Below, piece by piece: positions 1 through 44,592 of a DNA stretch of 44,592 nt. Location of the stretch: contig DATCIR010000050.1 of assembly GCA_036507695.1 (NCBI GenBank), positions 1 through 44,592 of the forward strand. The letters are read 5' to 3'. A program made the position numbers and the translations under genes. This DNA comes from Gammaproteobacteria bacterium. Lineage in GTDB: Bacteria > Pseudomonadota > Gammaproteobacteria > SZUA-152. How positions within the stretch are numbered: position 1 is the stretch's first letter; every line of letters starts with the position of its first letter. The notes under the pieces are model-generated. The model ran no database searches. It was given only the letters and a program-made list of their open reading frames with translations, and was not told where the DNA came from.

Positions 1-69
1 CCCAATGTTTACTACCGCAAAGACATCGGACACCGCGCCATCGCCCGGGAAGAAAACCAATTAATTTAA
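1..69 (+). CDS. 3' end of an unidentified gene (partial at window edge)
   Basis: Frame is open from base 1 to TAA at 67-69 (...PNVYYRKDIGHRAIAREENQLI*). Too short to assign a family. Confidence 0.25.
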   Translation, partial: PNVYYRKDIGHRAIAREENQLI

Positions 70-88
70 ACGCCAAGAGGAAGTAAAA

Positions 89-589
89 ATGAGTAAACCT
101 TTTGTTGCCATACTGATGGGCTCCGACTCTGACCTTCCCACCATGCAGACCACCATCGATGTGCTAAAAAAACTGGGGGTGCCCATGGAAGCGAAAATCA
201 CCTCCGCCCATCGCACACCGCAGCGTACGCACGACTATGTTAAGGATGCCGACCAACGGGGTTGCGCGGTGTTTATTGCGGCGGCTGGACTCGCCGCGCA
301 TCTCGCCGGCACGGTCGCCGGTTTGACACTGAAGCCCGTGATCGGTGTACCCATGGAAGGCGGTCCCCTGAACGGACAGGATGCCTTGTTATCAACCGTG
401 ATGATGCCCGGTGGAATTCCGGTGGCAACGGTCGCCATTGGTAAAGCGGGCGCCAAGAATGCCGCCTATCTGGCCGCGCAAATAATTGCCTTAACCGACG
501 CGAATTTGGCCAAACGCCTGCTGCAAGACCGGGAAGATAGCGCCAAGGCCATCGCTGAAAAAGACACCGAACTGCAAAAACGCCTGTAG
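89..589 (+). CDS. purE: N5-carboxyaminoimidazole ribonucleotide mutase
   Basis: 166-aa ORF with [34 protein letters not shown] and PVIGVP motifs typical of class I PurE. GAGGAAG Shine-Dalgarno upstream. Confidence 0.95.
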
Positions 590-605
590 CTAACAATTCA
601 CGTCT

Positions 606-1166
606 GTGGCTAACCCCTGGAAAATCAAACAAGCCGCCACCGTGATCTTGAATGGCGGCATCATCGCCTACCCCACCGAGGCGGTTTACGGACTGGGTTG
701 CAACCCGCTAGACACAACCGCGGTGCTGCGTTTGTTGCGGCTAAAACAGCGCGCCTTGGAAAAAGGCCTGATCCTGGTGGCGGCCAATCTCGATCAGCTG
801 GAGCCATTCATCACCATTCCTTCAGATGCCATCCGGCGCAAAATCAGCGCCACCTGGCCAGGCCCCGTGACCTGGGTTTTGCCCGCCCAGCCCGGCATTC
901 CTGCAATCCTGACCGGTGCACACCGGACCCTCGCGGTACGCGTATCCGCTCATCCAGCCGTACAGGCCGTATGTCGAGAAATCGATCAGCCTTTGGTGTC
1001 TACCAGCGCCAACCGGGAATCGGCGCCTCCTGCCCGCTCTGCGTTGGCGGTAAGACGAATATTTGGTCAGGGCGTTGATTTTATTCTGCACGGAGCCGTG
1101 GATCGCGCCGCCAAACCGACGGAAATTCGGGACGCGTTAACCGGGCAGGTTCTCAGGGCTGGCTAA
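606..1166 (+). CDS. tsaC: L-threonylcarbamoyladenylate synthase (YrdC/TsaC family)
   Basis: GTG-start 186-aa ORF. YPTEAVYGLGCNP and LVSTSANRES motifs of the YrdC/Sua5 domain. Confidence 0.85.
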   Translation: MANPWKIKQAATVILNGGIIAYPTEAVYGLGCNPLDTTAVLRLLRLKQRALEKGLILVAANLDQLEPFITIPSDAIRRKISATWPGPVTWVLPAQPGIPAILTGAHRTLAVRVSAHPAVQAVCREIDQPLVSTSANRESAPPARSALAVRRIFGQGVDFILHGAVDRAAKPTEIRDALTGQVLRAG

Positions 1167-1197
1167 GCACCCGACTGTTACCACGACCCTCCTCTTG

Positions 1198-1372
1198 AGG
1201 GTGTCGCAAAAGCCGTTTTTCTGTAGGTTGGCGGTGACGAGCACACGGATATGTGCGAGGTAGACTGCGTCGGGAACAGGCGGTCGAGGTACGAACCCCA
1301 ACATACTTTGATTTCCAACAGGTTTCTGTTGGGCTTCGTACCTCAGCCTACGTATGGGTTTTACGACACCCT
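1198..1372. mobile_element. MITE-like palindromic element (about 175 bp)
   Basis: Terminal inverted repeats AGGGTGTCG (1198-1206) and CGACACCCT (1364-1372), with further imperfect matching inward. Flanking 7-bp direct repeat CCTCTTG at 1191-1197 and 1373-1379. Internal 18-bp inverted repeat at 1286-1303 and 1327-1344. Confidence 0.4.
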
Positions 1373-1504
1373 CCTCTTGGAGAGATCCAATCGTCCGACC
1401 TATCTCTTCCTTTTGGGAGGATTGACCAATCCCAAATTGCCGATATATTAGTATATAAGTTATTTATAATTTACTTTTTAACTATATATTTTAGGAGGTT
1501 ATCT

Positions 1505-1948
1505 ATGTCGTTTATCCCCCACTTTCCCCATGATGGTGTAGTTACGATTAACCGTGTGATTTTAAAACCCGGCTATTCCGTGGACGATTTGCAGGAACGC
1601 GTCGCCATGTTGTGCGAGAACGTCAAAACCTACCACTCGGATACTGGCTTTATCGGCGGCATGGTCGCATTGAACAGCGGCCAGATATCCAACGAAGGCA
1701 GCACGGTGGGTCAGGCGGTCCAAAGCCCGCTAAAAGACAAAGAAGCGCTGATAATCACCTTTTGGCGCTCGTTCGCTGAACACGAAGCATCCCACAAAAG
1801 CGCCACTTTTCAGCCATTGTTCGAGCAAGTATTGGAACTGTGTGAAAACGGCAACGAAGAAATCGCCTATAACATGCTCTGGTCAGGAGCGGCCTATTCC
1901 AAAGAACAAGCCCTAGCCGCGCAAGAAGCCAAAGCCAAATATGCCTAA
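1505..1948 (+). CDS. hypothetical protein, possibly ABM/Dabb-like alpha+beta barrel
   Basis: ATG at 1505 is preceded by AGGAGG. The longer tracked ORF (from 1253) runs through the MITE-like element and is rejected. ITFWRSFAEHEASHKSATFQ resembles the ABM monooxygenase-like fold signature; the assignment is weak. Confidence 0.55.
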   Translation: MSFIPHFPHDGVVTINRVILKPGYSVDDLQERVAMLCENVKTYHSDTGFIGGMVALNSGQISNEGSTVGQAVQSPLKDKEALIITFWRSFAEHEASHKSATFQPLFEQVLELCENGNEEIAYNMLWSGAAYSKEQALAAQEAKAKYA

Positions 1949-1990
1949 ACGCAGTGACGCCAAGCAGAAAAATTTTCCCTGAGGTAGTTT

Positions 1991-2021
1991 GGGTTAACTG
2001 GTTTGCCGTTAACCCTTTTTT
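1991..2021 (+). terminator. rho-independent terminator
   Basis: GGGTTAAC (1991-1998), 9-nt loop, GTTAACCC (2008-2015), followed by TTTTTT. Confidence 0.6.
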
Positions 2022-2105
2022 CGCCCGGTCGCTTCCGATTCCGGGTCGCGAAACCCGTTGCATTTGTGTAACATTTGCCAAGCAACCATTGGGTGAGGAA
2101 GATAA

Positions 2106-3038
<933 letters not shown>

Positions 3039-3080
3039 CATCGGCGAATTGACTCGCTGCCTCACTGGCTTAGGTTAAAC

Positions 3081-3674
3081 ATGCCACGACAAACTCAAAC
3101 AACCCGTAACGTGGTACGTATCATTGGCGGCCAGTGGCGCAGCCGCAAATTGCATTTCAGTGACATTCCGGATTTACGGCCAACACCGGACCGGGTCAGG
3201 GAAACGCTGTTCAACTGGTTGCAACCCGTGATTGCCGGCGCACGCTGTCTGGACCTGTTTGCCGGCAGCGGCGCACTGGGATTCGAAGCCTTGTCCCGGG
3301 GCGCCGCGTATTGCCTGTTTATCGACAAACATCCACAAAGTATCGCCGCTATCCAACACAATCTGGCGCTGTTAAAAACCACGGCGGGTGACACCATTAC
3401 AGGCGACAGCCTGCAAATTCTGCAACGTCTGCACGAAGCGCCTATCGACAAGCAATTCAACGTGGTCTTTGTTGATCCGCCCTATGCCATGAATTGCGCA
3501 CTGCAATGTTGTCAATTGCTGGTTGAGCATCAATGGTTAGCCGCCGAAGCATATATTTACCTTGAGTCGTCAACAGCCATCGACGAACACCAACTGCCGC
3601 CCCACTGGAAAATGCACCGGCAACAAAAAGCGGGCAATGTGCGCTATCATTTGGCAATACAGCAACAGCGCTGA
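3081..3674 (+). CDS. rsmD: 16S rRNA (guanine966-N2)-methyltransferase
   Basis: IIGGQWRSRKL, RPTPDRVRETLFNWL, LDLFAGSGALGFEALSRGA and VFVDPPY motifs. Conserved rsmD-coaD adjacency. Confidence 0.9.
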   Translation: MPRQTQTTRNVVRIIGGQWRSRKLHFSDIPDLRPTPDRVRETLFNWLQPVIAGARCLDLFAGSGALGFEALSRGAAYCLFIDKHPQSIAAIQHNLALLKTTAGDTITGDSLQILQRLHEAPIDKQFNVVFVDPPYAMNCALQCCQLLVEHQWLAAEAYIYLESSTAIDEHQLPPHWKMHRQQKAGNVRYHLAIQQQR

Positions 3675-3704
3675 GAACATGCTGTGGAATCATCAACGAG
3701 GTGA

Positions 3705-4190
<486 letters not shown>

Positions 4191-4275
4191 AATTTTATCC
4201 GGCCAGGCTCTATAAAGTGATCGACAAGAACGGGTTGAAAATTACCATTTTGCAACCCCCCTTTTCCGACCCCTG

Positions 4276-4284
4276 TGGTAAAAT
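4276..4284 (+). promoter_or_regulatory. possible extended -10 promoter element (TGgTAAAAT)
   Basis: TGGTAAAAT lies about 120 nt upstream of the ferredoxin start. There is no good -35 at 17-nt spacing. Sequence pattern only. Confidence 0.25.
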
Positions 4285-4384
4285 GTCGCAACTTTCAGCA
4301 TCCGGCCTGATCCAACCAGCACACTGCGGATTTTTGTTCAGGCCAACAAGCTGAACGGTTAATAGCAACAGCAGCAATACTTAA

Positions 4385-4657
<273 letters not shown>

Positions 4658-4721
4658 CTGAGCAACAACCTGGTTCGCGCGGTTTAACGCAGCAAGGGGA
4701 TTACAATTTTCGATTACAACC

Positions 4722-4750
4722 AAGGCCCGGATCGGGCCTTTATTTTTTAC
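4722..4750 (+). terminator. rho-independent terminator
   Basis: AGGCCCG / GAT loop / CGGGCCT, followed by TTATTTTTT. Confidence 0.7.
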
Positions 4751-4758
4751 GATACTTT

Positions 4759-4815
4759 GGTTTTTGTAATAACTGGTTTTTGTAATAACTGGTTTTTATA
4801 GCAATTGGTTTTGCC
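4759..4815. repeat. 16-bp tandem repeat (GGTTTTTGTAATAACT x2 plus degenerate copies)
   Basis: Perfect copies at 4759-4774 and 4775-4790. Degenerate copies through about 4815. Confidence 0.85.
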
Positions 4816-4889
4816 GTACTTTGTTTTTATGCTGATGGTCTATATTCAACGTCACCCAACAAATTGATCCAACCGGGAGCACGCGTTAA

Positions 4890-6581
4890 ATGAATAACCG
4901 TTATTGTTGCAAAACCGCCGGCTATTATTTCGTTGCATACTTTTTTTTATTTACCTATAGCATAGCATCACACGCTCTGGACTTGCCGGCAGCGGCGATT
5001 GCCACCGCACATCCCCAGGCGACGGAAGCCGGCCATAAAATTTTACAACAGGGCGGCAACGCCTTTGACGCCGCGGCCGCCATAACGGCCTCGCTGGCCG
5101 TGGTTGAACCCATGAGTTCGGGTCTGGGCGGCGGCGGTTTCTGGCTTATTCATCGCGAACGCGACAAACACCAAGCCATGATTGACGGCCGGGAAAAAGC
5201 CCCCAAGGCCGCCCAGCGGGACATGTACCTGGATCAAGCGGGCAATGTCATTCCCGGATTGGCAATGAACGGTCCTTTGTCCGCGGCGATTCCCGGCATG
5301 CCCGCCGGCATTGTGCATCTGGCGAAAAAATATGGCGCACTGCCGTTAAGCATCAGTTTGCAACCCGCCATCGAGCAGGCACGGCAAGGATTCAAAGTCG
5401 ATGAGCATTACCAGCGCATGGCGCAGTTTCGTTTGGAGGAATTGCGCGCATCACCGGCGGCAGCGGCGGTGTTTTTGCAGCATAATGAGGTGCCGGAAAT
5501 GGGTTACCTCATCCGTCAGCCGGATCTGGCGCGCACGCTGGAGCTGATCGCCACGCAGGGCAATGCGGGTTTTTATGGCGGTGAACTCGCAAAAAAATTA
5601 GTTAAAGGGATTCGAGACGCCAAAGGCATTTGGATGCTCGACGATCTTGCAGCCTACCAGATCGTGGAACGGCAACCGGTGCGCGGCAGTTACCGCGGCA
5701 TCGCCATCACCTCAGCGGCGCCGCCCTCTTCCGGTGGCATCGCCCTGTTAACCATGTTGAACATTTTGTCCGGGTTTGACTTCACGCAATTCGATGCGGT
5801 CACCCAGAAACATTTGCTTGTCGAAGCCATGCGCCGTGCCTATCGCGACCGGGCGATCTATCTGGGCGATCCGGACTTCGTGACAGTGCCGTCCGCCAAA
5901 CTGCTGCATCCTTACTATGCGGATGGACTGCGGGCCAGCATCAATCCTGGCAAAGCCACGCCCAGCGAGTTATTACCCGGCGTGAGGATACCGGCCAAAG
6001 CCCAGCACACCAGCCATTTTTCCGTGATTGATAAAGCGGGTAACCGCGTCTCCGCCACGCTCACGATTAATTATCCCTTTGGTTCCGGTTTTATGCCGCC
6101 CGGCACCGGCGTTCTGTTAAATGACGAAATGGATGACTTCTCCGCCAAACCCGGCGCACCCAATGCCTACGGCCTGGTGGGCGCGGACGCCAACGCCATT
6201 CAAGCGGGAAAACGGCCGCTATCCAGTATGACGCCCACTTTTTTAGAAAATGAACGGGGCGTGGTGGTGTTGGGCACACCCGGCGGCAGCCGCATTATCA
6301 CCATGGTATTACTGGGGATACTGGACTTCGCCAAGGGTGGAAATCCTCAATCCATAGTCAGCCTGCCGCGTTTTCATCATCAATTTTTACCTGACCAAAT
6401 CCAGTACGAAGAAGACGCGTTACCGGATGATGAACTCGCGCAGCTGCAGGCCCGTGGTCACTTGCTGCAACAAACAGCCTGGCGCTACGGCAACATGCAA
6501 GCCGTGATGTGGGATAAACAGCAGAATAGCCTGTCCGCGGCCAGTGATCCGCGGGTAGCTGGCCATGCCGAAGTTAGATAA
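4890..6581 (+). CDS. ggt: gamma-glutamyltranspeptidase
   Basis: 563 aa with a hydrophobic N-terminus. GGGGFWLIH, TSHFSVIDKAGN (autoprocessing Thr region), LLNDEMDDFS, PLSSMTPT and GTPGGSRII blocks. Confidence 0.9.
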   Translation: MNNRYCCKTAGYYFVAYFFLFTYSIASHALDLPAAAIATAHPQATEAGHKILQQGGNAFDAAAAITASLAVVEPMSSGLGGGGFWLIHRERDKHQAMIDGREKAPKAAQRDMYLDQAGNVIPGLAMNGPLSAAIPGMPAGIVHLAKKYGALPLSISLQPAIEQARQGFKVDEHYQRMAQFRLEELRASPAAAAVFLQHNEVPEMGYLIRQPDLARTLELIATQGNAGFYGGELAKKLVKGIRDAKGIWMLDDLAAYQIVERQPVRGSYRGIAITSAAPPSSGGIALLTMLNILSGFDFTQFDAVTQKHLLVEAMRRAYRDRAIYLGDPDFVTVPSAKLLHPYYADGLRASINPGKATPSELLPGVRIPAKAQHTSHFSVIDKAGNRVSATLTINYPFGSGFMPPGTGVLLNDEMDDFSAKPGAPNAYGLVGADANAIQAGKRPLSSMTPTFLENERGVVVLGTPGGSRIITMVLLGILDFAKGGNPQSIVSLPRFHHQFLPDQIQYEEDALPDDELAQLQARGHLLQQTAWRYGNMQAVMWDKQQNSLSAASDPRVAGHAEVR

Positions 6582-6725
6582 TTTACACTCTAATAACTTA
6601 CTGATGTTATTAATGTATTAAAAACCGATGGTTCCGACACCACGAGCACAAGACTTGCCTGCACAGGCCGGTTTCGTTAGACTTAGCCGTCGATCTGGAT
6701 TGGCGGCAGGGCGATTTCGCGGCGC

Positions 6726-6808
6726 TCACAGGAACCACTCACAGGCACAACACACAGGAACCACTCACAGGCACAACTCACAGGCACAACTCACACGCAC
6801 AACACAGC
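6726..6808. repeat. CA-rich tandem repeat (26-bp unit x2 with 13-bp subrepeats)
   Basis: CACAGGAACCACTCACAGGCACAAC repeated at 6726 and 6752, then CACAGGCACAACT-type subunits. It generates the low-complexity N-terminus of tracked ORF 6628-6927. Confidence 0.85.
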
Positions 6809-6819
6809 AGGAGAATGTC

Positions 6820-6927
6820 ATGGCATCTTTAACACCCATTATTTTATTTGGCGCTTTATTCCTTTTGGCTCTTTACCTCGGCGGCGCAGCCTGTGATACA
6901 GCAGCCAACGCGCGTAAAAAACAATAA
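6820..6927 (+). CDS. candidate 35-aa single-TM micropeptide
   Basis: ATG at 6820 is preceded by GCAGGAGAATGTC (AGGAG, about 7-nt spacing). MASLTPIILFGALFLLALYLGGAACDTAANARKKQ is one hydrophobic helix plus a basic tail. Lies upstream of the HCO-fragment gene. Confidence 0.4.
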   Translation: MASLTPIILFGALFLLALYLGGAACDTAANARKKQ

Positions 6928-6991
6928 CGCAACGCTACAGAATTACCGAAAATAACCATTAAAGAATTTGCAGAAACTGCTTGTTATCCAT

Positions 6992-7019
6992 AAAGCCCGG
7001 TAATCCGGGCTTTGTTGTC
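6992..7019 (+). terminator. hairpin, possible terminator or attenuator
   Basis: AAAGCCCGG / TAAT / CCGGGCTTT followed by a T-poor GTTGTC tail. Confidence 0.3.
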
Positions 7020-7065
7020 ATCAAGCAGTCAAATCGAACGACAAGAATTCGCAACAATCCGCAGT

Positions 7066-7590
7066 ATGAAAAACCAATCGTCCGAAAACCAACACCTCGT
7101 TAAATTTATCATTGCCTCCGCAGTTTGCTTTTTTGTTGGAACGGTGCATGGTGTACTGCAAGTCATGGCGCCAATTCGCGCCTGGCTGGATTCAATCGGC
7201 AGTCCTTACGGCGGCCCGGGCCACATGATCGATCCCCTCGCCCATGCCCACATCAATGTGGTGGGTGGCGTCGTGGTATTTATCATGGGTGCATCGTATT
7301 ACCTGATCCCCAAAATGGCCGGTATCGCCATCTATTCCAAAAAGCTGGTTGACCATACTTTCTGGTGGACGGTCTGCGGAATTACGGGGTTTTATTCCAC
7401 CTTGATGATTTTTGGAATTCTGGAAGGGCATGCGCTGCTGGCCAACCCGCATTCCGATGCTGCCGTACAAGCCATACACCGTTATTACGGACCGGCCATC
7501 GGGGGCGCCTCAACCGTCATGGGCATGGGCTTTTGGGTATATTTTATTAATGTGTTTCTGACGATTAAAAAGAAAATCCCTCTGCAATGA
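7066..7590 (+). CDS. stand-alone 4-TM protein homologous to helices IX-XII of C-family heme-copper oxidase subunit I (copy 1)
   Basis: AHAHINVVGGVVVFIMGASYYLIPKMAGIAIYSKKLVDHTFWWTVCG aligns with AHAHLALLGFSTFLEAAAVYYGLQTLLRRKLYSLALANFHFWMLLVG of the in-window CcoN-like protein (18780-20186). Start set at the first ATG (MKNQSS...). Confidence 0.75.
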   Translation: MKNQSSENQHLVKFIIASAVCFFVGTVHGVLQVMAPIRAWLDSIGSPYGGPGHMIDPLAHAHINVVGGVVVFIMGASYYLIPKMAGIAIYSKKLVDHTFWWTVCGITGFYSTLMIFGILEGHALLANPHSDAAVQAIHRYYGPAIGGASTVMGMGFWVYFINVFLTIKKKIPLQ

Positions 7591-8108
7591 CCAGCCGGTG
7601 CGCCTGCCCTAACCGTTACCCACAGTGGCATGAGCAGGATATCGATCTCAGCGGCAAACCTGTTCACGCGCTAAAAATTCCCTCGTTCCTGTATATGCCG
7701 CTTTCCTACGAAATGTATGTGCAAAAACAGCGTAATGATATAAAACAGCTTGAGCTTGAAGAAGAATGGCCGGGTTTTGTCTTAACCCGGACGGGATTTT
7801 TACGTGGCGAGCTGATCAGCCTGTTGACATCCGGTGACTCACCGTCGCGTTTTGTGCGCACCCTGGAAGGCATATTTCAGCTACGCGGCTATTTGCATAA
7901 TGGCGGCATTGGCACCGTCAAGCAAAGCATACGCACACTGCAAATGCAGTTGTTCGACCTTGGACGCATGCCCAGGGAATTATATTTATGTTACCTTACG
8001 TGCCCCGTTTGCAGCGGGCAAAAAGGCGGAGACAAGATTTTATTGCTGCGCCGCTGGAAAGAAAGCCCGACGCTAGCCAAGCGTATCAAAGCGCAAAAAA
8101 CCACATAA
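7587..8108 (+). CDS. hypothetical soluble Cys-rich protein
   Basis: 173 aa. ATGA overlap with the upstream HCO-fragment gene implies translational coupling. CxCP near the N-terminus and CPVC near the C-terminus give a possible 4-Cys metal site. No family recognised. Confidence 0.55.
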   Translation: MTSRCACPNRYPQWHEQDIDLSGKPVHALKIPSFLYMPLSYEMYVQKQRNDIKQLELEEEWPGFVLTRTGFLRGELISLLTSGDSPSRFVRTLEGIFQLRGYLHNGGIGTVKQSIRTLQMQLFDLGRMPRELYLCYLTCPVCSGQKGGDKILLLRRWKESPTLAKRIKAQKTT

Positions 8109-8128
8109 CGCGTTTTTTGATTTTCCGT

Positions 8129-8563
8129 TTATGGTTTTTGTACGTGCTTTGCCAGTGGAAAGTTCAGACCGGTTTGTTTATCGGCATCCCGCTTATGCTT
8201 GAGCTGGACCGATAATACGCCGTTTTCAGGATCATCGACAGCGATGGCCCTGCGGTAAACACCCGAGTGTCCGTCCTGGATCATTTGTTGCCATTTATCT
8301 TCCTCGTTCATCCTGATGGAAACAACATACTCATAACCCGGCACACCTTTGACATCCGTTGCCACTATTACAAATTCATTCATACCCCGGGTCGGCGCGC
8401 CAGGACGGATCTCCACCAGGAACTCAGTATCATTCCAGTGTTGTGGCACCAGGATATAAGCACTGCCCTGCCAGCAACTTAACAGCAACGTTATTATCAA
8501 CGCACTGCCAACCCGGCAGCCAAGTTTACCCGCAATGCTGCCTGGAAATTTATTCACCTGCAT
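8129..8563 (-). CDS. FixH/YtkA-like periplasmic Ig-fold protein
   Basis: Start set at the internal ATG (MQVNKF...). N-terminal hydrophobic anchor, then EFLVEIRPGAPTRGMNEFVIVATD...SIRM...GVYRRAIAV, a pattern reminiscent of FixH/YtkA domains. Last gene of the minus-strand operon. Confidence 0.45.
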   Translation of the reverse strand: MQVNKFPGSIAGKLGCRVGSALIITLLLSCWQGSAYILVPQHWNDTEFLVEIRPGAPTRGMNEFVIVATDVKGVPGYEYVVSIRMNEEDKWQQMIQDGHSGVYRRAIAVDDPENGVLSVQLKHKRDADKQTGLNFPLAKHVQKP

Positions 8564-8879
8564 GTTTTTGTAAATACCCAAGGATAATGGCCGTCTCTTC
8601 AGCATTTGGGGGCGTGACTGCCTTGTTATTCATGCGCATTTCCATGCGCTGCACCACACCCGGCCAGTGTTTGGCGGTATGGATCCGGGGTAATGGCGCG
8701 GCATGACATCCACCGCACTGGCTGAGATAAAGCGCTGCCGCCCCGGATTCGTGTTCAGGATAATCACTGGGCTGAAGCAGCTTGAAGTCCGGGTCGTTGA
8801 CGCATCCGGCAAACAGCAACGCCATTGAGAGAATTATTACACCCAGAAATATAAAGCGCAGCGCACTGTGTATTTTCAT
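8550..8879 (-). CDS. monoheme c-type cytochrome lipoprotein
   Basis: Signal peptide with lipobox LFAGC. Single CGGCH heme-binding motif. 109 aa. Confidence 0.75.
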   Translation of the reverse strand: MKIHSALRFIFLGVIILSMALLFAGCVNDPDFKLLQPSDYPEHESGAAALYLSQCGGCHAAPLPRIHTAKHWPGVVQRMEMRMNNKAVTPPNAEETAIILGYLQKHAGE

Positions 8880-8931
8880 TGCTTTGTGAGCGTGGTTTTG
8901 GTTTCACACTAGTTTTGGTTTCACATGAGTT

Positions 8932-9402
8932 TCATTTTGACGATTTTGCCTTACCCGCGGGATCCCGGCTCTTCCGGCCGTCGCCGTGGCGATCCGGCAA
9001 ATCCATATCCTCCGTGCCGTCCACACTGGAGCTGTATTTATTTACCATGAAATACACAAATGCGCCAAATACCAGCAAATACAATAGCGCGGCGCCAAAA
9101 CCCCAATCCACCCACGCCCGTTCATAACCGGGGCGATCACCCCAGAACGGGAAACTGAGACCGATTGCAACCAACAACACAGCGCCGATCACCGCCAGAA
9201 ACCACTTGGGCACACCTTTTTGGGACTGAGGTATTTTCTCCACGAGTTCCCAATCTTCCAAGCCGCGCTTTTGCCGGCGTTCTTCATCGGAAGAATAGCC
9301 GAAATTATCATCGGGAATTTCACCCCAGTTTTTCTCTGTGACTTCTTTTAGTTCCGGGGTGTGTGTTTTGTCTGCCGCAGACGTTTTGTTTATTTCAGTC
9401 AT
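8932..9402 (-). CDS. membrane protein with weak FixP_N-like segment
   Basis: 156 aa, 2 TM. GVPKWFLAVIG...PFWGDRPG resembles the LPRWW motif of the CcoP N-terminal domain and the PLWGQRP segment of the 17156-17782 product. No heme motif. Confidence 0.5.
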   Translation of the reverse strand: MTEINKTSAADKTHTPELKEVTEKNWGEIPDDNFGYSSDEERRQKRGLEDWELVEKIPQSQKGVPKWFLAVIGAVLLVAIGLSFPFWGDRPGYERAWVDWGFGAALLYLLVFGAFVYFMVNKYSSSVDGTEDMDLPDRHGDGRKSRDPAGKAKSSK

Positions 9403-9413
9403 AATCGAACAGC

Positions 9414-10721
9414 CTATTTGCTCGCTACAAAGTGTTGAACACGATAACGGTCTTGCCAGCCATCCGGTGCTGATGCGATAACCAGAAACGAATGTATGCC
9501 GGGTGGCAAGCCGTCCTTGATATGTAATTGCAGATCGATACGGCCCACGTCATTAAATCGCGCCTGTGCCAGGTCAAACTGATAGAGGGATGAATCCAGT
9601 CCGTCGACGGAAATATCCACTACCGCGGAATCATAGATTTTATTGGACACGGCAACCCGGTAGTCGGAGATTTGCGGGCCATGCATGGTATCAGCCCGAT
9701 AGACCGCCAGATGAAAGCGTTCATAACTGACCAGCCCCCACACGAACATGGAAATGCCCAGTAGTGCAAACGGCATGGTCCAATGAACCCGGGACGATAA
9801 TGATGATAACCGTGTTTTCAACAATGCAAAGCGGGTTGCATCCCGATCACCGATTTTGAACCTCAGCAGGCCGGGCTGACCCTGCTTCGCCTGCAGGCTA
9901 TTACAGGCGGTAATGCATTCCCCGCAATTAATGCAAGTATCATAGATATCGGTGCTTTTGGGATCGAGCTCCAGAAAACACTGGGTCGCGCAATAGTTGC
10001 ATTTTTCACACAAAGCGGAGCGTGAGCTATCATAGGCGATATGCAAGGTATGTTGGGTTTTAAAGCCATGCTGCCAGACTTTATAGATGCACATGAACCG
10101 GCACCAGAAATGCCGTATAAACGCGATATCCAGAAATATCACCGCAACAAAAACAAAGTAGATAAAATGCAACGACCCGGCCAAACGCGCGTCCTGCTGA
10201 AACGCAATAAAGGACCAAACAACCGCCGGAGGATAAAAGTAGAACAATGGGATCAGCGCAAACAACATGGCTGCCGCCAAAAAACTGATACCGAGAATTG
10301 CCCAGTTGGACCACTTGTTTTTATTCGCTCCCACTTTCATTTTCTCGCCATCAAGCGAGAGTTCGGCGCGTTTGCCTAATAATTTTTGCGTAAGATAGTT
10401 AGCCCACTCCGATAAACTGTTTTGCGGACAAGACCAGCCGCAAAACGCAGTCCCGACCGTGGAATAGAGCAACACCGCGCCGCTGGCCAGTACCAGCCAA
10501 AAACCAAATACCAGAAAAAAATCGGACCACCAAATCTGGCGATCGAGGACCACGAACGCTCCCGCCATTGGATCAATACGAAACAAGCCGGCTGCGGGAA
10601 TCAATATGGCAACGGCGATAGTAAACCACTGCAAAGCACGGCGTTGCCAGTGCAAACGCATACTCGCTTTGGGTGTTTCCGCCGTGATGGGAATCCCGCT
10701 GAGTGAATTATTACTTTGCAT
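9414..10721 (-). CDS. ccoG: CcoG/FixG-like membrane-bound polyferredoxin
   Basis: 435 aa. CGWSCPQN, CRFMCIYK, CEKCNYCATQC and CINCGECITAC clusters. Multiple TM helices and a C-terminal beta-rich (FixG_C-like) domain. Confidence 0.8.
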   Translation of the reverse strand: MQSNNSLSGIPITAETPKASMRLHWQRRALQWFTIAVAILIPAAGLFRIDPMAGAFVVLDRQIWWSDFFLVFGFWLVLASGAVLLYSTVGTAFCGWSCPQNSLSEWANYLTQKLLGKRAELSLDGEKMKVGANKNKWSNWAILGISFLAAAMLFALIPLFYFYPPAVVWSFIAFQQDARLAGSLHFIYFVFVAVIFLDIAFIRHFWCRFMCIYKVWQHGFKTQHTLHIAYDSSRSALCEKCNYCATQCFLELDPKSTDIYDTCINCGECITACNSLQAKQGQPGLLRFKIGDRDATRFALLKTRLSSLSSRVHWTMPFALLGISMFVWGLVSYERFHLAVYRADTMHGPQISDYRVAVSNKIYDSAVVDISVDGLDSSLYQFDLAQARFNDVGRIDLQLHIKDGLPPGIHSFLVIASAPDGWQDRYRVQHFVASK

Positions 10722-10799
10722 CGCAGAAATATACCATACAGTGACTGAACGCTCACTTAATTTGACAACTGACCTTACAATACATAACGTTATCCACCT

Positions 10800-13427
10800 T
10801 CAATGTTGCAGCGCTTTATCCAGAGGACTAAGTTCAGCGAATTTTATTTTGTAACGTTGCGCTGACTCTGCATTACCACCCTCTTCCTCCAAACGCCACA
10901 TTCGTTTTAATGCGTCAGGATGATCCGGCCGGATTTTTAAAACCGATTCTAGTATGGCTTTTTCCGATATCCCGGCAGGACGGGTCATTTCATAGTTCAC
11001 CAAGGTCGCGTCCGCCACTGCGTAACTAATCCAGTGATCGCTGGGATTGGCTTGATAGGCCAGTTTCAGAAGCCGGTGAGCTTCGTTCGAATTGTTCTGC
11101 AACATCGCCAACCAACTGCGGTGAGCGAGTTCGGTTGCAATATAAGCCCTTTCAAAGGCGGCAAAGTTGGCGCTGTCCACATTAAGCTCTGCCGCCGCGG
11201 CAGATACGTGCAGCCGATGCTGCAGCAGATAATGGAGTAATTTGGCCAAATCCAATTCCCCGCTGTAGCGCGCGCCGGGCAGCCGGAATTCTATTTGCGG
11301 CGCCCATTCATCCTGAATGGGGCCAGACTCGTCGACATTAATCCTGCCCCAATAACGGCCCAGCCAGGCAAACTGGTTTTCAGTGCCCAATATCAGCTGC
11401 CGCCCTTCTGGAGACAGTCCCGCGAGGTTTTGTTCCAGAGCGGGCAATCCAGCCAATGCTCCGTTAACGCCGACCAGTGCAATACGAAATGCATCCACGA
11501 ACAATACCGCATCAGGAAAAACGTTTTTGAATGTGCGCAGGACAATCTTGAGAGACTCCAGCTCAAATTGATTGAGGGCAATCCACTGCACAAAAATTCC
11601 GTTATCCGTCAGCCGTTGCTTCACTCGCTGGAATTGCTGCCGGGAAAGCAACGCACTGCGCCCGACCAAGTCAGGGTGAAACAAGTCACCGATGATCACG
11701 TCATGTTTCCCGGGATCAGTCTTGATAAAACGCCTGGCATCGTCGCGAATAATAATGGTATGGTCAACAATATCCATGTTGACCTGATTAAACCATTCGC
11801 CGGCGGCCTCAATTGCACCCGCGGATATTTCCACGGCAGTTCGTTCCAATTTTGGATATGCCAGTGAACTGGAAGCGGAAATTCCCGTCCCTAAGCCAAG
11901 AAACAATACCGAGCGCGGTTCCGGATGCAGCAACAGCGGCAACCGCGCCTGGTTCCTTTGTGTATGCACCGAAGCGGGATCCGAAGCAGCATCCATGCGT
12001 TGCAAGTCAGCCAGTAACAATCTTTGCCCATCCTGTTTGGCAATGACGTGGGTGATATTCAGCGCGTCCTCATAACGATACAAATCGCTGGTATTGGAAT
12101 AAATTTCCGGTGCCAGCACATGTACCGGCACCATCTGGAAGACCGGTAGCGCTGCCAGCGTAACGATAGGCAGCGAAATCCAAATAACCCGTTTATTGGC
12201 CCAGGCCAGACTAAACAGCATAATCAGCAGCGCGGACACCACAATGACCGCGTAACTACCTATCAGCGGGGTCAGCAAAAAACCGGCGGCTATTGCGCCT
12301 AATGCGGCGCCAATGGAGTTGGCTCCGTATAATCTTGCGCCGCTGATGCCAGAGTCACCCAATCGCCGGTTTAACAACGGCAGCCACGCGCCAAAAATCA
12401 ATGTTACCGGCAAGGTCAGCATTGCAATGAGCGTACCCTGGTATAACAAGGCCTGGTTCAGGGATGTGATTTGCTGGAAATCGAAAAACTGAGTGAATGA
12501 TGGCAACAGCCAAAGACCGGCCACGATAAAACTACCGGCGCAAACCGGTAAGGTGTTAAACCACGCCGCTTTCACCAGGTAGCGCGCGAAATAACTGCCG
12601 GCCGCTATGCCAACCAGAAACACGGCCAATATGATTGCCAGAACATATTCCGTTCTCAGGAAAACCATGCCAAACAAGCGCGTCCAGCCGATTTCCAGCA
12701 TCAGCGAAACCGCGCCTATACCGGCGTATGCCACCAGCAGTTGTATTTGATCCGCGCTTAACCGCCGGTCATCCACTTTTGTTGCGTGGGGTAAGGCAGC
12801 CGGTAATTGACGAGACAATATTCCCGCCGCCACCGCAACGCACACACTGATACTCACCACAATGTGGAGCGCCGATGTCCAGCCCAACGCTGGCAACAAC
12901 ACCAAGGGTAGCAGCGCGCCGATAGCTGCACCCAGGGTGTTAACCGCGTAAACAACACCTAACGAAGCCGGGACTTTTTCAAACAGGGAAAGTATTAATG
13001 GAAAACCCATACCCATGAGCAAAGCCGGTAGTAGCAATACAAATCCAGTGGCAATGAACTGCAAGAAGTACCATATACCCAGTGAGAACTGCGCGGCCAG
13101 ATTAAATTGCCACGATTCGACCCATTGAAACAGCCAGGGAATAGCCAGCGAAGTACCGGCTATCACCAACTCGATAACGGCAAAGATTGCCAGGGGATCC
13201 GAGGCATACCGTAACACCCGGGTACCCAGCAAACTACCCGCTCCCAGGCCCAGCATAAACGCGGCAACGGTAATCACCACCCCGAAGATGCTGACCCCGA
13301 ATTGCAATGCCAGCATTCTGACCCACAGGACTTCATAAGCCAGGCTCGAGAGTCCGGAGAAAAAATACAGCGTCAGCACCATCAGCAGGATCGGCTTCAA
13401 CGGGTGATCAGTTAGTTGTTTTGACAC
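10800..13427 (-). CDS. fused polytopic membrane domain / spermidine-synthase-like domain / TPR-like tail
   Basis: 875 aa. About 430 aa of 12-13 predicted TM helices. Then VLFLGLGTGISA...DVIIGDLFHPDLVGRSALLSRQQF...NGIFVQW (class I SAM/aminopropyltransferase fold). Then a helical-repeat C-terminus. Confidence 0.8.
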   Translation of the reverse strand: MSKQLTDHPLKPILLMVLTLYFFSGLSSLAYEVLWVRMLALQFGVSIFGVVITVAAFMLGLGAGSLLGTRVLRYASDPLAIFAVIELVIAGTSLAIPWLFQWVESWQFNLAAQFSLGIWYFLQFIATGFVLLLPALLMGMGFPLILSLFEKVPASLGVVYAVNTLGAAIGALLPLVLLPALGWTSALHIVVSISVCVAVAAGILSRQLPAALPHATKVDDRRLSADQIQLLVAYAGIGAVSLMLEIGWTRLFGMVFLRTEYVLAIILAVFLVGIAAGSYFARYLVKAAWFNTLPVCAGSFIVAGLWLLPSFTQFFDFQQITSLNQALLYQGTLIAMLTLPVTLIFGAWLPLLNRRLGDSGISGARLYGANSIGAALGAIAAGFLLTPLIGSYAVIVVSALLIMLFSLAWANKRVIWISLPIVTLAALPVFQMVPVHVLAPEIYSNTSDLYRYEDALNITHVIAKQDGQRLLLADLQRMDAASDPASVHTQRNQARLPLLLHPEPRSVLFLGLGTGISASSSLAYPKLERTAVEISAGAIEAAGEWFNQVNMDIVDHTIIIRDDARRFIKTDPGKHDVIIGDLFHPDLVGRSALLSRQQFQRVKQRLTDNGIFVQWIALNQFELESLKIVLRTFKNVFPDAVLFVDAFRIALVGVNGALAGLPALEQNLAGLSPEGRQLILGTENQFAWLGRYWGRINVDESGPIQDEWAPQIEFRLPGARYSGELDLAKLLHYLLQHRLHVSAAAAELNVDSANFAAFERAYIATELAHRSWLAMLQNNSNEAHRLLKLAYQANPSDHWISYAVADATLVNYEMTRPAGISEKAILESVLKIRPDHPDALKRMWRLEEEGGNAESAQRYKIKFAELSPLDKALQH

Positions 13428-13469
13428 GATGCAAGGCGTAGTTACGTAAAATAGCGGCTTTCGGCGCGA

Positions 13470-13886
13470 TTAAAACGGCCAGAACCATACCATGCCGACT
13501 ATGGCATGGCCAAGCGCCAGGGTAAGACTAAGGCCGGCAAAAACCATATGCGCTATGTACACGTCTTTGCCAAAAACACCCATTGCAATGCCGAGTCCTA
13601 CTGTAATGGATATAAACAAAAGTAGCGGCACCCCCATCGCAAACATGATTTGCCGCTTGCGTTGATCGTCTATTTTTATAATTTCACTGTCGATGACGTC
13701 CCGGGAGGTAAAAGCCTGAATAACCTGCGTTTCACTGGATTTTTGCGGTGCTTCCGCGCTACCGCCGCCTGTATCCTTGTCATCCCCGGCGCTGATAGAG
13801 GAAAAAAAAATAAAAAATAAAATAGTCAGCCTGCTTAAAGTTGCGAAATCGCGAAGCGTGCTTGTTATCGAATCGGCACCGCGCAT
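13470..13886 (-). CDS. hypothetical membrane protein
   Basis: 138 aa. N-terminal hydrophobic segment plus two C-terminal TM helices. 4-nt gap from the upstream gene. Confidence 0.5.
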   Translation of the reverse strand: MRGADSITSTLRDFATLSRLTILFFIFFSSISAGDDKDTGGGSAEAPQKSSETQVIQAFTSRDVIDSEIIKIDDQRKRQIMFAMGVPLLLFISITVGLGIAMGVFGKDVYIAHMVFAGLSLTLALGHAIVGMVWFWPF

Positions 13887-13889
13887 TGC

Positions 13890-14147
13890 TTATTGCCGCT
13901 CTTCGATGGAAGACTCTGTATCGGCTTTGTTCTCCCGTTCCGCCTGGTGCTTTTTAATGGCAAAGTGCCAATATAAAACCGCGCTCAGCACGAACGGGAA
14001 CAGTATAATCAACAACAGGAAAATAAAAATAGCCCAGGGAGTATCAATCGATACACGTAAGTAACGATAACTGTCAGCAGCAAAGGCAACATGGCAAAAC
14101 AGCGTCATCCAAATCGCCAGTATTGCCATGGTGAGTTTTGTATTCAT
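13890..14147 (-). CDS. small secreted or membrane protein
   Basis: 85 aa. Signal-like N-terminus (ILAIWMTLFCHVAFA), one further TM helix and a charged tail. Confidence 0.5.
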   Translation of the reverse strand: MNTKLTMAILAIWMTLFCHVAFAADSYRYLRVSIDTPWAIFIFLLLIILFPFVLSAVLYWHFAIKKHQAERENKADTESSIEERQ

Positions 14148-14183
14148 AAGGGATATCGTGTTTACTAAACGTCGAATTAACCG

Positions 14184-15248
14184 TTAGCCTGCCGGAACGT
14201 CTTGAACGCAGCGGAATCCAAAAAAATCTGACGCATAATGCGGCATTGAATAATTGCGGTGATAACTCGAGGTGGAAAATGGATCGCTTTTCCACGAACC
14301 GCCGCGCCGTACTTTAAACACCCGGTTTTCCAGTTCAACCAGTTCACCCACTTTCATCGCCTTATCCTCGGGTGTGTTGGCCACCAGCGCTTTTGCGGTA
14401 AACAAGGCAGCGGGCGCCGTGGACCCTTCATAGGGCGCGAAATCACTGGCGGTCCACTGGCTGACATTTCCGGCCATGTCGAATACCCCATACGGGCTTT
14501 TCCCCGATTCGTATTGCGTCACCACGGACGTTGCACCGACGTTATAGTAGGTGTTCAGCCGGGTTGGGTCCATGTTATCTCCCCATGGCCAACGGTTTCC
14601 CTGGGGACCCCTGGCGGCTTTTTCCCATTCAGCTTCCGTTGGTAACCGCTTATTTACCGAGGTACAATACGCCTGCGCATCAAACCAGGATACCATGGCC
14701 ACGGGATGCAGCAGTTTATTTTCCGGGACTTTTCCATTTTGCCAGTCCAGCGGCGGCCTGTGCTTGGTCCTGGCCACAAAGCGGGCATACTGCGCGATCG
14801 TGACAGGATATTTATCAATATAATAGCGTTGCAATACCACCTTATGTTCGGGCTGGTTTTGGGCATCGGCCCGTTCGGAGTTGGTCCCCATCAGAAACTC
14901 GCCTTCGGGTATCTCGACGATCATATCCACCTCGGCCCACTGTTCCGGAGTCAGCAAGGCGGTAACCTCGGTCAGCAAGAATGTATCATCCGCTTTTTCT
15001 GTTAATTTATGCTGCTTATGCAATTGGATGTCTTCACCGGCGGCCCGGATGCGCTTGTGTTCATCTTTGAGATCGTAGGAAGCCCTGGCGCGCATGTCAT
15101 TCATTCGATTGGCGCCCAACTTTACGACATGAAAAGCGCCAAACACCATGGCTAATGCGATACAGGTAATTAAAGTCGCAACCAGATAGCGTTTGCGCAC
15201 TAACCGTTGTTGCTCCGTCAATTGCATACGGGTGGAATGCCCTGACAT
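14184..15248 (-). CDS. membrane-anchored FGE-sulfatase (SUMF1) domain protein
   Basis: EGEFLMGT, YYIDKYPVT, HPVAMVSWFDAQAYC, RLPTEAEWEKAARG, GVFDMAGNVSQW and VRRGGSW blocks. N-terminal TM anchor. The canonical FGE Cys pair after RGGS is absent (RGGSWKSDPFSTSSYHRNYS). Confidence 0.85.
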   Translation of the reverse strand: MSGHSTRMQLTEQQRLVRKRYLVATLITCIALAMVFGAFHVVKLGANRMNDMRARASYDLKDEHKRIRAAGEDIQLHKQHKLTEKADDTFLLTEVTALLTPEQWAEVDMIVEIPEGEFLMGTNSERADAQNQPEHKVVLQRYYIDKYPVTIAQYARFVARTKHRPPLDWQNGKVPENKLLHPVAMVSWFDAQAYCTSVNKRLPTEAEWEKAARGPQGNRWPWGDNMDPTRLNTYYNVGATSVVTQYESGKSPYGVFDMAGNVSQWTASDFAPYEGSTAPAALFTAKALVANTPEDKAMKVGELVELENRVFKVRRGGSWKSDPFSTSSYHRNYSMPHYASDFFGFRCVQDVPAG

Positions 15249-15250
15249 AA

Positions 15251-15730
15251 CTACTCACTTAATGACGACTCTTTAGGTTTTTCGTCGGGTTTAACGTAGA
15301 GTTTTTCCGCTTCTTCCGGCGTGGTACGGCCGTAAATTCGCTTTATCATGATCTCGCCAAAAACGCCGCCAATAGCCGCGCACTCAACCGCCAGAATTAC
15401 AAAAAAAATCCACCAGCCAAAAGGCATTAACGTCATGCCGTCCGGCAGGTTCGTGAGATATTCACTCTCCATATAGGCGATCGTCCTGACGATGACCGGG
15501 GGAAAATAACACAACCATTTTCCGCCCAAGCCAAATACCGACGCGGTAGCCAGTCCCACGAAGATGGGAATGATGAAAACCAGAACGGCCCACTTTACAT
15601 TAAATATCGCCAGAGGATCGTTAATAGGAACCAATTCCAAGCGCACACCGAGCAACCGGTCGCCCGCATAGTTAACCAGACAGCCCACCATGATCGCAAA
15701 CGTTCCGGATACAAACCGCGCTTTTGTCAT
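15251..15730 (-). CDS. hypothetical 4-TM membrane protein
   Basis: 159 aa. 4-nt ATGA-type overlap with the upstream cytochrome gene. No family recognised. Confidence 0.55.
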   Translation of the reverse strand: MTKARFVSGTFAIMVGCLVNYAGDRLLGVRLELVPINDPLAIFNVKWAVLVFIIPIFVGLATASVFGLGGKWLCYFPPVIVRTIAYMESEYLTNLPDGMTLMPFGWWIFFVILAVECAAIGGVFGEIMIKRIYGRTTPEEAEKLYVKPDEKPKESSLSE

Positions 15731-16215
15731 GGGTTATACTCTTTACCGGTTAATTTCTCATATTCGAGTTTCTTGGTTTCTTCCAGATACCACTCTTCAA
15801 CCTTCAGACTCGCCATATATTCTGCCAGGATTATCCGATCTTGTTCCGGCGCATGCGCCAGTGATGGCATTTGATATTCTTTTTTCAGTCGCGTAGGCAC
15901 AATGTTCTGAGGATTATCCGCGGAAAAATACCGTAAAAACCATTCCTCACCTTTTAAAGAACCCAAACCATCCAGGGCGGGCGCGGGAACGGATTGCATG
16001 ATGCTGCGTTTGGTCCAAAGACTATGGCAGGCGTGACAATTATATTTTTCAAAAAGTGCACGCGCTTGTTTAGACAATTCCAGAGATGCTGTGCTGTAGT
16101 AAGGGATACCTTTATCTTCTTCTGCCTGGCTGGAGAGGTTATAAGCCTTGAGCGCGGCGGTGATTGCCACAACAACACCGATAACCGCCAAAATGCCCAG
16201 TTCACCTTTTTTCAT
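15727..16215 (-). CDS. membrane-anchored monoheme cytochrome c (CcoO-related heme domain)
   Basis: N-terminal TM helix. CHACH motif followed by LDGLGS...W; paralogous to the 23386-23964 product. Confidence 0.8.
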   Translation of the reverse strand: MKKGELGILAVIGVVVAITAALKAYNLSSQAEEDKGIPYYSTASLELSKQARALFEKYNCHACHSLWTKRSIMQSVPAPALDGLGSLKGEEWFLRYFSADNPQNIVPTRLKKEYQMPSLAHAPEQDRIILAEYMASLKVEEWYLEETKKLEYEKLTGKEYNP

Positions 16216-16261
16216 GATGCTTTATAAAGTATTCGCATGCTGCAACAATACCTGGTCTCAG

Positions 16262-16549
16262 TTACGATGCTTTTTTCTTTTCCGCCGTTTTTTGTTCGCG
16301 CGCTTCTTTCAAATACTTTTCACGCAATTCTTCCTGAGATTTATTGACTTCCATCGCCTTTTTAAATTCTTCAGGCGACATTTTGTCTTCATCGTCCTTA
16401 TCAAACACCACGTATTTGATATCTTCATCAAATTGATCGTTCTTGGCGGCCCAGCGTATGGCGATTATCGACGCGATAATGATTCCCGCGCCAGCGACCA
16501 GCCACAGATAGATTGTCCAACCGTCTTCAAGATTATTTAAAAATTCCAT
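16262..16549 (-). CDS. CcoS/FixS-like cbb3 oxidase maturation protein with extended charged tail
   Basis: One TM helix then RWAAKNDQFDEDIKYVVFDKDDED, which matches the remembered CcoS pattern F-WA-K-GQFDD...DD. A 45-aa Lys/Glu-rich extension follows. Confidence 0.55.
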   Translation of the reverse strand: MEFLNNLEDGWTIYLWLVAGAGIIIASIIAIRWAAKNDQFDEDIKYVVFDKDDEDKMSPEEFKKAMEVNKSQEELREKYLKEAREQKTAEKKKAS

Positions 16550-16558
16550 CGCTCTCTC

Positions 16559-16852
16559 CTATACTAAAAACCCGTGCATCATTTGCGCTGCGCCAAAAAC
16601 GATGGCGAAAACGACACCGAGTAGAATCATGACAAAAAGCACCTTTTCCCCTGTTTTCAGTTTTTGTGATTTGCCTTTAAACATAAAAAGAAATGCAATC
16701 ACCAGAAAAACAACAATCCCGAATATTAAAAAATAGAACATGCCGGCGCTAAAGCTTTGGCTGCTCATGCCCTCGATACTCATGTCGAAGCCAAAGGGAC
16801 GCACCTTATCGCCTTCGGCCACTTGTATAAGCTGATGAAAAATACTGTACAT
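16559..16852 (-). CDS. small 2-TM membrane protein
   Basis: 97 aa. Its second TM module (KLKTGEKVLFVMILLGVVF) is nearly identical to the N-terminal anchor of the cytochrome at 23386-23964 (VKTGEKVLFGIFGVFIF). Confidence 0.55.
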   Translation of the reverse strand: MYSIFHQLIQVAEGDKVRPFGFDMSIEGMSSQSFSAGMFYFLIFGIVVFLVIAFLFMFKGKSQKLKTGEKVLFVMILLGVVFAIVFGAAQMMHGFLV

Positions 16853-16899
16853 GCTACCAACCGGGAAATGCAGAATTAGGTAACCACATTGGATTGTAT

Positions 16900-16908
16900 A
16901 TTATATCA
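16900..16908 (-). promoter_or_regulatory. possible extended -10 promoter (TGATATAAT on minus strand)
   Basis: The minus strand reads TTGTTGATATAATATAC about 48 nt upstream of the ATG at 16852, just downstream of the terminator at 16950-16981. Confidence 0.3.
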
Positions 16909-16949
16909 ACAAGTTCACTACGGATAAAAATTGAAATCCTGTAGTAAGC

Positions 16950-16981
16950 AAAAAGCCATGCCACCTCGGGAGTGGCATGGC
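16950..16981 (-). terminator. rho-independent terminator (minus strand)
   Basis: GCCATGCCAC / 7-nt loop / GTGGCATGGC. On the minus strand it is followed by TTTTTGC. It separates the ccoN-ccoO unit from the downstream accessory operon. Confidence 0.6.
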
Positions 16982-17029
16982 TTCGACATTCATAACTTAA
17001 CTTACTTGGAGTAGCTGTCGATCGCCTCT

Positions 17030-17137
17030 TTACCCTTGTCGTATTTATCCACAAAGAAGCTGTAGATAAACGGAACGGCGTATACCATGAGTACCCAGAT
17101 TAGCATTGCAAACGGGCCATTATCTAAATCAAGCATT
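17030..17137 (-). CDS. candidate 35-aa single-TM micropeptide
   Basis: Hand-translated MLDLDNGPFAMLIWVLMVYAVPFIYSFFVDKYGQG. GGGAGAG lies 6 nt upstream of the ATG. It starts 18 nt after the FixP_N-like gene ends and precedes the terminator. Confidence 0.45.
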
Positions 17138-17155
17138 GTCGTCTCTCCCAAATTC

Positions 17156-17782
17156 TCAGTGGTGCTTCTTGTGATCCGGTTTATAGCTGTAATTTGGCAA
17201 GCGTTTTACAGCAATAATGACCGAAACGCAAAACACAATGATAAAGATGATATCGATCGTGTAGCCTTTATCCCACGTAGGTTGTATGCGAATGGTGGAG
17301 CCATCTTCACGCTTCTCACCTTCAAAATTAGCCAGTACCAGCTCGTTACCAACGACGGTGTACTCGTCCATGCGCGCCCCTTTGCGCTGCAGCTCGATGA
17401 TCTGGCCTTTGATCATTCGCAAGTCGTCCATCGTTAAGGGATGCCTTTCCTGCAGGGCCGTCCATTTTGAGCCGCCCGCGCGAACGGTATCTTCGATCCA
17501 TTTCATTGCGTCTTGGTCATTCTTGCCCTGGATCGCAGGATCGTCCATCAATTTCACATATTCTTCGTAAATCGCCGCCGTTGGGCGCTGACCCCACAGT
17601 GGCGCGGTAATCAAGAATGCTGTAATAATTGTCAGGAGCAGCAAACCTACTACCGGCGGCGGCAAACGATTGTTATTTTCAGTAATCCCACCCAGACTCT
17701 CGCCTTCCCAAAGCTTGACCGCACCCTGGTTTTGGTCATCGGTGGATAATGTATAAAGTGGATTATCAAATCTCCAAGCCAT
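17156..17782 (-). CDS. heme-less FixP(CcoP) N-terminal-domain protein
   Basis: GGITENNNRLPPPVVGLLLLTIITAFLITAPLW resembles DGIEEYDNPLPRWWF...LYP of CcoP. 208 aa, 2 TM, no CxxCH anywhere. Occupies the ccoP position after ccoO. Confidence 0.6.
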   Translation of the reverse strand: MAWRFDNPLYTLSTDDQNQGAVKLWEGESLGGITENNNRLPPPVVGLLLLTIITAFLITAPLWGQRPTAAIYEEYVKLMDDPAIQGKNDQDAMKWIEDTVRAGGSKWTALQERHPLTMDDLRMIKGQIIELQRKGARMDEYTVVGNELVLANFEGEKREDGSTIRIQPTWDKGYTIDIIFIIVFCVSVIIAVKRLPNYSYKPDHKKHH

Positions 17783-17797
17783 GTGCTACATCCCCTA

Positions 17798-18748
17798 TTA
17801 TTTTAGATTCAATACAAAGTCGATTAATGCATGCGCTTCACTGTCGGTAGCCGGCACCGGCACTTCAGGCGGATAAACGCGCGCATTAGCGACATATTGA
17901 TTATATTCAGTACGCCATTGGTCAAAGTTAATCGCATTGCCATTGGCGTCTTTCTCACCCCATAAATAATCATAACGGGGCATAATGGAGTGTGGCTGCA
18001 CTAACCGAGGATTGAAAAAGTGCATTATCATCCACTCGCGAGATGAGTTGCGTGAACCCACATGGGTTAAATCCGGAGCCTTGCGGTCTGAACCAAACGC
18101 GGTGGGACTTTCACCATTAAAGTCACCTAACATCGGCGGCGCGCCGAAATATTGCCAGTCCTGGGTTTGTTCCGGCAACAAGGTATGACACCACCAGCAG
18201 CCCTCACGGATAAACATAATCTTGCCTTTACCGATCTGGAAAGTGTTTTCGTTCGAGGCCACTTTCATGACGGCGTCCGGTGTCCAGCCACGAGTTGCGG
18301 TTACATTCTCGATGTATGGAATAGTCTCGCCGCCCTCGTCAATCTCGCGAACCACGAATACCGCGCCTTTCGTGTCATCCGCCTGCTCAATCTTGCCTAA
18401 GGTCAGGCTTTTCGCTGTTGGCTTGTCACCGAGAATGATCGGATGGCGGATACCATTCGGAAACGGTACCCCAGCGTGATACACATAAGCACGGGTAACC
18501 TCAATGCCCGCGCCGGTTTTTGGGTCTTTGGTGATTCCCACCGTAAGTGGTTTTGCCTTACCCTGTAAAAACGGGTCTTCGTAGCTGAATCCACCGACGC
18601 GTCCAAACCCCAACTGACGGTGTAATCCGGTTTCAGTCACGGATACATTACGCATGTCCGAAGCCGGCATGTACAGCGTTATGAACATCGAAGTACCAAA
18701 GGCGATCCCGAACATGCGGGCTCCAATTGTATATTCTCTAAATGCCAT
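17798..18748 (-). CDS. ccoO: CcoO-like monoheme subunit with about 150-aa insertion
   Basis: N-terminal TM helix. IREGCWWCH heme motif. FGSDRKAPDLTHVGSR, WMIMHFFNPR and SIMPRYDYLW match the CcoO blocks. About 150 extra residues sit between the anchor and the heme domain. Confidence 0.85.
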   Translation of the reverse strand: MAFREYTIGARMFGIAFGTSMFITLYMPASDMRNVSVTETGLHRQLGFGRVGGFSYEDPFLQGKAKPLTVGITKDPKTGAGIEVTRAYVYHAGVPFPNGIRHPIILGDKPTAKSLTLGKIEQADDTKGAVFVVREIDEGGETIPYIENVTATRGWTPDAVMKVASNENTFQIGKGKIMFIREGCWWCHTLLPEQTQDWQYFGAPPMLGDFNGESPTAFGSDRKAPDLTHVGSRNSSREWMIMHFFNPRLVQPHSIMPRYDYLWGEKDANGNAINFDQWRTEYNQYVANARVYPPEVPVPATDSEAHALIDFVLNLK

Positions 18749-18779
18749 GGTTTAAATCCTCCCAGTATTTTTATAATTA

Positions 18780-20186
18780 TCAACGTTCGTAGGCCAATTC
18801 ATGCGGTAAACGTCCGGCAGGGATCAACGTACCCTGACGCATTGTCTTCCACATGTTGAACAGCCATACACAGTTACCCAGGAATACCATGGTGCCGCCA
18901 ACCCAACGCGCAATCATGTACGGATGCTCGGCGATAACGACATCAATGTACGGCACTTCGTAGATTTTACCGGCGCCTTGGATCAATCCGGCGATGGTCA
19001 TGGAAATCCAGTAGGTGGTAAAACCAACCAGCAGCATCCAGAAATGGAAATTCGCCAGCGCCAGTGAATACAGTTTGCGCCTCAACAAGGTTTGCAATCC
19101 GTAGTAAACCGCGGCCGCTTCCAGGAAGGTCGAGAATCCAAGCAAAGCCAGATGGGCATGGGCCACAATCCAGCCAGTACCATGAATGTACCAGTTAATC
19201 GCGCGGGTTTGCTGGAAACCGCCTTGCATGTTTAAAGGAATAGCCATCAACACACCGGTTATGGTGAATTTGATTTCCACGTTCTCAACAAACATTTTCC
19301 ATTTGCCGGACATCGTCAGCAGCAGGTTGGATACGAAGGCGATCGCGGGTACCAGTATCAACACGCCCTCTACTGACGCGAAAGATTTCAACCATTCCGG
19401 CAGTGGCGCTGACATCAGATGATGGGCAGCGGGTGTTGAGTAAAACACCACAACCGACCAGAAATGCAAATGACCAATTCGGTGCGAATAGAGCGGATTG
19501 CCCGTTACTTTGGGTACGATGTAATACGAGATTGCAGCGGCAACCGGGGTAATCCACAAGCCCAGTACGTTGTGTGCAAACCACCAGGTCAGGTAGGCCT
19601 CGGTCAAACCGGTTAACTGGAAGAACTCCGGTGAGTTACCGACGGTGAACACAACAATAACCATGAATGTCGCTGCGCCAAAGAACCAGTTGGTGGTGTA
19701 AATACCCTGGGTGCGGCGGGTTTTTATGGTCATCACGACATTCAAGCACAGGGGGGTCAAAATACCGAAAATAATCGCCAGGTCGATCGGCCAGATCATG
19801 TCTGAGTATTCACGGCCGGATGACATGCCAAACCACAGCAGTGTCAATCCCAGGCCGAGACCCAGGTTCCAGATAAAGCAGTTCCAAATGCCCAGCTTTT
19901 CAGACCAGAGCCTGGTATTTCCCAATGCCGGCGTGATATACATCATCGCCATCGCAAACGCCATGGAAATCCAGCCCAGGATTACCGCCAGTACGTGAAC
20001 CTGGCGCATATGGCCGAACGATAGCATTTCAATTCCGGTGACAAAATCAGGAAACGCGAGCTTCGCCGCGTTGAATGAACCCAGACCGGTACCCACAATA
20101 AACCACAGAATGGACGAAAAACCGAAAAATATCGCCGCCGAACCTGGCGGGATATCTTCGTTTTTAGCAAATAAATATTTAATCAT
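18780..20186 (-). CDS. ccoN: C-family (cbb3-type) heme-copper oxidase subunit I, divergent
   Basis: 468 aa, about 12 TM. FGHMRQVH (helix II His), WWFAHNVLGLW (CuB His), FYSTPAAHH (Tyr six residues before HH, as in cbb3) and VAHAHLALLG (helix X HxH). Confidence 0.9.
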   Translation of the reverse strand: MIKYLFAKNEDIPPGSAAIFFGFSSILWFIVGTGLGSFNAAKLAFPDFVTGIEMLSFGHMRQVHVLAVILGWISMAFAMAMMYITPALGNTRLWSEKLGIWNCFIWNLGLGLGLTLLWFGMSSGREYSDMIWPIDLAIIFGILTPLCLNVVMTIKTRRTQGIYTTNWFFGAATFMVIVVFTVGNSPEFFQLTGLTEAYLTWWFAHNVLGLWITPVAAAISYYIVPKVTGNPLYSHRIGHLHFWSVVVFYSTPAAHHLMSAPLPEWLKSFASVEGVLILVPAIAFVSNLLLTMSGKWKMFVENVEIKFTITGVLMAIPLNMQGGFQQTRAINWYIHGTGWIVAHAHLALLGFSTFLEAAAVYYGLQTLLRRKLYSLALANFHFWMLLVGFTTYWISMTIAGLIQGAGKIYEVPYIDVVIAEHPYMIARWVGGTMVFLGNCVWLFNMWKTMRQGTLIPAGRLPHELAYER

Positions 20187-20240
20187 TTAACAACCCCTCT
20201 CCAAAAATAATTTCTATACGCGCAATCTACTAGTAATCGA

Positions 20241-20345
20241 TTAGGATTGGTTTTTCAGGCTGTCACGAGGCATCAACAGATACCATCCAAACCACATACT
20301 CGAAAAAGCCAGCGCGATACACATAACGGTTGCGAACATTGACAT
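20241..20345 (-). CDS. candidate 34-aa single-TM micropeptide
   Basis: Hand-translated MSMFATVMCIALAFSSMWFGWYLLMPRDSLKNQS. AAAGAGG lies upstream of the ATG. Immediately upstream of ccoN. Confidence 0.4.
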   Translation of the reverse strand: MSMFATVMCIALAFSSMWFGWYLLMPRDSLKNQS

Positions 20346-20410
20346 GGCGTTAACCTCTTTATCTTAAAATTGAATCTTTAAATTTAAAAAAAGTTCTACC
20401 CATCGAACAT

Positions 20411-20674
20411 TTACCCGGCAGCCTGACGCTCTAACGCATTGTGGCGATTAACCGCTACATGAAGTGTGATGTAAAACGCGACACCGAAAATAATCATCGC
20501 CCAATCAATAAAACCGGTGAAAGTCACGGGATTATACGCGTCTCCGAACCATCCTCCCCAGTCAGCAAACTTGCCGCGCCCCAGGAAACACATTAGCGCG
20601 GCACCAAACACACTGCCATTACCCATCCCGGTGAGCATGCCGGACACAAAACAAAGTATAAATGGATTCTTCAT
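20411..20674 (-). CDS. small membrane protein
   Basis: 87 aa, 2-3 hydrophobic segments. Strong GAGGAGG Shine-Dalgarno. First gene of the minus-strand cluster. Confidence 0.55.
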   Translation of the reverse strand: MKNPFILCFVSGMLTGMGNGSVFGAALMCFLGRGKFADWGGWFGDAYNPVTFTGFIDWAMIIFGVAFYITLHVAVNRHNALERQAAG

Positions 20675-20789
20675 CCCCTGACCTCCTCAGCAATTCCAAA
20701 AATAAAAATATTGTTATTAAATTTGTTGGATCCGCAACTGCTTTTATTCACTAGCAGCGGCGCTCCGGCCGCCCATCTTCACTTGAGTT

Positions 20790-20866
20790 TTTTACTTGTG
20801 ATTTTTTACTTAAAATAGCTTACTTAAAATAAGTTTACTTAAAATAGTTTTACTTAAAATAAATAG
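20790..20866. repeat. AT-rich tandem repeat (TACTTAAAATA, 4 copies, 14-15-bp period)
   Basis: Copies at 20807, 20821, 20836 and 20851, plus a degenerate copy near 20792. Confidence 0.85.
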
Positions 20867-20888
20867 ATTGTGGCGTCTCGCCATTTTG

Positions 20889-20914
20889 TTCGCTGCTAAC
20901 ATTCGCTGCTAACA
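20889..20914. repeat. 13-bp tandem duplication TTCGCTGCTAACA x2
   Basis: Perfect copies at 20889-20901 and 20902-20914. An inverted partial copy GTTAGCAG lies near 20937. Confidence 0.85.
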
Positions 20915-21170
20915 TAAGCTTGTTGTGATTTTCCTTGTTAGCAGAGACCTCCCCAAGACAGCCACATCTTCCGCAATGTCCACTTGTAACCCGCCATGCC
21001 TTGCTGTCTTGCCTTACCGCTGTCCCGCGCGGCTATCCCACTCAAAACAAGCGGGTTATATTGGCTAGAAATCGTGTCATATGTCATACATCAGGTCAAG
21101 CCTAAAATTGTTGCTATAAAATGATTCAATCACTTTTTCGTTTTAAACCTATTCCCACGCAGTCAATCAC

Positions 21171-21186
21171 TGATTTGCAAAAATCA
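21171..21186. promoter_or_regulatory. perfect palindrome TGATTT-N4-AAATCA (possible operator)
   Basis: 16-bp dyad about 90 bp upstream of the 21274 start. Does not match FNR (TTGAT-N4-ATCAA) or CRP spacing. Confidence 0.2.
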
Positions 21187-21273
21187 ACACGTTTTGTGTT
21201 ATAAATCGACAATATCCCATTACGCTCTATATAGTGAATTTTGTTCCCGGAAATACATTGAGCCAGGTCAACA

Positions 21274-21468
21274 ATGAAAGAATTAATTATTTTTGTGGTT
21301 GTCGCTTTAAGTTCACTGTTTATTCTTGGCTATTCCATCCATATGTTGATTGGAGGCCTCGTAAGTCCGCAAACTGAAAAAATTTCCATTATAACGGCCG
21401 TTGTTATTGGCGCGGTTCTAATTGTTTTTTTAGGTTTAGATATCCTCCGCCAACGCCGGAAACGGTAA
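21274..21468 (+). CDS. small 2-TM membrane protein
   Basis: 64 aa. Two hydrophobic helices and an RQRRKR tail. Confidence 0.5.
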   Translation: MKELIIFVVVALSSLFILGYSIHMLIGGLVSPQTEKISIITAVVIGAVLIVFLGLDILRQRRKR

Positions 21469-21674
21469 CGCGCGGCTAAAACAAATTGACAATCACCTAA
21501 TACCACACTTATTTAGTATGATAACGTGTCGCAGGAAAGCGCAGTGCGATTACCCGCGCCCCATCGCCACACATCTGCTCACATCCATCATTCAGACAGA
21601 GTTAACCCAAGGCAATCTCAGTCAGCGCTGTTCAATGGCGGCCAAAATCCTGCTGAAATAAACGGGCTAAATAC

Positions 21675-22127
21675 TTAGGCAAACACTTTTAACGTACCGC
21701 CCAGCTTCTGGTACTCGGTTTGGTTGTTAAACTGTCCTTTGTGAAACACATATTGCCGCCTCGTCCCTGACGTGTCTAACCCGGTTAGGCCGAACGATTT
21801 CCCCGCGTGGTCCGAGAAGTATCGAACATTTTTTACCAGTTCGATCCTCCCGCCATTGCGCAATTGAAGCTGAACCCGTTGCTTGTTGACATCCAGCGCC
21901 ACCGGAGTATTCGGCAACAACATCAGCCGGCCCAGGATACGGTGTAGCCCCTGATAGAAGAAAAAACACGCCAAAAAAAACAACAGGTAGGCCAACGCAT
22001 GATTGGGCTGGTACCAGAAAATAGCCGCCCCGGTACCCAAACCGGACACGGTGGGAATATACATCAGCAGATCCCAGATTACGCCTTTGCGGTCCTGCGT
22101 TAATTCATAGCGGTCGGATTTTGCCAT
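21675..22127 (-). CDS. hypothetical membrane protein (2 TM plus soluble C-terminal domain)
   Basis: 150-aa ORF. Its start codon lies inside the first unit of the 14-bp tandem array. Confidence 0.55.
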   Translation of the reverse strand: MAKSDRYELTQDRKGVIWDLLMYIPTVSGLGTGAAIFWYQPNHALAYLLFFLACFFFYQGLHRILGRLMLLPNTPVALDVNKQRVQLQLRNGGRIELVKNVRYFSDHAGKSFGLTGLDTSGTRRQYVFHKGQFNNQTEYQKLGGTLKVFA

Positions 22128-22227
22128 CGTTACCTAACCATCGTTACCTAACCATCGTTGCCTAACCATCGTTGCCTAACCATCGTTGCCTAACCATCGT
22201 TACTATCTAACCATCGTTACTGCCTAA
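22123..22227. repeat. 14-bp tandem repeat CCATCGTTRCCTAA (7 units)
   Basis: Units start at 22123, 22137, 22151, 22165 and 22179, with longer variants at 22193 and 22210. Each unit carries CAT (ATG on the minus strand). Confidence 0.9.
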
Positions 22228-22284
22228 GAAGTCATTACCAGCTGTAAAGCAGCTTACGTTAATTACCTGCGTTAATTACCTATG

Positions 22285-22851
22285 TTATCCCGCGTTATCC
22301 GGAGATGTGTTTGTGTTCCGTGGCGCGGGTTGGGCGGAACTCACACTGGATTCGCTACGCAGTAATCCCGCGATAATCATATCCAACTCGTTATATAACA
22401 TGCGGCCGGGTTGCTTGAACCTGACAACGTTCGAGCCATCAATAACATAGGTCCATGGATCCCCGATTACGCCAAATGCCTTAAATGCTTGCGGGTTTTG
22501 ATATTGATCCATATGTAAAAAGATCACATCCTGCTCATACTTCACTAACAGGGCTTTTAACATCTGCAGTTGGTTATCACACATTGTGCAATGGCCCGGT
22601 GTGGCAAACTCCAGAATAATTGGCTTATTTAACGTCAAGGCTTCATCAAGCGACAACAGGTACATGCGCTCGTCCGGATAGCGATAGGTGGTAATTCGGC
22701 TAAAATCTCCGCTCACATCATGCAGAGTTTTGGTGCGTAAGCTGGGAGCGCTCATCCCTACCTTGAGACTGCTGTCATCAATGGAACAGCCCGCCAGCAT
22801 TATCCCCACCAAAAACAGCGGGAGAAACCGCAATGTCGCGCGTCTTTGCAT
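22285..22851 (-). CDS. thioredoxin-fold lipoprotein (CxxC)
   Basis: Start set at MQRR..., where TAATG overlaps the stop of the upstream gene. Lipobox LAGC. ILEFATPGHCTMCDNQ is a thioredoxin-like CxxC motif. Confidence 0.7.
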   Translation of the reverse strand: MQRRATLRFLPLFLVGIMLAGCSIDDSSLKVGMSAPSLRTKTLHDVSGDFSRITTYRYPDERMYLLSLDEALTLNKPIILEFATPGHCTMCDNQLQMLKALLVKYEQDVIFLHMDQYQNPQAFKAFGVIGDPWTYVIDGSNVVRFKQPGRMLYNELDMIIAGLLRSESSVSSAQPAPRNTNTSPDNAG

Positions 22852-23414
22852 TAGGCTTTCCTCCAACCCGCACAGGTTTTAAAAAGATTATACGCCCAAA
22901 TGAAATTAGCCAACAGCACCAGGGTTCCAAACATACCCATGGTCGCCAGTAACGGCTTAACCGTACTTTCAATTTGGTCAGGCGTGGAATTCACGCTGGC
23001 CAAACCGCCTAAAACACCCGCCGCGGAAAAAAACACCACCATACCGATCAGGCCGAAATTGTGCACCCAAAAATGCCATTTCACTAATCCAATACTATAT
23101 ATCGGACGCCTCACTAAACGCGGCACGACATAATAAACCGCGGCGAAAATCGCCATCTCCACCCAACCTAACAGGTTGATATGGGTATGCGCCCTAACAA
23201 TCAAATTCCCGTGCATGCGGTGATCCACAAAATACCTGAAATCGGCGATACCACCCATTAATGCGCCCCAGGTAAAGCCGATGATGCTGTAGATGATACA
23301 AGCATAAACAAACCACAGCGTGTACTTCGTGTATTCGGTATTTTGCGCCCAAGGCTCTGTAACTGCATTTGACACGTTATTTTCCTTATTCGCTTGTTGC
23401 GGGTTGCTTGTCAC
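22851..23414 (-). CDS. stand-alone 4-TM protein homologous to helices IX-XII of C-family heme-copper oxidase subunit I (copy 2)
   Basis: AHTHINLLGWVEMAIFAAVYYVVPRLVRRPIYSIGLVKWHFWVHNFG aligns with both the 7066-7590 product and helices X-XI of the 18780-20186 product. Confidence 0.75.
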   Translation of the reverse strand: MTSNPQQANKENNVSNAVTEPWAQNTEYTKYTLWFVYACIIYSIIGFTWGALMGGIADFRYFVDHRMHGNLIVRAHTHINLLGWVEMAIFAAVYYVVPRLVRRPIYSIGLVKWHFWVHNFGLIGMVVFFSAAGVLGGLASVNSTPDQIESTVKPLLATMGMFGTLVLLANFIWAYNLFKTCAGWRKA

Positions 23415-23964
23415 GAATGTCGCTGTATTTTTCCTTCCATTCTTCCGGCGCCCATGTTTTCACCATACTATCGATAAACTCCGAGCGGCCATCCGGTGGG
23501 ACAGCCGCGGAGGCGGAACCCTGGTCGGCTTTTAATTCTGAAATGAAGCGTGCAATCGCCTTGATCTCATCGTCCGGCAACCGGGCCACATAGGCCGCCT
23601 CTTTGGGCGCCGCGCCATGATCAAGGGTACTGGCTCCGTAGGTTTGCTCAGGATTCTTCAAAAATTCGTAGAGCCAGTCGTACGTGCGCACGGACCCGAC
23701 CCCATCCAGGGATAAGCCCATATTGGTGCCGTTTCGCAAAGCACGGTGACAAGAAGTACAACGCGACTCCCGAAACAACGCGGAACCTATCGAACCTTGG
23801 TCGCTAAAATCATAGAATGTCTTGTTTTCAAACATGGGCTTATCAGCTGTCAAACGGACAGATTCCAGAATGATGTAGGCGACAACGGCCAGAAAGATAA
23901 AAACACCGAAAATGCCGAACAGAACCTTTTCACCTGTTTTCACCGTTTGTTTTTTACTGCTCAT
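23386..23964 (-). CDS. membrane-anchored monoheme cytochrome c (CcoO-related heme domain)
   Basis: N-terminal TM helix. CTSCH then LSLDGVGSVRTYDWLYEFLKNP, comparable with the CcoO GPDL..VG..W..HL.NP block. 192 aa. Confidence 0.8.
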   Translation of the reverse strand: MSSKKQTVKTGEKVLFGIFGVFIFLAVVAYIILESVRLTADKPMFENKTFYDFSDQGSIGSALFRESRCTSCHRALRNGTNMGLSLDGVGSVRTYDWLYEFLKNPEQTYGASTLDHGAAPKEAAYVARLPDDEIKAIARFISELKADQGSASAAVPPDGRSEFIDSMVKTWAPEEWKEKYSDIRDKQPATSE

Positions 23965-24133
23965 AGACCAAACCTATTCAATTCGCTACATACCGCTATA
24001 AGATAAGACATTGCATCAAAAATCCGGCGCTTCAACCTAAACTTCGATTGGTGACGCTATTGATGGGGAACCGACGAAGAACTGTTCTAAGAAACCCAAT
24101 TATTTACTCGCAGGTTCATGCAACCGCCGATGA

Positions 24134-24166
24134 CAAAAAAGGGCGGATTTATCCGCCCCCCTTTTT
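24134..24166 (-). terminator. rho-independent terminator (bidirectional shape)
   Basis: GGGCGGA / TTTA / TCCGCCC flanked by an A-run and a T-run. On the minus strand it is followed by TTTTTT. Confidence 0.65.
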
Positions 24167-24274
24167 GTTCTTCCCTTACCGTAACAAATAGCCGGTGTAT
24201 GGCCGGTTACAACACATTACCGCTTACTCTTGTTTTTACAATTAATTAGAAGCAGCGCAGAACTTATTACTTTC

Positions 24275-25036
24275 TTATTTTTGTTCCGGAATGCGGTTGT
24301 TACCGATTGTCGTCATTTCGGCTGAAGTCAGAAATGTCGCCAGGTTGTGTATATCGTCATCCGTAAGATTCTTGGCGACTGCCTGCATCTGCGCCATGGG
24401 ATCATTAGCCCGGGAACCGTCACGCCATTTCTTCAACTGATTAACAAGGTACACGTATTTTTGACTGGCCAGGCGGGGATACACCGGAAACACACCGCGC
24501 GTGTTATAACCGTGACAGGAATGACATGCAGGAATACCCCGCTCGACGGAACCAAACTGCGCCAGATTCTTGCCCATGTAACGAATACCCACCGGCACCG
24601 AACCCAATTCCTTCACCGCCGCCATATCTGAACCTGCATTGGGGCCGCCAAGACTAGCCGCATACGCCGCTACGTCTTTGCGATCCTGCGGGGTCAGGCC
24701 TTTCGCATTGTTATTCATGATAAACATGGTGGTATCCTGGCGTTTATCGGTCGCAAAATCTTCCAATTGCTTAATCATGAAAACCACACCCTGTCCCGCC
24801 AGCCGCGGCGTACCCATCGCATCATCACCCAATCCTTCATTACCATGACAGGTAGTGCAGGCCGGGACATCACCTTTACCTTCATTAAATATTTTCTTGC
24901 CGTTTTCCAAATTACCAAAATCACTGTAGGAAACGGTAGCACTTGCAAAGCTGCCGGACGCTGACACCATTGCCGTCACCGCAAGGATTGCTGTTACTAT
25001 CGCTGTTATTTTTGTTGAACGCCGCATTGGAAACAC
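24275..25036 (-). CDS. periplasmic diheme cytochrome c (c4-like)
   Basis: Signal peptide. Two CxxCH motifs (CTTCHG and CHSCHG), each followed by a Met-containing region. 253 aa. Confidence 0.85.
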   Translation of the reverse strand: MFPMRRSTKITAIVTAILAVTAMVSASGSFASATVSYSDFGNLENGKKIFNEGKGDVPACTTCHGNEGLGDDAMGTPRLAGQGVVFMIKQLEDFATDKRQDTTMFIMNNNAKGLTPQDRKDVAAYAASLGGPNAGSDMAAVKELGSVPVGIRYMGKNLAQFGSVERGIPACHSCHGYNTRGVFPVYPRLASQKYVYLVNQLKKWRDGSRANDPMAQMQAVAKNLTDDDIHNLATFLTSAEMTTIGNNRIPEQK

Positions 25037-25203
25037 CCTCCCGATTTAAAAATCTGCCCGCTTTGACACACGTTGTTATGAATAACGACGCCGTACTTTA
25101 CGACGCTGTACTTTTCGATGCCATAACCAATTAATCTGTATCTTACCGTCACTTAACTGTATCCTATTTCAGAACCTTGTTGCAGTTGCGCGCCCGCCAT
25201 TAC

Positions 25204-25256
25204 CGTGACTTGAGTCGTGACTTGAGTCGTGACTTGAGTCGTGACTTGAGTCGTGA
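25204..25256. repeat. 12-bp tandem repeat CGTGACTTGAGT x4
   Basis: Perfect copies at 25204, 25216, 25228 and 25240, plus a partial fifth copy. Confidence 0.9.
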
Positions 25257-25353
25257 AATGAACCGCCACTTGATTCCCCGTAATCCCGACTCCGGTGGCA
25301 GCTAATATACGCGTGACGAAACAGCTTTGGATAAATAATACTGCGCTATTTTT

Positions 25354-25407
25354 CTTGAAACTTTATCTTGAAACTTTATCTTGAAACTTTGTCTTGAAAC
25401 TTTGTCT
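25354..25407. repeat. 13-bp tandem repeat CTTGAAACTTTRT x4
   Basis: Copies at 25354, 25367, 25380 and 25393. Confidence 0.9.
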
Positions 25408-25468
25408 ACTGCTTAAAACCGTTCGAATGACAAAGTATTGCTTGCGCTAAAAACGGTTATTACAGTTA

Positions 25469-25561
25469 TTAGGAATTTTTCTTTAACATGTATGCAGCAA
25501 CACCGAATGCCACTGCGGTAACAATTAAATATGTAATGAAGATTTCACCGTTAGTTAACAT
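25469..25561 (-). CDS. candidate 30-aa single-TM micropeptide
   Basis: Hand-translated MLTNGEIFITYLIVTAVAFGVAAYMLKKNS. A strong GAGGAGG lies 6 nt upstream of the ATG on the minus strand. Confidence 0.45.
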   Translation of the reverse strand: MLTNGEIFITYLIVTAVAFGVAAYMLKKNS

Positions 25562-25869
25562 ACAACCCCTCCTCAATAACCCGCTATTAAATAATAAATT
25601 GCTAACAATAAATTGGGCGTTTTTATATCATGACACAAGGCATGTGACAACTGTGTGCAATACTATATCACTCATCCTGCCGCAGGCCAACAATCTGCCT
25701 TCATGGTTGCCGCGGGTACGCCTTATGGCGCAACATCATGCCGCAATTATCGAAAAATCGCCACATTACAAACGGCATCGCAATTGACATTAAGTAAATA
25801 ACTTATTTAACTTTATCGCAGCGGCGTATCCTTACACATCTTTATATCCATGTAAACCTGCGGGATAAT

Positions 25870-25883
25870 TTGATCTGTATCCA
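25870..25883. promoter_or_regulatory. FNR/CRP-family-like box TTGAT-CTGT-ATCCA (9 of 10 to TTGAT-N4-ATCAA)
   Basis: Pattern match only. Lies in the roughly 1-kb noncoding region, 136 bp upstream of the 26019 start. A chance match is plausible. Confidence 0.2.
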
Positions 25884-26018
25884 TACCTACGCTCATACTC
25901 ATATACGATATAACTAACTTTGTTTAAACCAACTACAGATTAAACATAGTATAAGAAATACTTTTTTATCTATACCTGATGGAATAACTCGAGTATTGAC
26001 ACTCATAAACTGACTATC

Positions 26019-27002
26019 ATGATTCAACGCGGTTATCGAGCCTTGGTTTTATGGATTGCCTGGAGCGCAGTGGCAATTGTCTTCTATGCCAGCATCTATC
26101 AGGACACCGATGTCTGGAAGTTTGTCGAACAAGACTCATCAAGAATCACATGGGGAATTATCGCGTTATTTGCGGTGGGAATTGTTACCAGTTTTGCCCT
26201 CACCGTATTACTCACCCTGGAATCCATCAAGGTCGATTACCTCGAGTCCGTCGCAAAACAAACCGGCTGGCTGGGTGTGCAGGAAAGCGATAAACGGTTT
26301 TGCGTCGCTAATTTTTTTAATTCGCTGAAAACTGTAATGACCAACAACGGGGAGTTGAACATAGAAGCATTGGTCGAGGTTGAATTTGCGGTGTACCGCC
26401 GGACCGCACAGGCACTGGAGGTGATCGGCAATTTATTAATCACCCTCGGACTGGTTGGCACTGTCGTGGGCCTGACACTGACCCTGACCGGGCTCACCAG
26501 TTCGCTGGAGGCATTGGGTCATGATCAGGAACAACTGCTGCGTGGTTTGCGTGGCGCCATGGGCGGAATGGGCACCGCGTTCTACACCACGTTACTGGGA
26601 TCGGTTTTAGGCGGCGTTCTGCTTCGGGTCTATGGCCACATCGACGAAAATGGCGTTGATAGCCTCGAAAACGCCTTGACGCGAATTTGCCTGGTTTATT
26701 GTTCCGCCGACTTCAAACCATCCACGGAACGTGATATCCGCGCCTTGAATCAGGAAGTCCAGATATTGACCCAAAAAGTCGAATATTTAAAAAGTGTACT
26801 CAACGAATCCAAATCTGCCGTTGCGGATTTCGCAACGGAGTTAACTGAATTACAGCAGCGGGAAACCCGGTCTCACTCCCTGGAAGATACCATTAAACTG
26901 CGCAAAGATTATTTGGAAACGCTGCGCCAGGAATTTCAGCTCAAACGCATGATTCGCGGCGCATGGTGGAAGGCTTTTATAAAAGGATTTCGCAAAACCT
27001 GA
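26019..27002 (+). CDS. MotA/ExbB/TolQ-family channel protein with coiled-coil C-terminal tail
   Basis: 327 aa. Two N-terminal TM helices and a cytoplasmic loop. Then LITLGLVGTVVGLTLTL...GGMGTAFYTTLLGSVLGGVLLRVYG (MotA_ExbB signature). Then about 100 heptad-rich residues. Confidence 0.7.
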   Translation: MIQRGYRALVLWIAWSAVAIVFYASIYQDTDVWKFVEQDSSRITWGIIALFAVGIVTSFALTVLLTLESIKVDYLESVAKQTGWLGVQESDKRFCVANFFNSLKTVMTNNGELNIEALVEVEFAVYRRTAQALEVIGNLLITLGLVGTVVGLTLTLTGLTSSLEALGHDQEQLLRGLRGAMGGMGTAFYTTLLGSVLGGVLLRVYGHIDENGVDSLENALTRICLVYCSADFKPSTERDIRALNQEVQILTQKVEYLKSVLNESKSAVADFATELTELQQRETRSHSLEDTIKLRKDYLETLRQEFQLKRMIRGAWWKAFIKGFRKT

Positions 27003-27048
27003 GCAGCGCAAGTTAACGTGTGCATAACCTAACTGGCAGCCCCGTGTA

Positions 27049-27840
27049 ATGACTATGACAAGAAAACGCCGTTCGCTACCCCCGAATATTCACGAAAGCT
27101 TTTCCGACATCGCCTTATTGATGCTGGCCACATTCGTGTTTCTGCTGGTTATGATCATGATTACATCCAAGCTGGCTGAAGAAAATCAGCTTCCCCGGTT
27201 AAAGGCCAGCGTCTCCGATTTGGAGAAAAAACTGGAAAACGCCGAGTCCATTAACCGGCGTCTGTTGGGCGATCTGAACAGCATGGTCAATATGACCGTT
27301 GAATCTCAAATGGAACATTCCCTCGAAGCCGTCGGCTTGGGCAAGAACAGCAAAAACCGCAAGGACTTTGACCTGTTTGTGCATGGCTTGGAAAACATTC
27401 CCGGTGAAAGCCTGCACCTGATCGTTGACGGCACGGGTTCCATGCACGGCGCAACCACGTTTTTAATTCCGGTACTGCGCGTGATTGTTATTCGCTCCGG
27501 CAAACGCCTGGATGCAATCACTTGGTTTTCTGATGGCAACGCGGCAACGTACCAAGGCACCATGGGCAGCATGTTCGATAACCTGATGAGTGGCGCGCCG
27601 TTCATCGGATCCCAGGAAACCATCGGCAAGGCATTTCGTCACGCCGCCCGCGAAGCGCCCGTTCCGGGCGCTTATTTGCTGATTGGCGATGAACCCAGTG
27701 ACGACACGATCCATCCTTCCGATATTCCCAGCCCGGTGTTTGCCATCCCTATTGGCAAGGAGAATCCTGATACCGCGTGGGCCTACCGCAAATTGGCGGA
27801 AGAAACCGGCGGCAAAATGCTGCAGCTGGAATTTCAGTAG
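27049..27840 (+). CDS. MotB/ExbD-like single-TM protein with periplasmic coiled coil and vWA-like domain
   Basis: Basic N-terminus and an Asp-bearing TM helix, SFSDIALLMLATFVFLLVMIMI (compare MotB YADFMTAMMAFFLVMW). MIDAS-like VDGTGSM, GSQETIGKAF and LLIGDEPSDD. Confidence 0.55.
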   Translation: MTMTRKRRSLPPNIHESFSDIALLMLATFVFLLVMIMITSKLAEENQLPRLKASVSDLEKKLENAESINRRLLGDLNSMVNMTVESQMEHSLEAVGLGKNSKNRKDFDLFVHGLENIPGESLHLIVDGTGSMHGATTFLIPVLRVIVIRSGKRLDAITWFSDGNAATYQGTMGSMFDNLMSGAPFIGSQETIGKAFRHAAREAPVPGAYLLIGDEPSDDTIHPSDIPSPVFAIPIGKENPDTAWAYRKLAEETGGKMLQLEFQ

Positions 27841-27956
27841 AAATCGCCATCGCTGTTTCAGCCAACAATCACTTGCTGTAGAATTCACCCCTCGGCAGGC
27901 AAGGTAACCGCAGCCGATAGAATCCCTGCATGTTCACAGACATTCAGTTTTTTCAT

Positions 27957-27982
27957 AACCTGACATCGTAACCTGACATCGA
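27957..27982. repeat. 13-bp tandem duplication AACCTGACATCGW x2
   Basis: Copies at 27957-27969 and 27970-27982, just upstream of the 27995 start. Confidence 0.8.
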
Positions 27983-27994
27983 CAGTATCCCGTA

Positions 27995-29485
27995 ATGCGC
28001 TATCCAGTAATATTTGATCGTATCCCCAAGTCCGCCTGGTACCTATTGAGTATGTGCGTCTGGGGCGGCGCCGTTATCGGCTTCCAGTTGATCCGGTTTA
28101 CCGCTTATAACCTGGATGAAGGCGCCGCCATGGCCTTGCTGCTGAATTGGTCCGTTTCCGACCAGGTGGTGAATCCAGTGACCACCTTTGGCGGACCGGA
28201 TTTTCGCGCCTTGCTGTTCATACCCCTGGGACTGTACTGGCCTGGCAGCATGGTTGCGGCGAAAATTCTTAGCTTGATTTTTTGCTTTATCGCCGCGTTG
28301 TTCCTTTTTCGCTGGAGCAGTGAAACCGGCGATAAGGAATCGGCATTGGTCGCCACTGGCTTATTGCTGATAACACCGGTGCTTATTTATCTCGCCGATA
28401 CGATCAACACCGGGTCTTTTCTGCTGGCCGTGTTTGGCGCCGGTATGTATCTCGACAAAAAATACCGCGCTTCGCCGCACAGTGTCAGCGGCCTGTACTT
28501 CACCCAGATGCTGGTGATCGCCGTGTCGGTCACATTACACCCGATGGGATTGGCCTATCCTCTGGCGCTCGCCTGGCAGTGGTACAAGAACCCCAAATCG
28601 GACCAGCAGAAAAAACAGGTGTGGACAGGCATCGGGATTACCGTGTTAATCATTCTAGTCATGCAAACCGGCTGGATCGCGATTGCCTGGGGCCGCAACC
28701 CGCTCACTGCATTGGATAACGCGGTTATGGGCTATAACTTGCGCGAAACCGACACCGCGCATTGGATCGCAGGCGCGGTTGCCGCGGCGCTCCTGGCGTT
28801 ACTTATTTACCGCGACTTCACAACACTCACCCGCAACCTGTTGGGCAGTACGCTTTTGTTCAGTGTTTTTATTGGTTTGAGCGCAGCGGACCAGAACTGG
28901 GCCATGATCGCCATCGCCTTATTACTGTATCGGGGCATACCCGCCCTGATCGCCTTTAACAAATCCATCCGGGTACCGGGCTTTATCGGCCAACGCGGCC
29001 TGGTTTTTTTTGCCATCATGGCGGTATCCCTGTTGTTTATGCAGGCAGACAAAAGTTATGCGCTGCAAAAAATGAGCGGGGCGCTCACCCCGCGCGACCA
29101 GCTGATCCAACGCCTGGCGGAAGAAGCGGCGGATCCCGGCCAACCGTTCCTGGCGGCGAGCCAATGGCCTGCGCAAACCATGATTGTCTGCCGGCGGGAC
29201 GTTTTCAAGCTGCCCCCGGCGCGCGCAAACAGCCAGGAGTTTCTAAAAAGCCTGGGCAGCATAACGCATATCGTGTTCGATCATCGCGATATCAACAATC
29301 ACGCACTGGCGCGCAATATTGCCGACCTCGGCGGTTACACAGCAACGGTCGATATCCAAACCTCTGGCGTGATTGTAAAAATACGCGCATCCGCGGACGA
29401 ACCGGCCGATAATGCCGGTAACGGGATTGATTCAAGCGGGAGAAATCCGCAGGACACTGGCAAGCAGCCTCCCTCTACAAATTAA
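27995..29485 (+). CDS. polytopic membrane protein, GT-C (ArnT/PMT_2)-like glycosyltransferase candidate
   Basis: 496 aa with about 11 TM helices in the first 350 aa. An acidic first-loop motif, YNLDEGAAM, as in GT-C enzymes. Soluble C-terminal domain. Confidence 0.5.
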   Translation: MRYPVIFDRIPKSAWYLLSMCVWGGAVIGFQLIRFTAYNLDEGAAMALLLNWSVSDQVVNPVTTFGGPDFRALLFIPLGLYWPGSMVAAKILSLIFCFIAALFLFRWSSETGDKESALVATGLLLITPVLIYLADTINTGSFLLAVFGAGMYLDKKYRASPHSVSGLYFTQMLVIAVSVTLHPMGLAYPLALAWQWYKNPKSDQQKKQVWTGIGITVLIILVMQTGWIAIAWGRNPLTALDNAVMGYNLRETDTAHWIAGAVAAALLALLIYRDFTTLTRNLLGSTLLFSVFIGLSAADQNWAMIAIALLLYRGIPALIAFNKSIRVPGFIGQRGLVFFAIMAVSLLFMQADKSYALQKMSGALTPRDQLIQRLAEEAADPGQPFLAASQWPAQTMIVCRRDVFKLPPARANSQEFLKSLGSITHIVFDHRDINNHALARNIADLGGYTATVDIQTSGVIVKIRASADEPADNAGNGIDSSGRNPQDTGKQPPSTN

Positions 29486-29553
29486 TTAGTTGATTAGTGG
29501 ATAAAACGCGGTTCCGGGCAGCGGCAGCACCAGGGAAAAACCGGTTTTGCCCC

Positions 29554-29804
29554 TTAACCCGCATTTCTCACCAGGCGACCTCCTGTTACTTAAAAACAGG
29601 CTGGATAAACAAACGGCTATGCCATTTGAACGTTTTACACAGTGTGTCACTCTCCGGTTTATCGCGGTTCTGACTTGTCTTCGCGTCCGCAAGCTTGCTC
29701 TTCACTCAAGTGGTAGCTACGGCTACCACTTTCGCTCCAGAGCGGCGCCTGCGAACACGAATCCTGCGCCAGCTCCCGCGATCCTGGTGAGAAATGCGGG
29801 TTAA
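29554..29804. mobile_element. MITE-like element with 22-bp perfect terminal inverted repeats
   Basis: TTAACCCGCATTTCTCACCAGG at 29554-29575 and its exact reverse complement at 29783-29804. Internal hairpins include GTGGTAGCTACGGCTACCAC. No credible ORF inside. Confidence 0.45.
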
Positions 29805-29854
29805 CGGTATTATTCCACTTGCAAGCCCGCGCCTATTCAGTTCAAATATGCTCC

Positions 29855-30238
29855 ATGGAAACCAGTGACCAATATAATATCGCGGTAGACGTTGAAACCT
29901 CCTATCTGGAGGAACAATCCGCGCCTGAGATGAATCGATTTGTATTTGCCTACACGATCACCATTCGCAATGAAGGCAGTTTGCCCGCCAAGCTATTAAC
30001 CCGGCATTGGATTATCAATGACGCGAACGGCAATACCCAGGAAGTGCACGGCGAAGGCGTTGTCGGCGAACAACCTTACCTCAAGCCCGGCGAATCATTT
30101 CAATACACCAGCGGCACCGTCATTGAGACCCCGGTTGGCAGCATGGAAGGCAGTTATCAAATGCTGTCAGAAGACGGCACCCCGTTTGACGCCGACATCC
30201 CCGCGTTTACGCTATCCTTGCCTCACAAGCTGCATTAA
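29855..30238 (+). CDS. apaG: ApaG (DUF525) protein
   Basis: Start set at METSDQY. FVFAYTITIRNEG, HWIINDANG, VHGEGVVGEQPYLKPGESFQYTSG and MEGSYQM are ApaG blocks. Confidence 0.9.
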   Translation: METSDQYNIAVDVETSYLEEQSAPEMNRFVFAYTITIRNEGSLPAKLLTRHWIINDANGNTQEVHGEGVVGEQPYLKPGESFQYTSGTVIETPVGSMEGSYQMLSEDGTPFDADIPAFTLSLPHKLH

Positions 30239-30275
30239 GGTTGGTTGTTACGAATAATTGTTTGTAACAATTGTT

Positions 30276-30512
30276 ATTTCTGTGGGTCTTCCGAAGAATC
30301 AGTGGGTAGCTTAACACCGGTATTCAACGCAAAGACGCCATGACGCAAAGGAAACCGGATTATTTTTAAAGAACTGTAGTGTACTGTTTTTTGAACTCCG
30401 GATAGGGCGGCCCACCGCGGTTGGCAACGGATAAGGTTGCACTAAGTAATAGTTTGAATTCTTTGCGACTTCGCGCCTTTGCGTTAACGTTTTTTCAGGG
30501 TTGGATTGCCCA
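30276..30512. repeat. long imperfect palindromic (MITE-like) element
   Basis: Left arm TCTGTGGG...TTAAC...CGCAAAG-CGC-GCAAAGG is mirrored by right arm CTTTGCG-CGC-CTTTGCGTTAAC...CCCACAGA. Confidence 0.35.
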
Positions 30513-30535
30513 CAGATTTTTCTGACGAGGCTTAT

Positions 30536-30586
30536 CGGTTACGACATTCGGTTACGGCATTCGGTTACTACACTCTCTGTTACGAA
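30536..30586. repeat. 13-bp tandem repeat CGGTTACGRCATT (3 copies plus partial)
   Basis: Copies at 30536, 30549 and 30562. Confidence 0.8.
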
Positions 30587-30625
30587 GTTGATGCTGCCGC
30601 GTGAGCTAGGCGGTCTGACATTGCC

Positions 30626-31234
30626 ATGGGACTTAAACACAGTTACACATTAATTGCGCCGTTTTACGACCTGGTCGTGGAAAAAGCCACGCATGCCATC
30701 CGGAAAGCCAGCCTGCAACAGTTAACGCAGCTGTCCCGCCCGGGTGACAGCATCCTGATCACCGGTATCGGCACGGGACTGGATATACCCCACTTACCGT
30801 CAGACCGGCAGTATACGGGTATCGATCTGACACCCGGCATGCTAAAGAAAGCGCAGCTCCGCAAAGCCGATGTCAACATTAACCTGCAATTAGCGGATGC
30901 CATGAATCTCCCGTTCAGGGACGCATCTTTTGATTTGGTCGTGATGCACCTTATTCTGGCGGTGGTGCCCAATCCGCAACGTGCCTTGCAGGAAGCGCAG
31001 CGCGTCACCAAAACCCACGGCCATGTGCTTATTCTGGATAAGTTTCTGAAGCCCGGCCAATTGGCGTTACTGCGCCGGCTGGCCAATCCCATTATCCGGC
31101 ACATCGCCACCCAGACCACGGTGGTGTTTGAACACCTCTTGGAAGAATGTCCGTCACTGGCTCAAATCGAGGATGTACCGGTGTTGGCGGGAGGATGGTT
31201 CAGAAGAATTGTACTGCAAAAAACCCAACACTAA
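30626..31234 (+). CDS. class I SAM-dependent methyltransferase
   Basis: ILITGIGTGLDI (motif I) and a DLVVMHLILAVVP...ALQEAQRVTKTHGHVLILD arrangement typical of the Methyltransf_11/UbiE-like fold. Confidence 0.8.
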   Translation: MGLKHSYTLIAPFYDLVVEKATHAIRKASLQQLTQLSRPGDSILITGIGTGLDIPHLPSDRQYTGIDLTPGMLKKAQLRKADVNINLQLADAMNLPFRDASFDLVVMHLILAVVPNPQRALQEAQRVTKTHGHVLILDKFLKPGQLALLRRLANPIIRHIATQTTVVFEHLLEECPSLAQIEDVPVLAGGWFRRIVLQKTQH

Positions 31235-31428
31235 CGTTCAATATTTTCCAGCTGCTGACGCTTTTTTTCCTCCGCCTGCTGAATCACAGCATTGACATCC
31301 TGCGCCCGCTCCAGGGCCCGCTGCTGACCGGAAAGAAAATGCTCTTGGTTTTTCTCGTCATCGGCTTTGGAACACGCCAACAGCGTCACGCCTATTATTA
31401 TCAGTAAAAATAGTTTCAGTGGTTTCAT
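31231..31428 (-). CDS. small lipoprotein
   Basis: 65 aa. Signal peptide with lipobox LLACS, followed by a charged helical region. Confidence 0.5.
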   Translation of the reverse strand: MKPLKLFLLIIIGVTLLACSKADDEKNQEHFLSGQQRALERAQDVNAVIQQAEEKKRQQLENIER

Positions 31429-31518
31429 AAGTTTGGCCTCGCGCCGGAAGTCTAATTACAGCTGACTGGTATTTTATCGACTCTAACAGCGGAAACTGCA
31501 ATGATTTTTGTGACGTAC

Positions 31519-32250
31519 TTAAAATTTATAACTCGCGCCCAGGCTTGCCATGGAAATACTGAATGCGTCCGCATCGATAAGCTGCATAATCTCCAGATTG
31601 ATATAGATATCCAGAGGCGCTTTATATGCCGCGCCCAGCCCGTAAGAAAGGCTCGATTGCGTGTCGTCCTGGAGAAAAATTGTATCTCCGTCCAATTGCG
31701 CAACGGCAATTCCCAGCAATCCATATACCGATACATAGTCCGAAAATTCATGGGTTGCCCGCGCATAGATACCCGCATAATAATTGATGCTCAGTGATAC
31801 ATTCTGGCCGTTCACGGTATTGGAATCATCGGTCACATCAAAACCAAAGTGACTTTCCACCGCCACCACGGGAATACGGTCGGGGAACAGAATCACCCCC
31901 ACCTTCGCCCGCATATTGATCGGATTGTAGGTGACTCCTAATGCATCCATACTGGAAAAGTTCAGGTCCGCGCCCGCGTACGCCACCTTTTCTCTGGCTA
32001 CTTCGGCTTGTGCTTGCTCTTGTTCCTGAGGCCCTTGCTCCCGCGACCTTTGTTCCTGAGAACTTGGCTCCTGAGTCCTTTGATCCTGAGGGATTGGTTC
32101 CTGAGGGATTGGTTCCTGAGGAGATGGTTCCTGAGCAAGAGCGTGATTGGCAAAAGCCAACAGCGCATGCAAAGCCAGCACTGCCCAAACCATCCTGGAT
32201 TGACATCGCAAACTGTACACCACGCACCCCTTATCACGAATTATTGACAA
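31519..32250 (-). CDS. outer-membrane beta-barrel protein with Pro/Gln/Glu-rich repeat linker
   Basis: Signal-like ALHALLAFANHALA. QEPSPQEPIPQEPIPQDQRTQEP repeats. Alternating beta-strand pattern ending in the YKF terminal aromatic. An alternative start is at 32193 (MVWAV). Confidence 0.7.
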   Translation of the reverse strand: MSIIRDKGCVVYSLRCQSRMVWAVLALHALLAFANHALAQEPSPQEPIPQEPIPQDQRTQEPSSQEQRSREQGPQEQEQAQAEVAREKVAYAGADLNFSSMDALGVTYNPINMRAKVGVILFPDRIPVVAVESHFGFDVTDDSNTVNGQNVSLSINYYAGIYARATHEFSDYVSVYGLLGIAVAQLDGDTIFLQDDTQSSLSYGLGAAYKAPLDIYINLEIMQLIDADAFSISMASLGASYKF

Positions 32251-32486
32251 CGAATTGTTTAAGCAAAATCAGTTTAAAGATATTATCTGTTGCCACGGCA
32301 AGTTATGTCTACCGATACTTTATGCTACGCAACAACAAATTGCCAAACTCCATAATAGTTATCAAATCTCGCTGCAAGACACGCTGGCGTTACGAATATC
32401 CCATCCGGCGATATTCGTTAGGATATTGCAGTTGTTGATGCGGAAAAATAGTCTTTGTGGTTTTTTGATGTGTTGCGCGGGTTTTG

Positions 32487-33641
32487 TCACCCGTTTTTAG
32501 CGTCGGTAACCACCAACTTGCGCCCCGAAATTGACAACCGCTTCTTGCCCTCAAGACACTGCAATAACTCGTTACCCACAAATTCCAGCCGCCATCCGGA
32601 TAAAACACCGATAGCGCATTCTCCCAGCACCAGACTTTCGAGTTCTTTGCGCGTTACCAGTACCGCCGCGGTCACCTCATTTTCAAACGCCCGCAACTTC
32701 ACCACGCTCATCAGCAGATCCACTATCGACTCTTGTTCAGCGCTCAATGGCTGCGTGCGTTCCACGGCGGGCCACTGTGATTCCGGTATGGACTTCGCCT
32801 GTTCGATAACCGCCAGTATTGCATCGGCATTCTTCTTCATGAAATTATTCCAGCCGCGGATTTTCTCCAGCGCTTCCACGGAAGCGGGACAACGCCGCGC
32901 AATATCCACCAGCACCTCGTCCGGCAACACCCATTTCCGCGGCCGGTTCAATTCCTTCGCGCACTGTTCCCGCCACATGGATAAGCGCTGCAACACGGCT
33001 AATTGGCCACGCTTGAGAATGTTAGCGCCCTTCACACGTTTCCATAATTGTTGCGGTTCGGGGGCGTACAGGCGCGTATTCGTCAGACTGTCAAAATCCG
33101 TTTGCAGCCATTGCTCCCGGCCTTTTTCAGTCAACCGCTGGTGTTGCTGGCGATACAGCGGGATCAGGTAACGCACATCGTTTAACGCGTAATGAATTTG
33201 CGCCGGGTCCAGCGGCCGCTGGCTCCAGTCAGTGCGGGTATGTTCCTTGTCAACGGTTTCTGCCAACATGGTCTTGACCAGGTTGGCGTAGCCGACTTGA
33301 TCCCCGTACCCCAACAAAGTGGCGGCAACCTGGGTGTCGAAAATTGGTTTGGGTAATTCGCCCTTGAGATCAAAAAAGATTTCCAGGTCCTGCCGGGCGG
33401 AATGGAGTATTTTGACCCGGCTGGGTTGATACAGTAATTCCAGCAGCGGGTCCAGGTTCGCAATACGCAGCGGATCGACACACGCCAGCAGCTGGTCCGT
33501 GGCGAGCTGGATCAGGCATAACTGCGCATAATAGGTTTTTTCCCGCAGAAATTCCGTGTCAATGCCAATAACGTCGCTTGACGCCAAGCGTGCGCAGAGA
33601 TTTAACAATTCATCCTGCGAATCGACAAACAATTCTTCCAT
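32487..33641 (-). CDS. rnd: ribonuclease D
   Basis: 384 aa. IGIDTEFLREKTYYAQLCLIQLAT, a DEDD exonuclease block (HSARQDLE, YALNDVRYL) and an HRDC-like C-terminal half. Confidence 0.9.
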   Translation of the reverse strand: MEELFVDSQDELLNLCARLASSDVIGIDTEFLREKTYYAQLCLIQLATDQLLACVDPLRIANLDPLLELLYQPSRVKILHSARQDLEIFFDLKGELPKPIFDTQVAATLLGYGDQVGYANLVKTMLAETVDKEHTRTDWSQRPLDPAQIHYALNDVRYLIPLYRQQHQRLTEKGREQWLQTDFDSLTNTRLYAPEPQQLWKRVKGANILKRGQLAVLQRLSMWREQCAKELNRPRKWVLPDEVLVDIARRCPASVEALEKIRGWNNFMKKNADAILAVIEQAKSIPESQWPAVERTQPLSAEQESIVDLLMSVVKLRAFENEVTAAVLVTRKELESLVLGECAIGVLSGWRLEFVGNELLQCLEGKKRLSISGRKLVVTDAKNG

Positions 33642-34033
33642 CGTTTTAAGGTCCCGGTGAACTTGCTTTTAGTGTGCACACTCATCCCTGCCCTCTATCA
33701 CCCGCAACCGCTTATTTTCGGCGCAACTCCGGTTAGCCGGGAGGATGGAGTATATAATTAGTTGTAATTCATCGAATGAGATTACAAAATATTCGCATTT
33801 AATTAAGAATGTCCTAAAGTCATCGCTTGGACGGCGTGCTTTGTATGCCATAGCGCTCTCATCCATTGCGTCCATTGCGTAAACCGGCGATTGGCACAAC
33901 GGGCAGGTGATATTATAGGTTTAGTTGTTTAGTATCCTGCCATGCGGTCAACGGATGAATTTTAGATTATACCTTCATTAATGCGCTATGTATTCCAAAC
34001 TATAATCATAACGGCGTTTGTGATTAAAAAGCC

Positions 34034-34528
34034 ATGTCGCTCATGTTAAAACTGTTTTTCGATATTTGCCTGTTGCGCGCCAACGCGGAAAACGTGCCGG
34101 CTTCGCGTGTGTTGTTGATCATGAGCGTTTTAGCCTATTTTGTCCTGTCGCTGGGCATTACGTTTATCGAAGGCAACTTGTCAAAAATCGTCGCCGTCAT
34201 CCTGGTTGGCTTTATCCTGGTGATCGCGCTGGCCCAGGTGGGACTGTGGATTCGCAGCAGTATGAACCGCTCGGTGCAAACTATCACGGCGCTGGCCGGA
34301 ACTGGCACCATTTTTTGCATATTGACCTGGCCACTGGTATTAATGGGCGAGCAATGGATTTTTGCGCGCTACTTACTGTTACTGATTTTTATTTGGGATA
34401 TTGTTGTAGTGGGCCATATATTGCGCAACGCGCTGTCCTTGTCGTTCTGGGCCGGTATTGGTATTTCGATTTTTTATATCTTTACCTATTTCAGGATAGT
34501 ACGCGTATTCTTTATCGCTCAGACGTGA
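34034..34528 (+). CDS. hypothetical inner-membrane protein (5 TM)
   Basis: 164 aa, strongly hydrophobic. No family recognised. Confidence 0.55.
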   Translation: MSLMLKLFFDICLLRANAENVPASRVLLIMSVLAYFVLSLGITFIEGNLSKIVAVILVGFILVIALAQVGLWIRSSMNRSVQTITALAGTGTIFCILTWPLVLMGEQWIFARYLLLLIFIWDIVVVGHILRNALSLSFWAGIGISIFYIFTYFRIVRVFFIAQT

Positions 34529-34544
34529 TCGATCTACAACTGAC

Positions 34545-34702
34545 GTAACTACTCACCCCGTGTGCAGCATAGGTTAAAGCGGTGCTGGTGTTTCCTGCCG
34601 GGGGCGTCCGCGGCCAGGGATGGCCGCAGTCGAGCCTACAGGGACGTACTTGTGGCGTCCCCCGGCAGGAGACACCGGCGCCGCCCACGGGTGAGTAGTT
34701 AC
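34545..34702. mobile_element. 158-bp MITE, copy A
   Basis: Terminal inverted repeats GTAACTACTCACCCCGTG and CACGGGTGAGTAGTTAC. A long internal stem (GGTGTTTCCTGCCGGGGGCGTC with GGCGTCCCCCGGCAGGAGACACC). 8-bp direct repeat CAACTGAC at 34537-34544 and 34703-34710. More than 95% identical to copy B. Confidence 0.75.
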
Positions 34703-34750
34703 CAACTGACATTATCAATTACGGCTATTTAAACGGGGAATCTTACTGGC

Positions 34751-36121
34751 ATGCACGTACACATATTAGGCATCTGCGGAACATTTATGGGCGGCATCGC
34801 GTTGCTGGCCCGTGAACTGGGATACACGGTGAGCGGATCAGACGCCAACGTTTATCCGCCCATGAGCACTCAGCTGGAAAACGCCGGCATTACCCTGAGC
34901 AACCTGGATGATACGGCGCAATTTACGCCCGTGCCCGATCTGGTAGTGATCGGTAATGCCTTATCCCGCGGCAAACCCGCGGTGGAATGGGTGCTGAATA
35001 ATAATTTACCCTACGCCTCGGGACCGGAGTTTCTCGCCAGTCATTTGTTGAAAGACCGCTGGGTGCTGGCGGTGTCCGGCACCCACGGCAAAACCACCAC
35101 CTCCAGCATGCTGGCCTGGATTCTGGAAGACGCCGGTTTAAAACCGGGCTTTTTGATCGGCGGCATACCGGAAAATTTCGGCATGTCCGCCCGCAGCGGC
35201 GATGCGCCGTTTTTTGTGGTGGAAGCCGACGAATACGACACCGCGTTTTTCGACAAGCGCTCCAAGTTCGTCCACTACCGCCCCCGCACCCTGATCATGA
35301 ACAATCTCGAATACGATCATGCGGACATCTTTCCTGACCTTGACGCCATCAAGCGCCAGTTCCATCACTTGGTTCGAACCGTGCCCGGCAACGGCTTGAT
35401 TATCGCACCCAAAGCGGACGGCAATCTGGCGGATGTGCTGCGCATGGGCTGCTGGACACCTGTTGAATTCCTGGGAGACGATAAAGACTGCCAATGGCAA
35501 ATCAGGAATCTGTCCCAGGATGCGAGCCGCTTCGACGTGGTGATTGACGGTAAACCCGCTGGCACGGTGAACTGGAGTTTGCAGGGTTTGCACAACGTGC
35601 ATAACGCCGTCATGGCCATCGCCGCCGCGCGCCACGCGGGCGTGCCGGTGAAGCATGCCATCGCGGCCATGAGCCGGTTTCGCAATGTCAAACGCCGCAT
35701 GGAAGTTGTCGGCGCCGTCAATAACATCACCATCTATGATGATTTCGCCCACCATCCCACGGCGATTGAACTCACCTTGGGCGGCTTGCGCAACAAAGTG
35801 GGTGCTGCGCGTATCATTGCCATCCTGGAACCGCGCTCCAACACCATGCGCATGGGCGTGCATCAAGATACCCTGGCCGCATCGCTTGACCGCGCCGATG
35901 AAGTCATCTATTACCAACCGGCGGATATCGGCTGGAGCCTGGAAGCCATTGCCAAAAATACAAGGGCGCCGGCCTCGGTGATATCCAGCATCGGCGACAT
36001 CATTGCCCACCTGGTTGCCAGCGTGAAACCCGGCGACCATCTGTTAATAATGAGCAACGGCGCATTCGGCGGCCTGCATCAAAAATTACTGGCCGCCTTG
36101 AAATCCCGCTACCCGGCGTGA
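34751..36121 (+). CDS. mpl: UDP-N-acetylmuramate:L-alanyl-gamma-D-glutamyl-meso-diaminopimelate ligase
   Basis: 456 aa. HILGICGTFMGGIALLARELGYTVSGSDANVYPPMSTQLE is an Mpl-type N-terminus. VSGTHGKTTTSSMLAWIL P-loop and Mur ligase C-terminal domain. Confidence 0.9.
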   Translation: MHVHILGICGTFMGGIALLARELGYTVSGSDANVYPPMSTQLENAGITLSNLDDTAQFTPVPDLVVIGNALSRGKPAVEWVLNNNLPYASGPEFLASHLLKDRWVLAVSGTHGKTTTSSMLAWILEDAGLKPGFLIGGIPENFGMSARSGDAPFFVVEADEYDTAFFDKRSKFVHYRPRTLIMNNLEYDHADIFPDLDAIKRQFHHLVRTVPGNGLIIAPKADGNLADVLRMGCWTPVEFLGDDKDCQWQIRNLSQDASRFDVVIDGKPAGTVNWSLQGLHNVHNAVMAIAAARHAGVPVKHAIAAMSRFRNVKRRMEVVGAVNNITIYDDFAHHPTAIELTLGGLRNKVGAARIIAILEPRSNTMRMGVHQDTLAASLDRADEVIYYQPADIGWSLEAIAKNTRAPASVISSIGDIIAHLVASVKPGDHLLIMSNGAFGGLHQKLLAALKSRYPA

Positions 36122-36137
36122 GACCGGACGCACCTAG

Positions 36138-36169
36138 AAATCGCTATACTTTAAAATCGCTATACTTTA
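36138..36169. repeat. 15-16-bp tandem duplication AAATCGCTATACTTT
   Basis: Two adjacent copies immediately downstream of the mpl stop. Confidence 0.75.
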
Positions 36170-36258
36170 CCCCATGGTTCACGAACTCAGCGCACGCAAT
36201 CAATGTCCATAAAAAACCGGTCCCTCGAAATTAAACCCGCAACCGCGGTTCAGTCATC

Positions 36259-36876
36259 ATGAACCGTCGACACATTACTTTGGCGATCACCGGCGCCTCC
36301 GGTGTGCACTATGGCCTGCGTTTGCTGGAGTGCCTGTTAAAGGCGGAGCAAACGGTTAATTTACTGATCTCCAGCGCGGCGCACGTGGTGATAAGCACAG
36401 AAACTGAACATAAATTTGGGCACCGCCCGGAAGAAATTCTTGCTTATTTCAGCCAGCTTTATGCGGCGAAACCCGGGCAACTTCACGTATTTGGTAAAGA
36501 ACAATGGATGGCGCCCATCGCCAGCGGATCCGGCGCGGCGCGCGCCATGGTTGTTTGCCCCTGCTCATCAGCTACACTTTCTTCTATAGCCCATGGCTCC
36601 AGCGACAACCTGATCGAGCGGGCGGCCGACGTCATGCTCAAGGAGCAGCGCAAACTGATACTGGTGACCCGGGAAATGCCGGTTTCCGCCATTCACCTGG
36701 AGAACATGTTGAAACTCGCACGGCTGGGTGTGGCGATACTGCCGGCAAGCCCGGGCTTCTATCATCAACCAAAAACCATTAATGACCTGGTTGACTTTGT
36801 CGTAGCGCGCGTTATGGATCATCTGGATATCGAACATAACCTGGTGCCCCGGTGGGGTGAATCGACAGCACGATGA
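36259..36876 (+). CDS. ubiX: flavin prenyltransferase
   Basis: [63 protein letters not shown] and [11 protein letters not shown]. Confidence 0.9.
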
Positions 36877-37460
36877 CAACACTCTGCATACCTATTTTTC
36901 CGTTACACACGGTGCTGTTCCCGGATGGCGCCTTGCCGCTGCGTATTTTCGAACCGCGTTACCTGGATATGATCAGCGCCTGCATGAAGGCGGGCAGCGG
37001 ATTTGGGATCTGCCTGATCAGAGAAGGTTCGGAAGTGGGCAAAGCGGCGGACACTTACGAGCTGGGCACACTGAGCGAGATCAGCTATTTCAATATGGAT
37101 GCCAACGGCATGTTATGCATCACCGCTCATGGCAAACAACGCTTTCATATCCTGTCCAAGTCCGTGCAACCCAACCAGCTCACCATCGCGGACGTGGAAT
37201 TGCTCCCCAATGAACCGGAACGCAAAATACCGAATGCCTATTTGCCCGCGGTGGAAATTTTGCGCAAGCTGCTGGATCAACTGGGTTATCCGTTCGCCAA
37301 GCTGGAAAAGCGTTATGACGATGCGGGGTGGGTAGGCAGCCGGCTGGCGGAGTTATTACCGTTGCGGCTGGAACACAAACAGTTCCTATTACAGATACAC
37401 GATCCGGTGCAGCGGCTGGAGAGGCTGTGGCAGTTAATGGAAGAACTGGAATTGCAGTAA
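36873..37460 (+). CDS. LON substrate-binding (N-terminal) domain protein
   Basis: [29 protein letters not shown]. 195 aa. 4-nt overlap with ubiX. Confidence 0.8.
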
Positions 37461-37520
37461 ATCTTTGCCGCTTAAACAAGATGCTATTATTACAGCGTCA
37501 ATGGCGGGCAAGGAATGCTT

Positions 37521-37895
37521 TCAGTTCTTCAGCCAATTCACGATATATTTCCCGCCCTCAAACCCGGTAAACAATTCACCGATCAAGGGATGATTGACCG
37601 CTTCGTTGCTCCAGTCCGCTTCCAGATTTTGTTCCGACACATAGGTATTGTGTTCGCCGTCATCGACCAGGATGTGATACCAGGGTTTATCCTTGGGTGG
37701 ACGTGATTTCGCGACGCGTTCATACCAGTCATCAGAACCGGAATAAATAGGGTCCACGTCCACAACCACGCCGCGGTAATCCAGCAATTTATGGTGAATC
37801 ACTTGCCCCACCGCATACCGGGCTTCGGTGATAAAGGGAAATAATTCGGGTTTATTACCATCGATCTTCAGAATCTCTGCCATTGTTGTCGCCAC
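37521..37895 (-). CDS. hspQ: heat-shock protein HspQ (YccV hemimethylated-DNA-binding domain)
   Basis: ARYAVGQVIHHKLLDYRGVVVDVDP...PWYHILVDD. 124 aa. Confidence 0.85.
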   Translation of the reverse strand: MATTMAEILKIDGNKPELFPFITEARYAVGQVIHHKLLDYRGVVVDVDPIYSGSDDWYERVAKSRPPKDKPWYHILVDDGEHNTYVSEQNLEADWSNEAVNHPLIGELFTGFEGGKYIVNWLKN

Positions 37896-38035
37896 CTGCT
37901 AAAAATTGACGCACCGTGCAAACCATGCGTGTTAACTATAAATATTGAAGCGTTTCGACTTTTTTCAACCCGTGAATTTCACGACCAGGAATACGTGTTG
38001 CTGCACAGAAATCGTGCAATAACCGAGCCAATGGC

Positions 38036-38060
38036 ATAAAAAACCGCGCCGCAGCGCGGT
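38036..38060 (-). terminator. rho-independent terminator (minus strand)
   Basis: ACCGCGC / CGCA / GCGCGGT. On the minus strand it is followed by TTTTTTAT. Confidence 0.6.
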
Positions 38061-38119
38061 CAAGTCAACCCCGTGCGATTTTGGATTAGCCAAAACACTT
38101 TCAGTTAATCATCACGCAG

Positions 38120-38443
38120 TTAATCATCACGCGGCGACCCGCACTTCCAACAATCGGTAAATTGTCCTTCGATACTTTCGCCGCAATGCCGGCACACCCA
38201 GTGCTGCCCGGCGTTTTCGAGCCGCTTTAATTCCTCGTCCACAATGTGTTTGGCGCGCTCATAATCCCTTTCGTCATCGACACACAAGATGGGCCACACT
38301 TCAGTTGGCGGTAACTCGCCGGCGGCCCCCGAGAGATAAGTGTTTTTAACCAAGCACGCAATTCCGTAGGACTCGACAATGTTTCTATAGTGGTTGACCA
38401 TAAACAGATGGGGCGAACTGTAGATATTTTTCATCGTTGACAT
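38120..38443 (-). CDS. DUF2007-like small protein with C-terminal zinc ribbon
   Basis: Start set at MSTMKNIY to avoid overlap with the upstream gene. CRHCGESIEGQFTDCWKCGS is a CxxC...CxxC motif. Confidence 0.6.
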   Translation of the reverse strand: MSTMKNIYSSPHLFMVNHYRNIVESYGIACLVKNTYLSGAAGELPPTEVWPILCVDDERDYERAKHIVDEELKRLENAGQHWVCRHCGESIEGQFTDCWKCGSPRDD

Positions 38444-38450
38444 TTCATCT

Positions 38451-39830
38451 CTATCGGTTTGCGAAAGCGCGCGCGGCGGACCGGGCAAGGTTTTGCTGTT
38501 TTAACTCCAGCAGTAATACATCACCTTTCCATGATTCAGTAACCCCGATGCCGGGATAATACTTCTGACGAACATGCCATTGCTGTTGGCGCGCGCCGAT
38601 CTTATCCCGGAACAACACCAGTGCTGCGGAATAGTCAGACCGCCGCAGTGGCAGCTGCGCAAGACCGGATACTGTCAGCAGATCCATGCCATGAACCGCT
38701 CCCAGCCAAAGCTGCGGTTTATCCTGCCCGGCGTTTGCATTGGCCGCCCAGATGCGCAACACCAGCACATGATTTTGATTCACGCCGGGGGCCAGCAATC
38801 GCAAGACTTCCGGATGGTTGAACAATTCATTTGCGGCGACGGGCAGTTGAGCAAACTCAGGTTTCGGTAAAAAATAATTCAAGCTGCTCTTAAACGTGAA
38901 CTCTTGCGCCGTTATCCATCCGCCATTGAGCAAGAAACTTTCTATATCCTGTAACGCGCCCCACCACTGAATTGTAATCGGATGTTTGCTGTTAAACTGG
39001 ATGGGCGCATTGGAAAATGCGCTCCAATGATCATGCCACCATTGCGCATCAACCGCTTGTTGCCGGTTCGCCACCGGCTGGTAACGGATTTCATACTGGT
39101 ACACAAAAAACACCATTGCGCCGGCCAACATCCCCATTAAACTGAGACTGACAATATTTTCCCTGGCCTTGCGCAAGCCAAAAAAATCCGCCAGGGTTTC
39201 TATCGTCGCCAGCAATGCATAGGAAACCAGCCACTTGACGATATAGCCCAGGATGACCGCCACTGCAATCAGAATGACGATCACCGCGATCAGCCTTAAA
39301 AATACCTCGTTGGCCAGCTGAATGGATTCACCAAAGGCCACGCCGGGCAATATCACCACCGGCGCCCACAGTATCGCCGACACGACATTGATGAAATAAA
39401 ATTTTCCCTGCGGCATATGCATAATGCCCGCAACGGCGGGAATAATCGGGCGCAACGGTCCCACGAAACGCCCAAACAACACACTGACGCCGCCATGCCG
39501 CGCAAAAAACTTTTCGCCCCGGGGAATCAACTGTGGATAGCGTGACAATGGCCAGACATGGCGCAGTTGCTGATCGAAGTGACGGCCCAACCAATAACTC
39601 ACCCAGTCGCCAACAATTGCGCCGGCCGCCGCCCAGAACAGGGCTTGCCAGAGATCAAGCGCGTTTAATCCCACAAGCGCGCCGATGCCCAGCATAAACA
39701 CCACGCCGGGCACGACGATACCCACCAGCGCCAGCGACTCGCCCGCCGCAACCATGAACACCATCAATCCCGCCAACTCAGGATGCCGTGTTATCCAGTC
39801 CAGTACCGGTTGAATTGTTGACAGGTCCAT
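38451..39830 (-). CDS. DedA (VTT-domain) family membrane protein with about 230-aa C-terminal extension
   Basis: GESLALVGIVVPG...GDWVSYWLGRHF...FFARHGGVSVLFGRFVGPLRPIIPAVAGI are DedA blocks. The extra C-terminal domain is of unknown function. Confidence 0.75.
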   Translation of the reverse strand: MDLSTIQPVLDWITRHPELAGLMVFMVAAGESLALVGIVVPGVVFMLGIGALVGLNALDLWQALFWAAAGAIVGDWVSYWLGRHFDQQLRHVWPLSRYPQLIPRGEKFFARHGGVSVLFGRFVGPLRPIIPAVAGIMHMPQGKFYFINVVSAILWAPVVILPGVAFGESIQLANEVFLRLIAVIVILIAVAVILGYIVKWLVSYALLATIETLADFFGLRKARENIVSLSLMGMLAGAMVFFVYQYEIRYQPVANRQQAVDAQWWHDHWSAFSNAPIQFNSKHPITIQWWGALQDIESFLLNGGWITAQEFTFKSSLNYFLPKPEFAQLPVAANELFNHPEVLRLLAPGVNQNHVLVLRIWAANANAGQDKPQLWLGAVHGMDLLTVSGLAQLPLRRSDYSAALVLFRDKIGARQQQWHVRQKYYPGIGVTESWKGDVLLLELKQQNLARSAARAFANR

Positions 39831-39833
39831 TCG

Positions 39834-40121
39834 CTAAGAAGACGAGTGAATGAGTGCAACGGTGATTTTCTGTGACTGCCGCATAAAGGTGCGGTACAAA
39901 ACCGGAATCACCAACAAGGTTAATACCGTGGAAAACGTCAATCCCCAGACAATAGCGGACGCCACCGGCCCCCACAGCAGGGATTTGCCACCGAGCCCTG
40001 CCGCCAGTGAAAACAGACCGGCGACCGTGGTCAGCGGCGTAATAAGAATGGGGATCACCCGGCGCCTGGCCGCATTGGCAATTTTCAAGACCGGCGTGAT
40101 AGCCGCGATTCGACAGCGCAT
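39834..40121 (-). pseudogene. C-terminal remnant of an RND (AcrB-type) efflux permease
   Basis: RRRVIPILITPLTTVAGLFSLAAGLGGKSLLWGPVASAIVWGLTFSTVLTLLVIPVLYRTF matches TM11-12 of RND pumps. Only 95 codons sit between hemL and the DedA gene, whereas a full pump needs about 1000 aa. Confidence 0.6.
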
Positions 40122-40173
40122 CGCTTAATCCTTTAGTAATCTCAACCGTACTGTGAATTCCCGGAGGGCGTGA

Positions 40174-41457
40174 TCAAGCCAGTGTGGCCAATACTTTTTC
40201 CGCGGCATCCAGAGTCGCATTGATTTCCTTGGGCGTATGCGCTGCTGACACGAATCCCGCCTCGTAGGCGGACGGCGCCAGATAGACTCCCGCTTTCAAC
40301 ATGGCATGAAAGAAAGCCTGAAAGCGTTTGATATTGCATTCGGTGACTTGCTTGAAGGACGTGATTTTTTCCGCGTCACTGAAGAAAATGCCAAACATAC
40401 CGCCGACCTGGTTGGTGGTGAGCGGTATACCGGCCGCCTGGGCGCGTTGTTTCAAACCATCACATAAGGTAGCGGCGGTTTGGCTCAGCCGGTCATGAAA
40501 ACCCGGCGCTTGTATCAGTTGTAATGTCGCCAGTCCCGCGGCCATGGATACCGGGTTACCGGACAGGGTTCCCGCCTGGTAGACCGGACCCAGGGGCGCG
40601 ATTTTTTCCATTATGGCTTTCTTGCCGCCAAACGCGCCCACCGGTAAACCGCCGCCGATCACTTTGCCGAGCGTGGTCAAATCCGGCGTCACGTTATAAT
40701 GCTGCTGCGCGCCGCCCAGCGCGACGCGAAATCCCGTCATCACTTCATCGAATATCAACACCGCGCCGTAGTTGTCACAGACTTCACGCAGGCCTTCGAG
40801 AAATCCCGGCGCCGGGGGAATGCAATTCATATTGCCGGCGACCGGCTCCACGATCACGCAGGCGACCTGGTCACCCAGTTCCCGGAACGCCTCTTGCACC
40901 TGATCTATATCGTTGTAGTGTAGGGTGATGGTATGTTCCGCCAGCGACGCCGGCACTCCTGGTGAGGTGGGCACACCCAAGGTCAGGGCGCCGGAACCCG
41001 CTTTCACCAATAAGGAATCGGAGTGGCCATGATAACAACCTTCGAATTTCACCAGCTTGTCCCGGCCGGTGTAACCACGCGCCAACCGGATCGCGCTCAT
41101 GGTCGCTTCGGTGCCGGAGTTCACCATCCGCACCATCTCAATGGATGGCACCAGCGCACACACCAGTTTGGCCATTTCGGTTTCGATGGCGGTGGGGGCG
41201 CCGTAGCCGATACCTTGCGCAACAGCCGCCTGCACGGCTTTGATGACGTGCGGATGTTGATGACCGACAATCATCGGCCCCCAGGATGCCACGTAATCGA
41301 TGTAACGATTATCATCTTCATCGATCAGATACGCGCCTTCGCTGTGCTTGAAAAAAACGGGATCACCACCGACGCCGCGAAACGCGCGCACCGGGGAATT
41401 CACTCCGCCGGGAATATATTGTTGGGCTTGTATAAATAAGTCATGTGATCGCGTCAT
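40174..41457 (-). CDS. hemL: glutamate-1-semialdehyde 2,1-aminomutase
   Basis: 427 aa. [29 protein letters not shown] and [16 protein letters not shown] (PLP lysine block). Confidence 0.95.
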
Positions 41458-41532
41458 GATGAAATCCTTAACCTAAGGTGTTTTAAAGTCGCACTGTCCG
41501 TTTTTATTACTCTGGTTTTTTATTACTTTGGT

Positions 41533-41690
41533 GTAACTACTCACCCCGTGTGCAGCATAGGTTAAAGCGGTGCGGGTGTCTCCTGCCGGGGGCGTCTGCG
41601 GCCAGGGATGGCCGCAGTCGAGCCTACAGGGACGTACTTGTGGCGTCCCCCGGCAGGAGACACCGGCGCCGCCCACGGGTGAGTGTTTAC
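41533..41690. mobile_element. 158-bp MITE, copy B
   Basis: Same orientation as copy A (34545-34702) and nearly identical to it. 8-bp direct repeat ACTTTGGT at 41525-41532 and 41691-41698. Confidence 0.75.
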
Positions 41691-41715
41691 ACTTTGGTTT
41701 TGTTACTGTGATTTT

Positions 41716-42378
41716 TTATTTCCCGGATTCAAAGCCGCCGGTCAACTGGCGCGCCGCTGATTTGACATCGGCAGCGCCAAACACGGCGTTAACCACCGCG
41801 AGCATCGCGGCGCCCGCGGCGATCAGTAGTTTAGCATTGTCTGCGGTGATTCCCCCAATACACGCAATCGGCAGGGAAAGTTCGGATTTTGCCCGGGTGA
41901 GAAGTTCAAGGTCGGCTGGCACGGCGGCGGGCTTGGTGAGGGAGGAGAAAAAACGCCCAAAAGCGACATAATCCGCACCCCCCGCTTGTGCCGTGCGCGC
42001 CAGTTCAAGCTGGTTGTAACAGGAAACGCCGATGATCGCGGATTCGCCCAACACCGCGCGGGCGCGGCGTAGCGGCGCATCCCCCTGCCCTAAATGCACA
42101 CCCTGCGCGCCCACGTCGGCCGCCAGTGTCACATCATCGTTTATCAAAAAGCACGCCGGGTAACGCTCGCACAACGCTTTGATGGCCAACGCCTGTTCCC
42201 GGCGCTGCGCTACCGGCAGCTGTTTTTCGCGGTATTGCACAATACGCGCGCCGCCTTCGAGGGCGCACTGGACTTTAGTAAGCAGTTCGGCGGTTGATAA
42301 AGGCTGGATGCTGGAACACGGGGTAATGACGTACAAACCATACAAGGTAAAGCGGGGTTTATTCGTCATCGTCTCCAT
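41716..42378 (-). CDS. thiE: thiamine-phosphate synthase
   Basis: 220 aa. LYVITP, IVQYREK, LINDD, GVHLGQ, IGVSC, GADYVAFG and IGGI blocks. Overlaps the thiD stop. Confidence 0.9.
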   Translation of the reverse strand: METMTNKPRFTLYGLYVITPCSSIQPLSTAELLTKVQCALEGGARIVQYREKQLPVAQRREQALAIKALCERYPACFLINDDVTLAADVGAQGVHLGQGDAPLRRARAVLGESAIIGVSCYNQLELARTAQAGGADYVAFGRFFSSLTKPAAVPADLELLTRAKSELSLPIACIGGITADNAKLLIAAGAAMLAVVNAVFGAADVKSAARQLTGGFESGK

Positions 42379-43165
42379 GCGCCCAGAATAACCGGTTAGG
42401 GATCGATTGTCCCATCCCGATACGATAACCGTGATTTAAGGTTTCCCAAGTATATTCTTGTGCTTCATAAATCGCATTGGCGGGATCAAGCCCCTGGGCC
42501 AGCAGGCCGGCAATGGCGACGGCCAGCGTACAACCGGAGCCATGAAAACTATAAGGTAATCGTTCCCAATTGAAGGACTCGATCAGCTGGAAGTCGGAGT
42601 AGAGGTTATTAATGACGGTGGGGGTGTTTTCGTGGGTGCCGGTAATCAACACATATTCGCAGCCATTTTCCAGCAGCTCTTGCGCGCAGGCATCCAAGGT
42701 GTCCGCTTCCGGGGCAAACGCCCGGGCTTCCTGACTGTTGGGAGTCAGAATGGTGACATAGGGAAATAGCAGGTTGACCATGGCATCAAGGATTTCGTCG
42801 TCAGCCAGCATACCACCACCGCCCGCCGCGACCACCGGATCCAAAACTACGGGAATATCCGGATAATCCAGCAAGATGGTGTGAATGACCTCCACGATTT
42901 CGACACTGCCCAGCATACCGATCTTGATGCTTGCCACCGGCACGTCTTCCAGAATCGCCCTAGCCTGCTCGATAACCAAGGCGGCATTCATCGGCTCGTA
43001 ACGCTTCACATCCACGGTATCCTGTACGGTCACCGCCGTAATCACGGGTGTGGCATGACAACCCATACTGGCCAAGGTCTCGATATCCGCTTGCACCCCA
43101 GCCCCGCCGCTGGGATCCGTACCCGCAAATACCATCACTACGGGTATTGTGTTGTTCTTAGTCAT
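42359..43165 (-). CDS. thiD: hydroxymethylpyrimidine/phosphomethylpyrimidine kinase
   Basis: VMVFAGTDPSGGAGVQADIETLASMG, IKIGML, LTPNSQEA and HGSGCTLAVAIAGLLAQG. Confidence 0.9.
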   Translation of the reverse strand: MTKNNTIPVVMVFAGTDPSGGAGVQADIETLASMGCHATPVITAVTVQDTVDVKRYEPMNAALVIEQARAILEDVPVASIKIGMLGSVEIVEVIHTILLDYPDIPVVLDPVVAAGGGGMLADDEILDAMVNLLFPYVTILTPNSQEARAFAPEADTLDACAQELLENGCEYVLITGTHENTPTVINNLYSDFQLIESFNWERLPYSFHGSGCTLAVAIAGLLAQGLDPANAIYEAQEYTWETLNHGYRIGMGQSIPNRLFWAHGDDDE

Positions 43166-43522
43166 CGGTTTATCCCTTTTACGCCACTGGCGTTTTAGTG
43201 CTTGGTGTGTTTAACAACCGGCGGATTTCACGTACAGCGACGGTTTCAGCCTTTTCAAGTGCGCTTCGTGCCCAGTGTAGCATTTGTAACTGATTGAAAT
43301 GTGGATAACTCCTAGAAATTAGCACGCGGGCGACCGCCGATAGGCACAACTCGCTGCGGGTTGGGTTTTTTATTCCCATTTTAAAAATTAGCGGCCATTC
43401 CATAGAACCGCTTTATATAAAATAATACACGCCGCGTAAAAAACAATAGCGATAATTCGCATTCCCCGCCACCTAAGCGCCTGATAAAAAAATAGCAATT
43501 TGTCGACTACACTTACTTTATT

Positions 43523-44080
43523 ATGAACGACATAACAGACTTCGTGAGCAATCAACAGGCCATGGACTCTTTGAGCGGCATGGTGAGCATTGCTAACCGC
43601 TATTGCCAGCTGATTGATAGCCTGGAAACCAACCCGCCGGGCGAAGCCTGGATCCAGCAAATGGGGCAATTGTTACCGCAATTACATGCCGCCATCGTAC
43701 TCCTGGACACACCCCAGCAATACAGTTACAGCCATCAGTTGGAAAATGATGACGTACGCTGCGAATTATTCATGCGTTTGAACCAATTTTTTCTCAGTGA
43801 CCAGGCGATTTGGCCGGACTTTGACAAGTACGACACGAAGCTGCACATGTGTGAAAGCCTGGCTTACGATTTTACGGACATGTATTTCGATTTAAAACGC
43901 GGACTGGATCTGCTGGACCTCTATCCGAATCAACCTAACCACGCCGCCAGCAACTGGCGCTCCAGCTTTTTCTATCACTGGGGACGGCAACTGGTGGACG
44001 CGGAAGGCTGGTTATATGCGGTCGGCCTGCGCGACGGCAACGGCGGCATCAGCGAACTCTCGTCTTTTAAAACGGCTTAA
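43523..44080 (+). CDS. hypothetical soluble protein
   Basis: 185-aa ORF with normal composition. Overlaps the convergent hemJ 3' end by 14 nt. No motif I can name with confidence. Confidence 0.55.
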   Translation: MNDITDFVSNQQAMDSLSGMVSIANRYCQLIDSLETNPPGEAWIQQMGQLLPQLHAAIVLLDTPQQYSYSHQLENDDVRCELFMRLNQFFLSDQAIWPDFDKYDTKLHMCESLAYDFTDMYFDLKRGLDLLDLYPNQPNHAASNWRSSFFYHWGRQLVDAEGWLYAVGLRDGNGGISELSSFKTA

Positions 44081-44498
44081 CGATCACGCAGAACACGATC
44101 ACAAACAGCGGCAGTACCGGGATTTCGTTAATCATGCGGTAGAACTTGTGACTGCGGGTATTCTTGTTGTCACGAAACACTGTTACCAGATGGCCGCAAT
44201 AAAAATGATAAACGATAAGCGCAACCACCATCAGCGCCTTAAGCCAGAACCAAGCCATACCCGAATACGCCGTCCAGGCGTAACCGAACACCAGTATCAA
44301 ACCAAACAATAAGGTGCCATAAAACCCGATGTTGGTGATTATGTATAACTTGCGTTCCATCACCTTGAAACGTTCATCACCCGGCGCGTCCCCGCAGGCG
44401 GCATGGTAGACAAACAGGCGCGGCAAATAAAACAGCCCGGCAAACCACATCACCATGAAGATGATATGCAGTGACATTATCCAGGGCATCGAATGCAT
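44067..44498 (-). CDS. hemJ: protoporphyrinogen IX oxidase HemJ (UPF0093/CopD-like)
   Basis: 143 aa, 4 TM. SLHIIFMVMWFAGLFYLPRLFVYHA and RFKVMERKLY match the HemJ family N-terminal signature. Confidence 0.8.
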   Translation of the reverse strand: MHSMPWIMSLHIIFMVMWFAGLFYLPRLFVYHAACGDAPGDERFKVMERKLYIITNIGFYGTLLFGLILVFGYAWTAYSGMAWFWLKALMVVALIVYHFYCGHLVTVFRDNKNTRSHKFYRMINEIPVLPLFVIVFCVIVKPF

Positions 44499-44531
44499 GC
44501 AACTCTCCTGTCCGGTTTAATAGAACCTGCG

Positions 44532-44592
44532 TTAATGGTAACGGTAATACGTCTCAATCATGCGCCGGGTAACAATACCATGTAATGCGCCG
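44532..44592 (-). CDS. 3' end of an unidentified minus-strand gene (partial at window edge)
   Basis: The minus-strand frame reads ...GALHGIVTRRMIETYYRYH* ending at 44532-44534. Too short to assign. Confidence 0.2.
   Translation of the reverse strand, partial: GALHGIVTRRMIETYYRYH

What the first reader, a model, noticed from the sequence alone, without database searches (positions are those of the whole stretch)
6820..8108. Stand-alone one-third of an oxidase subunit I (helices IX-XII, HxH retained), coupled to a Cys-rich protein and preceded by a micropeptide
The 7066-7590 product (174 aa, 4 TM) aligns residue for residue with the C-terminal third of the in-window CcoN-like protein.
- LAHAHINVVGG aligns with VAHAHLALLGF.
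- SYYLIPK aligns with VYYGLQT.
- IYSKKLVDHTFWW aligns with LYSLALANFHFWM.
- The last helix, GGASTVMGMGFWVYFINVF, aligns with VGGTMVFLGNCVWLFNMW.

It therefore keeps the helix X pair of histidines that ligate the two hemes in real oxidases. It lacks helix II, all CuB ligands and the cross-linked Tyr.

Its stop overlaps (ATGA) the start of a 173-aa soluble protein with CxCP and CPVC motifs. A 35-aa TM peptide with a good Shine-Dalgarno sits upstream.

A truncated oxidase-like protein present in two intact paralogous copies suggests a functional heme-binding module, not gene decay.
Basis: partly seen in the sequence, partly recalled or inferred. Interest (0 to 1): 0.75.

Follow-up and report, generated by a model that had tools for sequence, protein, structure and literature searches.

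The report
Stand-alone one-third oxidase subunit module
A small, very strongly conserved membrane protein equals just one of the three internal repeats of a respiratory oxidase's catalytic subunit; relatives with three tandem copies suggest it works as a trimer, which would let the origin of these oxidases be tested directly.

Summary
ORF 7066-7590 (174 aa, four helices) matches only the last third of heme-copper oxidase subunit I. It keeps the helix-X His-x-His pair. Its stop overlaps (ATGA) the start of a 173-aa protein with four invariant cysteines.

It is not a gene fragment. About 970 clusters of 165-203-aa proteins match it, and dN/dS is about 0.05. The coupled downstream gene is present in 69 of 80 loci from Gamma- and Zetaproteobacteria.

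New points:
- The partner has a GyrI-like small-molecule-binding fold. The label "hydrolase" comes only from the Pfam family name.
- The 35-aa peptide is conserved in about 33 of 75 loci, but a terminator-like hairpin separates it from the 4-helix gene.
- The second in-window copy belongs to a different family with different partners (a cytochrome c and a thioredoxin-like protein).
- Both copies lie in a conserved island of about 18 kb around a divergent C-family oxidase.
- Chloroflexota and Actinomycetota encode 625-1122-aa proteins made of three tandem copies of this module, at the end of C-family oxidase operons. Their His pattern, (x,H)(H,H)(H,Q), fits ligand pairs across repeat interfaces.

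Best reading: a homotrimeric heme-binding module that acts as an accessory to C-family oxidases. Heme binding, trimer formation and the exact role are inferred, not shown.

The parts
6820..6927 (+). 35-aa single-helix micropeptide gene (N-out, C-in by positive charges at the C-terminus)
   Evidence: AGGAG lies 8 nt upstream of the ATG. Homologues of 31-41 aa with the motif (I/L)VPI(I/V)xF and an SD occur upstream of the 4-helix gene in about 33 of 75 loci, none of them labelled Zetaproteobacteria/Mariprofundales. It is called as a gene in L081, L082 and L089. dN/dS is 0.13-0.15. No Pfam family matches.
6976..7030 (+). GC-rich hairpin (core AAAGCCCGG-UAAU-CCGGGCUUU at about 6990-7012) between the micropeptide gene and the 4-helix gene; terminator- or attenuator-like
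   Evidence: RNA fold -33.3 kcal/mol, z -2.9, with 0 of 200 shuffles as stable. An equivalent hairpin occurs in L001, L002, L004, L011 and L081, and three of these have a clear U tract. The simple terminator scan did not call it, because the U tract in the window is weak.
7066..7590 (+). HCOc4_A: 174-aa four-helix protein equal to one pseudo-repeat (closest to helices IX-XII) of C-family heme-copper oxidase subunit I. Invariant H28, H53, D56, H60, H62, H97, E120 and H138
   Evidence: Pfam, NCBIfam, PDB and Foldseek matches. About 969 homologous clusters of 165-203 aa. 62 invariant columns in 54 sequences. dN/dS 0.04-0.06.
7587..8108 (+). 173-aa cytoplasmic partner with a GyrI-like (SHS2-duplication) fold and an invariant Cys4 site (C5, C7, C139, C142) plus H104. 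Translationally coupled to HCOc4_A
   Evidence: Pfam PF20603 E 1.4e-8, 35.2 bits against a cutoff of 27. AF2 pLDDT 93.5. Foldseek hits are EcmrR-C, CTR107, STM3175, lin2189 and BmrR-C at E 2.5e-4 to 1e-2, and SOUL 3r8j at E 0.11. It lies immediately downstream in 69 of 80 loci, and its start overlaps the upstream stop by 4 nt in most and by 1, 8 or 11 nt in others. dN/dS about 0.09.
8129..13427 (-). Convergent conserved operon: fused membrane/spermidine-synthase-like protein (10800-13427), CcoG/FixG-like 4Fe-4S protein (9414-10721), 156-aa membrane protein (8932-9402), 109-aa lipoprotein cytochrome c (8550-8879) and a 158-aa protein (8129-8605)
   Evidence: Pfam Spermine_synth, Fer4_5/Fer4_18 and a weak DHC hit. 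The operon lies within 5 kb downstream of the A/partner pair in about 39 of 80 loci, in both Gamma- and Zetaproteobacteria.
17156..20186 (-). Divergent C-family oxidase genes: subunit I (18780-20186, 468 aa), FixO-like subunit (17798-18748, 316 aa) and a 208-aa protein (17156-17782)
   Evidence: COX1 E 3e-75 and FixO E 5e-18. End-to-end alignment to P. stutzeri CcoN (E 8e-61) with heme and CuB histidines and the Tyr in place. Same gene order in L083 and L084.
22285..23964 (-). Second module: membrane-anchored cytochrome c (23386-23964), HCOc4_B (22851-23375, 174 aa from GTG 23375) and a thioredoxin-like lipoprotein (22285-22866)
   Evidence: COX1 positions 292-427, E 1.4e-17. 763 homologous clusters of 169-188 aa. 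Mean column identity 75%, with invariant H68, H76, H78, H114 and H118. 31% identical to the oxidase C-terminus, pairwise E 2e-16. Start codon read. Same gene order in L083 and L084.

Best explanation
**What it is.** HCOc4_A is a stand-alone single repeat of the three-fold pseudo-symmetric catalytic subunit of C-family heme-copper oxidases.

**How it most likely works.**
- Three copies assemble into a homotrimer that rebuilds a 12-helix, subunit-I-like body.
- b-type heme is held near the periplasmic side at protomer interfaces by the invariant H60/H62 pair. One His points to each neighbour.
- H28, H53, D56 and H138 complete a His-rich periplasmic site.
- On the cytoplasmic face the trimer docks its translationally coupled partner, a GyrI-like small-molecule-binding protein with a Cys4 metal site.
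- A one-helix peptide encoded upstream probably joins the complex.
- The complex is not an oxidase. It works as an accessory to the divergent C-family oxidase of the same conserved island. The most likely job is handling or redox-conditioning cofactors (heme, possibly copper) during oxidase and cytochrome maturation.

**Shown:** homology, fold, conservation, gene coupling, island synteny, the triple-repeat relatives and their His pattern.

**Inferred:** trimer, heme binding, the interaction with the partner, and the role.
For: **Homology and fold.**, as listed under the observation check.

**A real gene family.**
- 969 clusters of the same length.
- 294 relatives in species-representative genomes.
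- 62 invariant columns, including six His.
- dN/dS 0.04-0.06.

**Trimer.**
- A profile search over 1.84 billion representative proteins finds at least 23 proteins of 625-1122 aa, each with three full-length matches to the 4-helix profile, E down to 6e-83.
- Linkers between the repeats are short, which implies the same membrane orientation for each repeat.
- Subunit I has known C3 pseudo-symmetry with a 4-helix unit (PMC3962082, Table 2).

**Ligand pairing.** In 23 triple-repeat proteins the two His positions read as follows:
- Repeat 1: (N/Y/Q mostly; H 23/23).
- Repeat 2: (H 23/23; H 23/23).
- Repeat 3: (H 23/23; Q 21/23).
- The only losses are therefore the two positions that would face each other at one interface.
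- Canonical CcoN obeys the same rule. The helix VI CuB His aligns with the second position. Helix X supplies both positions. The helix II His aligns at or near the first position.
- Residues i and i+2 on a helix point about 200 degrees apart (general helix geometry).

**Link to heme and cofactor handling.**
- A stand-alone CcmE heme chaperone gene (Pfam E 8.8e-37) lies directly upstream of A-type paralogues in 4 loci.
- The partner has the GyrI-like fold, the same fold class as SOUL heme-binding protein.
- A CcoG-like operon lies next door in about 39 of 80 loci.
- One triple-repeat relative is fused to SCO1/SenC.
- Another is followed by CcmF-like and glutamyl-tRNA reductase genes.

**Link to C-family oxidases.**
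- The island is conserved in L083, L084 and L089.
- All four triple-repeat contexts examined sit at the 3' end of COX1-FixO operons.
- The oxidases in those operons are 36-37% identical to the window's.
Against: - No experiment or multimer model was available. Trimer and heme are inferences.
- In Proteobacteria the A/partner pair is transcribed convergently to, or kilobases away from, the oxidase genes, so it need not be a stoichiometric subunit or even co-regulated.
- The CcmE link is seen in only 4 of 80 loci.
- The match of the partner to SOUL is weak (E 0.11). GyrI-like domains bind many planar ligands, and their Cys4 site has no precedent that I know of.
- The helix II alignment is uncertain by about two residues between methods.
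- Very high sequence conservation is more typical of a catalytic or redox protein than of an assembly factor.
Confidence: 0.45

Rival explanations
1. An independent heme (or heme-metal) redox protein. The trimer, and the fused triple-repeat relatives, would be a catalytic or electron-transfer module in its own right. Examples are a membrane cytochrome b passing electrons between the cytoplasmic Cys4 protein and periplasmic acceptors, or a small-gas (O2 or NO) reductase or sensor with a non-canonical metal site. It would not be an assembly helper.
For: - Conservation is extreme, with 62% mean column identity across classes.
- Repeat 1 of the triple proteins alone keeps H28 (19/23) and H53 (20/23) beside H62. 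That gives one interface with four His and one with two His, the same ligand count as a heme-CuB centre plus a bis-His heme.
- An invariant H97 sits on the cytoplasmic side.
- Paralogue B lies in an operon with a membrane-anchored cytochrome c.
- The triple-repeat genes are co-operonic with oxidase structural genes.
- The CPxC/CxCP motifs of the partner resemble rubredoxin-type knuckles (my own knowledge).
Against: - The canonical CuB HH motif and the cross-linked Tyr are absent.
- By alignment H28 corresponds to CcoN E323. As I remember it, that residue hydrogen-bonds the proximal His rather than binding metal.
- No substrate or electron donor can be named.
- The neighbours (CcmE, SCO1, CcoG-like, CcmF-like) are maturation factors.
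Confidence: 0.3
2. A heme-trafficking device. The cytoplasmic GyrI-like or SOUL-like protein hands heme to the 4-helix oligomer, which passes it to the periplasmic side, to CcmE or to apo-oxidase.
For: - CcmE is directly upstream, with a 4-nt overlap in L023.
- The partner has a planar-ligand-binding fold.
- An invariant His-rich periplasmic loop reads WLDxIGSPYGGPGHxIDPLAHAH.
- There is one invariant His on the cytoplasmic side, H97.
Against: - In oxidases the homologous His pair holds buried, non-exchanging hemes.
- No WWD-type heme-handling motif is present.
- These bacteria should already have dedicated heme export for cytochrome c maturation.
- No transporter-like features were found.
Confidence: 0.12
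3. A copper-handling module. The periplasmic His/Met/Asp cluster and the cytoplasmic Cys4 protein would bind Cu(I) and feed CuB assembly alongside the CcoG-like cupric reductase.
For: - A CcoG-like operon lies next door.
- One triple-repeat relative is fused to SCO1/SenC.
- Paralogue B has a thioredoxin-like or Sco-like neighbour.
- The partner has CxC and CPxC motifs.
Against: - The conserved His pair is the heme-ligand pair of the homologous fold.
- No CopZ-like, PCuAC-like or P1B-ATPase-like features were found.
- The CcmE, CcmF and HemA neighbours point to heme.
Confidence: 0.08
4. A decaying 3' fragment of a disrupted full-length oxidase gene, or a chance ORF.
For: [quoted passage not shown]
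Against: - Hundreds of same-length homologues exist in two proteobacterial classes.
- dN/dS is about 0.05.
- Gene coupling is conserved.
- No upstream oxidase remnants were found; the upstream neighbour is GGT or the micropeptide.
- A complete oxidase gene is present elsewhere in the window.
Confidence: 0.01

Closest known systems
CcoN, catalytic subunit of cbb3-type (C-family) cytochrome c oxidase (PDB 3MK7/5DJQ, 8SMR, 9G6B)
   Same: - Same fold as helices IX-XII, with TM 0.72-0.74.
- His-x-His aligns with H345 and H347.
- H53 and D56 line up with the SHYTD stretch, and H138 with the His of ASHPG.
- The N-in, C-in topology is the same.
   Different: - Only 4 of the 12 helices are present.
- In a single chain there is no helix II His, no CuB histidines and no cross-linked Tyr.
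- The score is far below the ccoN equivalog cutoff (37.7 against 583 bits).
- It has its own partner proteins.
- It is closer to the triple-repeat family (29-36% identity) than to the CcoN third repeat (26%).
Tandem triple-repeat 12-helix relatives in Chloroflexota and Actinomycetota (for example P0361, P0362, P0370, P0377; annotated 'cbb3-type subunit I' or hypothetical)
   Same: - Each of the three repeats matches the whole 4-helix profile.
- Repeat 2 of P0362 is 37% identical to A over 160 aa.
- They are also tied to C-family oxidase genes.
   Different: - They are a single chain with extra N- or C-terminal helices or domains, including SCO1 in P0377.
- The His ligands have differentiated between repeats.
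- No GyrI-like partner gene was found nearby.
- They too are uncharacterised.
GyrI-like small-molecule-binding domains (BmrR/EcmrR C-terminal domains, CTR107, STM3175/AlbA-like, lin2189 hydrolase) and SOUL/HEBP heme-binding proteins
   Same: The partner 7587-8108 has this fold (Foldseek E 2.5e-4 to 1e-2, TM about 0.6; SOUL 3r8j at E 0.11). It passes the Pfam PF20603 cutoff.
   Different: - It has an invariant Cys4 site (CxCP ... CPxC) and H104.
- It is translationally coupled to a membrane protein.
- There is no DNA-binding domain.
- There is no evidence of hydrolase chemistry. Sequence identity to the solved structures is 8-18%.
Styrene oxide isomerase (PDB 8PNU), a four-helix membrane protein; as I remember the publication, a homotrimer with heme b at subunit interfaces
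   Same: A weak structural match (TM 0.42-0.46). It offers a precedent for a 4-helix trimer that binds heme between protomers.
   Different: Homology is not demonstrable (Foldseek E 0.15). It has different chemistry and context. This is an analogy only.
Small one-helix subunits of cbb3 oxidases (CcoQ, CcoM)
   Same: The micropeptide is a one-helix peptide of 31-41 aa encoded next to an oxidase-like membrane protein.
   Different: No detectable sequence relationship. It is separated from A by a terminator-like hairpin. It is absent from the Zetaproteobacterial loci.

Membership tests
Heme-copper oxidase subunit I (Pfam COX1 PF00115) | Significant match to the family profile | tested here: met
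   E 3e-11, 43.3 bits against a gathering score of 34.8, but only profile positions 307-426 of 436.
Heme-copper oxidase subunit I (Pfam COX1 PF00115) | Twelve core transmembrane helices in one chain | tested here: not met
   174 aa. The AF2 model has four long helices.
Heme-copper oxidase subunit I (Pfam COX1 PF00115) | Helix X His-x-His (ligands of the high-spin and low-spin hemes) | tested here: met
   H60 and H62 align with H345 and H347 of 3mk7. Both are invariant in 54 homologues.
Heme-copper oxidase subunit I (Pfam COX1 PF00115) | Helix II His, three CuB histidines (helices VI and VII) and the cross-linked Tyr | tested here: not met
   The corresponding two-thirds of the protein is absent. 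All of these residues are present in the in-window full-length subunit.
cbb3-type oxidase subunit CcoN (NCBIfam TIGR00780, equivalog) | Whole-protein score at or above the curated cutoff | tested here: not met
   37.7 bits against 583.15. [quoted passage not shown]
Single-repeat and triple-repeat 'HCOc4' clade (proposed here; undescribed) | A 4-helix unit with the GTV(H/Q)GVxQ motif, a His pair at the start of helix 2, and W100 and W157; found either alone or as three tandem units | tested here: met
   Profile search gives 44 representatives at E <= 1e-30, including at least 23 triple-repeat proteins. Residue table.
Single-repeat and triple-repeat 'HCOc4' clade (proposed here; undescribed) | Homotrimeric assembly with heme at the interfaces | not testable with these tools
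   No multimer prediction or experiment was available. Support is only indirect, from the fused relatives and the correlated His losses.
GyrI-like domain / Pfam PF20603 'Bact_hydrolase' (partner protein) | Profile match above the cutoff and the duplicated beta-alpha-beta-beta fold | tested here: met
   35.2 bits against 27. AF2 pLDDT 93.5. Foldseek top hits are all GyrI-like domains.
GyrI-like cyclopropanoid hydrolases (lin2189 type) | Catalytic residues and hydrolase activity | not tested
   Only a fold-level match to 5x5m and 5x5r at 9-10% identity. No sequence-level hit in PDB. The name 'hydrolase' is inherited from the Pfam family.
SOUL/HEBP heme-binding proteins (partner protein) | Fold match and tetrapyrrole binding | tested here: inconclusive
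   3r8j ranks 32nd, with E 0.11 and TM 0.45-0.46. Binding cannot be tested here.
Intrinsic terminator (hairpin 6976-7030) | GC-rich stem-loop followed by a U tract | tested here: inconclusive
   The stem is strong (z -2.9) but the U tract is weak in the window, and the pattern scan missed it. Homologous hairpins in L004, L011 and L081 have clear U tracts.

The most novel reading that the evidence does not exclude
The 4-helix protein is a living homotrimeric counterpart of the unit whose triplication produced oxidase subunit I. It would hold up to three equivalent heme (or heme plus metal) sites at its interfaces.

Its fused triple-repeat relatives would then be a previously unrecognised 12-helix heme-metal protein family, built like a circularly permuted oxidase. 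One interface has four His and one has two His, but the ligand positions are not the canonical CuB ones.

The evidence does not show whether the single-repeat form is ancestral or a secondary reduction.
Probability: 0.25. Interest if true: 0.92.

Novelty: new variant of a known kind. Interest (0 to 1): 0.8.

Why it matters
**Origin of the oxidase fold.** The catalytic subunit of all heme-copper oxidases and NO reductases has a three-fold pseudo-symmetric body of 3 x 4 helices. How that body arose is an open question. I found no free-standing single-repeat homologue described in the Pfam, NCBIfam or paper collections that I could search.

This family provides both states in nature: single units and tandem triples. 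The histidine pattern of the triples follows the same "second His of repeat n pairs with first His of repeat n+1" rule as real oxidases. Whether subunit I descends from a homotrimeric heme protein can therefore be tested by expression, heme spectroscopy and cryo-EM.

**Physiology.** The genes are widespread in iron- and sulfur-oxidising Zeta- and Gammaproteobacteria. They are tied to a divergent C-family oxidase island, so they may be a missing component of microaerobic respiration or of its cofactor assembly.

Tried and rejected
**Gene fragment or pseudogene.** Rejected on family size, uniform length, dN/dS and conserved coupling.

**"Hydrolase" as the partner's function.** Rejected. The name comes only from Pfam PF20603. 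NCBIfam has no model for it and PDB has no sequence match.

**Literature.** Ten full-text searches found no description of stand-alone 4-helix subunit-I homologues. Search terms included truncated or four-helix subunit I, PF20603, DUF2871, Kaarinaea, triplication, pseudo-symmetry, Zetaproteobacteria + FixG, and truncated ccoN.
- The Zetaproteobacteria pan-genome paper mentions stalk-former-specific cbb3 and fixGH genes, but these are full-length ccoN1 and fixP.
- The library lacks most subscription journals, so absence there is weak evidence.

**Phylogeny of repeats.** In the neighbour-joining tree (100 bootstraps), A, B and each repeat are clades. Deep nodes are unresolved, so I cannot say whether A is ancestral to, or derived from, the triple form. 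An earlier run timed out and another failed on saturated distances.

**Shared accessory genes.** I searched for genes shared between the proteobacterial island and the triple-repeat operons. Only the oxidase subunits and the module itself are shared.

**Other neighbours.** The remaining neighbour clusters (GGT, RsmD, CoaD, Rho, thioredoxin, helicase and others) are housekeeping synteny, not functional partners.

- Model coordinates are not exposed, so His-His distances could not be measured.
Full report
**1. The observation**

ORF 7066-7590 (+) encodes 174 aa.
- Pfam places it on positions 307-426 of the 436-position COX1 model (E 3e-11, above the gathering score).
- NCBIfam's best hit is ccoN positions 303-460 of 474, at 37.7 bits against a cutoff of 583. 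This is a domain-level match, not an orthologue of subunit I.
- BLASTP against the in-window 468-aa subunit I (18780-20186) aligns residues 58-169 with 341-451, at 23% identity and pairwise E 2e-8. LAHAH falls on VAHAH.
- phmmer against PDB aligns H60 and H62 with H345 and H347 of P. stutzeri CcoN. From established knowledge of the cbb3 structure, these are the proximal ligand of heme b3 and one axial ligand of heme b.
- The same query also gives weaker matches to the first and second thirds of CcoN. This exposes the internal three-fold repeat.
- The AF2 model (pLDDT 82.8, four long helices) superposes on CcoN chains with TM 0.72-0.74 and rmsd 2.6-3.1 A. NorB and bo3 subunit I follow.
- The ATGA overlap, the Cys motifs of the next ORF and the SD-preceded 35-aa ORF are all in the sequence.

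**2. It is a gene family, not debris**

- A search of 5.8 billion protein clusters returns 969 hits. [quoted passage not shown]
- A scan of one genome per species finds 294 relatives. The 80 best come from Gammaproteobacteria (including Thiohalomonadales, Chromatiales and Ectothiorhodospiraceae) and from about 15 Zetaproteobacteria or Mariprofundus MAGs.
- In 54 aligned sequences, 62 columns are invariant. They include H28, H53, D56, H60, H62, H97, E120, H138 and the whole periplasmic loop WLDxIGSPYGGPGHxIDPLAHAH.
- dN/dS against the closest loci is 0.04-0.06.
- By the positive-inside rule both termini are cytoplasmic, as for helices IX-XII of CcoN. This puts H28, H53, H60, H62, E120 and H138 near the periplasmic side and H97 at the cytoplasmic end of helix 3 (read from the sequence).

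**3. The partners**

*The downstream protein.*
- The 173-aa gene lies directly downstream in 69 of 80 loci. Most of the remaining loci are cut at that point or belong to the CcmE subgroup.
- Its start overlaps the upstream stop by 4 nt in most loci, and by 1, 8 or 11 nt in others.
- C5, C7, C139, C142 and H104 are invariant.
- Its AF2 model is confident (pLDDT 93.5).
- All of its top Foldseek matches are GyrI-like ligand-binding domains: EcmrR and BmrR C-terminal domains, CTR107, STM3175 and the lin2189 hydrolase. SOUL heme-binding protein appears further down at E 0.11.
- The label "hydrolase" comes only from Pfam PF20603.
- There is no signal peptide, so the protein is cytoplasmic.

*The micropeptide.*
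- It recurs (31-41 aa, one helix, SD) in about 33 of 75 loci, none of them labelled Zetaproteobacteria/Mariprofundales.
- dN/dS is 0.13-0.15.
- Between it and the 4-helix gene lies a strong GC hairpin (z -2.9). The hairpin is conserved in other loci, where it is often followed by a U tract. The peptide is therefore probably transcribed in excess of, or separately from, the downstream pair.

**4. The neighbourhood**

- *Convergent operon.* A fused membrane/spermidine-synthase-like protein, a CcoG/FixG-like ferredoxin, a 156-aa membrane protein, a small lipoprotein cytochrome c and a 158-aa protein lie within 5 kb in about 39 of 80 loci, in both classes.
- *The rest of the island.* In the window it continues on the minus strand. 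It holds an FGE-sulfatase-domain protein, a cytochrome c, a C-family oxidase (468-aa subunit I, a FixO-like subunit and a 208-aa protein), a second 4-helix protein (B) and a c4-type cytochrome.
- *B's neighbours.* B is flanked by a membrane-anchored cytochrome c and a thioredoxin-like lipoprotein.
- *Conservation.* The same order is found in two unrelated assemblies (L083, L084) and in L089.
- *The oxidase.* It aligns end to end with CcoN and keeps all heme and CuB histidines and the Tyr. It is complete, so the small proteins do not replace a missing part.
- *Paralogue B.* It is a separate family: 763 clusters, 75% mean column identity, HxH plus H68, H114 and H118. It is 38% identical to A over 65 aa and 31% identical to the oxidase C-terminus. 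It most likely starts at GTG 23375.
- *The CcmE subgroup.* Four loci carry an A-type paralogue without the GyrI-like gene, with a stand-alone CcmE heme chaperone gene directly upstream instead. In L023 the overlap is 4 nt. Two of these MAGs also have the A + GyrI-like pair.

**5. The key new result: tandem triple-repeat relatives**

- An exhaustive profile search of 1.84 billion representatives gives 348 hits at E <= 1e-3 and 44 at E <= 1e-30.
- Among the best hits are at least 23 proteins of 625-1122 aa. Each holds three consecutive, nearly full-length matches to the 4-helix profile, joined by short linkers.
- The members that carry a name come from Chloroflexota, Chloroheliales and Gaiellales.
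- Pfam sees only weak COX1 matches in them. For most of the proteins scanned the best stretch maps to the C-terminal part of the model (one, P0364, maps to positions 1-190), so they are not ordinary collinear oxidases.
- All four genomic contexts examined place the gene at the 3' end of a COX1-FixO operon. The oxidases there are 36-37% identical to the window's.
- One triple protein is fused to SCO1/SenC. Another is followed by CcmF-like and glutamyl-tRNA reductase genes.

A fusion of three units is the classic sign that the separate units associate. Because all termini are cytoplasmic, the three units must sit in parallel, as they do in subunit I. The C3 pseudo-symmetry of subunit I with a 4-helix unit is documented (PMC3962082, Table 2).

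**6. The histidine pattern**

At the two His positions, the 23 triple proteins read as follows.

| Repeat | First position | Second position |
|---|---|---|
| 1 | N 12, Y 4, H 3, Q 2 | H 23/23 |
| 2 | H 23/23 | H 23/23 |
| 3 | H 23/23 | Q 21, L 1, H 1 |

- Residues two apart on a helix point to nearly opposite sides. The simplest reading is that the second His of one repeat and the first His of the next share a cofactor.
- On that reading two interfaces are kept and the third has lost both ligands together.
- Real oxidases fit the same rule, shifted by one repeat. The helix VI CuB His aligns with the second position. Helix X supplies both positions. The helix II His aligns at or near the first position (other alignments differ by two residues).
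- Repeat 1 alone also keeps H28 (19/23) and H53 (20/23), while repeats 2 and 3 have Q28 (23/23). One interface would therefore have four His and the other two.
- The stand-alone protein A has all of these residues in every copy, as expected for a symmetric homo-oligomer.

This is inference from conservation, not a structural result.

**7. Mechanism**

- *Shown.* Homology, fold, strong purifying selection, translational coupling to a GyrI-like Cys4 protein, the conserved oxidase island, the triple-repeat relatives and their correlated His losses.
- *Inferred.* A homotrimer with heme at the interfaces, docking of the cytoplasmic partner, and an accessory role for the C-family oxidase.
- *Preferred role.* I favour cofactor handling or redox conditioning, because the recurring neighbours and fusions are maturation factors: CcmE, CcoG-like, SCO1, CcmF-like, HemA and a thioredoxin-like protein. 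From my own knowledge, CcoG is a cupric reductase and the b-heme of CcmF is thought to reduce CcmE-bound heme. These offer precedents for such chemistry.
- *Main rival.* The module could be a redox protein or enzyme in its own right. The extreme conservation and the four-His/two-His arithmetic fit that view better.
- *Less likely.* Heme trafficking and copper handling are not excluded.

**8. Novelty**

- Neither Pfam (2025) nor NCBIfam (2026) has a model for the 4-helix family.
- Public names for these proteins are over-annotations.
- Ten literature searches found no description (see "tried and rejected").
- The fold and superfamily are known. What is new is a stand-alone single repeat with its own partners, together with natural triple fusions. 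I therefore rate it a new variant of a known kind.
- The evolutionary direction (ancestral or reduced) is unresolved.

Noticed in passing
window 6725-6812: Tandem repeat of a 13-nt unit (CTCACAGGCACAA, about 6 copies; also readable as a 26-nt unit x 3.3), immediately upstream of the micropeptide's Shine-Dalgarno. It may be a regulatory or promoter-region element.
   Followed up: no
window 6976-7030; L001, L002, L004, L011, L081 intergenic regions: A conserved GC hairpin (AAAGCCCGG...CCGGGCUUU) lies between the micropeptide gene and the 4-helix gene. In several loci it is followed by a U tract. It is probably a terminator or attenuator that sets the expression ratio.
   Followed up: partly
window 22851-23414 (-): The second 4-helix gene most likely starts at GTG 23375, which has an SD-like TAAGGA and lies 10 nt after the stop of the cytochrome c gene. 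That gives 174 aa, the same length as homologues, rather than the 187-aa ORF from 23414.
   Followed up: yes
window 8129-25036 (-); L083, L084, L089: An island of about 18 kb is conserved in gene order in unrelated Gammaproteobacterial assemblies. It holds a divergent C-family oxidase, an FGE-sulfatase-domain protein, an 875-aa fused membrane/spermidine-synthase-like protein, a CcoG-like protein, several c-type cytochromes and many unannotated small membrane proteins. Its overall function is unknown.
   Followed up: partly
L023 4495-5519; L024, L028, L029: A stand-alone CcmE heme chaperone gene lies directly upstream of an A-type paralogue that lacks the GyrI-like partner. In L023 the overlap is 4 nt. 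The same MAGs also carry the A + GyrI-like pair at another locus (L009/L024, L006/L028).
   Followed up: partly
L085 6001-8052; L086 7001-10228; L087 7001-9637; L088 7001-9184: Triple-repeat 12-helix relatives occur in Chloroflexota and Actinomycetota, always last in a COX1-FixO operon after four or more small unannotated genes. One is fused to SCO1/SenC. One is followed by CcmF-like and glutamyl-tRNA reductase genes. Some carry C-terminal extensions of about 400-500 aa of unknown nature.
   Followed up: partly
L040, L045, L049, L053, L054, L061, L070, L072, L075, L076, L079 (upstream, opposite strand); L069 4534-4956 (same strand): Zetaproteobacterial loci carry a four-helix, His-containing gene of about 137 aa with no Pfam match, next to the A gene. 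It lies divergently upstream, and in L069 it is directly upstream on the same strand.
   Followed up: no
window 18780-20186 (-): The window's oxidase subunit I scores far below the ccoN equivalog cutoff (219 against 583 bits). It is 36-37% identical to the oxidases that accompany the triple-repeat proteins in Chloroflexota and Actinomycetota. This suggests a distinct C-family subtype that travels with these modules.
   Followed up: partly
window 8129-8605 and 8550-8879 (-): The 158-aa ORF and the 109-aa cytochrome c ORF overlap by 56 nt as listed. The downstream gene probably starts at a later codon. Orthologues of the 158-aa protein are 123-190 aa long.
   Followed up: no
whole window: The window is an entire 44,592-bp contig of a third-party-annotated Gammaproteobacteria MAG. 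An identical 173-aa protein is on record, named 'hydrolase', with a longest contig of 44592.
   Followed up: no

Follow-up and report, generated by a model that had tools for sequence, protein, structure and literature searches.

A 'distal' subtree of the cbb3-type haem-copper oxidases was reportedly recognised by Ducluzeau et al. in 2008. The label has been used for the cbb3 of Sideroxydans, Gallionellaceae and Zetaproteobacteria, and the distal ccoN and ccoO of Sideroxydans ES-1 stand at about the 99th expression percentile. 'Distal' spans several lineages, with the relatives in Ralstonia and Cupriavidus, 32-33% identical to the enzyme considered here, lying in a simple cluster of N, O, cytochrome c and SCO genes. 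The start of the Cupriavidus CcoN ORF looks like a FixS-type segment. For Ferrovum JA12, co-localised cytochromes were proposed by the authors in place of subunit III, and the genomes of the aerobic Nitrotoga mostly encode no other terminal oxidase. In Ca. Tenderia electrophaga, the cbb3-1/cbb3-2 region comprises 26 orthogroups (bioRxiv 10.1101/2022.05.06.490989; mSystems 2017, PMC5371394). As far as the published list of this region goes, its first part runs through a di-haem cytochrome c, a monohaem cytochrome c, a truncated CcoN, a thioredoxin, small proteins, CcoN and CcoO, and the rest through hypotheticals, a monohaem cytochrome c, a 'Ser/Thr kinase', a small single-TM protein, CcoG, a further monohaem cytochrome c and a truncated CcoN. 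In their passages on the subject, the two papers disagree on the main oxidase.

We analysed a 44,592-nucleotide stretch of DNA (the window) from an uncultured gammaproteobacterium other than Ca. Tenderia, which stands at 99% to the MAG PMV_4.23. It holds a real and strongly conserved block of about 26 genes around an unusual cbb3-type oxidase, and the region seems to correspond to what the iron-oxidiser literature calls 'distal cbb3': its C-family CcoN and CcoO lie outside the proximal clade, ccoQP are missing and a Cyc1 homologue is found near the cbb3 cluster. The Sideroxydans 'distal' genes probably belong to the same clade as those of the window. The Tenderia region, in its published list, agrees in gene content and order with the ORFs of the window, of 80 related loci (L001-L080) and of a further locus (L089); the locus L036, from a Ca. 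Tenderia MAG, shows the same colinearity and has a CcoN 86% identical to that of the window. As to whether this exact cluster had already been characterised, a point raised in the preliminary description, it has been described by comparative genomics and transcriptomics (as 'distal cbb3' and as the Tenderia 26-gene region) but not by biochemistry. Most genes are unnamed in the Tenderia list as far as it goes, whereas in the window we identify a CcoP-anchor remnant, its paralogue after CcoG, a probable CcoS, a terminator and an insertion in CcoO; new here are the first two together with the probable CcoS and CcoG homologues and an FGE-like protein without catalytic cysteines.

With the canonical CcoNOQP and CcoGHIS systems (P. 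stutzeri, 3MK7; R. capsulatus) the window shares the metal ligands, the Tyr, the haem domain of CcoO with its CxxCH and SIMP Met, and probably CcoS and CcoG. It differs from them in that CcoN is just 28-29% identical, CcoO has the insertion, only the anchor is left of CcoP, FixQ and CcoH are not matched among the families listed, CcoI is absent from the cluster, and genes for FGE-fold, MFS/SpdS/TPR and truncated CcoN proteins are added. The departure from the ccoNOQP-ccoGHIS layout noticed earlier is thus only partial, since part of ccoGHIS is probably retained in the form of the CcoS and CcoG homologues that sit in the cluster. The reading we favour, at a probability of roughly 70%, is that of a 'distal' C-family cytochrome c:O2 oxidoreductase as it occurs in neutrophilic iron oxidisers, in Nitrotoga and in electroautotrophs like Tenderia; the region would also encode the electron donors of the enzyme and a maturation set that departs from the canonical one.

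A strongly conserved gene block

The co-directional minus-strand ORFs lie where the preliminary description had placed them (coordinates below refer to this strand unless marked plus). Its limits of 8129-20674 are too narrow for the unit, which actually extends over about 7012-25036 and also takes in a dihaem cytochrome resembling Cyc1, another anchored cytochrome, a thioredoxin-fold lipoprotein, two truncated CcoN paralogues and two conserved micropeptides. The gaps, given there as 0-50 nt, are mostly 0-78 nt, and the reported overlaps exist, being 4 nt between the genes at 15727..16215 and 15251..15730, and 56 nt between that at 8550..8879 and the longest ORF at 8129..8605. Two gaps are larger. 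One, of 224 nt, lies upstream of ccoN and contains a conserved micro-ORF (20241..20345) for a 34-aa hydrophobic micropeptide (LAFSSMWFxWYLLMP), which almost every locus has ahead of ccoN; the other, of 149 nt, contains a hairpin.

Colinear gene order recurs in about 80 genomes, being kept in essentially all 80 loci, and in a Zetaproteobacteria MAG. The hosts are Gammaproteobacteria including Ca. Tenderia, Gallionellaceae, Ferrovum and Nitrotoga (two loci) besides the Zetaproteobacteria MAG; they are iron-oxidising, nitrite-oxidising and electrode-feeding bacteria. Variation is seen in the lineage-variable genes at 8550..8879 and 8129..8605, and in the upstream module, which is inverted or relocated in some Gallionellaceae. 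The same neighbours hence recur beside subunit I orthologues, as the preliminary description had proposed to check, and its refuting scenario of a subunit I nested in canonical CcoN among unconserved neighbours does not hold, because CcoN falls outside that clade and the neighbours are strongly conserved. The functional link of the accessory genes to ccoNO is so far predicted, which might favour their being fortuitous neighbours of that pair, but such a chance juxtaposition is refuted by the synteny: Gamma-, Beta- and Zetaproteobacteria share one gene order and orientation, with neighbour proteins 40-60% identical; we give it a negligible probability.

The catalytic subunit and its substrate

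CcoN, the catalytic subunit I of the 'distal' C-family haem-copper oxidase (18780..20186), matches Pfam COX1 with E = 3e-75 and finds its best PDB match in P. stutzeri CcoN (E = 8e-61), with the NorB of cNOR reaching just 1.5e-6. In a neighbour-joining tree the C family, with NorB, ba3 and CtaD falling outside it, has a bootstrap of 95% and the window clade one of 100%, and the canonical (proximal) CcoN clade (99%) is separate and excludes it. The window clade is tight, with identities of at least 78%, and its nearest full-length relative is 38-40% identical. Against the NCBIfam equivalog TIGR00780, CcoN scores 219 bits, under the cut-off of 583; CcoN, CcoO and CcoG all remain far under their equivalog cut-offs. 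The phylogenetic check suggested earlier thereby places subunit I in the C family, outside canonical (proximal) CcoN and apart from the NOR, A and B families.

Divergent as it is, the protein retains the C-family hallmarks previously seen in it, with all six His and the cross-link Tyr in place. H64, H205, H255, H256, H343 and H345 of the window correspond to P. stutzeri H60, H207, H257, H258, H345 and H347, and none of these ligands of haem b, haem b3 and CuB varies among the 11 sequences of the clade that were compared. Y249 corresponds to P. stutzeri Y251, the helix VII cross-link Tyr six residues before HH; it is invariant in the clade and is Ser in two NorB sequences, and position 215 (P. 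stutzeri numbering) is Thr, against Glu in the two NorB. The Ca-site Glu, R57, R437, T215, Y223, H243 and N289 are also kept. Throughout the clade S240 is replaced by Gly or Ala and Y317 by Ala, and E323 is Gln. Y317 and S240 belong, like the retained T215, Y223, H243 and N289, to what we take, from the cbb3 literature, to be the residues of the K_C proton channel; because both are replaced and E323 is Gln, proton uptake or pumping may differ.

These same changes at proposed channel positions, the divergence from canonical CcoN and the relatedness of C-family enzymes to NORs might point to an enzyme that is primarily a nitric oxide reductase or that reduces another substrate than O2. This we consider very improbable, given that the enzyme has both the cross-link Tyr and the His triad of CuB, that residue 215 is not the Glu of the two NorB sequences, that the similarity to NorB is low, and that the enzyme is the sole candidate terminal oxidase in most of the aerobic Nitrotoga genomes. 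A cNOR or qNOR identity was rejected on Tyr and Thr standing where the two NorB sequences have Ser and Glu. The enzyme is most likely an O2 reductase, and the choice between O2 and NO that the preliminary description had left undecided leans clearly to O2.

CcoO, the CcoP slot and the cytochromes

The core joins this CcoN, with its intact haem b, haem b3-CuB and Tyr site, to a CcoO (17798..18748) with one haem c and an inserted periplasmic domain at residues ~30-173. Only residues 174-266 match FixO/CcoO (positions 55-150), and there are therefore about 120-145 extra residues between the N-terminal helix and the haem domain; the large insertion spotted earlier is real and clade-specific. The CcoP slot (17156..17782), correctly described before as haem-less, encodes a 208-aa protein without CxxCH, and in place of a dihaem CcoP only the FixP_N anchor motif was found there. 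Pfam FixP_N is matched by 38 of 38 orthologues, the Glu of the GI(T)E motif is invariant in the motif alignment, and two predicted long hydrophobic helices (42-62 and 174-193) enclose a helical domain in an AF2 model. Judged by its motif, the protein is a remnant of the CcoP membrane anchor, and the third subunit consists of this anchor only. The last gene of the enzyme unit (17002..17135) specifies a 44-aa hydrophobic micropeptide that 70 of 80 loci share. In 79 of 80, the gene directly upstream of ccoN (20411..20674) encodes an 87-aa membrane protein marked by the motif TGMGNGSVFGA..MC; we list it and the two micropeptides as co-transcribed with the core. None of the small proteins matches FixQ/CcoQ among the 25 families listed of 38 matched.

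In most loci the cluster is headed by a periplasmic dihaem cytochrome c of the Cyc1/c4-like type (24275..25036; Pfam Cytochrom_C in two stretches), which is similar to CcoP in its haem domains (NCBIfam ccoP positions 199-283, E = 2.9e-10) and which by position is gene 2, the di-heme cytochrome, of the Tenderia region as listed. It is followed by a membrane-anchored monohaem cytochrome c of 192 aa (23386..23964; Pfam Cytochrom_C E = 3.9e-9), conserved in position. We posit that the haem domains missing from CcoP are provided in trans, the candidates being the soluble dihaem cytochrome and the anchored monohaem cytochromes, all of them cluster-encoded. Electrons would then pass from Fe(II), nitrite or a cathode through the cytochromes to the haem c of CcoO, haem b, the b3-CuB site and O2.

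The remaining upstream genes start with a 187-aa truncated CcoN paralogue (22851..23414) that keeps the helix-X HxH motif. It covers COX1 profile positions 292-427 and ccoN profile positions 342-461, aligns to CcoN residues 320-448 (E = 2e-16), and its H76, H78, H114 and H118 are at least 95% conserved in 43 sequences. A lipoprotein of thioredoxin fold that carries HCxxC and one more conserved His (22285..22866; weak Pfam Thioredoxin match; C22, H87, C88, C91 and H113 at least 95% conserved) and a 150-aa protein that combines hydrophobic segments at its N-terminus with a C-terminal domain (21675..22127; no family match in Pfam or NCBIfam) likewise have conserved positions.

The terminator and the accessory genes

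Directly after the 44-aa micropeptide gene stands an intrinsic-terminator-like hairpin (16949..16984) with a 14-bp stem (16952-16984) and a U-run. A simple consensus scan for terminators missed it, and the 158-nt intergenic stretch that holds it folds better than its shuffles (z = -3.3). Terminator-like hairpins of different sequence occupy the same position in 67 of 71 related loci, most with stems of at least 10 bp and several being weak 6-8 bp matches. The single hairpin said to part an enzyme unit from an accessory unit is accordingly real; it would lower expression of the genes downstream.

These begin with a 97-aa hydrophobic protein without family match (16559..16852) and a CcoS/FixS-like maturation protein with a charged C-terminal tail (16262..16549), whose Pfam FixS match (E = 0.0017, 18.5 bits) lies under the gathering threshold of 23.1; in a mixed set FixS is matched by seven members, the number of orthologues included, at best with E = 5e-5. 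An N-terminally anchored monohaem cytochrome c of 162 aa follows (15727..16215; C60, C63, H64 and M116 at least 95% conserved), then a 159-aa multi-span hydrophobic protein without family match (15251..15730) and an anchored FGE-fold protein (14184..15248; Pfam FGE-sulfatase E = 2.6e-52). The closest PDB relative of the latter is SUMF2/pFGE, a non-catalytic FGE paralogue, from which it differs in its hydrophobic N-terminal anchor segment and in its place in a respiratory cluster. No Cys occurs between its RGGSW motif and the C-terminal FRC, where, from work on human FGE, the catalytic pair is presumably to be expected; an active formylglycine-generating enzyme was rejected on this ground, despite the fold. 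The 'Ser/Thr kinase' in the Tenderia list is probably this protein.

Further on are an 85-aa protein with a signal-like N-terminus, one hydrophobic helix and a DSYRYLHV motif (13890..14147), a 138-aa protein with a hydrophobic C-terminal region (13470..13886; H113 and H127 at least 95% conserved in 15 sequences), and a fused multi-TM (MFS-like)/spermidine-synthase-like/TPR protein (10800..13427; NCBIfam NF037959 at 97 bits, cut-off 40; Pfam Spermine_synth). The CcoG-like polyferredoxin membrane protein (9414..10721; Pfam Fer4_5 and Fer4_18; TIGR02745 at 94 bits, cut-off 317) has two CxxCxxCxxxC motifs and two CxxxC pairs at least 95% conserved. It precedes a 156-aa paralogue of the CcoP-remnant anchor module (8932..9402; hhalign, A2 against A4, probability 90.8%, E = 1.2e-6), a lineage-variable lipoprotein monohaem cytochrome c (8550..8879) and a lineage-variable possible lipoprotein, possibly YtkA/FixH-like, present in 13 loci (8129..8605). 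FixH/CcoH found no match among the families listed, save that the mixed set gave a single weak YtkA-like one (E = 0.0073). The two monohaem cytochromes (CHACH, CGGCH), the FGE-like protein and the fusion named in the preliminary description are thus all present, and ccoI is absent as it had stated, with no DKTGT-motif ATPase in the window or in the 80 related loci with 10-kb flanks.

CcoS and CcoG are maturation factors in canonical systems. We propose that the downstream products insert haem and copper into the maturing enzyme, with no CcoI or CcoH encoded in the cluster. They would be CcoS and CcoG, the paralogue of the anchor, the FGE-fold protein, the MFS/SpdS/TPR fusion and the small membrane proteins that bear His; the truncated CcoN paralogues may join in, as may the lipoprotein with the thioredoxin fold. 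These roles are putative, drawn from co-location, motifs and weak homology. Hydrophobic membrane segments or lipoprotein signals are seen in most of the products, which are conserved together, and four conserved His remain in the truncated CcoN paralogues. The whole block of about 26 genes might instead encode a single large membrane assembly, comparable to an alternative complex IV, with truncated CcoN, anchored cytochromes, FGE-fold protein and fusion as structural or electron-transfer subunits rather than assembly factors, as suggested for Ca. Tenderia. That appears unlikely to us in view of the canonical roles of CcoS and CcoG, the conserved terminator, which implies unequal expression of the two halves, and the variability of the last two genes and of the upstream module.

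We raise, as a tentative proposal, that the clade is a distinct C-family sub-type with its own architecture and assembly route. CcoN would be joined by a CcoO whose periplasmic docking domain is new, by a CcoP anchor devoid of haem and by two or three micropeptides; electrons would come directly from free high-potential cytochromes of lithotrophic donors; and copper and haem would be inserted independently of CcoI and CcoH via truncated CcoN scaffolds, the FGE-fold protein and the MFS/SpdS/TPR fusion. To our knowledge, none of these three has a known part in oxidase biogenesis.

At its downstream end the cluster meets a convergent Bact_hydrolase-family protein (7587..8108, plus strand; Pfam PF20603, E = 1.4e-8), which finds no match in the 80 loci and by position is probably gene 25 of the Tenderia region as listed. 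Beside it lies a second truncated CcoN paralogue of 192 aa (7012..7590, plus strand), by position gene 26, a truncated CcoN, of that list. A 64-aa hydrophobic protein is encoded on the opposite strand (21274..21468, plus strand) and is 47% identical to the product of an equally placed 64-aa gene of the Zetaproteobacteria MAG.

Subunit I and its place in the C family

The gene for the haem-copper oxidase subunit I (CcoN; 18780-20186, minus strand) gives a strong match to Pfam COX1 (E = 3e-75), and its best match in the PDB is P. stutzeri CcoN (E = 8e-61), as against merely 1.5e-6 for the cNOR subunit NorB. In a neighbor-joining tree with 100 bootstraps, the protein and its orthologues (at least 78% identical; hereinafter the clade) group with 100% support inside a C family recovered at 95%, with NorB, ba3 and CtaD falling outside. 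It is not nested in the canonical CcoN proteins, which form a separate proximal clade (99%) that holds the P. stutzeri and Ruegeria sequences; the deeper nodes of the C family are without support. Clustering at 50% identity leaves one full-length representative for the whole clade; beyond it, identity to the next full-length sequence is 38-40%. The preliminary description of a divergent protein with C-family hallmarks holds.

Throughout the clade there is no variation in the six His ligands, the cross-link Tyr, the Ca-site Glu or the haem-propionate Arg residues, and position 215 (P. stutzeri numbering throughout) is Thr, in contrast to Glu in the two NorB sequences. The clade is set apart by Y317A, S240G or S240A, E323Q and E125D; in cbb3 oxidases, Y317 and S240 are lining residues of the K_C proton channel, and E323 forms a hydrogen bond with the haem b3 His. 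The cluster, the minus-strand gene block around CcoN, most likely encodes an O2 reductase of high affinity that receives electrons from free cytochromes and is served by a non-canonical maturation set.

As a separate observation, roughly one third to two fifths of the full-length C-family-like representatives (P0121-P0269) lack at least one haem or CuB His ligand, with Ala at the H60 position in 11 of them, which suggests that ligand-less CcoN-like proteins form a sizeable population. Two truncated CcoN paralogues, of 187 aa (22851-23414, minus strand) and 192 aa (7012-7590, plus strand), flank the cluster. They align to CcoN residues 320-448, cover approximately its last third, keep the helix X HxH and share 28% identity with one another. 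The megaplasmid of Ruegeria pomeroyi (L083, 8153-8626) has a comparable small gene annotated as "cytochrome C oxidase subunit I", which adjoins a gene annotated as "cbb3-type cytochrome c oxidase subunit I".

Subunit II and the protein in the CcoP slot

Pfam, NCBIfam and PDB searches identify the product of 17798-18748 (minus strand) as CcoO, with the match limited to residues 174-266, equivalent to positions 55-150 of the solved CcoO chains. The insertion is conserved in the clade and is modelled with a pLDDT of 88-97. A Foldseek search with the CcoO model returned CcoO chains only. For the inserted domain it gave no significant PDB match; the weak ones, RuvA and SSB proteins among them, all had probabilities below 0.1. 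The CcoO of the nearest outgroup, in contrast, is without the insertion and has a second C-terminal haem motif in its place.

The following gene (17156-17782, minus strand) codes for a haem-less protein of 208 aa with a weak FixP_N match. Pfam FixP_N was matched by all 38 of its 38 orthologues, which matched no other family, and an invariant Glu35 lies within a GITE motif that aligns with the GITE of Ruegeria CcoP; these two features mark it as a CcoP anchor whose haem domains have been lost. The presumed counterpart of Glu35 in P. stutzeri CcoP is Glu49, which sits at the entrance of the channel. Searched as a profile, the 208-aa protein retrieved no CcoP from the PDB sequences, hhalign against the single Ruegeria CcoP gave a weak motif alignment and nothing more, and the predicted model has a pLDDT of 69.8. 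The 156-aa protein encoded after CcoG is a paralogue of this anchor module (hhalign 90.8%, E = 1.2e-6).

Several very small genes accompany these subunits. Two that were not listed before are conserved across classes: a 34-aa micropeptide (20241-20345, minus strand) encoded immediately upstream of ccoN, and a hydrophobic protein of 64 aa (21274-21468, plus strand), which has a 47% identical counterpart in a Zetaproteobacteria MAG. A 44-aa micropeptide after the CcoP-slot gene is likewise a conserved element.

Extent, distribution and previous descriptions

The minus-strand ORFs reported between 8129 and 20674 are present at those positions; the limits themselves proved too narrow, as the real unit spans approximately 7012-25036. 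In a survey with one genome per species, 268 loci encode a subunit I relative; in the best 80 of these it is 82-99% identical, and their hosts are uncultured Gammaproteobacteria, Ca. Tenderia, Gallionella, Sideroxydans, Ferrovum and Nitrotoga. Zetaproteobacteria are also among the protein matches. In tblastn searches with every window protein, the genes from that for the 87-aa protein (g87), upstream of ccoN, to that for the 156-aa protein keep their order and orientation in nearly every locus of sufficient length. The upstream module, comprising a dihaem cytochrome, an anchored monohaem cytochrome, the truncated CcoN, a thioredoxin-fold lipoprotein and a 150-aa protein (p150), is also conserved; the Zetaproteobacteria MAG shares this arrangement starting at the monohaem cytochrome and has no dihaem cytochrome directly upstream. 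The unorthodox gene set set out in the preliminary description is real and its interpretation sound.

Close homologues (P0271, P0391, P0393 and P0463; 73-90% identical) are labeled "Kaarinaea lacus" at NCBI; as this genus belongs to the Nostocales cyanobacteria, they are probably from contaminant proteobacterial contigs in a cyanobacterial assembly. Relatives on the chromids of Cupriavidus metallidurans and Ralstonia solanacearum (32-33% identical; L081 8734-10401 and L082 8698-12973) belong to a simple cluster of CcoN, CcoO, cytochrome c and SCO. In Cupriavidus, the ORF for CcoN opens, by eye, with an apparent FixS-type segment, suggesting a CcoS-CcoN fusion.

Iron-oxidizer papers separate proximal from "distal" cbb3 oxidases, citing Ducluzeau 2008. 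In Sideroxydans ES-1 the distal ccoN and ccoO are reported at about the 99th expression percentile, and for Ferrovum JA12, in which only subunits I and II were found, the authors proposed that co-localized cytochromes replace subunit III. The most direct precedent is a Tenderiales preprint (bioRxiv 10.1101/2022.05.06.490989). It describes a region of 26 genes conserved around "cbb3-1 and cbb3-2", in an order that matches that of the window, and calls it "a sort of alternative complex IV"; it names the synteny partner of our dihaem cytochrome a di-haem cytochrome. The dihaem cytochrome at the cluster head resembles the CcoP haem domain. Published work places a Cyc1 (dihaem c4) gene in a syntenic region of Ca. 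Tenderia and, in the earlier Tenderia transcriptomics (mSystems 2017, PMC5371394), reports this region as syntenic with Mariprofundus. In the literature covered on this system, we found no paper that names the CcoP remnant, the insertion in CcoO, the terminator or the FGE and SpdS genes. The window cluster is orthologous to a system that comparative genomics has described before; to our knowledge, no member of this oxidase type has been purified or characterized biochemically.

The cluster spans drivers of neutral-pH iron oxidation (Gallionellaceae, Zetaproteobacteria and Ferrovum), the nitrite oxidizer Nitrotoga and cathode-oxidizing Tenderia relatives. Its subunit composition, O2 affinity and proton stoichiometry, the last because channel positions are altered, would bear on how energy is conserved from very low-energy donors at low O2, as would the route of copper and haem insertion without a cluster-encoded CcoI or CcoH.

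Accessory genes and intergenic signals

The accessory unit, on the minus strand, includes a CcoS-like protein (16262-16549) with a weak FixS match; FixS is matched consistently by its orthologues, and when the small proteins were scanned against Pfam as a mixed set, no other family was named consistently. Pfam, NCBIfam and PDB searches further identified an anchored monohaem cytochrome (15727-16215), an FGE-sulfatase fold protein (14184-15248), a fused MFS/spermidine-synthase protein with TPRs (10800-13427), a CcoG-like protein (9414-10721) and a monohaem cytochrome (8550-8879). The FGE-fold protein is closest to the non-catalytic SUMF2 and has no cysteine in the stretch expected to hold the catalytic pair of FGE. 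In the CcoG-like protein, two CxxCxxCxxxC motifs are retained, as are two CxxxC pairs. The reported absence of ccoI was upheld: no P-type ATPase motif was found in the window or within 10 kb of the related loci. These conserved genes provide a candidate list for new oxidase-biogenesis factors.

The terminator previously placed at 16950-16981 corresponds to a hairpin at 16952-16984 in which a 14-bp stem precedes a U-run. The intergenic stretch of 158 nt is more stably folded than shuffled versions of it (z = -3.3); a consensus terminator scan missed this real hairpin. Terminator-like hairpins of differing sequence follow the 44-aa micropeptide in 67 of 71 loci, with stems mostly of at least 10 bp and several weak matches of 6-8 bp. 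Rfam gave no match at the gathering threshold across the window, and no convincing FNR/Anr box (TTGAT-N4-ATCAA) was found in the cluster's intergenic regions, where partial sites occur between p150 and g87 (two mismatches) and at 25870, upstream of the dihaem gene (one mismatch).

A MotA/ExbB-family gene (26019-27002, plus strand), divergent from the dihaem cytochrome gene, is conserved beside the cluster in the most closely related loci of Gammaproteobacteria (56-83% identical); this conservation does not extend to Gallionellaceae. Finally, short tandem repeats (20805-20862, 22124-22220, 25204-25273 and 25349-25407; periods of 12-15 nt, 4-7 copies) sit in the three longer intergenic stretches of the cluster, namely those upstream of g87, separating p150 from the thioredoxin-like gene, and preceding the gene for the dihaem cytochrome; they may be regulator binding arrays.

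Follow-up and report, generated by a model that had tools for sequence, protein, structure and literature searches.

In microaerophiles the cbb3 oxidases serve as high-affinity terminal oxidases, and to our knowledge all that is understood of their structure and mechanism comes from the CcoNOP(Q) form. The canonical CcoNO(Q)P complexes (P. stutzeri 3MK7/5DJQ; 8SMR, 9G6B, 6XKW and 9G83) combine the catalytic subunit CcoN with a monoheme cytochrome, CcoO, and with CcoP (FixP), in which an N-terminal module (PF14715, FixP_N) is followed by two c-type heme domains. The window analyzed here, a 44,592-nucleotide stretch of a gammaproteobacterial contig, holds the core genes for a variant of this oxidase that is widespread and little studied, with a heme-free stand-in for CcoP and a CcoO with an extra domain. 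As in the canonical enzymes, CcoN has the same metal ligands and the helix-VII tyrosine, CcoO has an N-terminal anchor, one CxxCH motif and a Met ligand, and a third membrane subunit (p208) aligns with the cytoplasmic motif, transmembrane (TM) helix and linker of CcoP, including an equivalent of Glu49. Unlike the canonical enzymes, the third subunit lacks heme domains and continues instead into a helical domain of 108 aa in the periplasm and a further TM helix. Apart from a partial FixO hit and a COX1 domain hit, all three proteins stay under the NCBIfam/Pfam equivalog-type cut-offs. We consider it fairly likely that they represent a distinct C-family (cbb3-type) clade whose enzyme unit has a single c heme, that of CcoO, together with a heme-free CcoP-anchor protein, and in which electrons enter at the CcoO heme.

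The cassette itself is already known. It was published as “Complex IV (2)” or “cbb3-2” of Candidatus Tenderia electrophaga (Tel_00440, Tel_00445 and Tel_00450), with the p208 homolog listed as a hypothetical protein lacking annotation and the region called “a sort of alternative complex IV” (PMC5371394; bioRxiv 10.1101/2022.05.06.490989). Tenderia is a different genome from that of the window, with a CcoO identity of 66-67%, and its region has the same gene order and lengths (468, 316, and 207 aa) and the same flanks, comprising a diheme Cyc1, a monoheme/truncated-CcoN/thioredoxin trio, a monoheme cytochrome, an FGE-like “Ser/Thr kinase” and CcoG. In the Tenderia papers, the CcoO insert and the likeness of p208 to the N-terminus of CcoP are undescribed, and we found no account of the subunit architecture there. 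It is in this architecture, the CcoO insert and the heme-free p208, that the variant is new.

Synteny of a 12-gene cassette around the oxidase unit was seen in approximately 60-76 of 80 loci from Gamma-, Zeta- and Betaproteobacteria. Related loci include Candidatus Tenderia MAGs (L045, L052), Mariprofundaceae, other Zetaproteobacteria and Betaproteobacteria MAGs. According to three papers (PMC8788666, PMC7029218, PMC10734462), which use the “proximal” and “distal” subtrees of Ducluzeau et al. 2008, neutrophilic iron oxidizers have a second cbb3 form. The variant is probably this second form and would then correspond to one of the two subtrees.

In the window, the oxidase genes lie on the minus strand and form one transcription unit that encodes, in order, a 34-aa peptide (20241..20345), CcoN, CcoO, p208 and a 44-aa peptide (17002..17136), with gaps of only 31 and 15 nt between the CcoN, CcoO and p208 genes. 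Both peptides have a single TM helix and are candidate small subunits flanking the variant genes, in the manner of CcoQ and CcoM in canonical operons. The 34-aa peptide, the counterpart of “peg.91” in Fig. 2B of bioRxiv 10.1101/2022.05.06.490989, was detected by tblastn (E < 1e-3) at the same position upstream of CcoN in 72 of 74 loci, and the 44-aa peptide likewise keeps its position directly after p208 in 72/74. Neither matched any Pfam family, and an assignment as CcoH, CcoQ or CcoS was rejected on that ground. The unit is closed by a strong intrinsic terminator on the same strand (16946..16984) with a perfect 14-bp GC-rich stem and a U-tract. RNA folding of 16900-17010(-) gave -36.6 kcal/mol (z = -5.0; none of 200 shuffles was as stable), and the hairpin, which is absent from the list of a simple consensus scan, was seen in this way. 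Its position agrees with an approximately tenfold drop in expression after the p208 homolog in Tenderia, where log2 expression is reported as 13.7 for CcoN, 12.8 for CcoO and 12.0 for Tel_00450, and as 8.6-9.7 for the accessory genes. Downstream of the terminator are recognizable maturation genes encoding the FixS-like p95, a CcoG-like ferredoxin and an FGE-like protein.

The 468-aa catalytic subunit I (18780..20186, minus strand) is a divergent C-family heme-copper oxidase. It matched PF00115 over residues 17-433 (E = 3e-75), and its PDB matches at E ≤ 1e-10 are all cbb3 CcoN chains (top 3mk7_A, 8e-61). Against the ccoN equivalog TIGR00780 it scored 219 bits, under the 583-bit cut-off, while the canonical copy of its own genome, with which it shares 30% identity, scored 676 bits. 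The equivalents of H207, Y251, H257, H258, H345 and H347 do not vary among 73 family members; the tyrosine, Y249 in the window's protein, aligns with P. stutzeri Y251 in helix VII, the residue that forms a cross-link to a CuB histidine there. The heme b ligand H60, left out of this tally, is His in the alignment to 3mk7_A. As the ligands of heme b, heme b3 and CuB are all present, along with the cross-linking tyrosine, the subunit most likely reduces O2. P. stutzeri T215, Y223, H243 and N289 are also retained. Unlike in canonical CcoN, S240, Y317 and E323, which we take to be K_C-channel or heme b3 residues, are replaced by G, A and Q, and these replacements are invariant in the 73 members.

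Such clade-invariant changes, together with scores far under the ccoN and ccoO equivalog cut-offs, could be read as signs that the physiological reaction is something other than O2 reduction, such as NO reduction, and that the changes in subunits and channel reflect that chemistry. cNOR has its closest relatives in the C-family oxidases, which also reduce NO to some extent. We nevertheless regard this as very improbable. The three CuB histidines and the cross-linking tyrosine are invariant, no NorB chain occurs among the PDB matches at E ≤ 1e-10, and subunit II matches FixO, which argues against membership in the cNORs (NorB/NorC), in which subunit I lacks the active-site tyrosine and is paired with a monoheme NorC. 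Moreover, the variant is found in microaerophilic oxidizers of iron, sulfur or electrodes, often as their only C-family oxidase, and in Tenderia its genes are among the most highly expressed during O2-respiring growth on a cathode.

The second subunit (17798..18748, minus strand) is a CcoO-like monoheme cytochrome c of 316 aa, with an anchor helix at residues 2-26 (AF2 helix; Kyte-Doolittle score <1.6), an insert at 30-172 (18233..18661) and the heme c domain from residue 173. It exceeded the FixO cut-off (PF02433; 65.8 against 29.6 bits), but the match is partial, joining residues 174-266 to profile positions 52-144 of 219 (93 of 219 positions) and leaving the C-terminal 50 residues outside; against TIGR00781 it reached 66 bits (cut-off 200 bits). 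With phmmer, residues 174-263/268 aligned with 55-144/150 of the solved CcoO chains (3mk7_B, 9g6b_B, 8smr_F, 6xkw_o and 9g83_u; 200-242 aa). The heme site CWWCH lies at 184-188, and M256 of “SIMPRY” aligns with the axial Met of these chains. The heme domain is 90% conserved in the family, with CWWCH and Met intact.

Anchor and heme domain are thus about 143 residues apart (30-172), against approximately 20 in canonical CcoO, which amounts to a net insertion of about 115-125 aa. An initial sequence-only reading had put the inserted domain at roughly 150 aa and had held it to be absent from ordinary CcoO. The insert is real by both phmmer and FixO, at a smaller size of about 120-145 aa, and its absence from ordinary CcoO was borne out, as it is missing from all solved CcoO structures and present in 47/47 aligned family members. 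Among 1.84 billion representative proteins it was found nowhere outside its own family and in no other protein architecture: the 17 hits were family members or fragments, plus one spurious repeat protein. The domain is periplasmic, and its confidently predicted fold matched no known fold. The CcoO family comprises 905 clusters at 90% identity, and 388 matching stretches were found in a species genome collection.

The third gene (17156..17782, minus strand) encodes p208, a heme-free protein of 208 aa. Its motif G32-I33-x-E35-x-N37-x-x-L40-P41 is followed by TM1 (~42-62), a helical soluble domain of 108 aa in the periplasm (63-170) and TM2 (171-193). The invariant H114 of this domain lies near the expected place of the His of the CcoP CxxCH. 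A canonical CcoP N-terminal signature without a heme c site, joined to a soluble domain of 120 aa and a second TM helix, had been proposed for this gene from the sequence, and except for the length of the domain this description holds. In hhalign, residues 21-103 aligned with 13-114 of canonical CcoP (probability 85-90%, E 2-7e-6), whereas seven further families of membrane proteins from the same cluster, used as controls, reached at most 0.7% in the N-terminal region. The window's own protein stays under the FixP_N cut-off (17.9 against 24.9 bits; E = 0.0024), but 37/44 family members matched the profile at E ≤ 0.01, and six-frame FixP_N scans of 21 genomes returned only true CcoP and p208-like frames. 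The invariant E35 aligns with the likewise invariant CcoP E23, which by offset, and allowing for a one-residue gap of the printed alignments, corresponds to residue 49 of 3mk7_C (P. stutzeri Glu49). These comparisons support homology of p208 to the N-terminal module of CcoP, comprising the cytoplasmic motif, the TM helix and the linker helix. Glu49 of P. stutzeri CcoP reportedly sits where the K_C proton channel opens (work by Buschmann in 2010 and Ahn in 2014).

Still, p208 is not a CcoP. CxxCH is missing in each of 76 homologs, no likeness to cytochrome c was detectable in the periplasmic part, either in sequence or, by Foldseek, in fold, and the protein has a further TM helix toward its C-terminus. 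The hhalign alignment does not extend beyond the CcoP linker, and a search of the PDB with the p208 family profile (hmmsearch) returned no CcoP chain and only coiled-coil noise. A degenerate cytochrome c is not supported as an identity for the periplasmic domain, given the end of the alignment ahead of H114, the lack of a conserved Met ligand and the lack of a cytochrome c fold. The family comprises 1626 clusters, every one of them named “hypothetical protein”.

p208 could also be a transient assembly or maturation factor for CcoN and CcoO, comparable to CcoH, CcoS or CcoQ-like helpers, so that the mature enzyme would consist of CcoN and CcoO only. All cbb3 clusters have only the CcoNO core in common (Ducluzeau 2008, cited in PMC5520029), and the proteome of M. 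ferrooxydans PV-1 showed only CcoN and CcoO, as a citing paper relates of Barco 2015. The periplasmic domain of p208 also retains M79, M93 and H114, which might bind a metal, for example Cu(I). However, p208 lies before the terminator and thus inside the enzyme unit, while the recognizable maturation genes follow it, and in Tenderia the RNA of its homolog is near the level of CcoO and about ten times that of the accessory unit. It keeps exactly the segment of CcoP that contacts CcoN and has no chaperone domain, and as it gave no Pfam hits to FixH, FixQ or FixS, its identification as CcoH, CcoQ or CcoS was rejected. An assembly factor is therefore unlikely, and we favor p208 as a part of the enzyme.

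With no heme in p208, the complex would have a single c heme, and electrons would enter directly at the heme of CcoO. The sequence-only reading had stated that electron entry cannot follow the standard diheme route of CcoP, and the genomic evidence supports this. CcoP is absent from the 12-gene cassette. Two relatives with 99% complete genomes (G008, G009) have the variant (CcoN 218 bits) as their only C-family CcoN and encode no canonical CcoP genome-wide; the oxidase therefore works without a diheme CcoP. The genome of the window does encode canonical ccoNO(Q)P, on another contig, so that an association with CcoP in trans is possible in this organism, and in P. aeruginosa subunit isoforms of different cco operons form active complexes (PMC10556555). 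Either a canonical CcoP from elsewhere or the monoheme cytochrome of the cassette might then be a third redox subunit, and electron entry would not differ fundamentally from that of canonical cbb3.

This monoheme cytochrome (15727..16215, minus strand; 162 aa) is membrane-anchored, belongs to the downstream accessory unit and is a candidate component of electron entry or maturation. Its CxxCH motif is conserved in 64/64 homologs, and its likeness to the second heme domain of CcoP is weak (hhalign probability 64%, E = 6.7e-5). On the other hand, its gene lies behind the terminator, and its Tenderia homolog is expressed approximately tenfold below CcoO. As for CcoP supplied in trans, p208, having the anchor motif of CcoP, would compete with it for one site, and the retention of the oxidase in the two genomes without any canonical CcoP disfavors it further. 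A multi-heme entry of either kind thus appears quite improbable to us, and entry at the CcoO heme remains the preferred reading.

A diheme route may survive in untethered form, as a CcoP-heme-like secreted c4-type cytochrome is conserved just upstream. This “Cyc1”-like protein of 253 aa (24275..25036, minus strand) has two heme motifs, CTTCH and CHSCH, and two Cytochrome_CBB3/Cytochrom_C stretches. Of the 49 loci giving a hit, 45 have its gene upstream in the same orientation. It aligned with both CcoP heme domains (hhalign probability 95.9%, E = 5e-9), but since c4-type cytochromes generally resemble the CcoP heme domains, this similarity is not specific. The Tenderia “Cyc1”, Tel_00405, has a log2 expression of approximately 12.4.

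From these data we infer a subunit stoichiometry, a position of p208 on CcoN, a role for the insert and a likely donor. Homology to the CcoP anchor suggests that p208 would hold the place of this anchor on CcoN and would provide the conserved cytoplasmic loop, including E35 as the Glu49 equivalent; the single c heme would be located in CcoO. Given the replacement of S240, Y317 and E323 in the CcoN clade, proton delivery may differ, and the role given to E35 is uncertain. No conserved set of redox ligands is present in the CcoO insert (143 aa) or in the periplasmic domain of p208 (108 aa). Between them, the two might make up for most of the mass lost with the CcoP heme domains, serving as a structural cap or a docking surface. 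The most likely donor would be the conserved, co-located and highly expressed diheme Cyc1, in effect a set of untethered CcoP heme domains, and the membrane-anchored monoheme cytochrome would be the second candidate.

More tentatively, the variant could constitute a structurally distinct “c-b-b3” class, in which CcoP has been split into the p208 anchor and loop and a free Cyc1, the CcoO insert and the p208 periplasmic domain, both new and non-redox, form a dedicated docking or gating platform, and the proton path of CcoN has been re-wired (S240G, Y317A, E323Q). We think this doubtful at present; if true, it could be the adaptation by which iron- and electrode-oxidizing bacteria pass electrons of very high potential to a high-affinity oxidase.

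Some genomes have no C-family oxidase other than this variant, which is shared by Zetaproteobacteria and further iron and sulfur oxidizers; in the electroautotroph Ca. Tenderia electrophaga its genes rank with the most highly expressed. If the complex indeed has a single c heme and a heme-free remnant of CcoP, the CcoP anchor and its Glu loop would be the structurally indispensable part and the hemes the replaceable one. Models of extracellular electron uptake and of Fe(II) oxidation would also gain an identified point of immediate electron entry, and more than 1,600 sequence clusters now labeled “hypothetical protein” would gain an annotation to guide work on their function.

The core genes of the cbb3-like oxidase form a tightly packed series on the minus strand. 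It opens with a 34-aa single-TM ORF (20241-20345) and continues with a CcoN-like protein of 468 aa (CcoN468, 18780-20186), a CcoO-like protein of 316 aa (17798-18748, after a 31-nt gap), the 208-aa protein p208 (17156-17782, after 15 nt) and a 44-aa single-TM ORF (17002-17136, about 19 nt further on). Directly 3' of the last ORF, on the same strand at about 16946-16984, is a terminator hairpin with a perfect 14-bp GC-rich stem and a U-tract. Its folding energy was -36.6 kcal/mol (z = -5.0) and none of 200 shuffled sequences was as stable; the hairpin was absent from the output of a simple consensus terminator scan. The two micropeptides flank CcoN-CcoO-p208 within one transcription unit. Both are kept in 72 of 74 related loci, Pfam gave no match for either, and by analogy they are likely small subunits comparable to CcoQ and CcoM.

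The accessory unit 3' of the hairpin encodes p97, a weakly FixS-like p95, an anchored monoheme cytochrome, p159, an FGE/SUMF1-domain protein, p85, p138, an 875-aa protein with a spermidine-synthase-like domain, and a polyferredoxin (435 aa, 9414-10721, minus strand; domains Fer4_5 and Fer4_18). The last resembles CcoG, the cupric reductase of cbb3 maturation, and closes the cassette, an arrangement shared with the Tenderia region; it is missing from related loci only because those loci end before its position.

The CcoO-like family comprises 905 clusters, with 388 matching stretches in a collection of 185,579 species, each represented by a single genome. The 80 best loci belong to Gammaproteobacteria (Candidatus Tenderia, Ectothiorhodospiraceae, Chromatiales), Zetaproteobacteria (Mariprofundaceae) and Betaproteobacteria, and nearly all of those long enough to show it have the full 12-gene cassette in synteny. 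Across related loci, identity is 79-97% for CcoN and 47-77% for p208. The closest named homologs (NCBI records P0002, P0122, P0124 and P0194) are labelled "Kaarinaea lacus", a Nostocales cyanobacterium in the NCBI taxonomy, and three different p208 variants bear this label; the contigs are probably mis-binned sequence or derive from proteobacteria accompanying a non-axenic culture.

"Complex IV (2)" of Ca. Tenderia electrophaga has the same gene order and lengths (Tel_00440, 468 aa; Tel_00445, 316 aa; Tel_00450, 207 aa, hypothetical). Mean log2 RNA-seq values are 13.7, 12.8 and 12.0 for these three genes and 7.3-9.7 for the next ones, Tel_00455-00480 (PMC5371394 supplement), a drop that agrees with the terminator found in the window. 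A Tenderiales preprint (10.1101/2022.05.06.490989) also shows this region, calls it "a sort of alternative complex IV" and leaves the p208 homolog ALP51731.1 unannotated. The clade is probably the "proximal" or the "distal" cbb3 subtree of Ducluzeau et al. 2008. A literature search turned up no text on the CcoO insert or on the CcoP-N nature of p208; the gene cluster is already in print, but the publications searched do not describe its subunit architecture.

CcoN468 is 30% identical to the canonical CcoN of its own genome, which carries ccoNO(Q)P on another contig (C348), and scores 219 bits against TIGR00780 versus 676 bits for that canonical copy. All of its best PDB relatives are cbb3 CcoN chains. 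All 73 family sequences share the equivalents of P. stutzeri H207, H257, H258, H345, H347 and Y251, the H60 equivalent is a His in the PDB alignment, and T215, Y223, H243 and N289 are also kept. Four replacements, S240 to G, Y317 to A, E323 to Q and Y237 to H, are invariant in 73/73 variant sequences, whereas the canonical CcoN of the same genome has S, Y and E at positions 240, 317 and 323. We take these four positions to be K_C-channel residues or residues of the heme b3 His partner and environment. The active site is therefore of the O2-reductase type, with clade-specific changes at these positions, which suggest that the proton pathway is re-wired or the surroundings of heme b3 are altered.

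In the CcoO-like protein, Pfam FixO (65.8 bits, cut-off 29.6) covers only residues 174-266, profile positions 52-144 of 219, and the ccoO equivalog TIGR00781 reaches 66 bits (cut-off 200). By phmmer, residues 174-263/268 align to all solved CcoO chains (3mk7_B, 9g6b_B, 8smr_F, 6xkw_o and 9g83_u; 200-242 aa) at their residues 55-144/150; CWWCH (184-188) coincides with their heme motif and M256 with their axial Met. In an AF2 model built from 47 aligned sequences, residues 2-26 form an N-terminal helix and a region at about 60-170 folds confidently (pLDDT 88-96), with two beta-hairpins (68-74/81-90 and 129-138/141-148) and short helices; the heme domain is modeled poorly, as expected without heme. 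Thus, about 143 residues (30-172) replace about 20 of canonical CcoO, so that the inserted domain proposed in the sequence-only reading stands, at slightly less than the roughly 150 residues claimed. Searched alone against 1.84 billion cluster representatives, the insert gave 17 matches, all its own CcoO family or fragments of it save one spurious repeat protein; it is absent from ordinary CcoO and, by this search, is an orphan domain restricted to this clade. Mean identity within the family is 53% for the insert and 90% for the heme core. With 12 invariant positions, one near-invariant His and no conserved Cys or Met in the family alignment, the insert shows conservation of the kind expected for a structural or docking role rather than for cofactor binding.

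The N-terminus of p208 has a conserved segment (W25, E28, G31, G32, I33, E35, N37, L40, P41). After it, two membrane helices, TM1 (about 42-62) and TM2 (171-193), enclose a soluble domain that is mostly helical (63-170), and the protein ends in a basic tail (KRLP...PDH). Pfam FixP_N matches residues 31-56 at E = 0.0024 (17.9 bits), under the 24.9-bit cut-off. Three independent checks point to a real similarity. FixP_N is found at E ≤ 0.01 in 37 of 44 family members (best 5e-5), among which no other family recurs. Six-frame scans of 21 whole genomes gave two classes only, true CcoP (285-336 aa, 49-90 bits) and p208-like frames (209-219 aa, 19-25 bits). Finally, hhalign against 12 canonical CcoP gave a probability of 85-90% (E = 2-7e-6, 79 columns), while seven further families of cassette membrane proteins all scored ≤0.7% against the same N-terminal region. 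The alignment joins p208 21-103 to CcoP 13-114, spanning motif, TM helix and linker and ending just before the first CxxCH. Two invariant glutamates share a column in it, E35 of p208 and E23 of canonical CcoP; the latter corresponds to residue 49 in the P. stutzeri protein (query residue 12 being 3mk7_C residue 39, plus a one-residue gap in the printed alignments). Glu49 is reported to sit where the K_C proton channel opens to the cytoplasm. No CxxCH occurs in 76 p208 homologs, which bears out the earlier description of a CcoP N-terminal signature without a heme c site. A family profile search of the PDB found no relative and Foldseek no fold match; the family's 1626 clusters (90% identity) are all named "hypothetical protein", mostly without Pfam annotation. 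The periplasmic domain keeps M79 and M93 (both ≥90%) and an invariant H114, a set that could bind Cu(I).

Since p208 lacks heme, the only c heme of the complex is the one in CcoO. In two genomes from the same family as the window's genome (G008 and G009, each 99% complete), the variant (CcoN at 218 bits) provides the sole full C-family oxidase, and genome-wide scans found no canonical CcoN or CcoP, which on gene content argues that the variant must function without a diheme CcoP. Both also carry two truncated CcoN fragments. The proposal that electrons cannot enter by the standard CcoP diheme route is supported by these genomes and by the heme-free p208 homologs. One candidate donor is a secreted diheme c4-type cytochrome ("Cyc1"-like, 253 aa, 24275-25036, minus strand), which aligns over both CcoP heme domains (hhalign 95.9%, E = 5e-9) and is syntenic upstream of the cassette in 45 of 49 loci giving a match. 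Its Tenderia counterpart (Tel_00405) has a log2 of about 12.4 (PMC5371394 supplement), and iron-oxidation models propose Cyc1 as the carrier to cbb3. The other is the anchored monoheme cytochrome (162 aa, 15727-16215, minus strand), with CxxCH in 64/64 homologs and weak similarity to the second CcoP heme domain; it lies 3' of the terminator, and its Tenderia expression is about 10-fold lower than that of CcoO. This comparison favors the free diheme cytochrome, which would reduce the CcoO heme directly.

The variant cbb3 oxidase is real, conserved and, by Tenderia RNA-seq, highly expressed. In it, p208 would be what remains of CcoP for structure and proton entry, and the CcoO insert and the periplasmic domain of p208, both orphans, may occupy the space of the lost CcoP heme domains.

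Follow-up and report, generated by a model that had tools for sequence, protein, structure and literature searches.

A two-gene operon in the window, by which we mean the whole stretch of 44,592 nucleotides analyzed here, encodes a MotA/ExbB/TolQ-family channel subunit (gene 1, the A subunit) and a MotB/ExbD-type single-pass protein (gene 2, the B subunit) that joins an invariant transmembrane (TM) Asp to a coiled-coil stalk and a vWA-fold head. We consider it probable, at roughly 60%, that the pair is a self-contained, ion-driven (most likely proton-driven) motor of the 5:2 type within the MotAB/ExbBD/TolQR/ZorAB superfamily, with the vWA head as its output. The pair is a variant of a motor type that was recently predicted (2025) and is known from predictions alone. 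The features discussed below, all on the forward (+) strand, are as follows.

26019–27002, +, gene 1, A subunit, MotA/ExbB/TolQ-family channel protein of 327 aa (Pfam, PADLOC, Foldseek)
26418–26633, +, gene 1 channel core: TM3, periplasmic loop, and TM4, GNLLITLGLVGTVVGLT ... GMGTAFYTTLLGSVLGGVLLR (conservation, alignment with ZorA and MotA)
26721–26999, +, gene 1 helical cytoplasmic tail, residues 235–327 (AF2, heptad periodicity)
27049–27840, +, gene 2, B subunit, 263 aa from the first ATG (ORF, homologs, AF2, Foldseek)
27091–27174, +, gene 2 trans-pore-type TM helix, HESFSDIALLMLATFVFLLVMIMITSKL (conservation, weak profile matches)
27178–27288, +, gene 2 predicted periplasmic coiled-coil stalk of ~37 residues (AF2, heptad periodicity)
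27352–27837, +, gene 2 compact vWA-fold domain (Foldseek, invariant MIDAS-type residues)
27995–29485, +, gene 3, polytopic membrane protein of 496 aa, weakly GT-C-like (profile matches)

Pairing and distribution of the family

Both open reading frames lie where they were first annotated, with 46 nt between them. A survey of other genomes found strict synteny: gene 2 was directly downstream of gene 1 in 77/77 loci in which both genes were found, with a median gap of 17 nt and some pairs overlapping by 1–4 nt. An apparent overlap of 783 nt in locus L048 was an artefact of a frameshifted gene 1 and not a fusion. The linkage was kept in L002, a relative at ~35% identity, and every mapped locus had one gene 2 homolog. 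The gene 2 and gene 1 families had 677 and 555 cluster matches, respectively, with a mean column identity of 74–77%, and the two genes are therefore not chance ORFs. The family was present in at least 149 species-level genomes of uncultured Gammaproteobacteria and of Zetaproteobacteria, including the isolate Mariprofundus erugo P3, and appears to occur in sulfur- and iron-oxidizing bacteria. A search for bridging relatives that started from the A subunit of L002, which lacks the cytoplasmic tail, recovered nothing but the query.

The A subunit

Gene 1 is a MotA/ExbB/TolQ-family channel subunit with four predicted TM helices and a cytoplasmic tail. It matched the Pfam model MotA_ExbB (PF01618) at E = 1.8e-8 and 34.6 bits, above the curated gathering cut-off of 22.9 bits; the Mariprofundus homolog scored 29.2 bits against the same model, and a PF01618 match was precomputed on every gene 1 homolog among the matches listed. 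PADLOC ZorA profiles matched with E-values down to 1.7e-8. The AF2 model was of moderate confidence (pLDDT 72, pTM 0.52), and the top 50/50 Foldseek matches in the PDB were ExbB, TolQ, PomA, ZorA, or MotA chains. ExbB and TolQ ranked best (best E = 5e-4, target TM-scores of 0.5–0.61), and the nearest structures were the ExbB-ExbD and TolQ-TolR entries 5sv0, 9ddo, 6ye4, 9kpz, and 8odt. Against PDB sequences, the gene 1 profile returned coiled-coil noise and MotA at E ~0.1 and nothing else, and the channel core alone returned ZorA and MotA at E = 0.4–1.5.

The TM3-TM4 signature that the initial annotation had recognized in gene 1 is borne out by the above-cut-off Pfam match and by the translation, which contains LGLVGTVVGL and GMGTAFYTTLLGSVLGG. 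This stretch aligns with the TM motifs of ZorA and MotA. Fifteen of its residues were invariant down to 24% identity, namely T142, G144, G147, T148, V149, G151, F188, T190, and T191, as well as G194, G198, G199, L201, L202, and R203. T148 (in GTVxG) and T190/T191 (in AFYTT) align with the GT and AF-x-T-S motifs of ZorA, and they are the putative counterparts of T148/T181 in ExbB and T145/T178 in TolQ.

The B subunit

TM helix and stalk. Homologs and the NCBI annotation place the start of gene 2 at the third codon (27055), giving 261 aa. Its parts follow in the order basic N-terminus (MTRKRRS), Asp-bearing TM helix, coiled-coil stalk, and vWA head. All four had been read from the sequence at the outset, and SFSDIALLMLATFVFLLVM was verified by translation. 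The single predicted TM helix spans residues 19–37 and has its Asp near the cytoplasmic end, as D20 in the 263-aa form or D18 in the 261-aa form (codon 27106–27108). F16, S17, and D18 (261-aa numbering) were invariant in 39 sequences. The Asp was retained in the distant relatives P0244 and P0250, and the NxHES..D motif was kept in L002 at ~35% identity; P0259, the one distant relative without the TM Asp, did not adjoin a MotA gene. The sole recurring profile matches of gene 2 were all below threshold: MotB_plug at 14.7 bits (cut-off 24, E = 0.02), recurring weakly in 13/20 members; ExbD in 3/20 members; and PADLOC ZorB at E = 0.012–0.026. The TM helix thus matched the MotB_plug profile more often than that of ExbD. 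Labels already attached to gene 2 in the sources were hypothetical, “phage scaffolding protein”, and “FtsL”.

AF2 predicted an unbroken helix over residues 12–77. Heptad periodicity was significant in residues 42–78, where a fraction of 0.0015 of shuffles reached the observed power, and the stalk would be roughly 5 nm long if helical throughout.

vWA head. The AF2 model of gene 2 was built from a shallow alignment of 39 sequences and had a mean pLDDT of 78.5, with values mostly of 80–93 in the vWA domain. Every Foldseek match in the PDB at E up to 0.02 was a vWA-type domain, the best being CLCA1 (6pyx; E = 1e-5, probability 1.00, target TM-score 0.60), and others including NorD (9qhe), VWF A2, ITIH1, CMG2, and integrins. 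The MIDAS-type elements are DGTGS (27427–27441), the E-T in GSQETIG, and the D in LLIGDEPSD. D125, T127, G128, S129, E188, G211, D212, and E213 were invariant, distant members included. D125-x-T127-x-S129 sits right after the strand at 119–125, D212 follows the strand at 206–211, and E188-T189 stands before the helix at 190–200; T189 and the P of G-D-E-P were likewise invariant. Compared with the MIDAS pattern (D-x-S-x-S after beta-1, Thr, and Asp after beta-4), gene 2 has Thr instead of Ser at the second position. The putative MIDAS-type site is intact, as its residues are read from the sequence and from the secondary structure of the predicted model.

Sequence models did not recover this domain. 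Pfam vWA models had no match in 20 gene 2 members even at E up to 10, NCBIfam gave no vWA match, and the family profile, searched against 1.84 billion representative proteins, found no link to another vWA family. Because the fold search was the only one to recover vWA, the assignment rests on the AF2 model. Neither Foldseek at E up to 0.02 nor Pfam found an OmpA-like, TolR, or ExbD domain in gene 2. Two early claims, that the protein carries a vWA-like domain with a MIDAS and that the usual OmpA-like or TolR/ExbD domain is missing, are thus upheld, the former by a fold search that returned vWA exclusively and by DGTGS, GSQETIGKAF, and LLIGDEPSD in the translation. By analogy with MotB/ExbD topology, the head is expected to be periplasmic.

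The cytoplasmic tail of the A subunit

AF2 modeled the gene 1 tail as a helix over residues 235–323, the proximal half of which is a heptad coiled coil. Residues 236–275 had a hydrophobic periodicity of 3.5 residues whose observed power was reached in 0/2000 shuffles; the same periodicity in the distal half (276–315) was not significant against shuffles. The coiled coils originally noted in both proteins therefore have statistical backing, in gene 1 for the proximal half of the tail. Model confidence falls around residues 281–290, a stretch with variation and gaps in the family alignment, and a hinge at this point is possible. The ends of the tail were conserved in the family alignment and the middle poorly so, and the C-terminus is basic and amphipathic (RGAWWKAFIKGFRK). 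PADLOC ZorA profiles reach into the tail, and the ZorA1 profile aligns over residues 132–306. The tail was found in the gammaproteobacterial and zetaproteobacterial lineages but is missing from L002, the most divergent lineage. The early comparison with a ZorA tail therefore holds for the ~90-residue helix and the extent of the profile matches, but not for the family as a whole.

Conservation of the tail could point to a cytoplasmic output like that of MotA or ZorA, with the vWA head as no more than a static anchor. On this model of an anchored stator, as in MotAB and ZorAB, the vWA heads would fix the B dimer to a static structure of the envelope while the pentameric gene 1 tail rotates and acts on a cytoplasmic or membrane target whose gene lies elsewhere. 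The significant heptad pattern and conserved ends of the tail, the reach of the ZorA1 profile past its start, and a gene 2 TM sequence closer to MotB and ZorB than to ExbD are all consistent with it. However, the L002 lineage still pairs its A subunit, which has no tail, with a protein made of a trans-pore helix (TPH), coiled coil, and vWA domain, conservation of the tail is poor in its middle, the surroundings of the pair hold no conserved gene for a cytoplasmic partner, and the gene 1 fold is nearer to ExbB/TolQ than to MotA/ZorA. We regard the anchored stator as unlikely and favor the motor with a vWA output.

Genomic context

The pair is in strict operon linkage, and its context is chromosomal and vertically inherited. 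The neighborhood consists of housekeeping genes (mpl, RNase D, ApaG, and cbb3 oxidase genes) and is syntenic across species. The window between 9 and 43 kb held no genes for Ton, Tol-Pal, flagella, gliding, or Zorya effectors, in agreement with what had first been reported for the neighbors of the pair. The upstream gap (25037–26018, 982 nt) matches the ~1 kb of noncoding DNA of the initial annotation in length but contains a conserved 30-aa ORF on the minus strand. An Rfam scan of the window gave no match, and scans for promoters and terminators did not exceed what shuffled sequence would give.

Defense. The ZorA and ZorB profiles were the best PADLOC matches of the pair, and a coiled-coil tail on the A subunit would likewise suit an anti-phage module, Zorya-like or otherwise, whose periplasmic domain detects disturbance of the envelope. 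The NCBIfam ZorA models nevertheless gave scores of 16.9 against a cut-off of 100 and 16.2 against a cut-off of 500, and no ZorC, ZorD, ZorE-like, or other effector genes were near the pair. Identities of 50–90% across species resemble those of core genes rather than of defense islands. Searches of plasmids and phages found no relatives of the pair, and these results, together with the housekeeping synteny, led us to reject a defense or mobile-element role, to which we give almost no credence.

Respiration. A divergent cluster of cytochrome c genes and a COX1-like fragment adjoins the pair in ~25 loci, which raises the idea that the pair serves its respiratory neighbors (cytochromes c, COX1-like fragment, and cbb3-type oxidase), either with the vWA domain as a NorD/CbbO-like maturation or assembly module or with the channel as a sensor of membrane potential for that cluster. 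NorD of NorQD was the second-best structural match of the gene 2 vWA domain, and the gammaproteobacterial clade has an invariant C-x3-C motif on the cytoplasmic side. Most loci, however, have no cytochrome cluster, and the association therefore looks like the inherited synteny of one clade. NorD and CbbO work with a cytoplasmic MoxR AAA+ partner, and none was found in the window between 9 and 43 kb or in the flanks of loci L001 and L084. The gene 2 domain is expected to be on the periplasmic side, and the NorD match was no better than those of generic vWA domains. A respiratory role is highly improbable.

Gene 3. The pair could also combine with gene 3 in a three-component envelope system, for example one that energizes or positions periplasmic glycosylation or polymer handling. 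ORF calls placed gene 3 near the pair in 28 loci and tblastn in 25, of ~80 loci, at a distance of no more than ~4 kb and with distant Zetaproteobacteria included. It occurred in three arrangements: downstream, upstream, or, in Zetaproteobacteria, ~3 kb off on the opposite strand. Its first description as GT-C-like survives weakly, since one of 18 family members matched PMT_2 (3e-5) and Glyco_transf_22 (1e-4); its profile had no usable match among PDB sequences (best E = 1.2). Against a three-component system, about two-thirds of the loci had no gene 3 within 8 kb, the GT-C assignment comes from that single member, and in Zetaproteobacteria the gene sits on the other strand with unrelated genes in between. 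We consider such a system improbable and treat gene 3 as a lineage-specific neighbor outside the invariant module, possibly an accessory partner. No conserved third gene hinting at a ligand or process was found beside the pair.

Comparison with known motors

ExbB-ExbD and TolQ-TolR share with the pair the gene 1 fold, the TM Thr/Gly motifs, the Asp-bearing partner helix, and a (predicted) periplasmic output. They differ in having a TonB or TolA partner and the ExbD/TolR periplasmic domain, and the pair has no TonB-dependent receptor or Pal/TolB genes nearby. The resemblance to ZorA-ZorB lies in the best PADLOC matches, the C-terminal coiled-coil tail of the A subunit, and the MotB-like Asp helix of the B subunit. 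The gene 1 tail of ~90 residues is, however, far shorter than the ZorA profiles (420–699 positions), and whereas ZorB ends in a peptidoglycan-binding domain, the B subunit here ends in a vWA domain. With MotA-MotB and PomA-PomB, the pair has in common a four-TM A subunit, a MotB-like S/A-D motif at the start of the TM helix, and operon organization, but it lacks the OmpA-like peptidoglycan-binding domain and the cytoplasmic torque-generating domain of MotA; no flagellar genes are near the pair, and structural similarity to MotA/PomA is weaker than to ExbB/TolQ.

The closest precedent is a set of tolQ-like genes tightly paired with genes for TM-tethered vWA proteins, with a conserved Asp in the trans-pore helix and no tolR/exbD, for which TolQ-like pentamers with a pore dimer of “trans-pore-helix vWA” proteins were predicted (PMC12204202, Mol Biol Evol 2025, section 8, Fig. 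4c-d). That work is computational only (AF3 complexes) and was seeded from Idiomarina loihiensis. The pair described here is likewise a tolQ/exbB-like gene linked to an Asp-TM vWA gene without tolR/exbD, so the design itself, which had been put forward as new, was in part already described; the accompanying statement that no characterized stator family has a periplasmic vWA output remains literally true, PMC12204202 being computational. Several traits distinguish the two sets. Their vWA genes are “predominantly found in heterologous pairs”, whereas all our mapped loci had a single vWA gene per A gene; the figure legend of PMC12204202 describes disordered regions close to the vWA domain, whereas here the domain is joined by a heptad coiled coil and short helices; and our A subunit has an extra N-terminal TM helix and the ~90-residue coiled-coil tail. 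Because no other vWA cluster was found in 1.84 billion representatives and no Pfam vWA model matched, the pair is, as far as sequence comparison indicates, a separate family, set apart from the Idiomarina loihiensis family by the latter’s description. A survey of non-flagellar MotAB relatives (mBio 2025) did not cover vWA outputs. A paper on the Zetaproteobacteria stalk gene cluster (PMC8250860) was irrelevant, as it names MotA only in a reference.

Proposed mechanism

In the motor that we favor, five copies of gene 1 would form an ExbB/TolQ-like ring, the 5:2 stoichiometry being assumed by homology, and the N-terminal helices of two gene 2 copies would occupy its pore. This would place the gene 2 Asp opposite the invariant Thr/Gly residues of TM3 and TM4. 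By homology, protonation and deprotonation of the Asp would rotate the ring relative to the gene 2 dimer, with the proton as the presumed coupling ion. On the periplasmic side, the dimer would form a two-stranded coiled coil of ~5 nm with two compact vWA heads at its end, and the MIDAS-type site (D-x-T-x-S, T, D) may hold an envelope ligand by an acidic residue, with a divalent cation as the bridge. The head would then act as a force transducer or a tether, giving the motor a mechanical connection to a partner in the periplasm or outer membrane. We assign it this role because no other element for output or anchoring is retained in all lineages. The coiled-coil tail of gene 1 would be a lineage-specific accessory, either a brace folding back on the membrane or a second output.

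Implications

Flagella, TonB-dependent uptake, Tol-Pal envelope maintenance, gliding, and Zorya defense all run on ion-driven 5:2 motors, and each new output module is another route from membrane potential to mechanical work. In a B subunit that ends in a MIDAS-type vWA head, a plug-in adhesion output would replace the cell-wall anchor, a design predicted once, in 2025. The pair is a very simple version of such a system, with two genes, a predicted homodimeric B subunit, a predicted rigid stalk, and invariant Asp and MIDAS residues that can be mutated, and Mariprofundus erugo P3 is a cultured isolate that carries it. Systems of this kind escape annotation, as gene 2 is mislabeled or hypothetical and goes undetected by vWA sequence models.

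A more far-reaching interpretation, which we offer tentatively and think doubtful, is that the pair represents an independent, sequence-isolated 5:2 motor lineage confined to sulfur- and iron-oxidizing Gammaproteobacteria and Zetaproteobacteria. Its homodimeric B subunit would bear two MIDAS heads on a rigid coiled-coil stalk and its A ring a short tail like that of Zorya, and the whole would act as a housekeeping trans-envelope mechanotransducer. If true, it would link metal-dependent periplasmic binding to a cytoplasmic output, or the reverse, and would need no TonB, TolA, peptidoglycan-binding, or effector component. The process served would be new to 5:2 motors and might be, for example, the positioning or turnover of envelope or extracellular structures in chemolithotrophs.

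Channel subunit

Two adjacent genes constitute a new version of a recently predicted 5:2 motor design. Both open reading frames occur where the initial annotation had placed them, and translation reproduced every motif that it quoted:

26019-27002, + strand: gene 1, 327-aa ORF, A subunit (MotA/ExbB/TolQ-family channel protein)
27049-27840, + strand: gene 2, 263-aa ORF, B subunit (TM Asp, coiled-coil stalk, vWA head)

The genes are separated by 46 nt. In homologs and in the NCBI annotation, gene 2 begins two codons further on, at 27055, which gives a protein of 261 aa. The window is one complete contig of 44.6 kb, assigned to an uncultured gammaproteobacterium in keeping with the NCBI name on the identical proteins.

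The description of gene 1 as MotA/ExbB-like held. It passed the Pfam gathering score for MotA_ExbB (34.6 bits vs 22.9), and all of the top 50 Foldseek matches in the PDB were A subunits of 5:2 motors, using an AF2 model (35 homologs, pLDDT 72) built, like that of gene 2, on a shallow alignment of sequences 60–90% identical to the query. ExbB and TolQ ranked best (E from 5e-4, target TM-score 0.5–0.6), followed by PomA, ZorA, and MotA. The model contains four membrane helices and a last helix spanning residues 235–323. The motifs GNLLITLGLxGTVxGLT (TM3) and GMGTAFYTTLLG...GGxLLR (TM4) were invariant within the family, and their core positions remained so down to 24% identity. ZorA profiles were also the best matches of gene 1 in a defence library (E = 1.7e-8), which points weakly to a defence system. 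The NCBIfam ZorA and MotA models scored far under their cut-offs, and no plasmid or phage relatives of either gene were found.

Gene 1 had been credited with a heptad-rich cytoplasmic tail. This was true of the proximal part (residues 236–275), where the strong heptad signal was matched by 0 of 2000 shuffles, but not of the distal part, which had no such signal in the same test. The tail underlies the main rival explanation, in which the pair is an anchored stator and the cytoplasmic tail of gene 1 is the working output.

Gene 1 also has a cytoplasmic C-x3-C motif directly after TM4 (RICLVYCSAD; C224-C228, window positions 26688-26702). The motif was invariant across the gammaproteobacterial clade; Zetaproteobacteria kept the first Cys alone, and L002, the locus of the most divergent lineage, had neither. 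With five copies in a predicted gene 1 ring, it might serve as a metal or redox site.

vWA-headed subunit

Gene 2 has a single TM helix (residues 19–37) preceded by MTRKRRS and an invariant F-S-D. The only profile families recurring among its members were MotB_plug (13/20), ExbD (3/20), and ZorB, all sub-threshold. In the AF2 model (pLDDT 78.5), a long helix (12–77) comprises the TM helix and a stalk of ~37 residues with significant heptad periodicity, followed by two short helices and an alpha/beta domain (119–250). Foldseek returned nothing but vWA-type domains at E up to 0.02 (CLCA1, NorD, VWF A2, ITIH1, CMG2, and integrins; best match E = 1e-5, target TM-score 0.60). None of these matches had an OmpA-like or TolR-like fold, consistent with the initial reading of a vWA head in place of either. 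Even with E values up to 10 allowed, no sequence model of vWA matched the domain. Its layout was of the MIDAS type: D-x-T-x-S right after the first strand, E-T ahead of a helix, and G-D-E-P after strand four occupy the canonical positions, and all were invariant, including in relatives at ~35% identity.

Linkage and distribution

Profile searching against 1.84 billion representative proteins recovered essentially one full-length cluster at 50% identity, fragments, and three distant proteins, by which measure the gene 2 family forms a compact group set apart at the sequence level. The TM Asp was kept in two of these distant proteins, P0244 (in L002) and P0250. P0244 was again preceded by a MotA_ExbB gene; the contig of P0250, at just 1.3 kb, is too short to show neighbours. 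The third, P0259, had no TM Asp and did not adjoin a MotA_ExbB gene.

A genome scan found relatives in at least 149 species-representative genomes. Carriers were uncultured Gammaproteobacteria labelled Chromatiales, Ectothiorhodospiraceae, Ca. Tenderia, and Thiotrichales, and Zetaproteobacteria, including the isolate Mariprofundus erugo P3. The expected synteny was borne out, as gene 1 was immediately upstream of gene 2 in 77/77 fetched loci where both could be located (median spacing 17 nt, with overlaps of 1–4 nt in some pairs). Four apparent exceptions from ORF calling were artefacts, settled by tblastn.

Several mutually divergent copies of the gammaproteobacterial-type pair are filed in NCBI under the Nostocales cyanobacterium Kaarinaea lacus (P0003, P0011, P0117, P0125, and P0237; 61–89% identity to the window's proteins). 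These are probably contigs of associated bacteria inside that assembly.

L002, a GC-rich metagenomic contig, contained two different MotA_ExbB modules in tandem (491-4635). The first had a 250-aa A subunit without a tail and the partner P0244 (trans-pore helix, coiled coil, vWA), followed by an 83-aa ORF. The second had a 469-aa long-tailed MotA_ExbB protein and a 260-aa protein composed of a TM helix, a coiled coil, and a beta-rich region. Among 5.8 billion protein clusters, the 250-aa A subunit matched nothing but itself.

Genomic neighbourhood

As initially noted, no Ton, Tol-Pal, flagellar, gliding, or Zorya effector genes were present in the window, at 9 to 43 kb. The features surrounding the pair were:

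22851-23414, - strand: stand-alone 187-aa COX1-fragment protein, matching the COX1 C-terminal third alone (profile positions 292–427)
25204-25256: tandem array, 12 nt x 4.4 perfect or near-perfect copies of CGTGACTTGAGT, upstream gap
25349-25407: tandem array, 13 nt x 4.5 perfect or near-perfect copies of TTTATCTTGAAAC, upstream gap
25469-25561, - strand: conserved ORF for a 30-aa single-TM peptide, MLTNGEIFITYLIVTAVAFGVAAYMLKKNS, upstream gap
27995-29485, + strand: gene 3, polytopic membrane protein of ~490–500 aa, weakly GT-C-like
31519-32250, - strand: outer-membrane beta-barrel protein (OMP_b-brl) with a QEP-rich, low-complexity N-terminal region (QEPSPQEPIPQEPIPQDQRTQEP...)

The ~1 kb upstream of gene 1 had been described as noncoding. 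Both tandem arrays lie there, neither present in the closest relative, L007, but so does the 30-aa ORF. That ORF has a GAGGAGG-like ribosome-binding site in front and heads the minus-strand cytochrome c/COX1-fragment cluster. It was conserved in L001, L007, and L010 with mainly synonymous or conservative substitutions, and the peptide had no Pfam match.

No gene besides the pair itself was universally linked in the mapped loci. Gene 3 occurred within ~4 kb of the pair in 28 loci and three arrangements (including L053, L059, L061, L082, and L084; opposite strand in Zetaproteobacteria), a weak pointer to a glycosyltransferase-linked system, and was not found in about two-thirds of loci. A role as a respiratory maturation factor is faintly suggested by the divergent cluster of cytochrome c and COX1-fragment genes, which was present in ~25 loci and absent from most. 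The remaining recurrent neighbours were housekeeping genes.

The 187-aa COX1-fragment gene overlaps the adjoining cytochrome c gene, and both were conserved together in ~22–25 loci. Its product looks like a small membrane subunit in its own right, not a pseudogene fragment.

A proposed 5:2-type motor and its relatives

Collectively, these results support a two-gene, ion-driven motor of the 5:2 type. Gene 1 would assemble into a pentamer resembling those of ExbB and TolQ, and gene 2 would supply a dimer in its pore with the Asp as the putative ion-binding site. The predicted periplasmic part of the dimer would be a coiled-coil stalk bearing two MIDAS-competent vWA heads, and the MIDAS site may couple the motor mechanically to an envelope ligand. 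The gene 1 tail is missing in L002; the vWA head is the sole output or anchor element shared by every lineage, which favours mechanical coupling through the MIDAS site.

The novelty initially attached to a vWA-output stator is reduced, as the same design was predicted for a TolQ-like family (PMC12204202, Mol Biol Evol 2025). There, tolQ homologs are described as co-occurring "extremely tightly" with vWA proteins tethered by a TM helix, with no tolR or exbD. The conserved Asp of those vWA proteins sits in a trans-pore helix, placed within the pentamer by AF3 models as a prediction only. Because that pairing was already described, the design principle is not new. A survey of MotAB relatives outside the flagellum (mBio 2025) made no mention of vWA outputs. 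Compared by description, our family has one vWA gene per locus, whereas the published loci mostly have heterologous pairs; a coiled-coil stalk, in contrast to disordered regions near the vWA domain (figure legend); an A subunit extended by a further N-terminal helix and by a tail; a vWA domain invisible to sequence models; and a narrow taxonomic range. The 1.84-billion-protein search argues, at the sequence level, against a single family for both. The gene pair is a clean, minimal, and testable example of such a motor, with a cultured carrier.

Follow-up and report, generated by a model that had tools for sequence, protein, structure and literature searches.

What is the 158-bp repeat that occurs twice in this stretch of gammaproteobacterial DNA, and what does it carry between its ends? 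The window, by which we mean the whole 44,592 nucleotides of contig DATCIR010000050.1 (C50), is part of a MAG of the SZUA-152 lineage (GCA_036507695.1; G000 below) that comprises 3.71 Mb in 369 contigs with 51.5% G+C. A sequence-only reading of the window had proposed that the repeat was a miniature transposon (MITE), spread by transposition and distinct from any conserved regulatory site, and measurement confirmed what it described and supported this interpretation. Copy A occupies positions 34545-34702 of the plus strand, is one of 34 full-length copies in the genome, and sits between two perfect 8-bp target-site duplications of the sequence CAACTGAC (34537-34544 and 34703-34710; no strand assigned). 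Its termini, GTAACTACTCACCC at 34545-34558 and GGGTGAGTAGTTAC at 34689-34702, both given on the plus strand, form a perfect 14-nt inverted repeat; conservation of this repeat was seen at 75 left and 69 right ends of the family. Copy B (41533-41690, plus strand) has the same length, is 96.8% identical to copy A, lies 6,988 bp away from it, and carries a mutated right terminus, GGGTGAGTGTTTAC; its own duplication, ACTTTGGT (41525-41532 and 41691-41698; no strand assigned), differs from that of copy A.

Inside the termini of copy A, a G+C-rich outer stem of 26 bp, previously put at roughly 25 bp, is formed by a 5' arm at 34579-34604 and a 3' arm at 34659-34684 (plus strand), as supported by folding and by the covariation across genomes of the homologous stem (helix 1). 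This stem surrounds a nested hairpin that is part of a conserved two-hairpin core at 34605-34657 (plus strand), which was delimited by pattern scan, alignments, pair counts and a covariance model, R1. The core consists, in order, of CGTC, hairpin 1 (34609-34628, with the loop CAGGGATG), GTCGA, and hairpin 2 (34634-34656, with TACAGGGACGTA inside GCC/GGC). The hairpin quoted earlier for copy A, TGCGGCCA-GGGA-TGGCCGCA, is in fact the form found in copy B and in the consensus, since copy A begins with C and has a C.A mismatch at that place; in the fold of minimum free energy, hairpin 1 of copy A is left with a GGGA tetraloop. The suggested folding of the RNA gave -110.6 kcal/mol for the plus strand (z = -10.3), and model R1 scored copy A at 85.1 bits (34580-34681) and copy B at 87.7 bits (41568-41669). 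No gene of its own was found in the element, the sole ORFs being the spurious ones that run through it, and the two predicted on the minus strand (34512-34718 and 41473-41676) both exist and overlap it. Furthermore, an IS66-family search confirmed that no transposase of this family is encoded in the window.

Across the genome, the repeat forms a large and young mobile family. BLAST of the 158-bp unit against its own MAG returned about 127 family loci, i.e., well over a hundred where the window alone offered two, and these comprise 33-34 full-length copies, 10 composites, 53 copies cut by a contig end and 31 partial ones. Duplications of 8 bp flank 31 of the 34 full-length copies (25 perfect, 6 with one mismatch), and the remaining 3 have no clean one. 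All of these duplications differ in sequence from copy to copy, and the 8-mers do not belong to a longer repeat. Fold stability, number of loci and duplications together lie far outside what chance would give. The insertions sit in AT-rich intergenic DNA, with an A+T content of 67% in the duplications and 62% in the 40-nt flanks, compared with 48.5% in the genome. The full element was absent from all 40 relatives searched, and the two orthologous spacers (rnd-ORF|mpl and thiE|hemL) of three congeners (G001-G003) are empty, the closest of them, G003, with flanks 88% identical, having a single AAACTGAC at the position of copy A. Among the 22 copies that measure exactly 158 bp, 21 diverge from the consensus by only 1-6 bases (the outlier differs by 29), and it is because of this small divergence, together with the empty sites in three congeners, that we place the amplification recently and within this lineage. 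The 158-bp sequence is thus a real, recently active MITE, its length falling within the range of about 70-300 bp that defines such elements, and its family, as detailed below, is IS66. A longer variant of 231 bp, with 9 intact copies and about 28 junctions, bears a 73-nt insert between the two core hairpins. The family is also a main cause of the fragmentation of the MAG, since 53 of its approximately 127 loci end at contig edges.

Against this background, the idea that the two window copies are immobile and serve mpl and hemL as conserved regulatory sites or as terminators has practically no chance of being right: both copies are intergenic and fold very stably, but it is refuted by copy-specific duplications, by unrelated flanks at some 127 loci and by the empty orthologous spacers, and the lack of a T-run terminator and the opposite orientation of the two copies relative to their respective neighbour genes speak against it as well. 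The neighbours in question are, for copy A, a 164-aa membrane ORF without a family match and mpl, and, for copy B, thiE and hemL; NCBIfam confirms rnd, mpl, hemL and thiE.

The parent of the MITE was sought through its termini. Members of the IS66 family are marked by termini that start with GTAA and by 8-bp duplications (ISfinder; Han et al. 2001). Both hallmarks, GTAACTAC... termini and 8-bp duplications, are present in the MITE and in an intact insertion sequence of another gammaproteobacterium (G412), the kind of element that the sequence-only reading had suggested looking for. Of 400 other genomes of the class, 26 contain the exact 15-mer terminus GTAACTACTCRCCCC, and its reversed pattern, used as the control, matched five genomes, once each. 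The intact element in G412 (C7:98616-100324) is 1,709 bp long, has inverted 15-nt termini, GTAACTACTCACCC(C), identical to those of the MITE, is flanked on both sides by the 8-bp duplication TGAGAATC, and contains one ORF of 495 aa that matches PF03050 (DDE_Tnp_IS66) at an E-value of 1e-38. In two further genomes (G092 and G130), the same terminus directly adjoins homologous transposase genes, which are 75-87% identical.

Within the MAG itself, a 67-aa C-terminal remnant of the transposase persists at C142:20112-20312, 85% identical to the C-terminus of the G412 ORF. PF03050 and protein searches revealed no intact IS66-family transposase in this assembly, whose shortest contig measures 2,127 bp; this absence is weak evidence, because a collapsed 1.7-kb IS contig would fall below that minimum and could have been dropped. 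With no intact transposase in the assembly, the family can be called recently active rather than currently mobile. The nearest plasmid-borne relatives of the transposase, annotated as 'IS66 family transposase', come from Bacillus, Geobacillus, Deinococcus and cyanobacteria at 34-36% identity, and the element itself had no match in the plasmid collection by distant BLAST. We take the parent to be probably of the single-ORF ISBst12-like type, a placement based on the single-ORF architecture and the 34-36% identical matches. The likeness to such elements (GTAA termini, 8-bp duplications, an intact relative with identical 15-nt ends) stops at the ends; unlike them, the MITE is non-coding and 158 bp long, and its interior is an unrelated hairpin module. 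A transposase supplied in trans would recognise the MITE termini and then cut and paste, or copy, the element. At C142:19836-20312 (locus L009, 1135-1755), a graveyard of elements was also noticed, in which a truncated MITE end, a copy of a second core-bearing family (see below) and the 67-aa transposase remnant with a damaged terminus lie side by side.

If the ends come from IS66, where does the interior come from? The nested hairpin of the sequence-only reading is real, and what that reading overlooked is that it belongs to a two-hairpin module which is conserved widely and without regard to the transposon ends. Relatives that have no copy of the MITE still match element positions 58-115, within quite different inverted-repeat arms. 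A scan with the core pattern CAGGGATGN{4,8}GTYGAGCYTACARGGAYGTAYTT, using one genome per species, found at least 91 stretches, and among the matches listed the carriers include Pseudomonas, Halopseudomonas, Alcanivorax, Marinospirillum, Aliidiomarina, Saccharospirillum and Sedimenticola, as well as Thioalkalispiraceae, Ectothiorhodospiraceae, Competibacteraceae and one Dongiaceae MAG. The last of these (L015, DATLII01), labelled an alphaproteobacterium, has one exact core match, which may reflect transfer or a binning error. In every pattern-scan match examined, a long stem bears the core at its tip. The stem arms differ between genomes, and even between copies in one genome, yet stay complementary. 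Model R1 matched 38 of 150 other gammaproteobacterial genomes sampled one per genus, i.e., about a quarter, and several genomes hold at least 27 scored copies. A Moraxellaceae MAG has more than 20 core loci, carried in palindromes of about 250 bp.

The carriers of the core are of different kinds. In MAG J047 (RFHJ01; L016, L032 and L047), the MITEs that bear the core have CCAGGG termini and are flanked by duplications of 8-9 bp (GGTGGTGC, ACA[G/A]TATT and GCTAGCAGC), which implies another parent IS family. A second core-bearing family of about 200 bp was observed in the genome of the window itself (C108:4843-4942, C230:5754-5853, C142:19949-20048 and C206:3430-3529), with different arms, ends that contain CTACTTTGTTAC / GTAACAAAGTAG, and scores with model R1 above those of the window MITE. 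In the congener G003, the core of one locus (L005 on C281) points the other way within the outer arms that it shares with a second locus (L008 on C133), as if recombination between the arms had inverted the tip. Conversely, other genomes contain MITEs of 122, 198 and 296 bp that share the IS66-type termini but lack the core, and 8-bp duplications flank those of 122 and 296 bp. Since the core thus occurs in other MITEs and arms, and IS66-type MITEs occur without the core, the 158-bp element is a chimera, with IS66-type ends and the two-GGA-hairpin module as a passenger; the core is a separate module, much older than the MITE. We therefore regard a MITE with IS66-type ends and an independent passenger core as the best explanation of the locus, and we hold it with high confidence.

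The structure of this passenger was examined in the alignments. Each of the two small hairpins of the core has an AGGGAY hexaloop with a closing C-G pair, and the second hairpin reads UACAGGGAYGUA. Pairs were counted in 58 distinct sequences with 5-nt hairpin-1 stems, because MAFFT misaligned the loops of sequences with 6-nt stems, so that the window copies, which have 6-nt stems, stand outside this count. It was from this alignment that model R1 was built, with which the window copies nevertheless reach 85-88 bits. Paired cells amounted to 94.4%, compared with 35-47% in controls with the partners slid by 1-3 columns, and changes on both sides were found in 26 of 33 pairs, with compensatory changes in 20 of the 21 pairs of the outer stem and in 5 of the 6 pairs of hairpin 1. 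The GCY/RGC pair of hairpin 2 is CG in 42 sequences, UA in 16 and unpaired in none, and the loop letters CAGGGATG and TACA-GGA-GTA are invariant in all 58. G.U exceeded A.C by 56 to 23, and by 32 to 14 when each of the 23 arm families was counted once (p = 0.011), an excess from which we infer that the GGA-bearing strand is probably the one that folds. In the motif GTAYTTR (alignment A2, columns 68 and 71), Y and R were also seen to covary, C with G and T with A, with one T-G exception; at three bases apart they are too close to pair, and the linkage may be one of lineage or a tertiary contact. A reading of the core as a small peptide was rejected: hairpin-1 stems measure 5 nt in some families and 6 nt in others, which changes the reading frame.

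The unpaired CGTC directly before hairpin 1, at the very start of the core, together with the GTAG that precedes a hairpin on the other strand and the long hairpins formed by the repeats, could recall a REP/REPIN-type element, GTAG- or CGTC-tagged and moved by a RAYT tyrosine transposase. Published CGTC-tagged REPs have a CCA tail and loops of 4-5 nt on stems of 8-9 bp, the first pairs of which are A-T (Di Nocera et al. 2013, PMC3733652). The core shares with them the position of the tag and the fact that no dedicated transposase is known for it, but it departs from the family definitions in stem and loop geometry, in the tail and in taxonomic range, theirs being mainly Alphaproteobacteria, so that membership was rejected (PMC3733652). 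REPs, moreover, are palindromes of 20-40 bp that come with a RAYT gene and lack target-site duplications, and the element has terminal repeats as well as 8-bp duplications; we consider this origin very improbable.

Whether the core serves a function of its own, and at which level, is a question on which the orientation of its copies bears. Among 125 core copies, counted with the element masked since spurious ORFs run through it, co-directional neighbours gave 28 sense and 25 antisense, and 21 copies lay between convergent genes against 17 between divergent ones. Such randomness rejects cis-regulation as a general explanation, and because orientation to neighbour genes is random, the module behaves as a passenger.

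One reading is that the core serves the repeat at the DNA level, e.g., as a folded single-strand signal for a mobilising or maintenance activity, the variable arms being kept complementary by a DNA mechanism and not by selection on RNA. The presence of the core in unrelated arms and in MITEs with other termini, its occurrence in either orientation relative to the outer arms in G003 (L005 versus L008) and its random orientation to genes would agree with this. Among mismatches in DNA, too, none is more stable than G.T, and the strand bias is therefore compatible with single-stranded DNA as well. A role of this kind has been proposed for the YPAL repeats of Yersinia, which have no true terminal repeats and are reported to target dyad symmetries with duplications of 3-26 bp (Delihas 2008, PMC2229807). 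YPAL / RU-2 (RF02770, Ysr224) resembles the element in being about 168 bp long, G+C-rich, intergenic and recently mobile, with internal inverted repeats, and differs from it in that the duplications of the element have a fixed length of 8 bp and its terminal repeats span 14 nt. On the minus strand, the Ysr224 model does align to the core (UGUAGGCUCGA..GCC AUCCCUGGC..ACGC), with 19.3-22.3 bits, far under the gathering score of 70. Against a DNA-level role, IS66-type ends and 8-bp duplications explain every family copy in the genome, so that a second mechanism is unneeded; no candidate enzyme emerged; and the small hairpins are local palindromes with loops conserved on one strand only. On balance, we think such a role unlikely.

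Rather better placed, and still only a tentative possibility, is that the core is a working RNA, namely a portable dual CsrA/RsmA site for which the MITE is the spreading vehicle, and that transcribed copies titrate CsrA or put neighbouring genes under Csr control. The consensus for these proteins (SELEX for CsrA, RsmE) is RUACARGGAUGU / (A/U)CANGGANG(U/A). Little or no variation is seen in the core loops CAGGGAUG and ACAGGGAYGU, and a GGA in a hairpin loop fits the CsrA/RsmA consensus; both loops follow A-N-GGA-N and are closed by C-G, and hairpin 2, as (U)ACAGGGAYGU(A), matches the consensus itself. The loops stay invariant in the 58 sequences while the stems covary, and the bias of G.U over A.C marks the GGA-bearing strand as the probable folded one. 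The two GGA motifs are 23 nt apart, a spacing that would be suitable for one CsrA dimer, and csrA is present in the genome. If the core is transcribed, its two loops might bind one CsrA/RsmA dimer, which we hold possible rather than probable on the strength of these motifs. Further hairpins, with CGGGA and AGGGA loops, make the 231-bp variant look RsmZ-like.

Several observations tell against a working RNA. No bias of orientation relative to flanking genes exists (the 28 versus 25 above), a simple scan found no promoter or terminator consensus in the element, CsrA does not account for the tail TAYTTRYRGCG or the conserved linker GTCGAG, and the copies resemble neutral insertions into AT-rich spacers. 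Compared with the CsrB, RsmY and RsmZ sRNAs, the likeness lies in the ANGGAN hairpin loops, of which the 231-bp variant has four; those sRNAs, however, are single promoter-driven genes under GacA/UvrY control, and the element is a dispersed transposon passenger in random orientation in which no promoter was detected. Somewhat more doubtful again is the wider proposal that the core is a portable CsrA/RsmA-binding RNA module, maintained by selection and captured independently by MITEs of unrelated IS families. If it were true, sites for Csr titration or regulation would be spread over the Gammaproteobacteria by transposons.

A role as a CsrA-binding RNA has already been put forward in print for a related motif, TwoAYGGAY. 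This RNA motif (Rfam RF01731) was described by Weinberg et al. 2010 (PMC2864571), and the proposal that CsrA binds it is found in PMC4333381. Like the core, it has two hairpins with GGA loops inside an outer stem, is multi-copy, and occurs in Gammaproteobacteria among others; unlike it, the core has AGGGAY loops, with a purine at position 2, in place of AYGGAY, and is embedded here in a defined transposon. The RF01731 model gave no match at E <= 10 in the element or in the whole genome, and, apart from Ysr224, Rfam searches in E-value mode returned just chance matches of the miRNA-hairpin type and no Csr/Rsm family. The core is a variant of an already described two-GGA-hairpin motif, and its host element is a MITE with an identified IS66-family parent.

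As a MITE, the element is ordinary and well-documented biology, with a clean pairing to a single-gene IS66-family transposase, and few IS66-derived MITEs were found in a literature search. The greater interest lies in the cargo, a structured module with covariation among the strongest in intergenic DNA and common to about a quarter of the sampled gammaproteobacterial genera. Its presence on a transposon of known mechanism provides a tractable handle, in which donor and transposase are defined and carriers are in culture, on a question dating from 2010-2015, that is, whether TwoAYGGAY/YPAL-like hairpins bind CsrA or serve the repeat itself. Among the pattern-scan matches listed, the cultured carriers include Halopseudomonas salina CGMCC 1.12482, Marinospirillum minutulum DSM 6287, Aliidiomarina soli and Pseudomonas saliphila.

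Two other classes of repeat were noticed in the same genome. A non-coding family of 417 bp, seen at C28:6873-7289 and with ends at several contig edges, shares the IS66-type termini (GTAACTACTC[G/A]CCCCCC) and is flanked by an 8-bp duplication, GAATTGAC; inside, it is unrelated to the 158-bp MITE and contains an internal copy of its own left end. In addition, many intergenic spacers contain short tandem arrays with a period of 12-17 nt, the unit of which differs from array to array. Those of the window lie at 4758-4812, 6725-6812, 8895-8932, 20805-20915, 22124-22287, 25085-25407, 30535-30585, 32020-32135 and 41501-41532, the last being a short array beside which copy B is inserted. Over the whole genome, TRF found 419 arrays of period 11-18, with a peak at 15, which corresponds to 113 per Mb.
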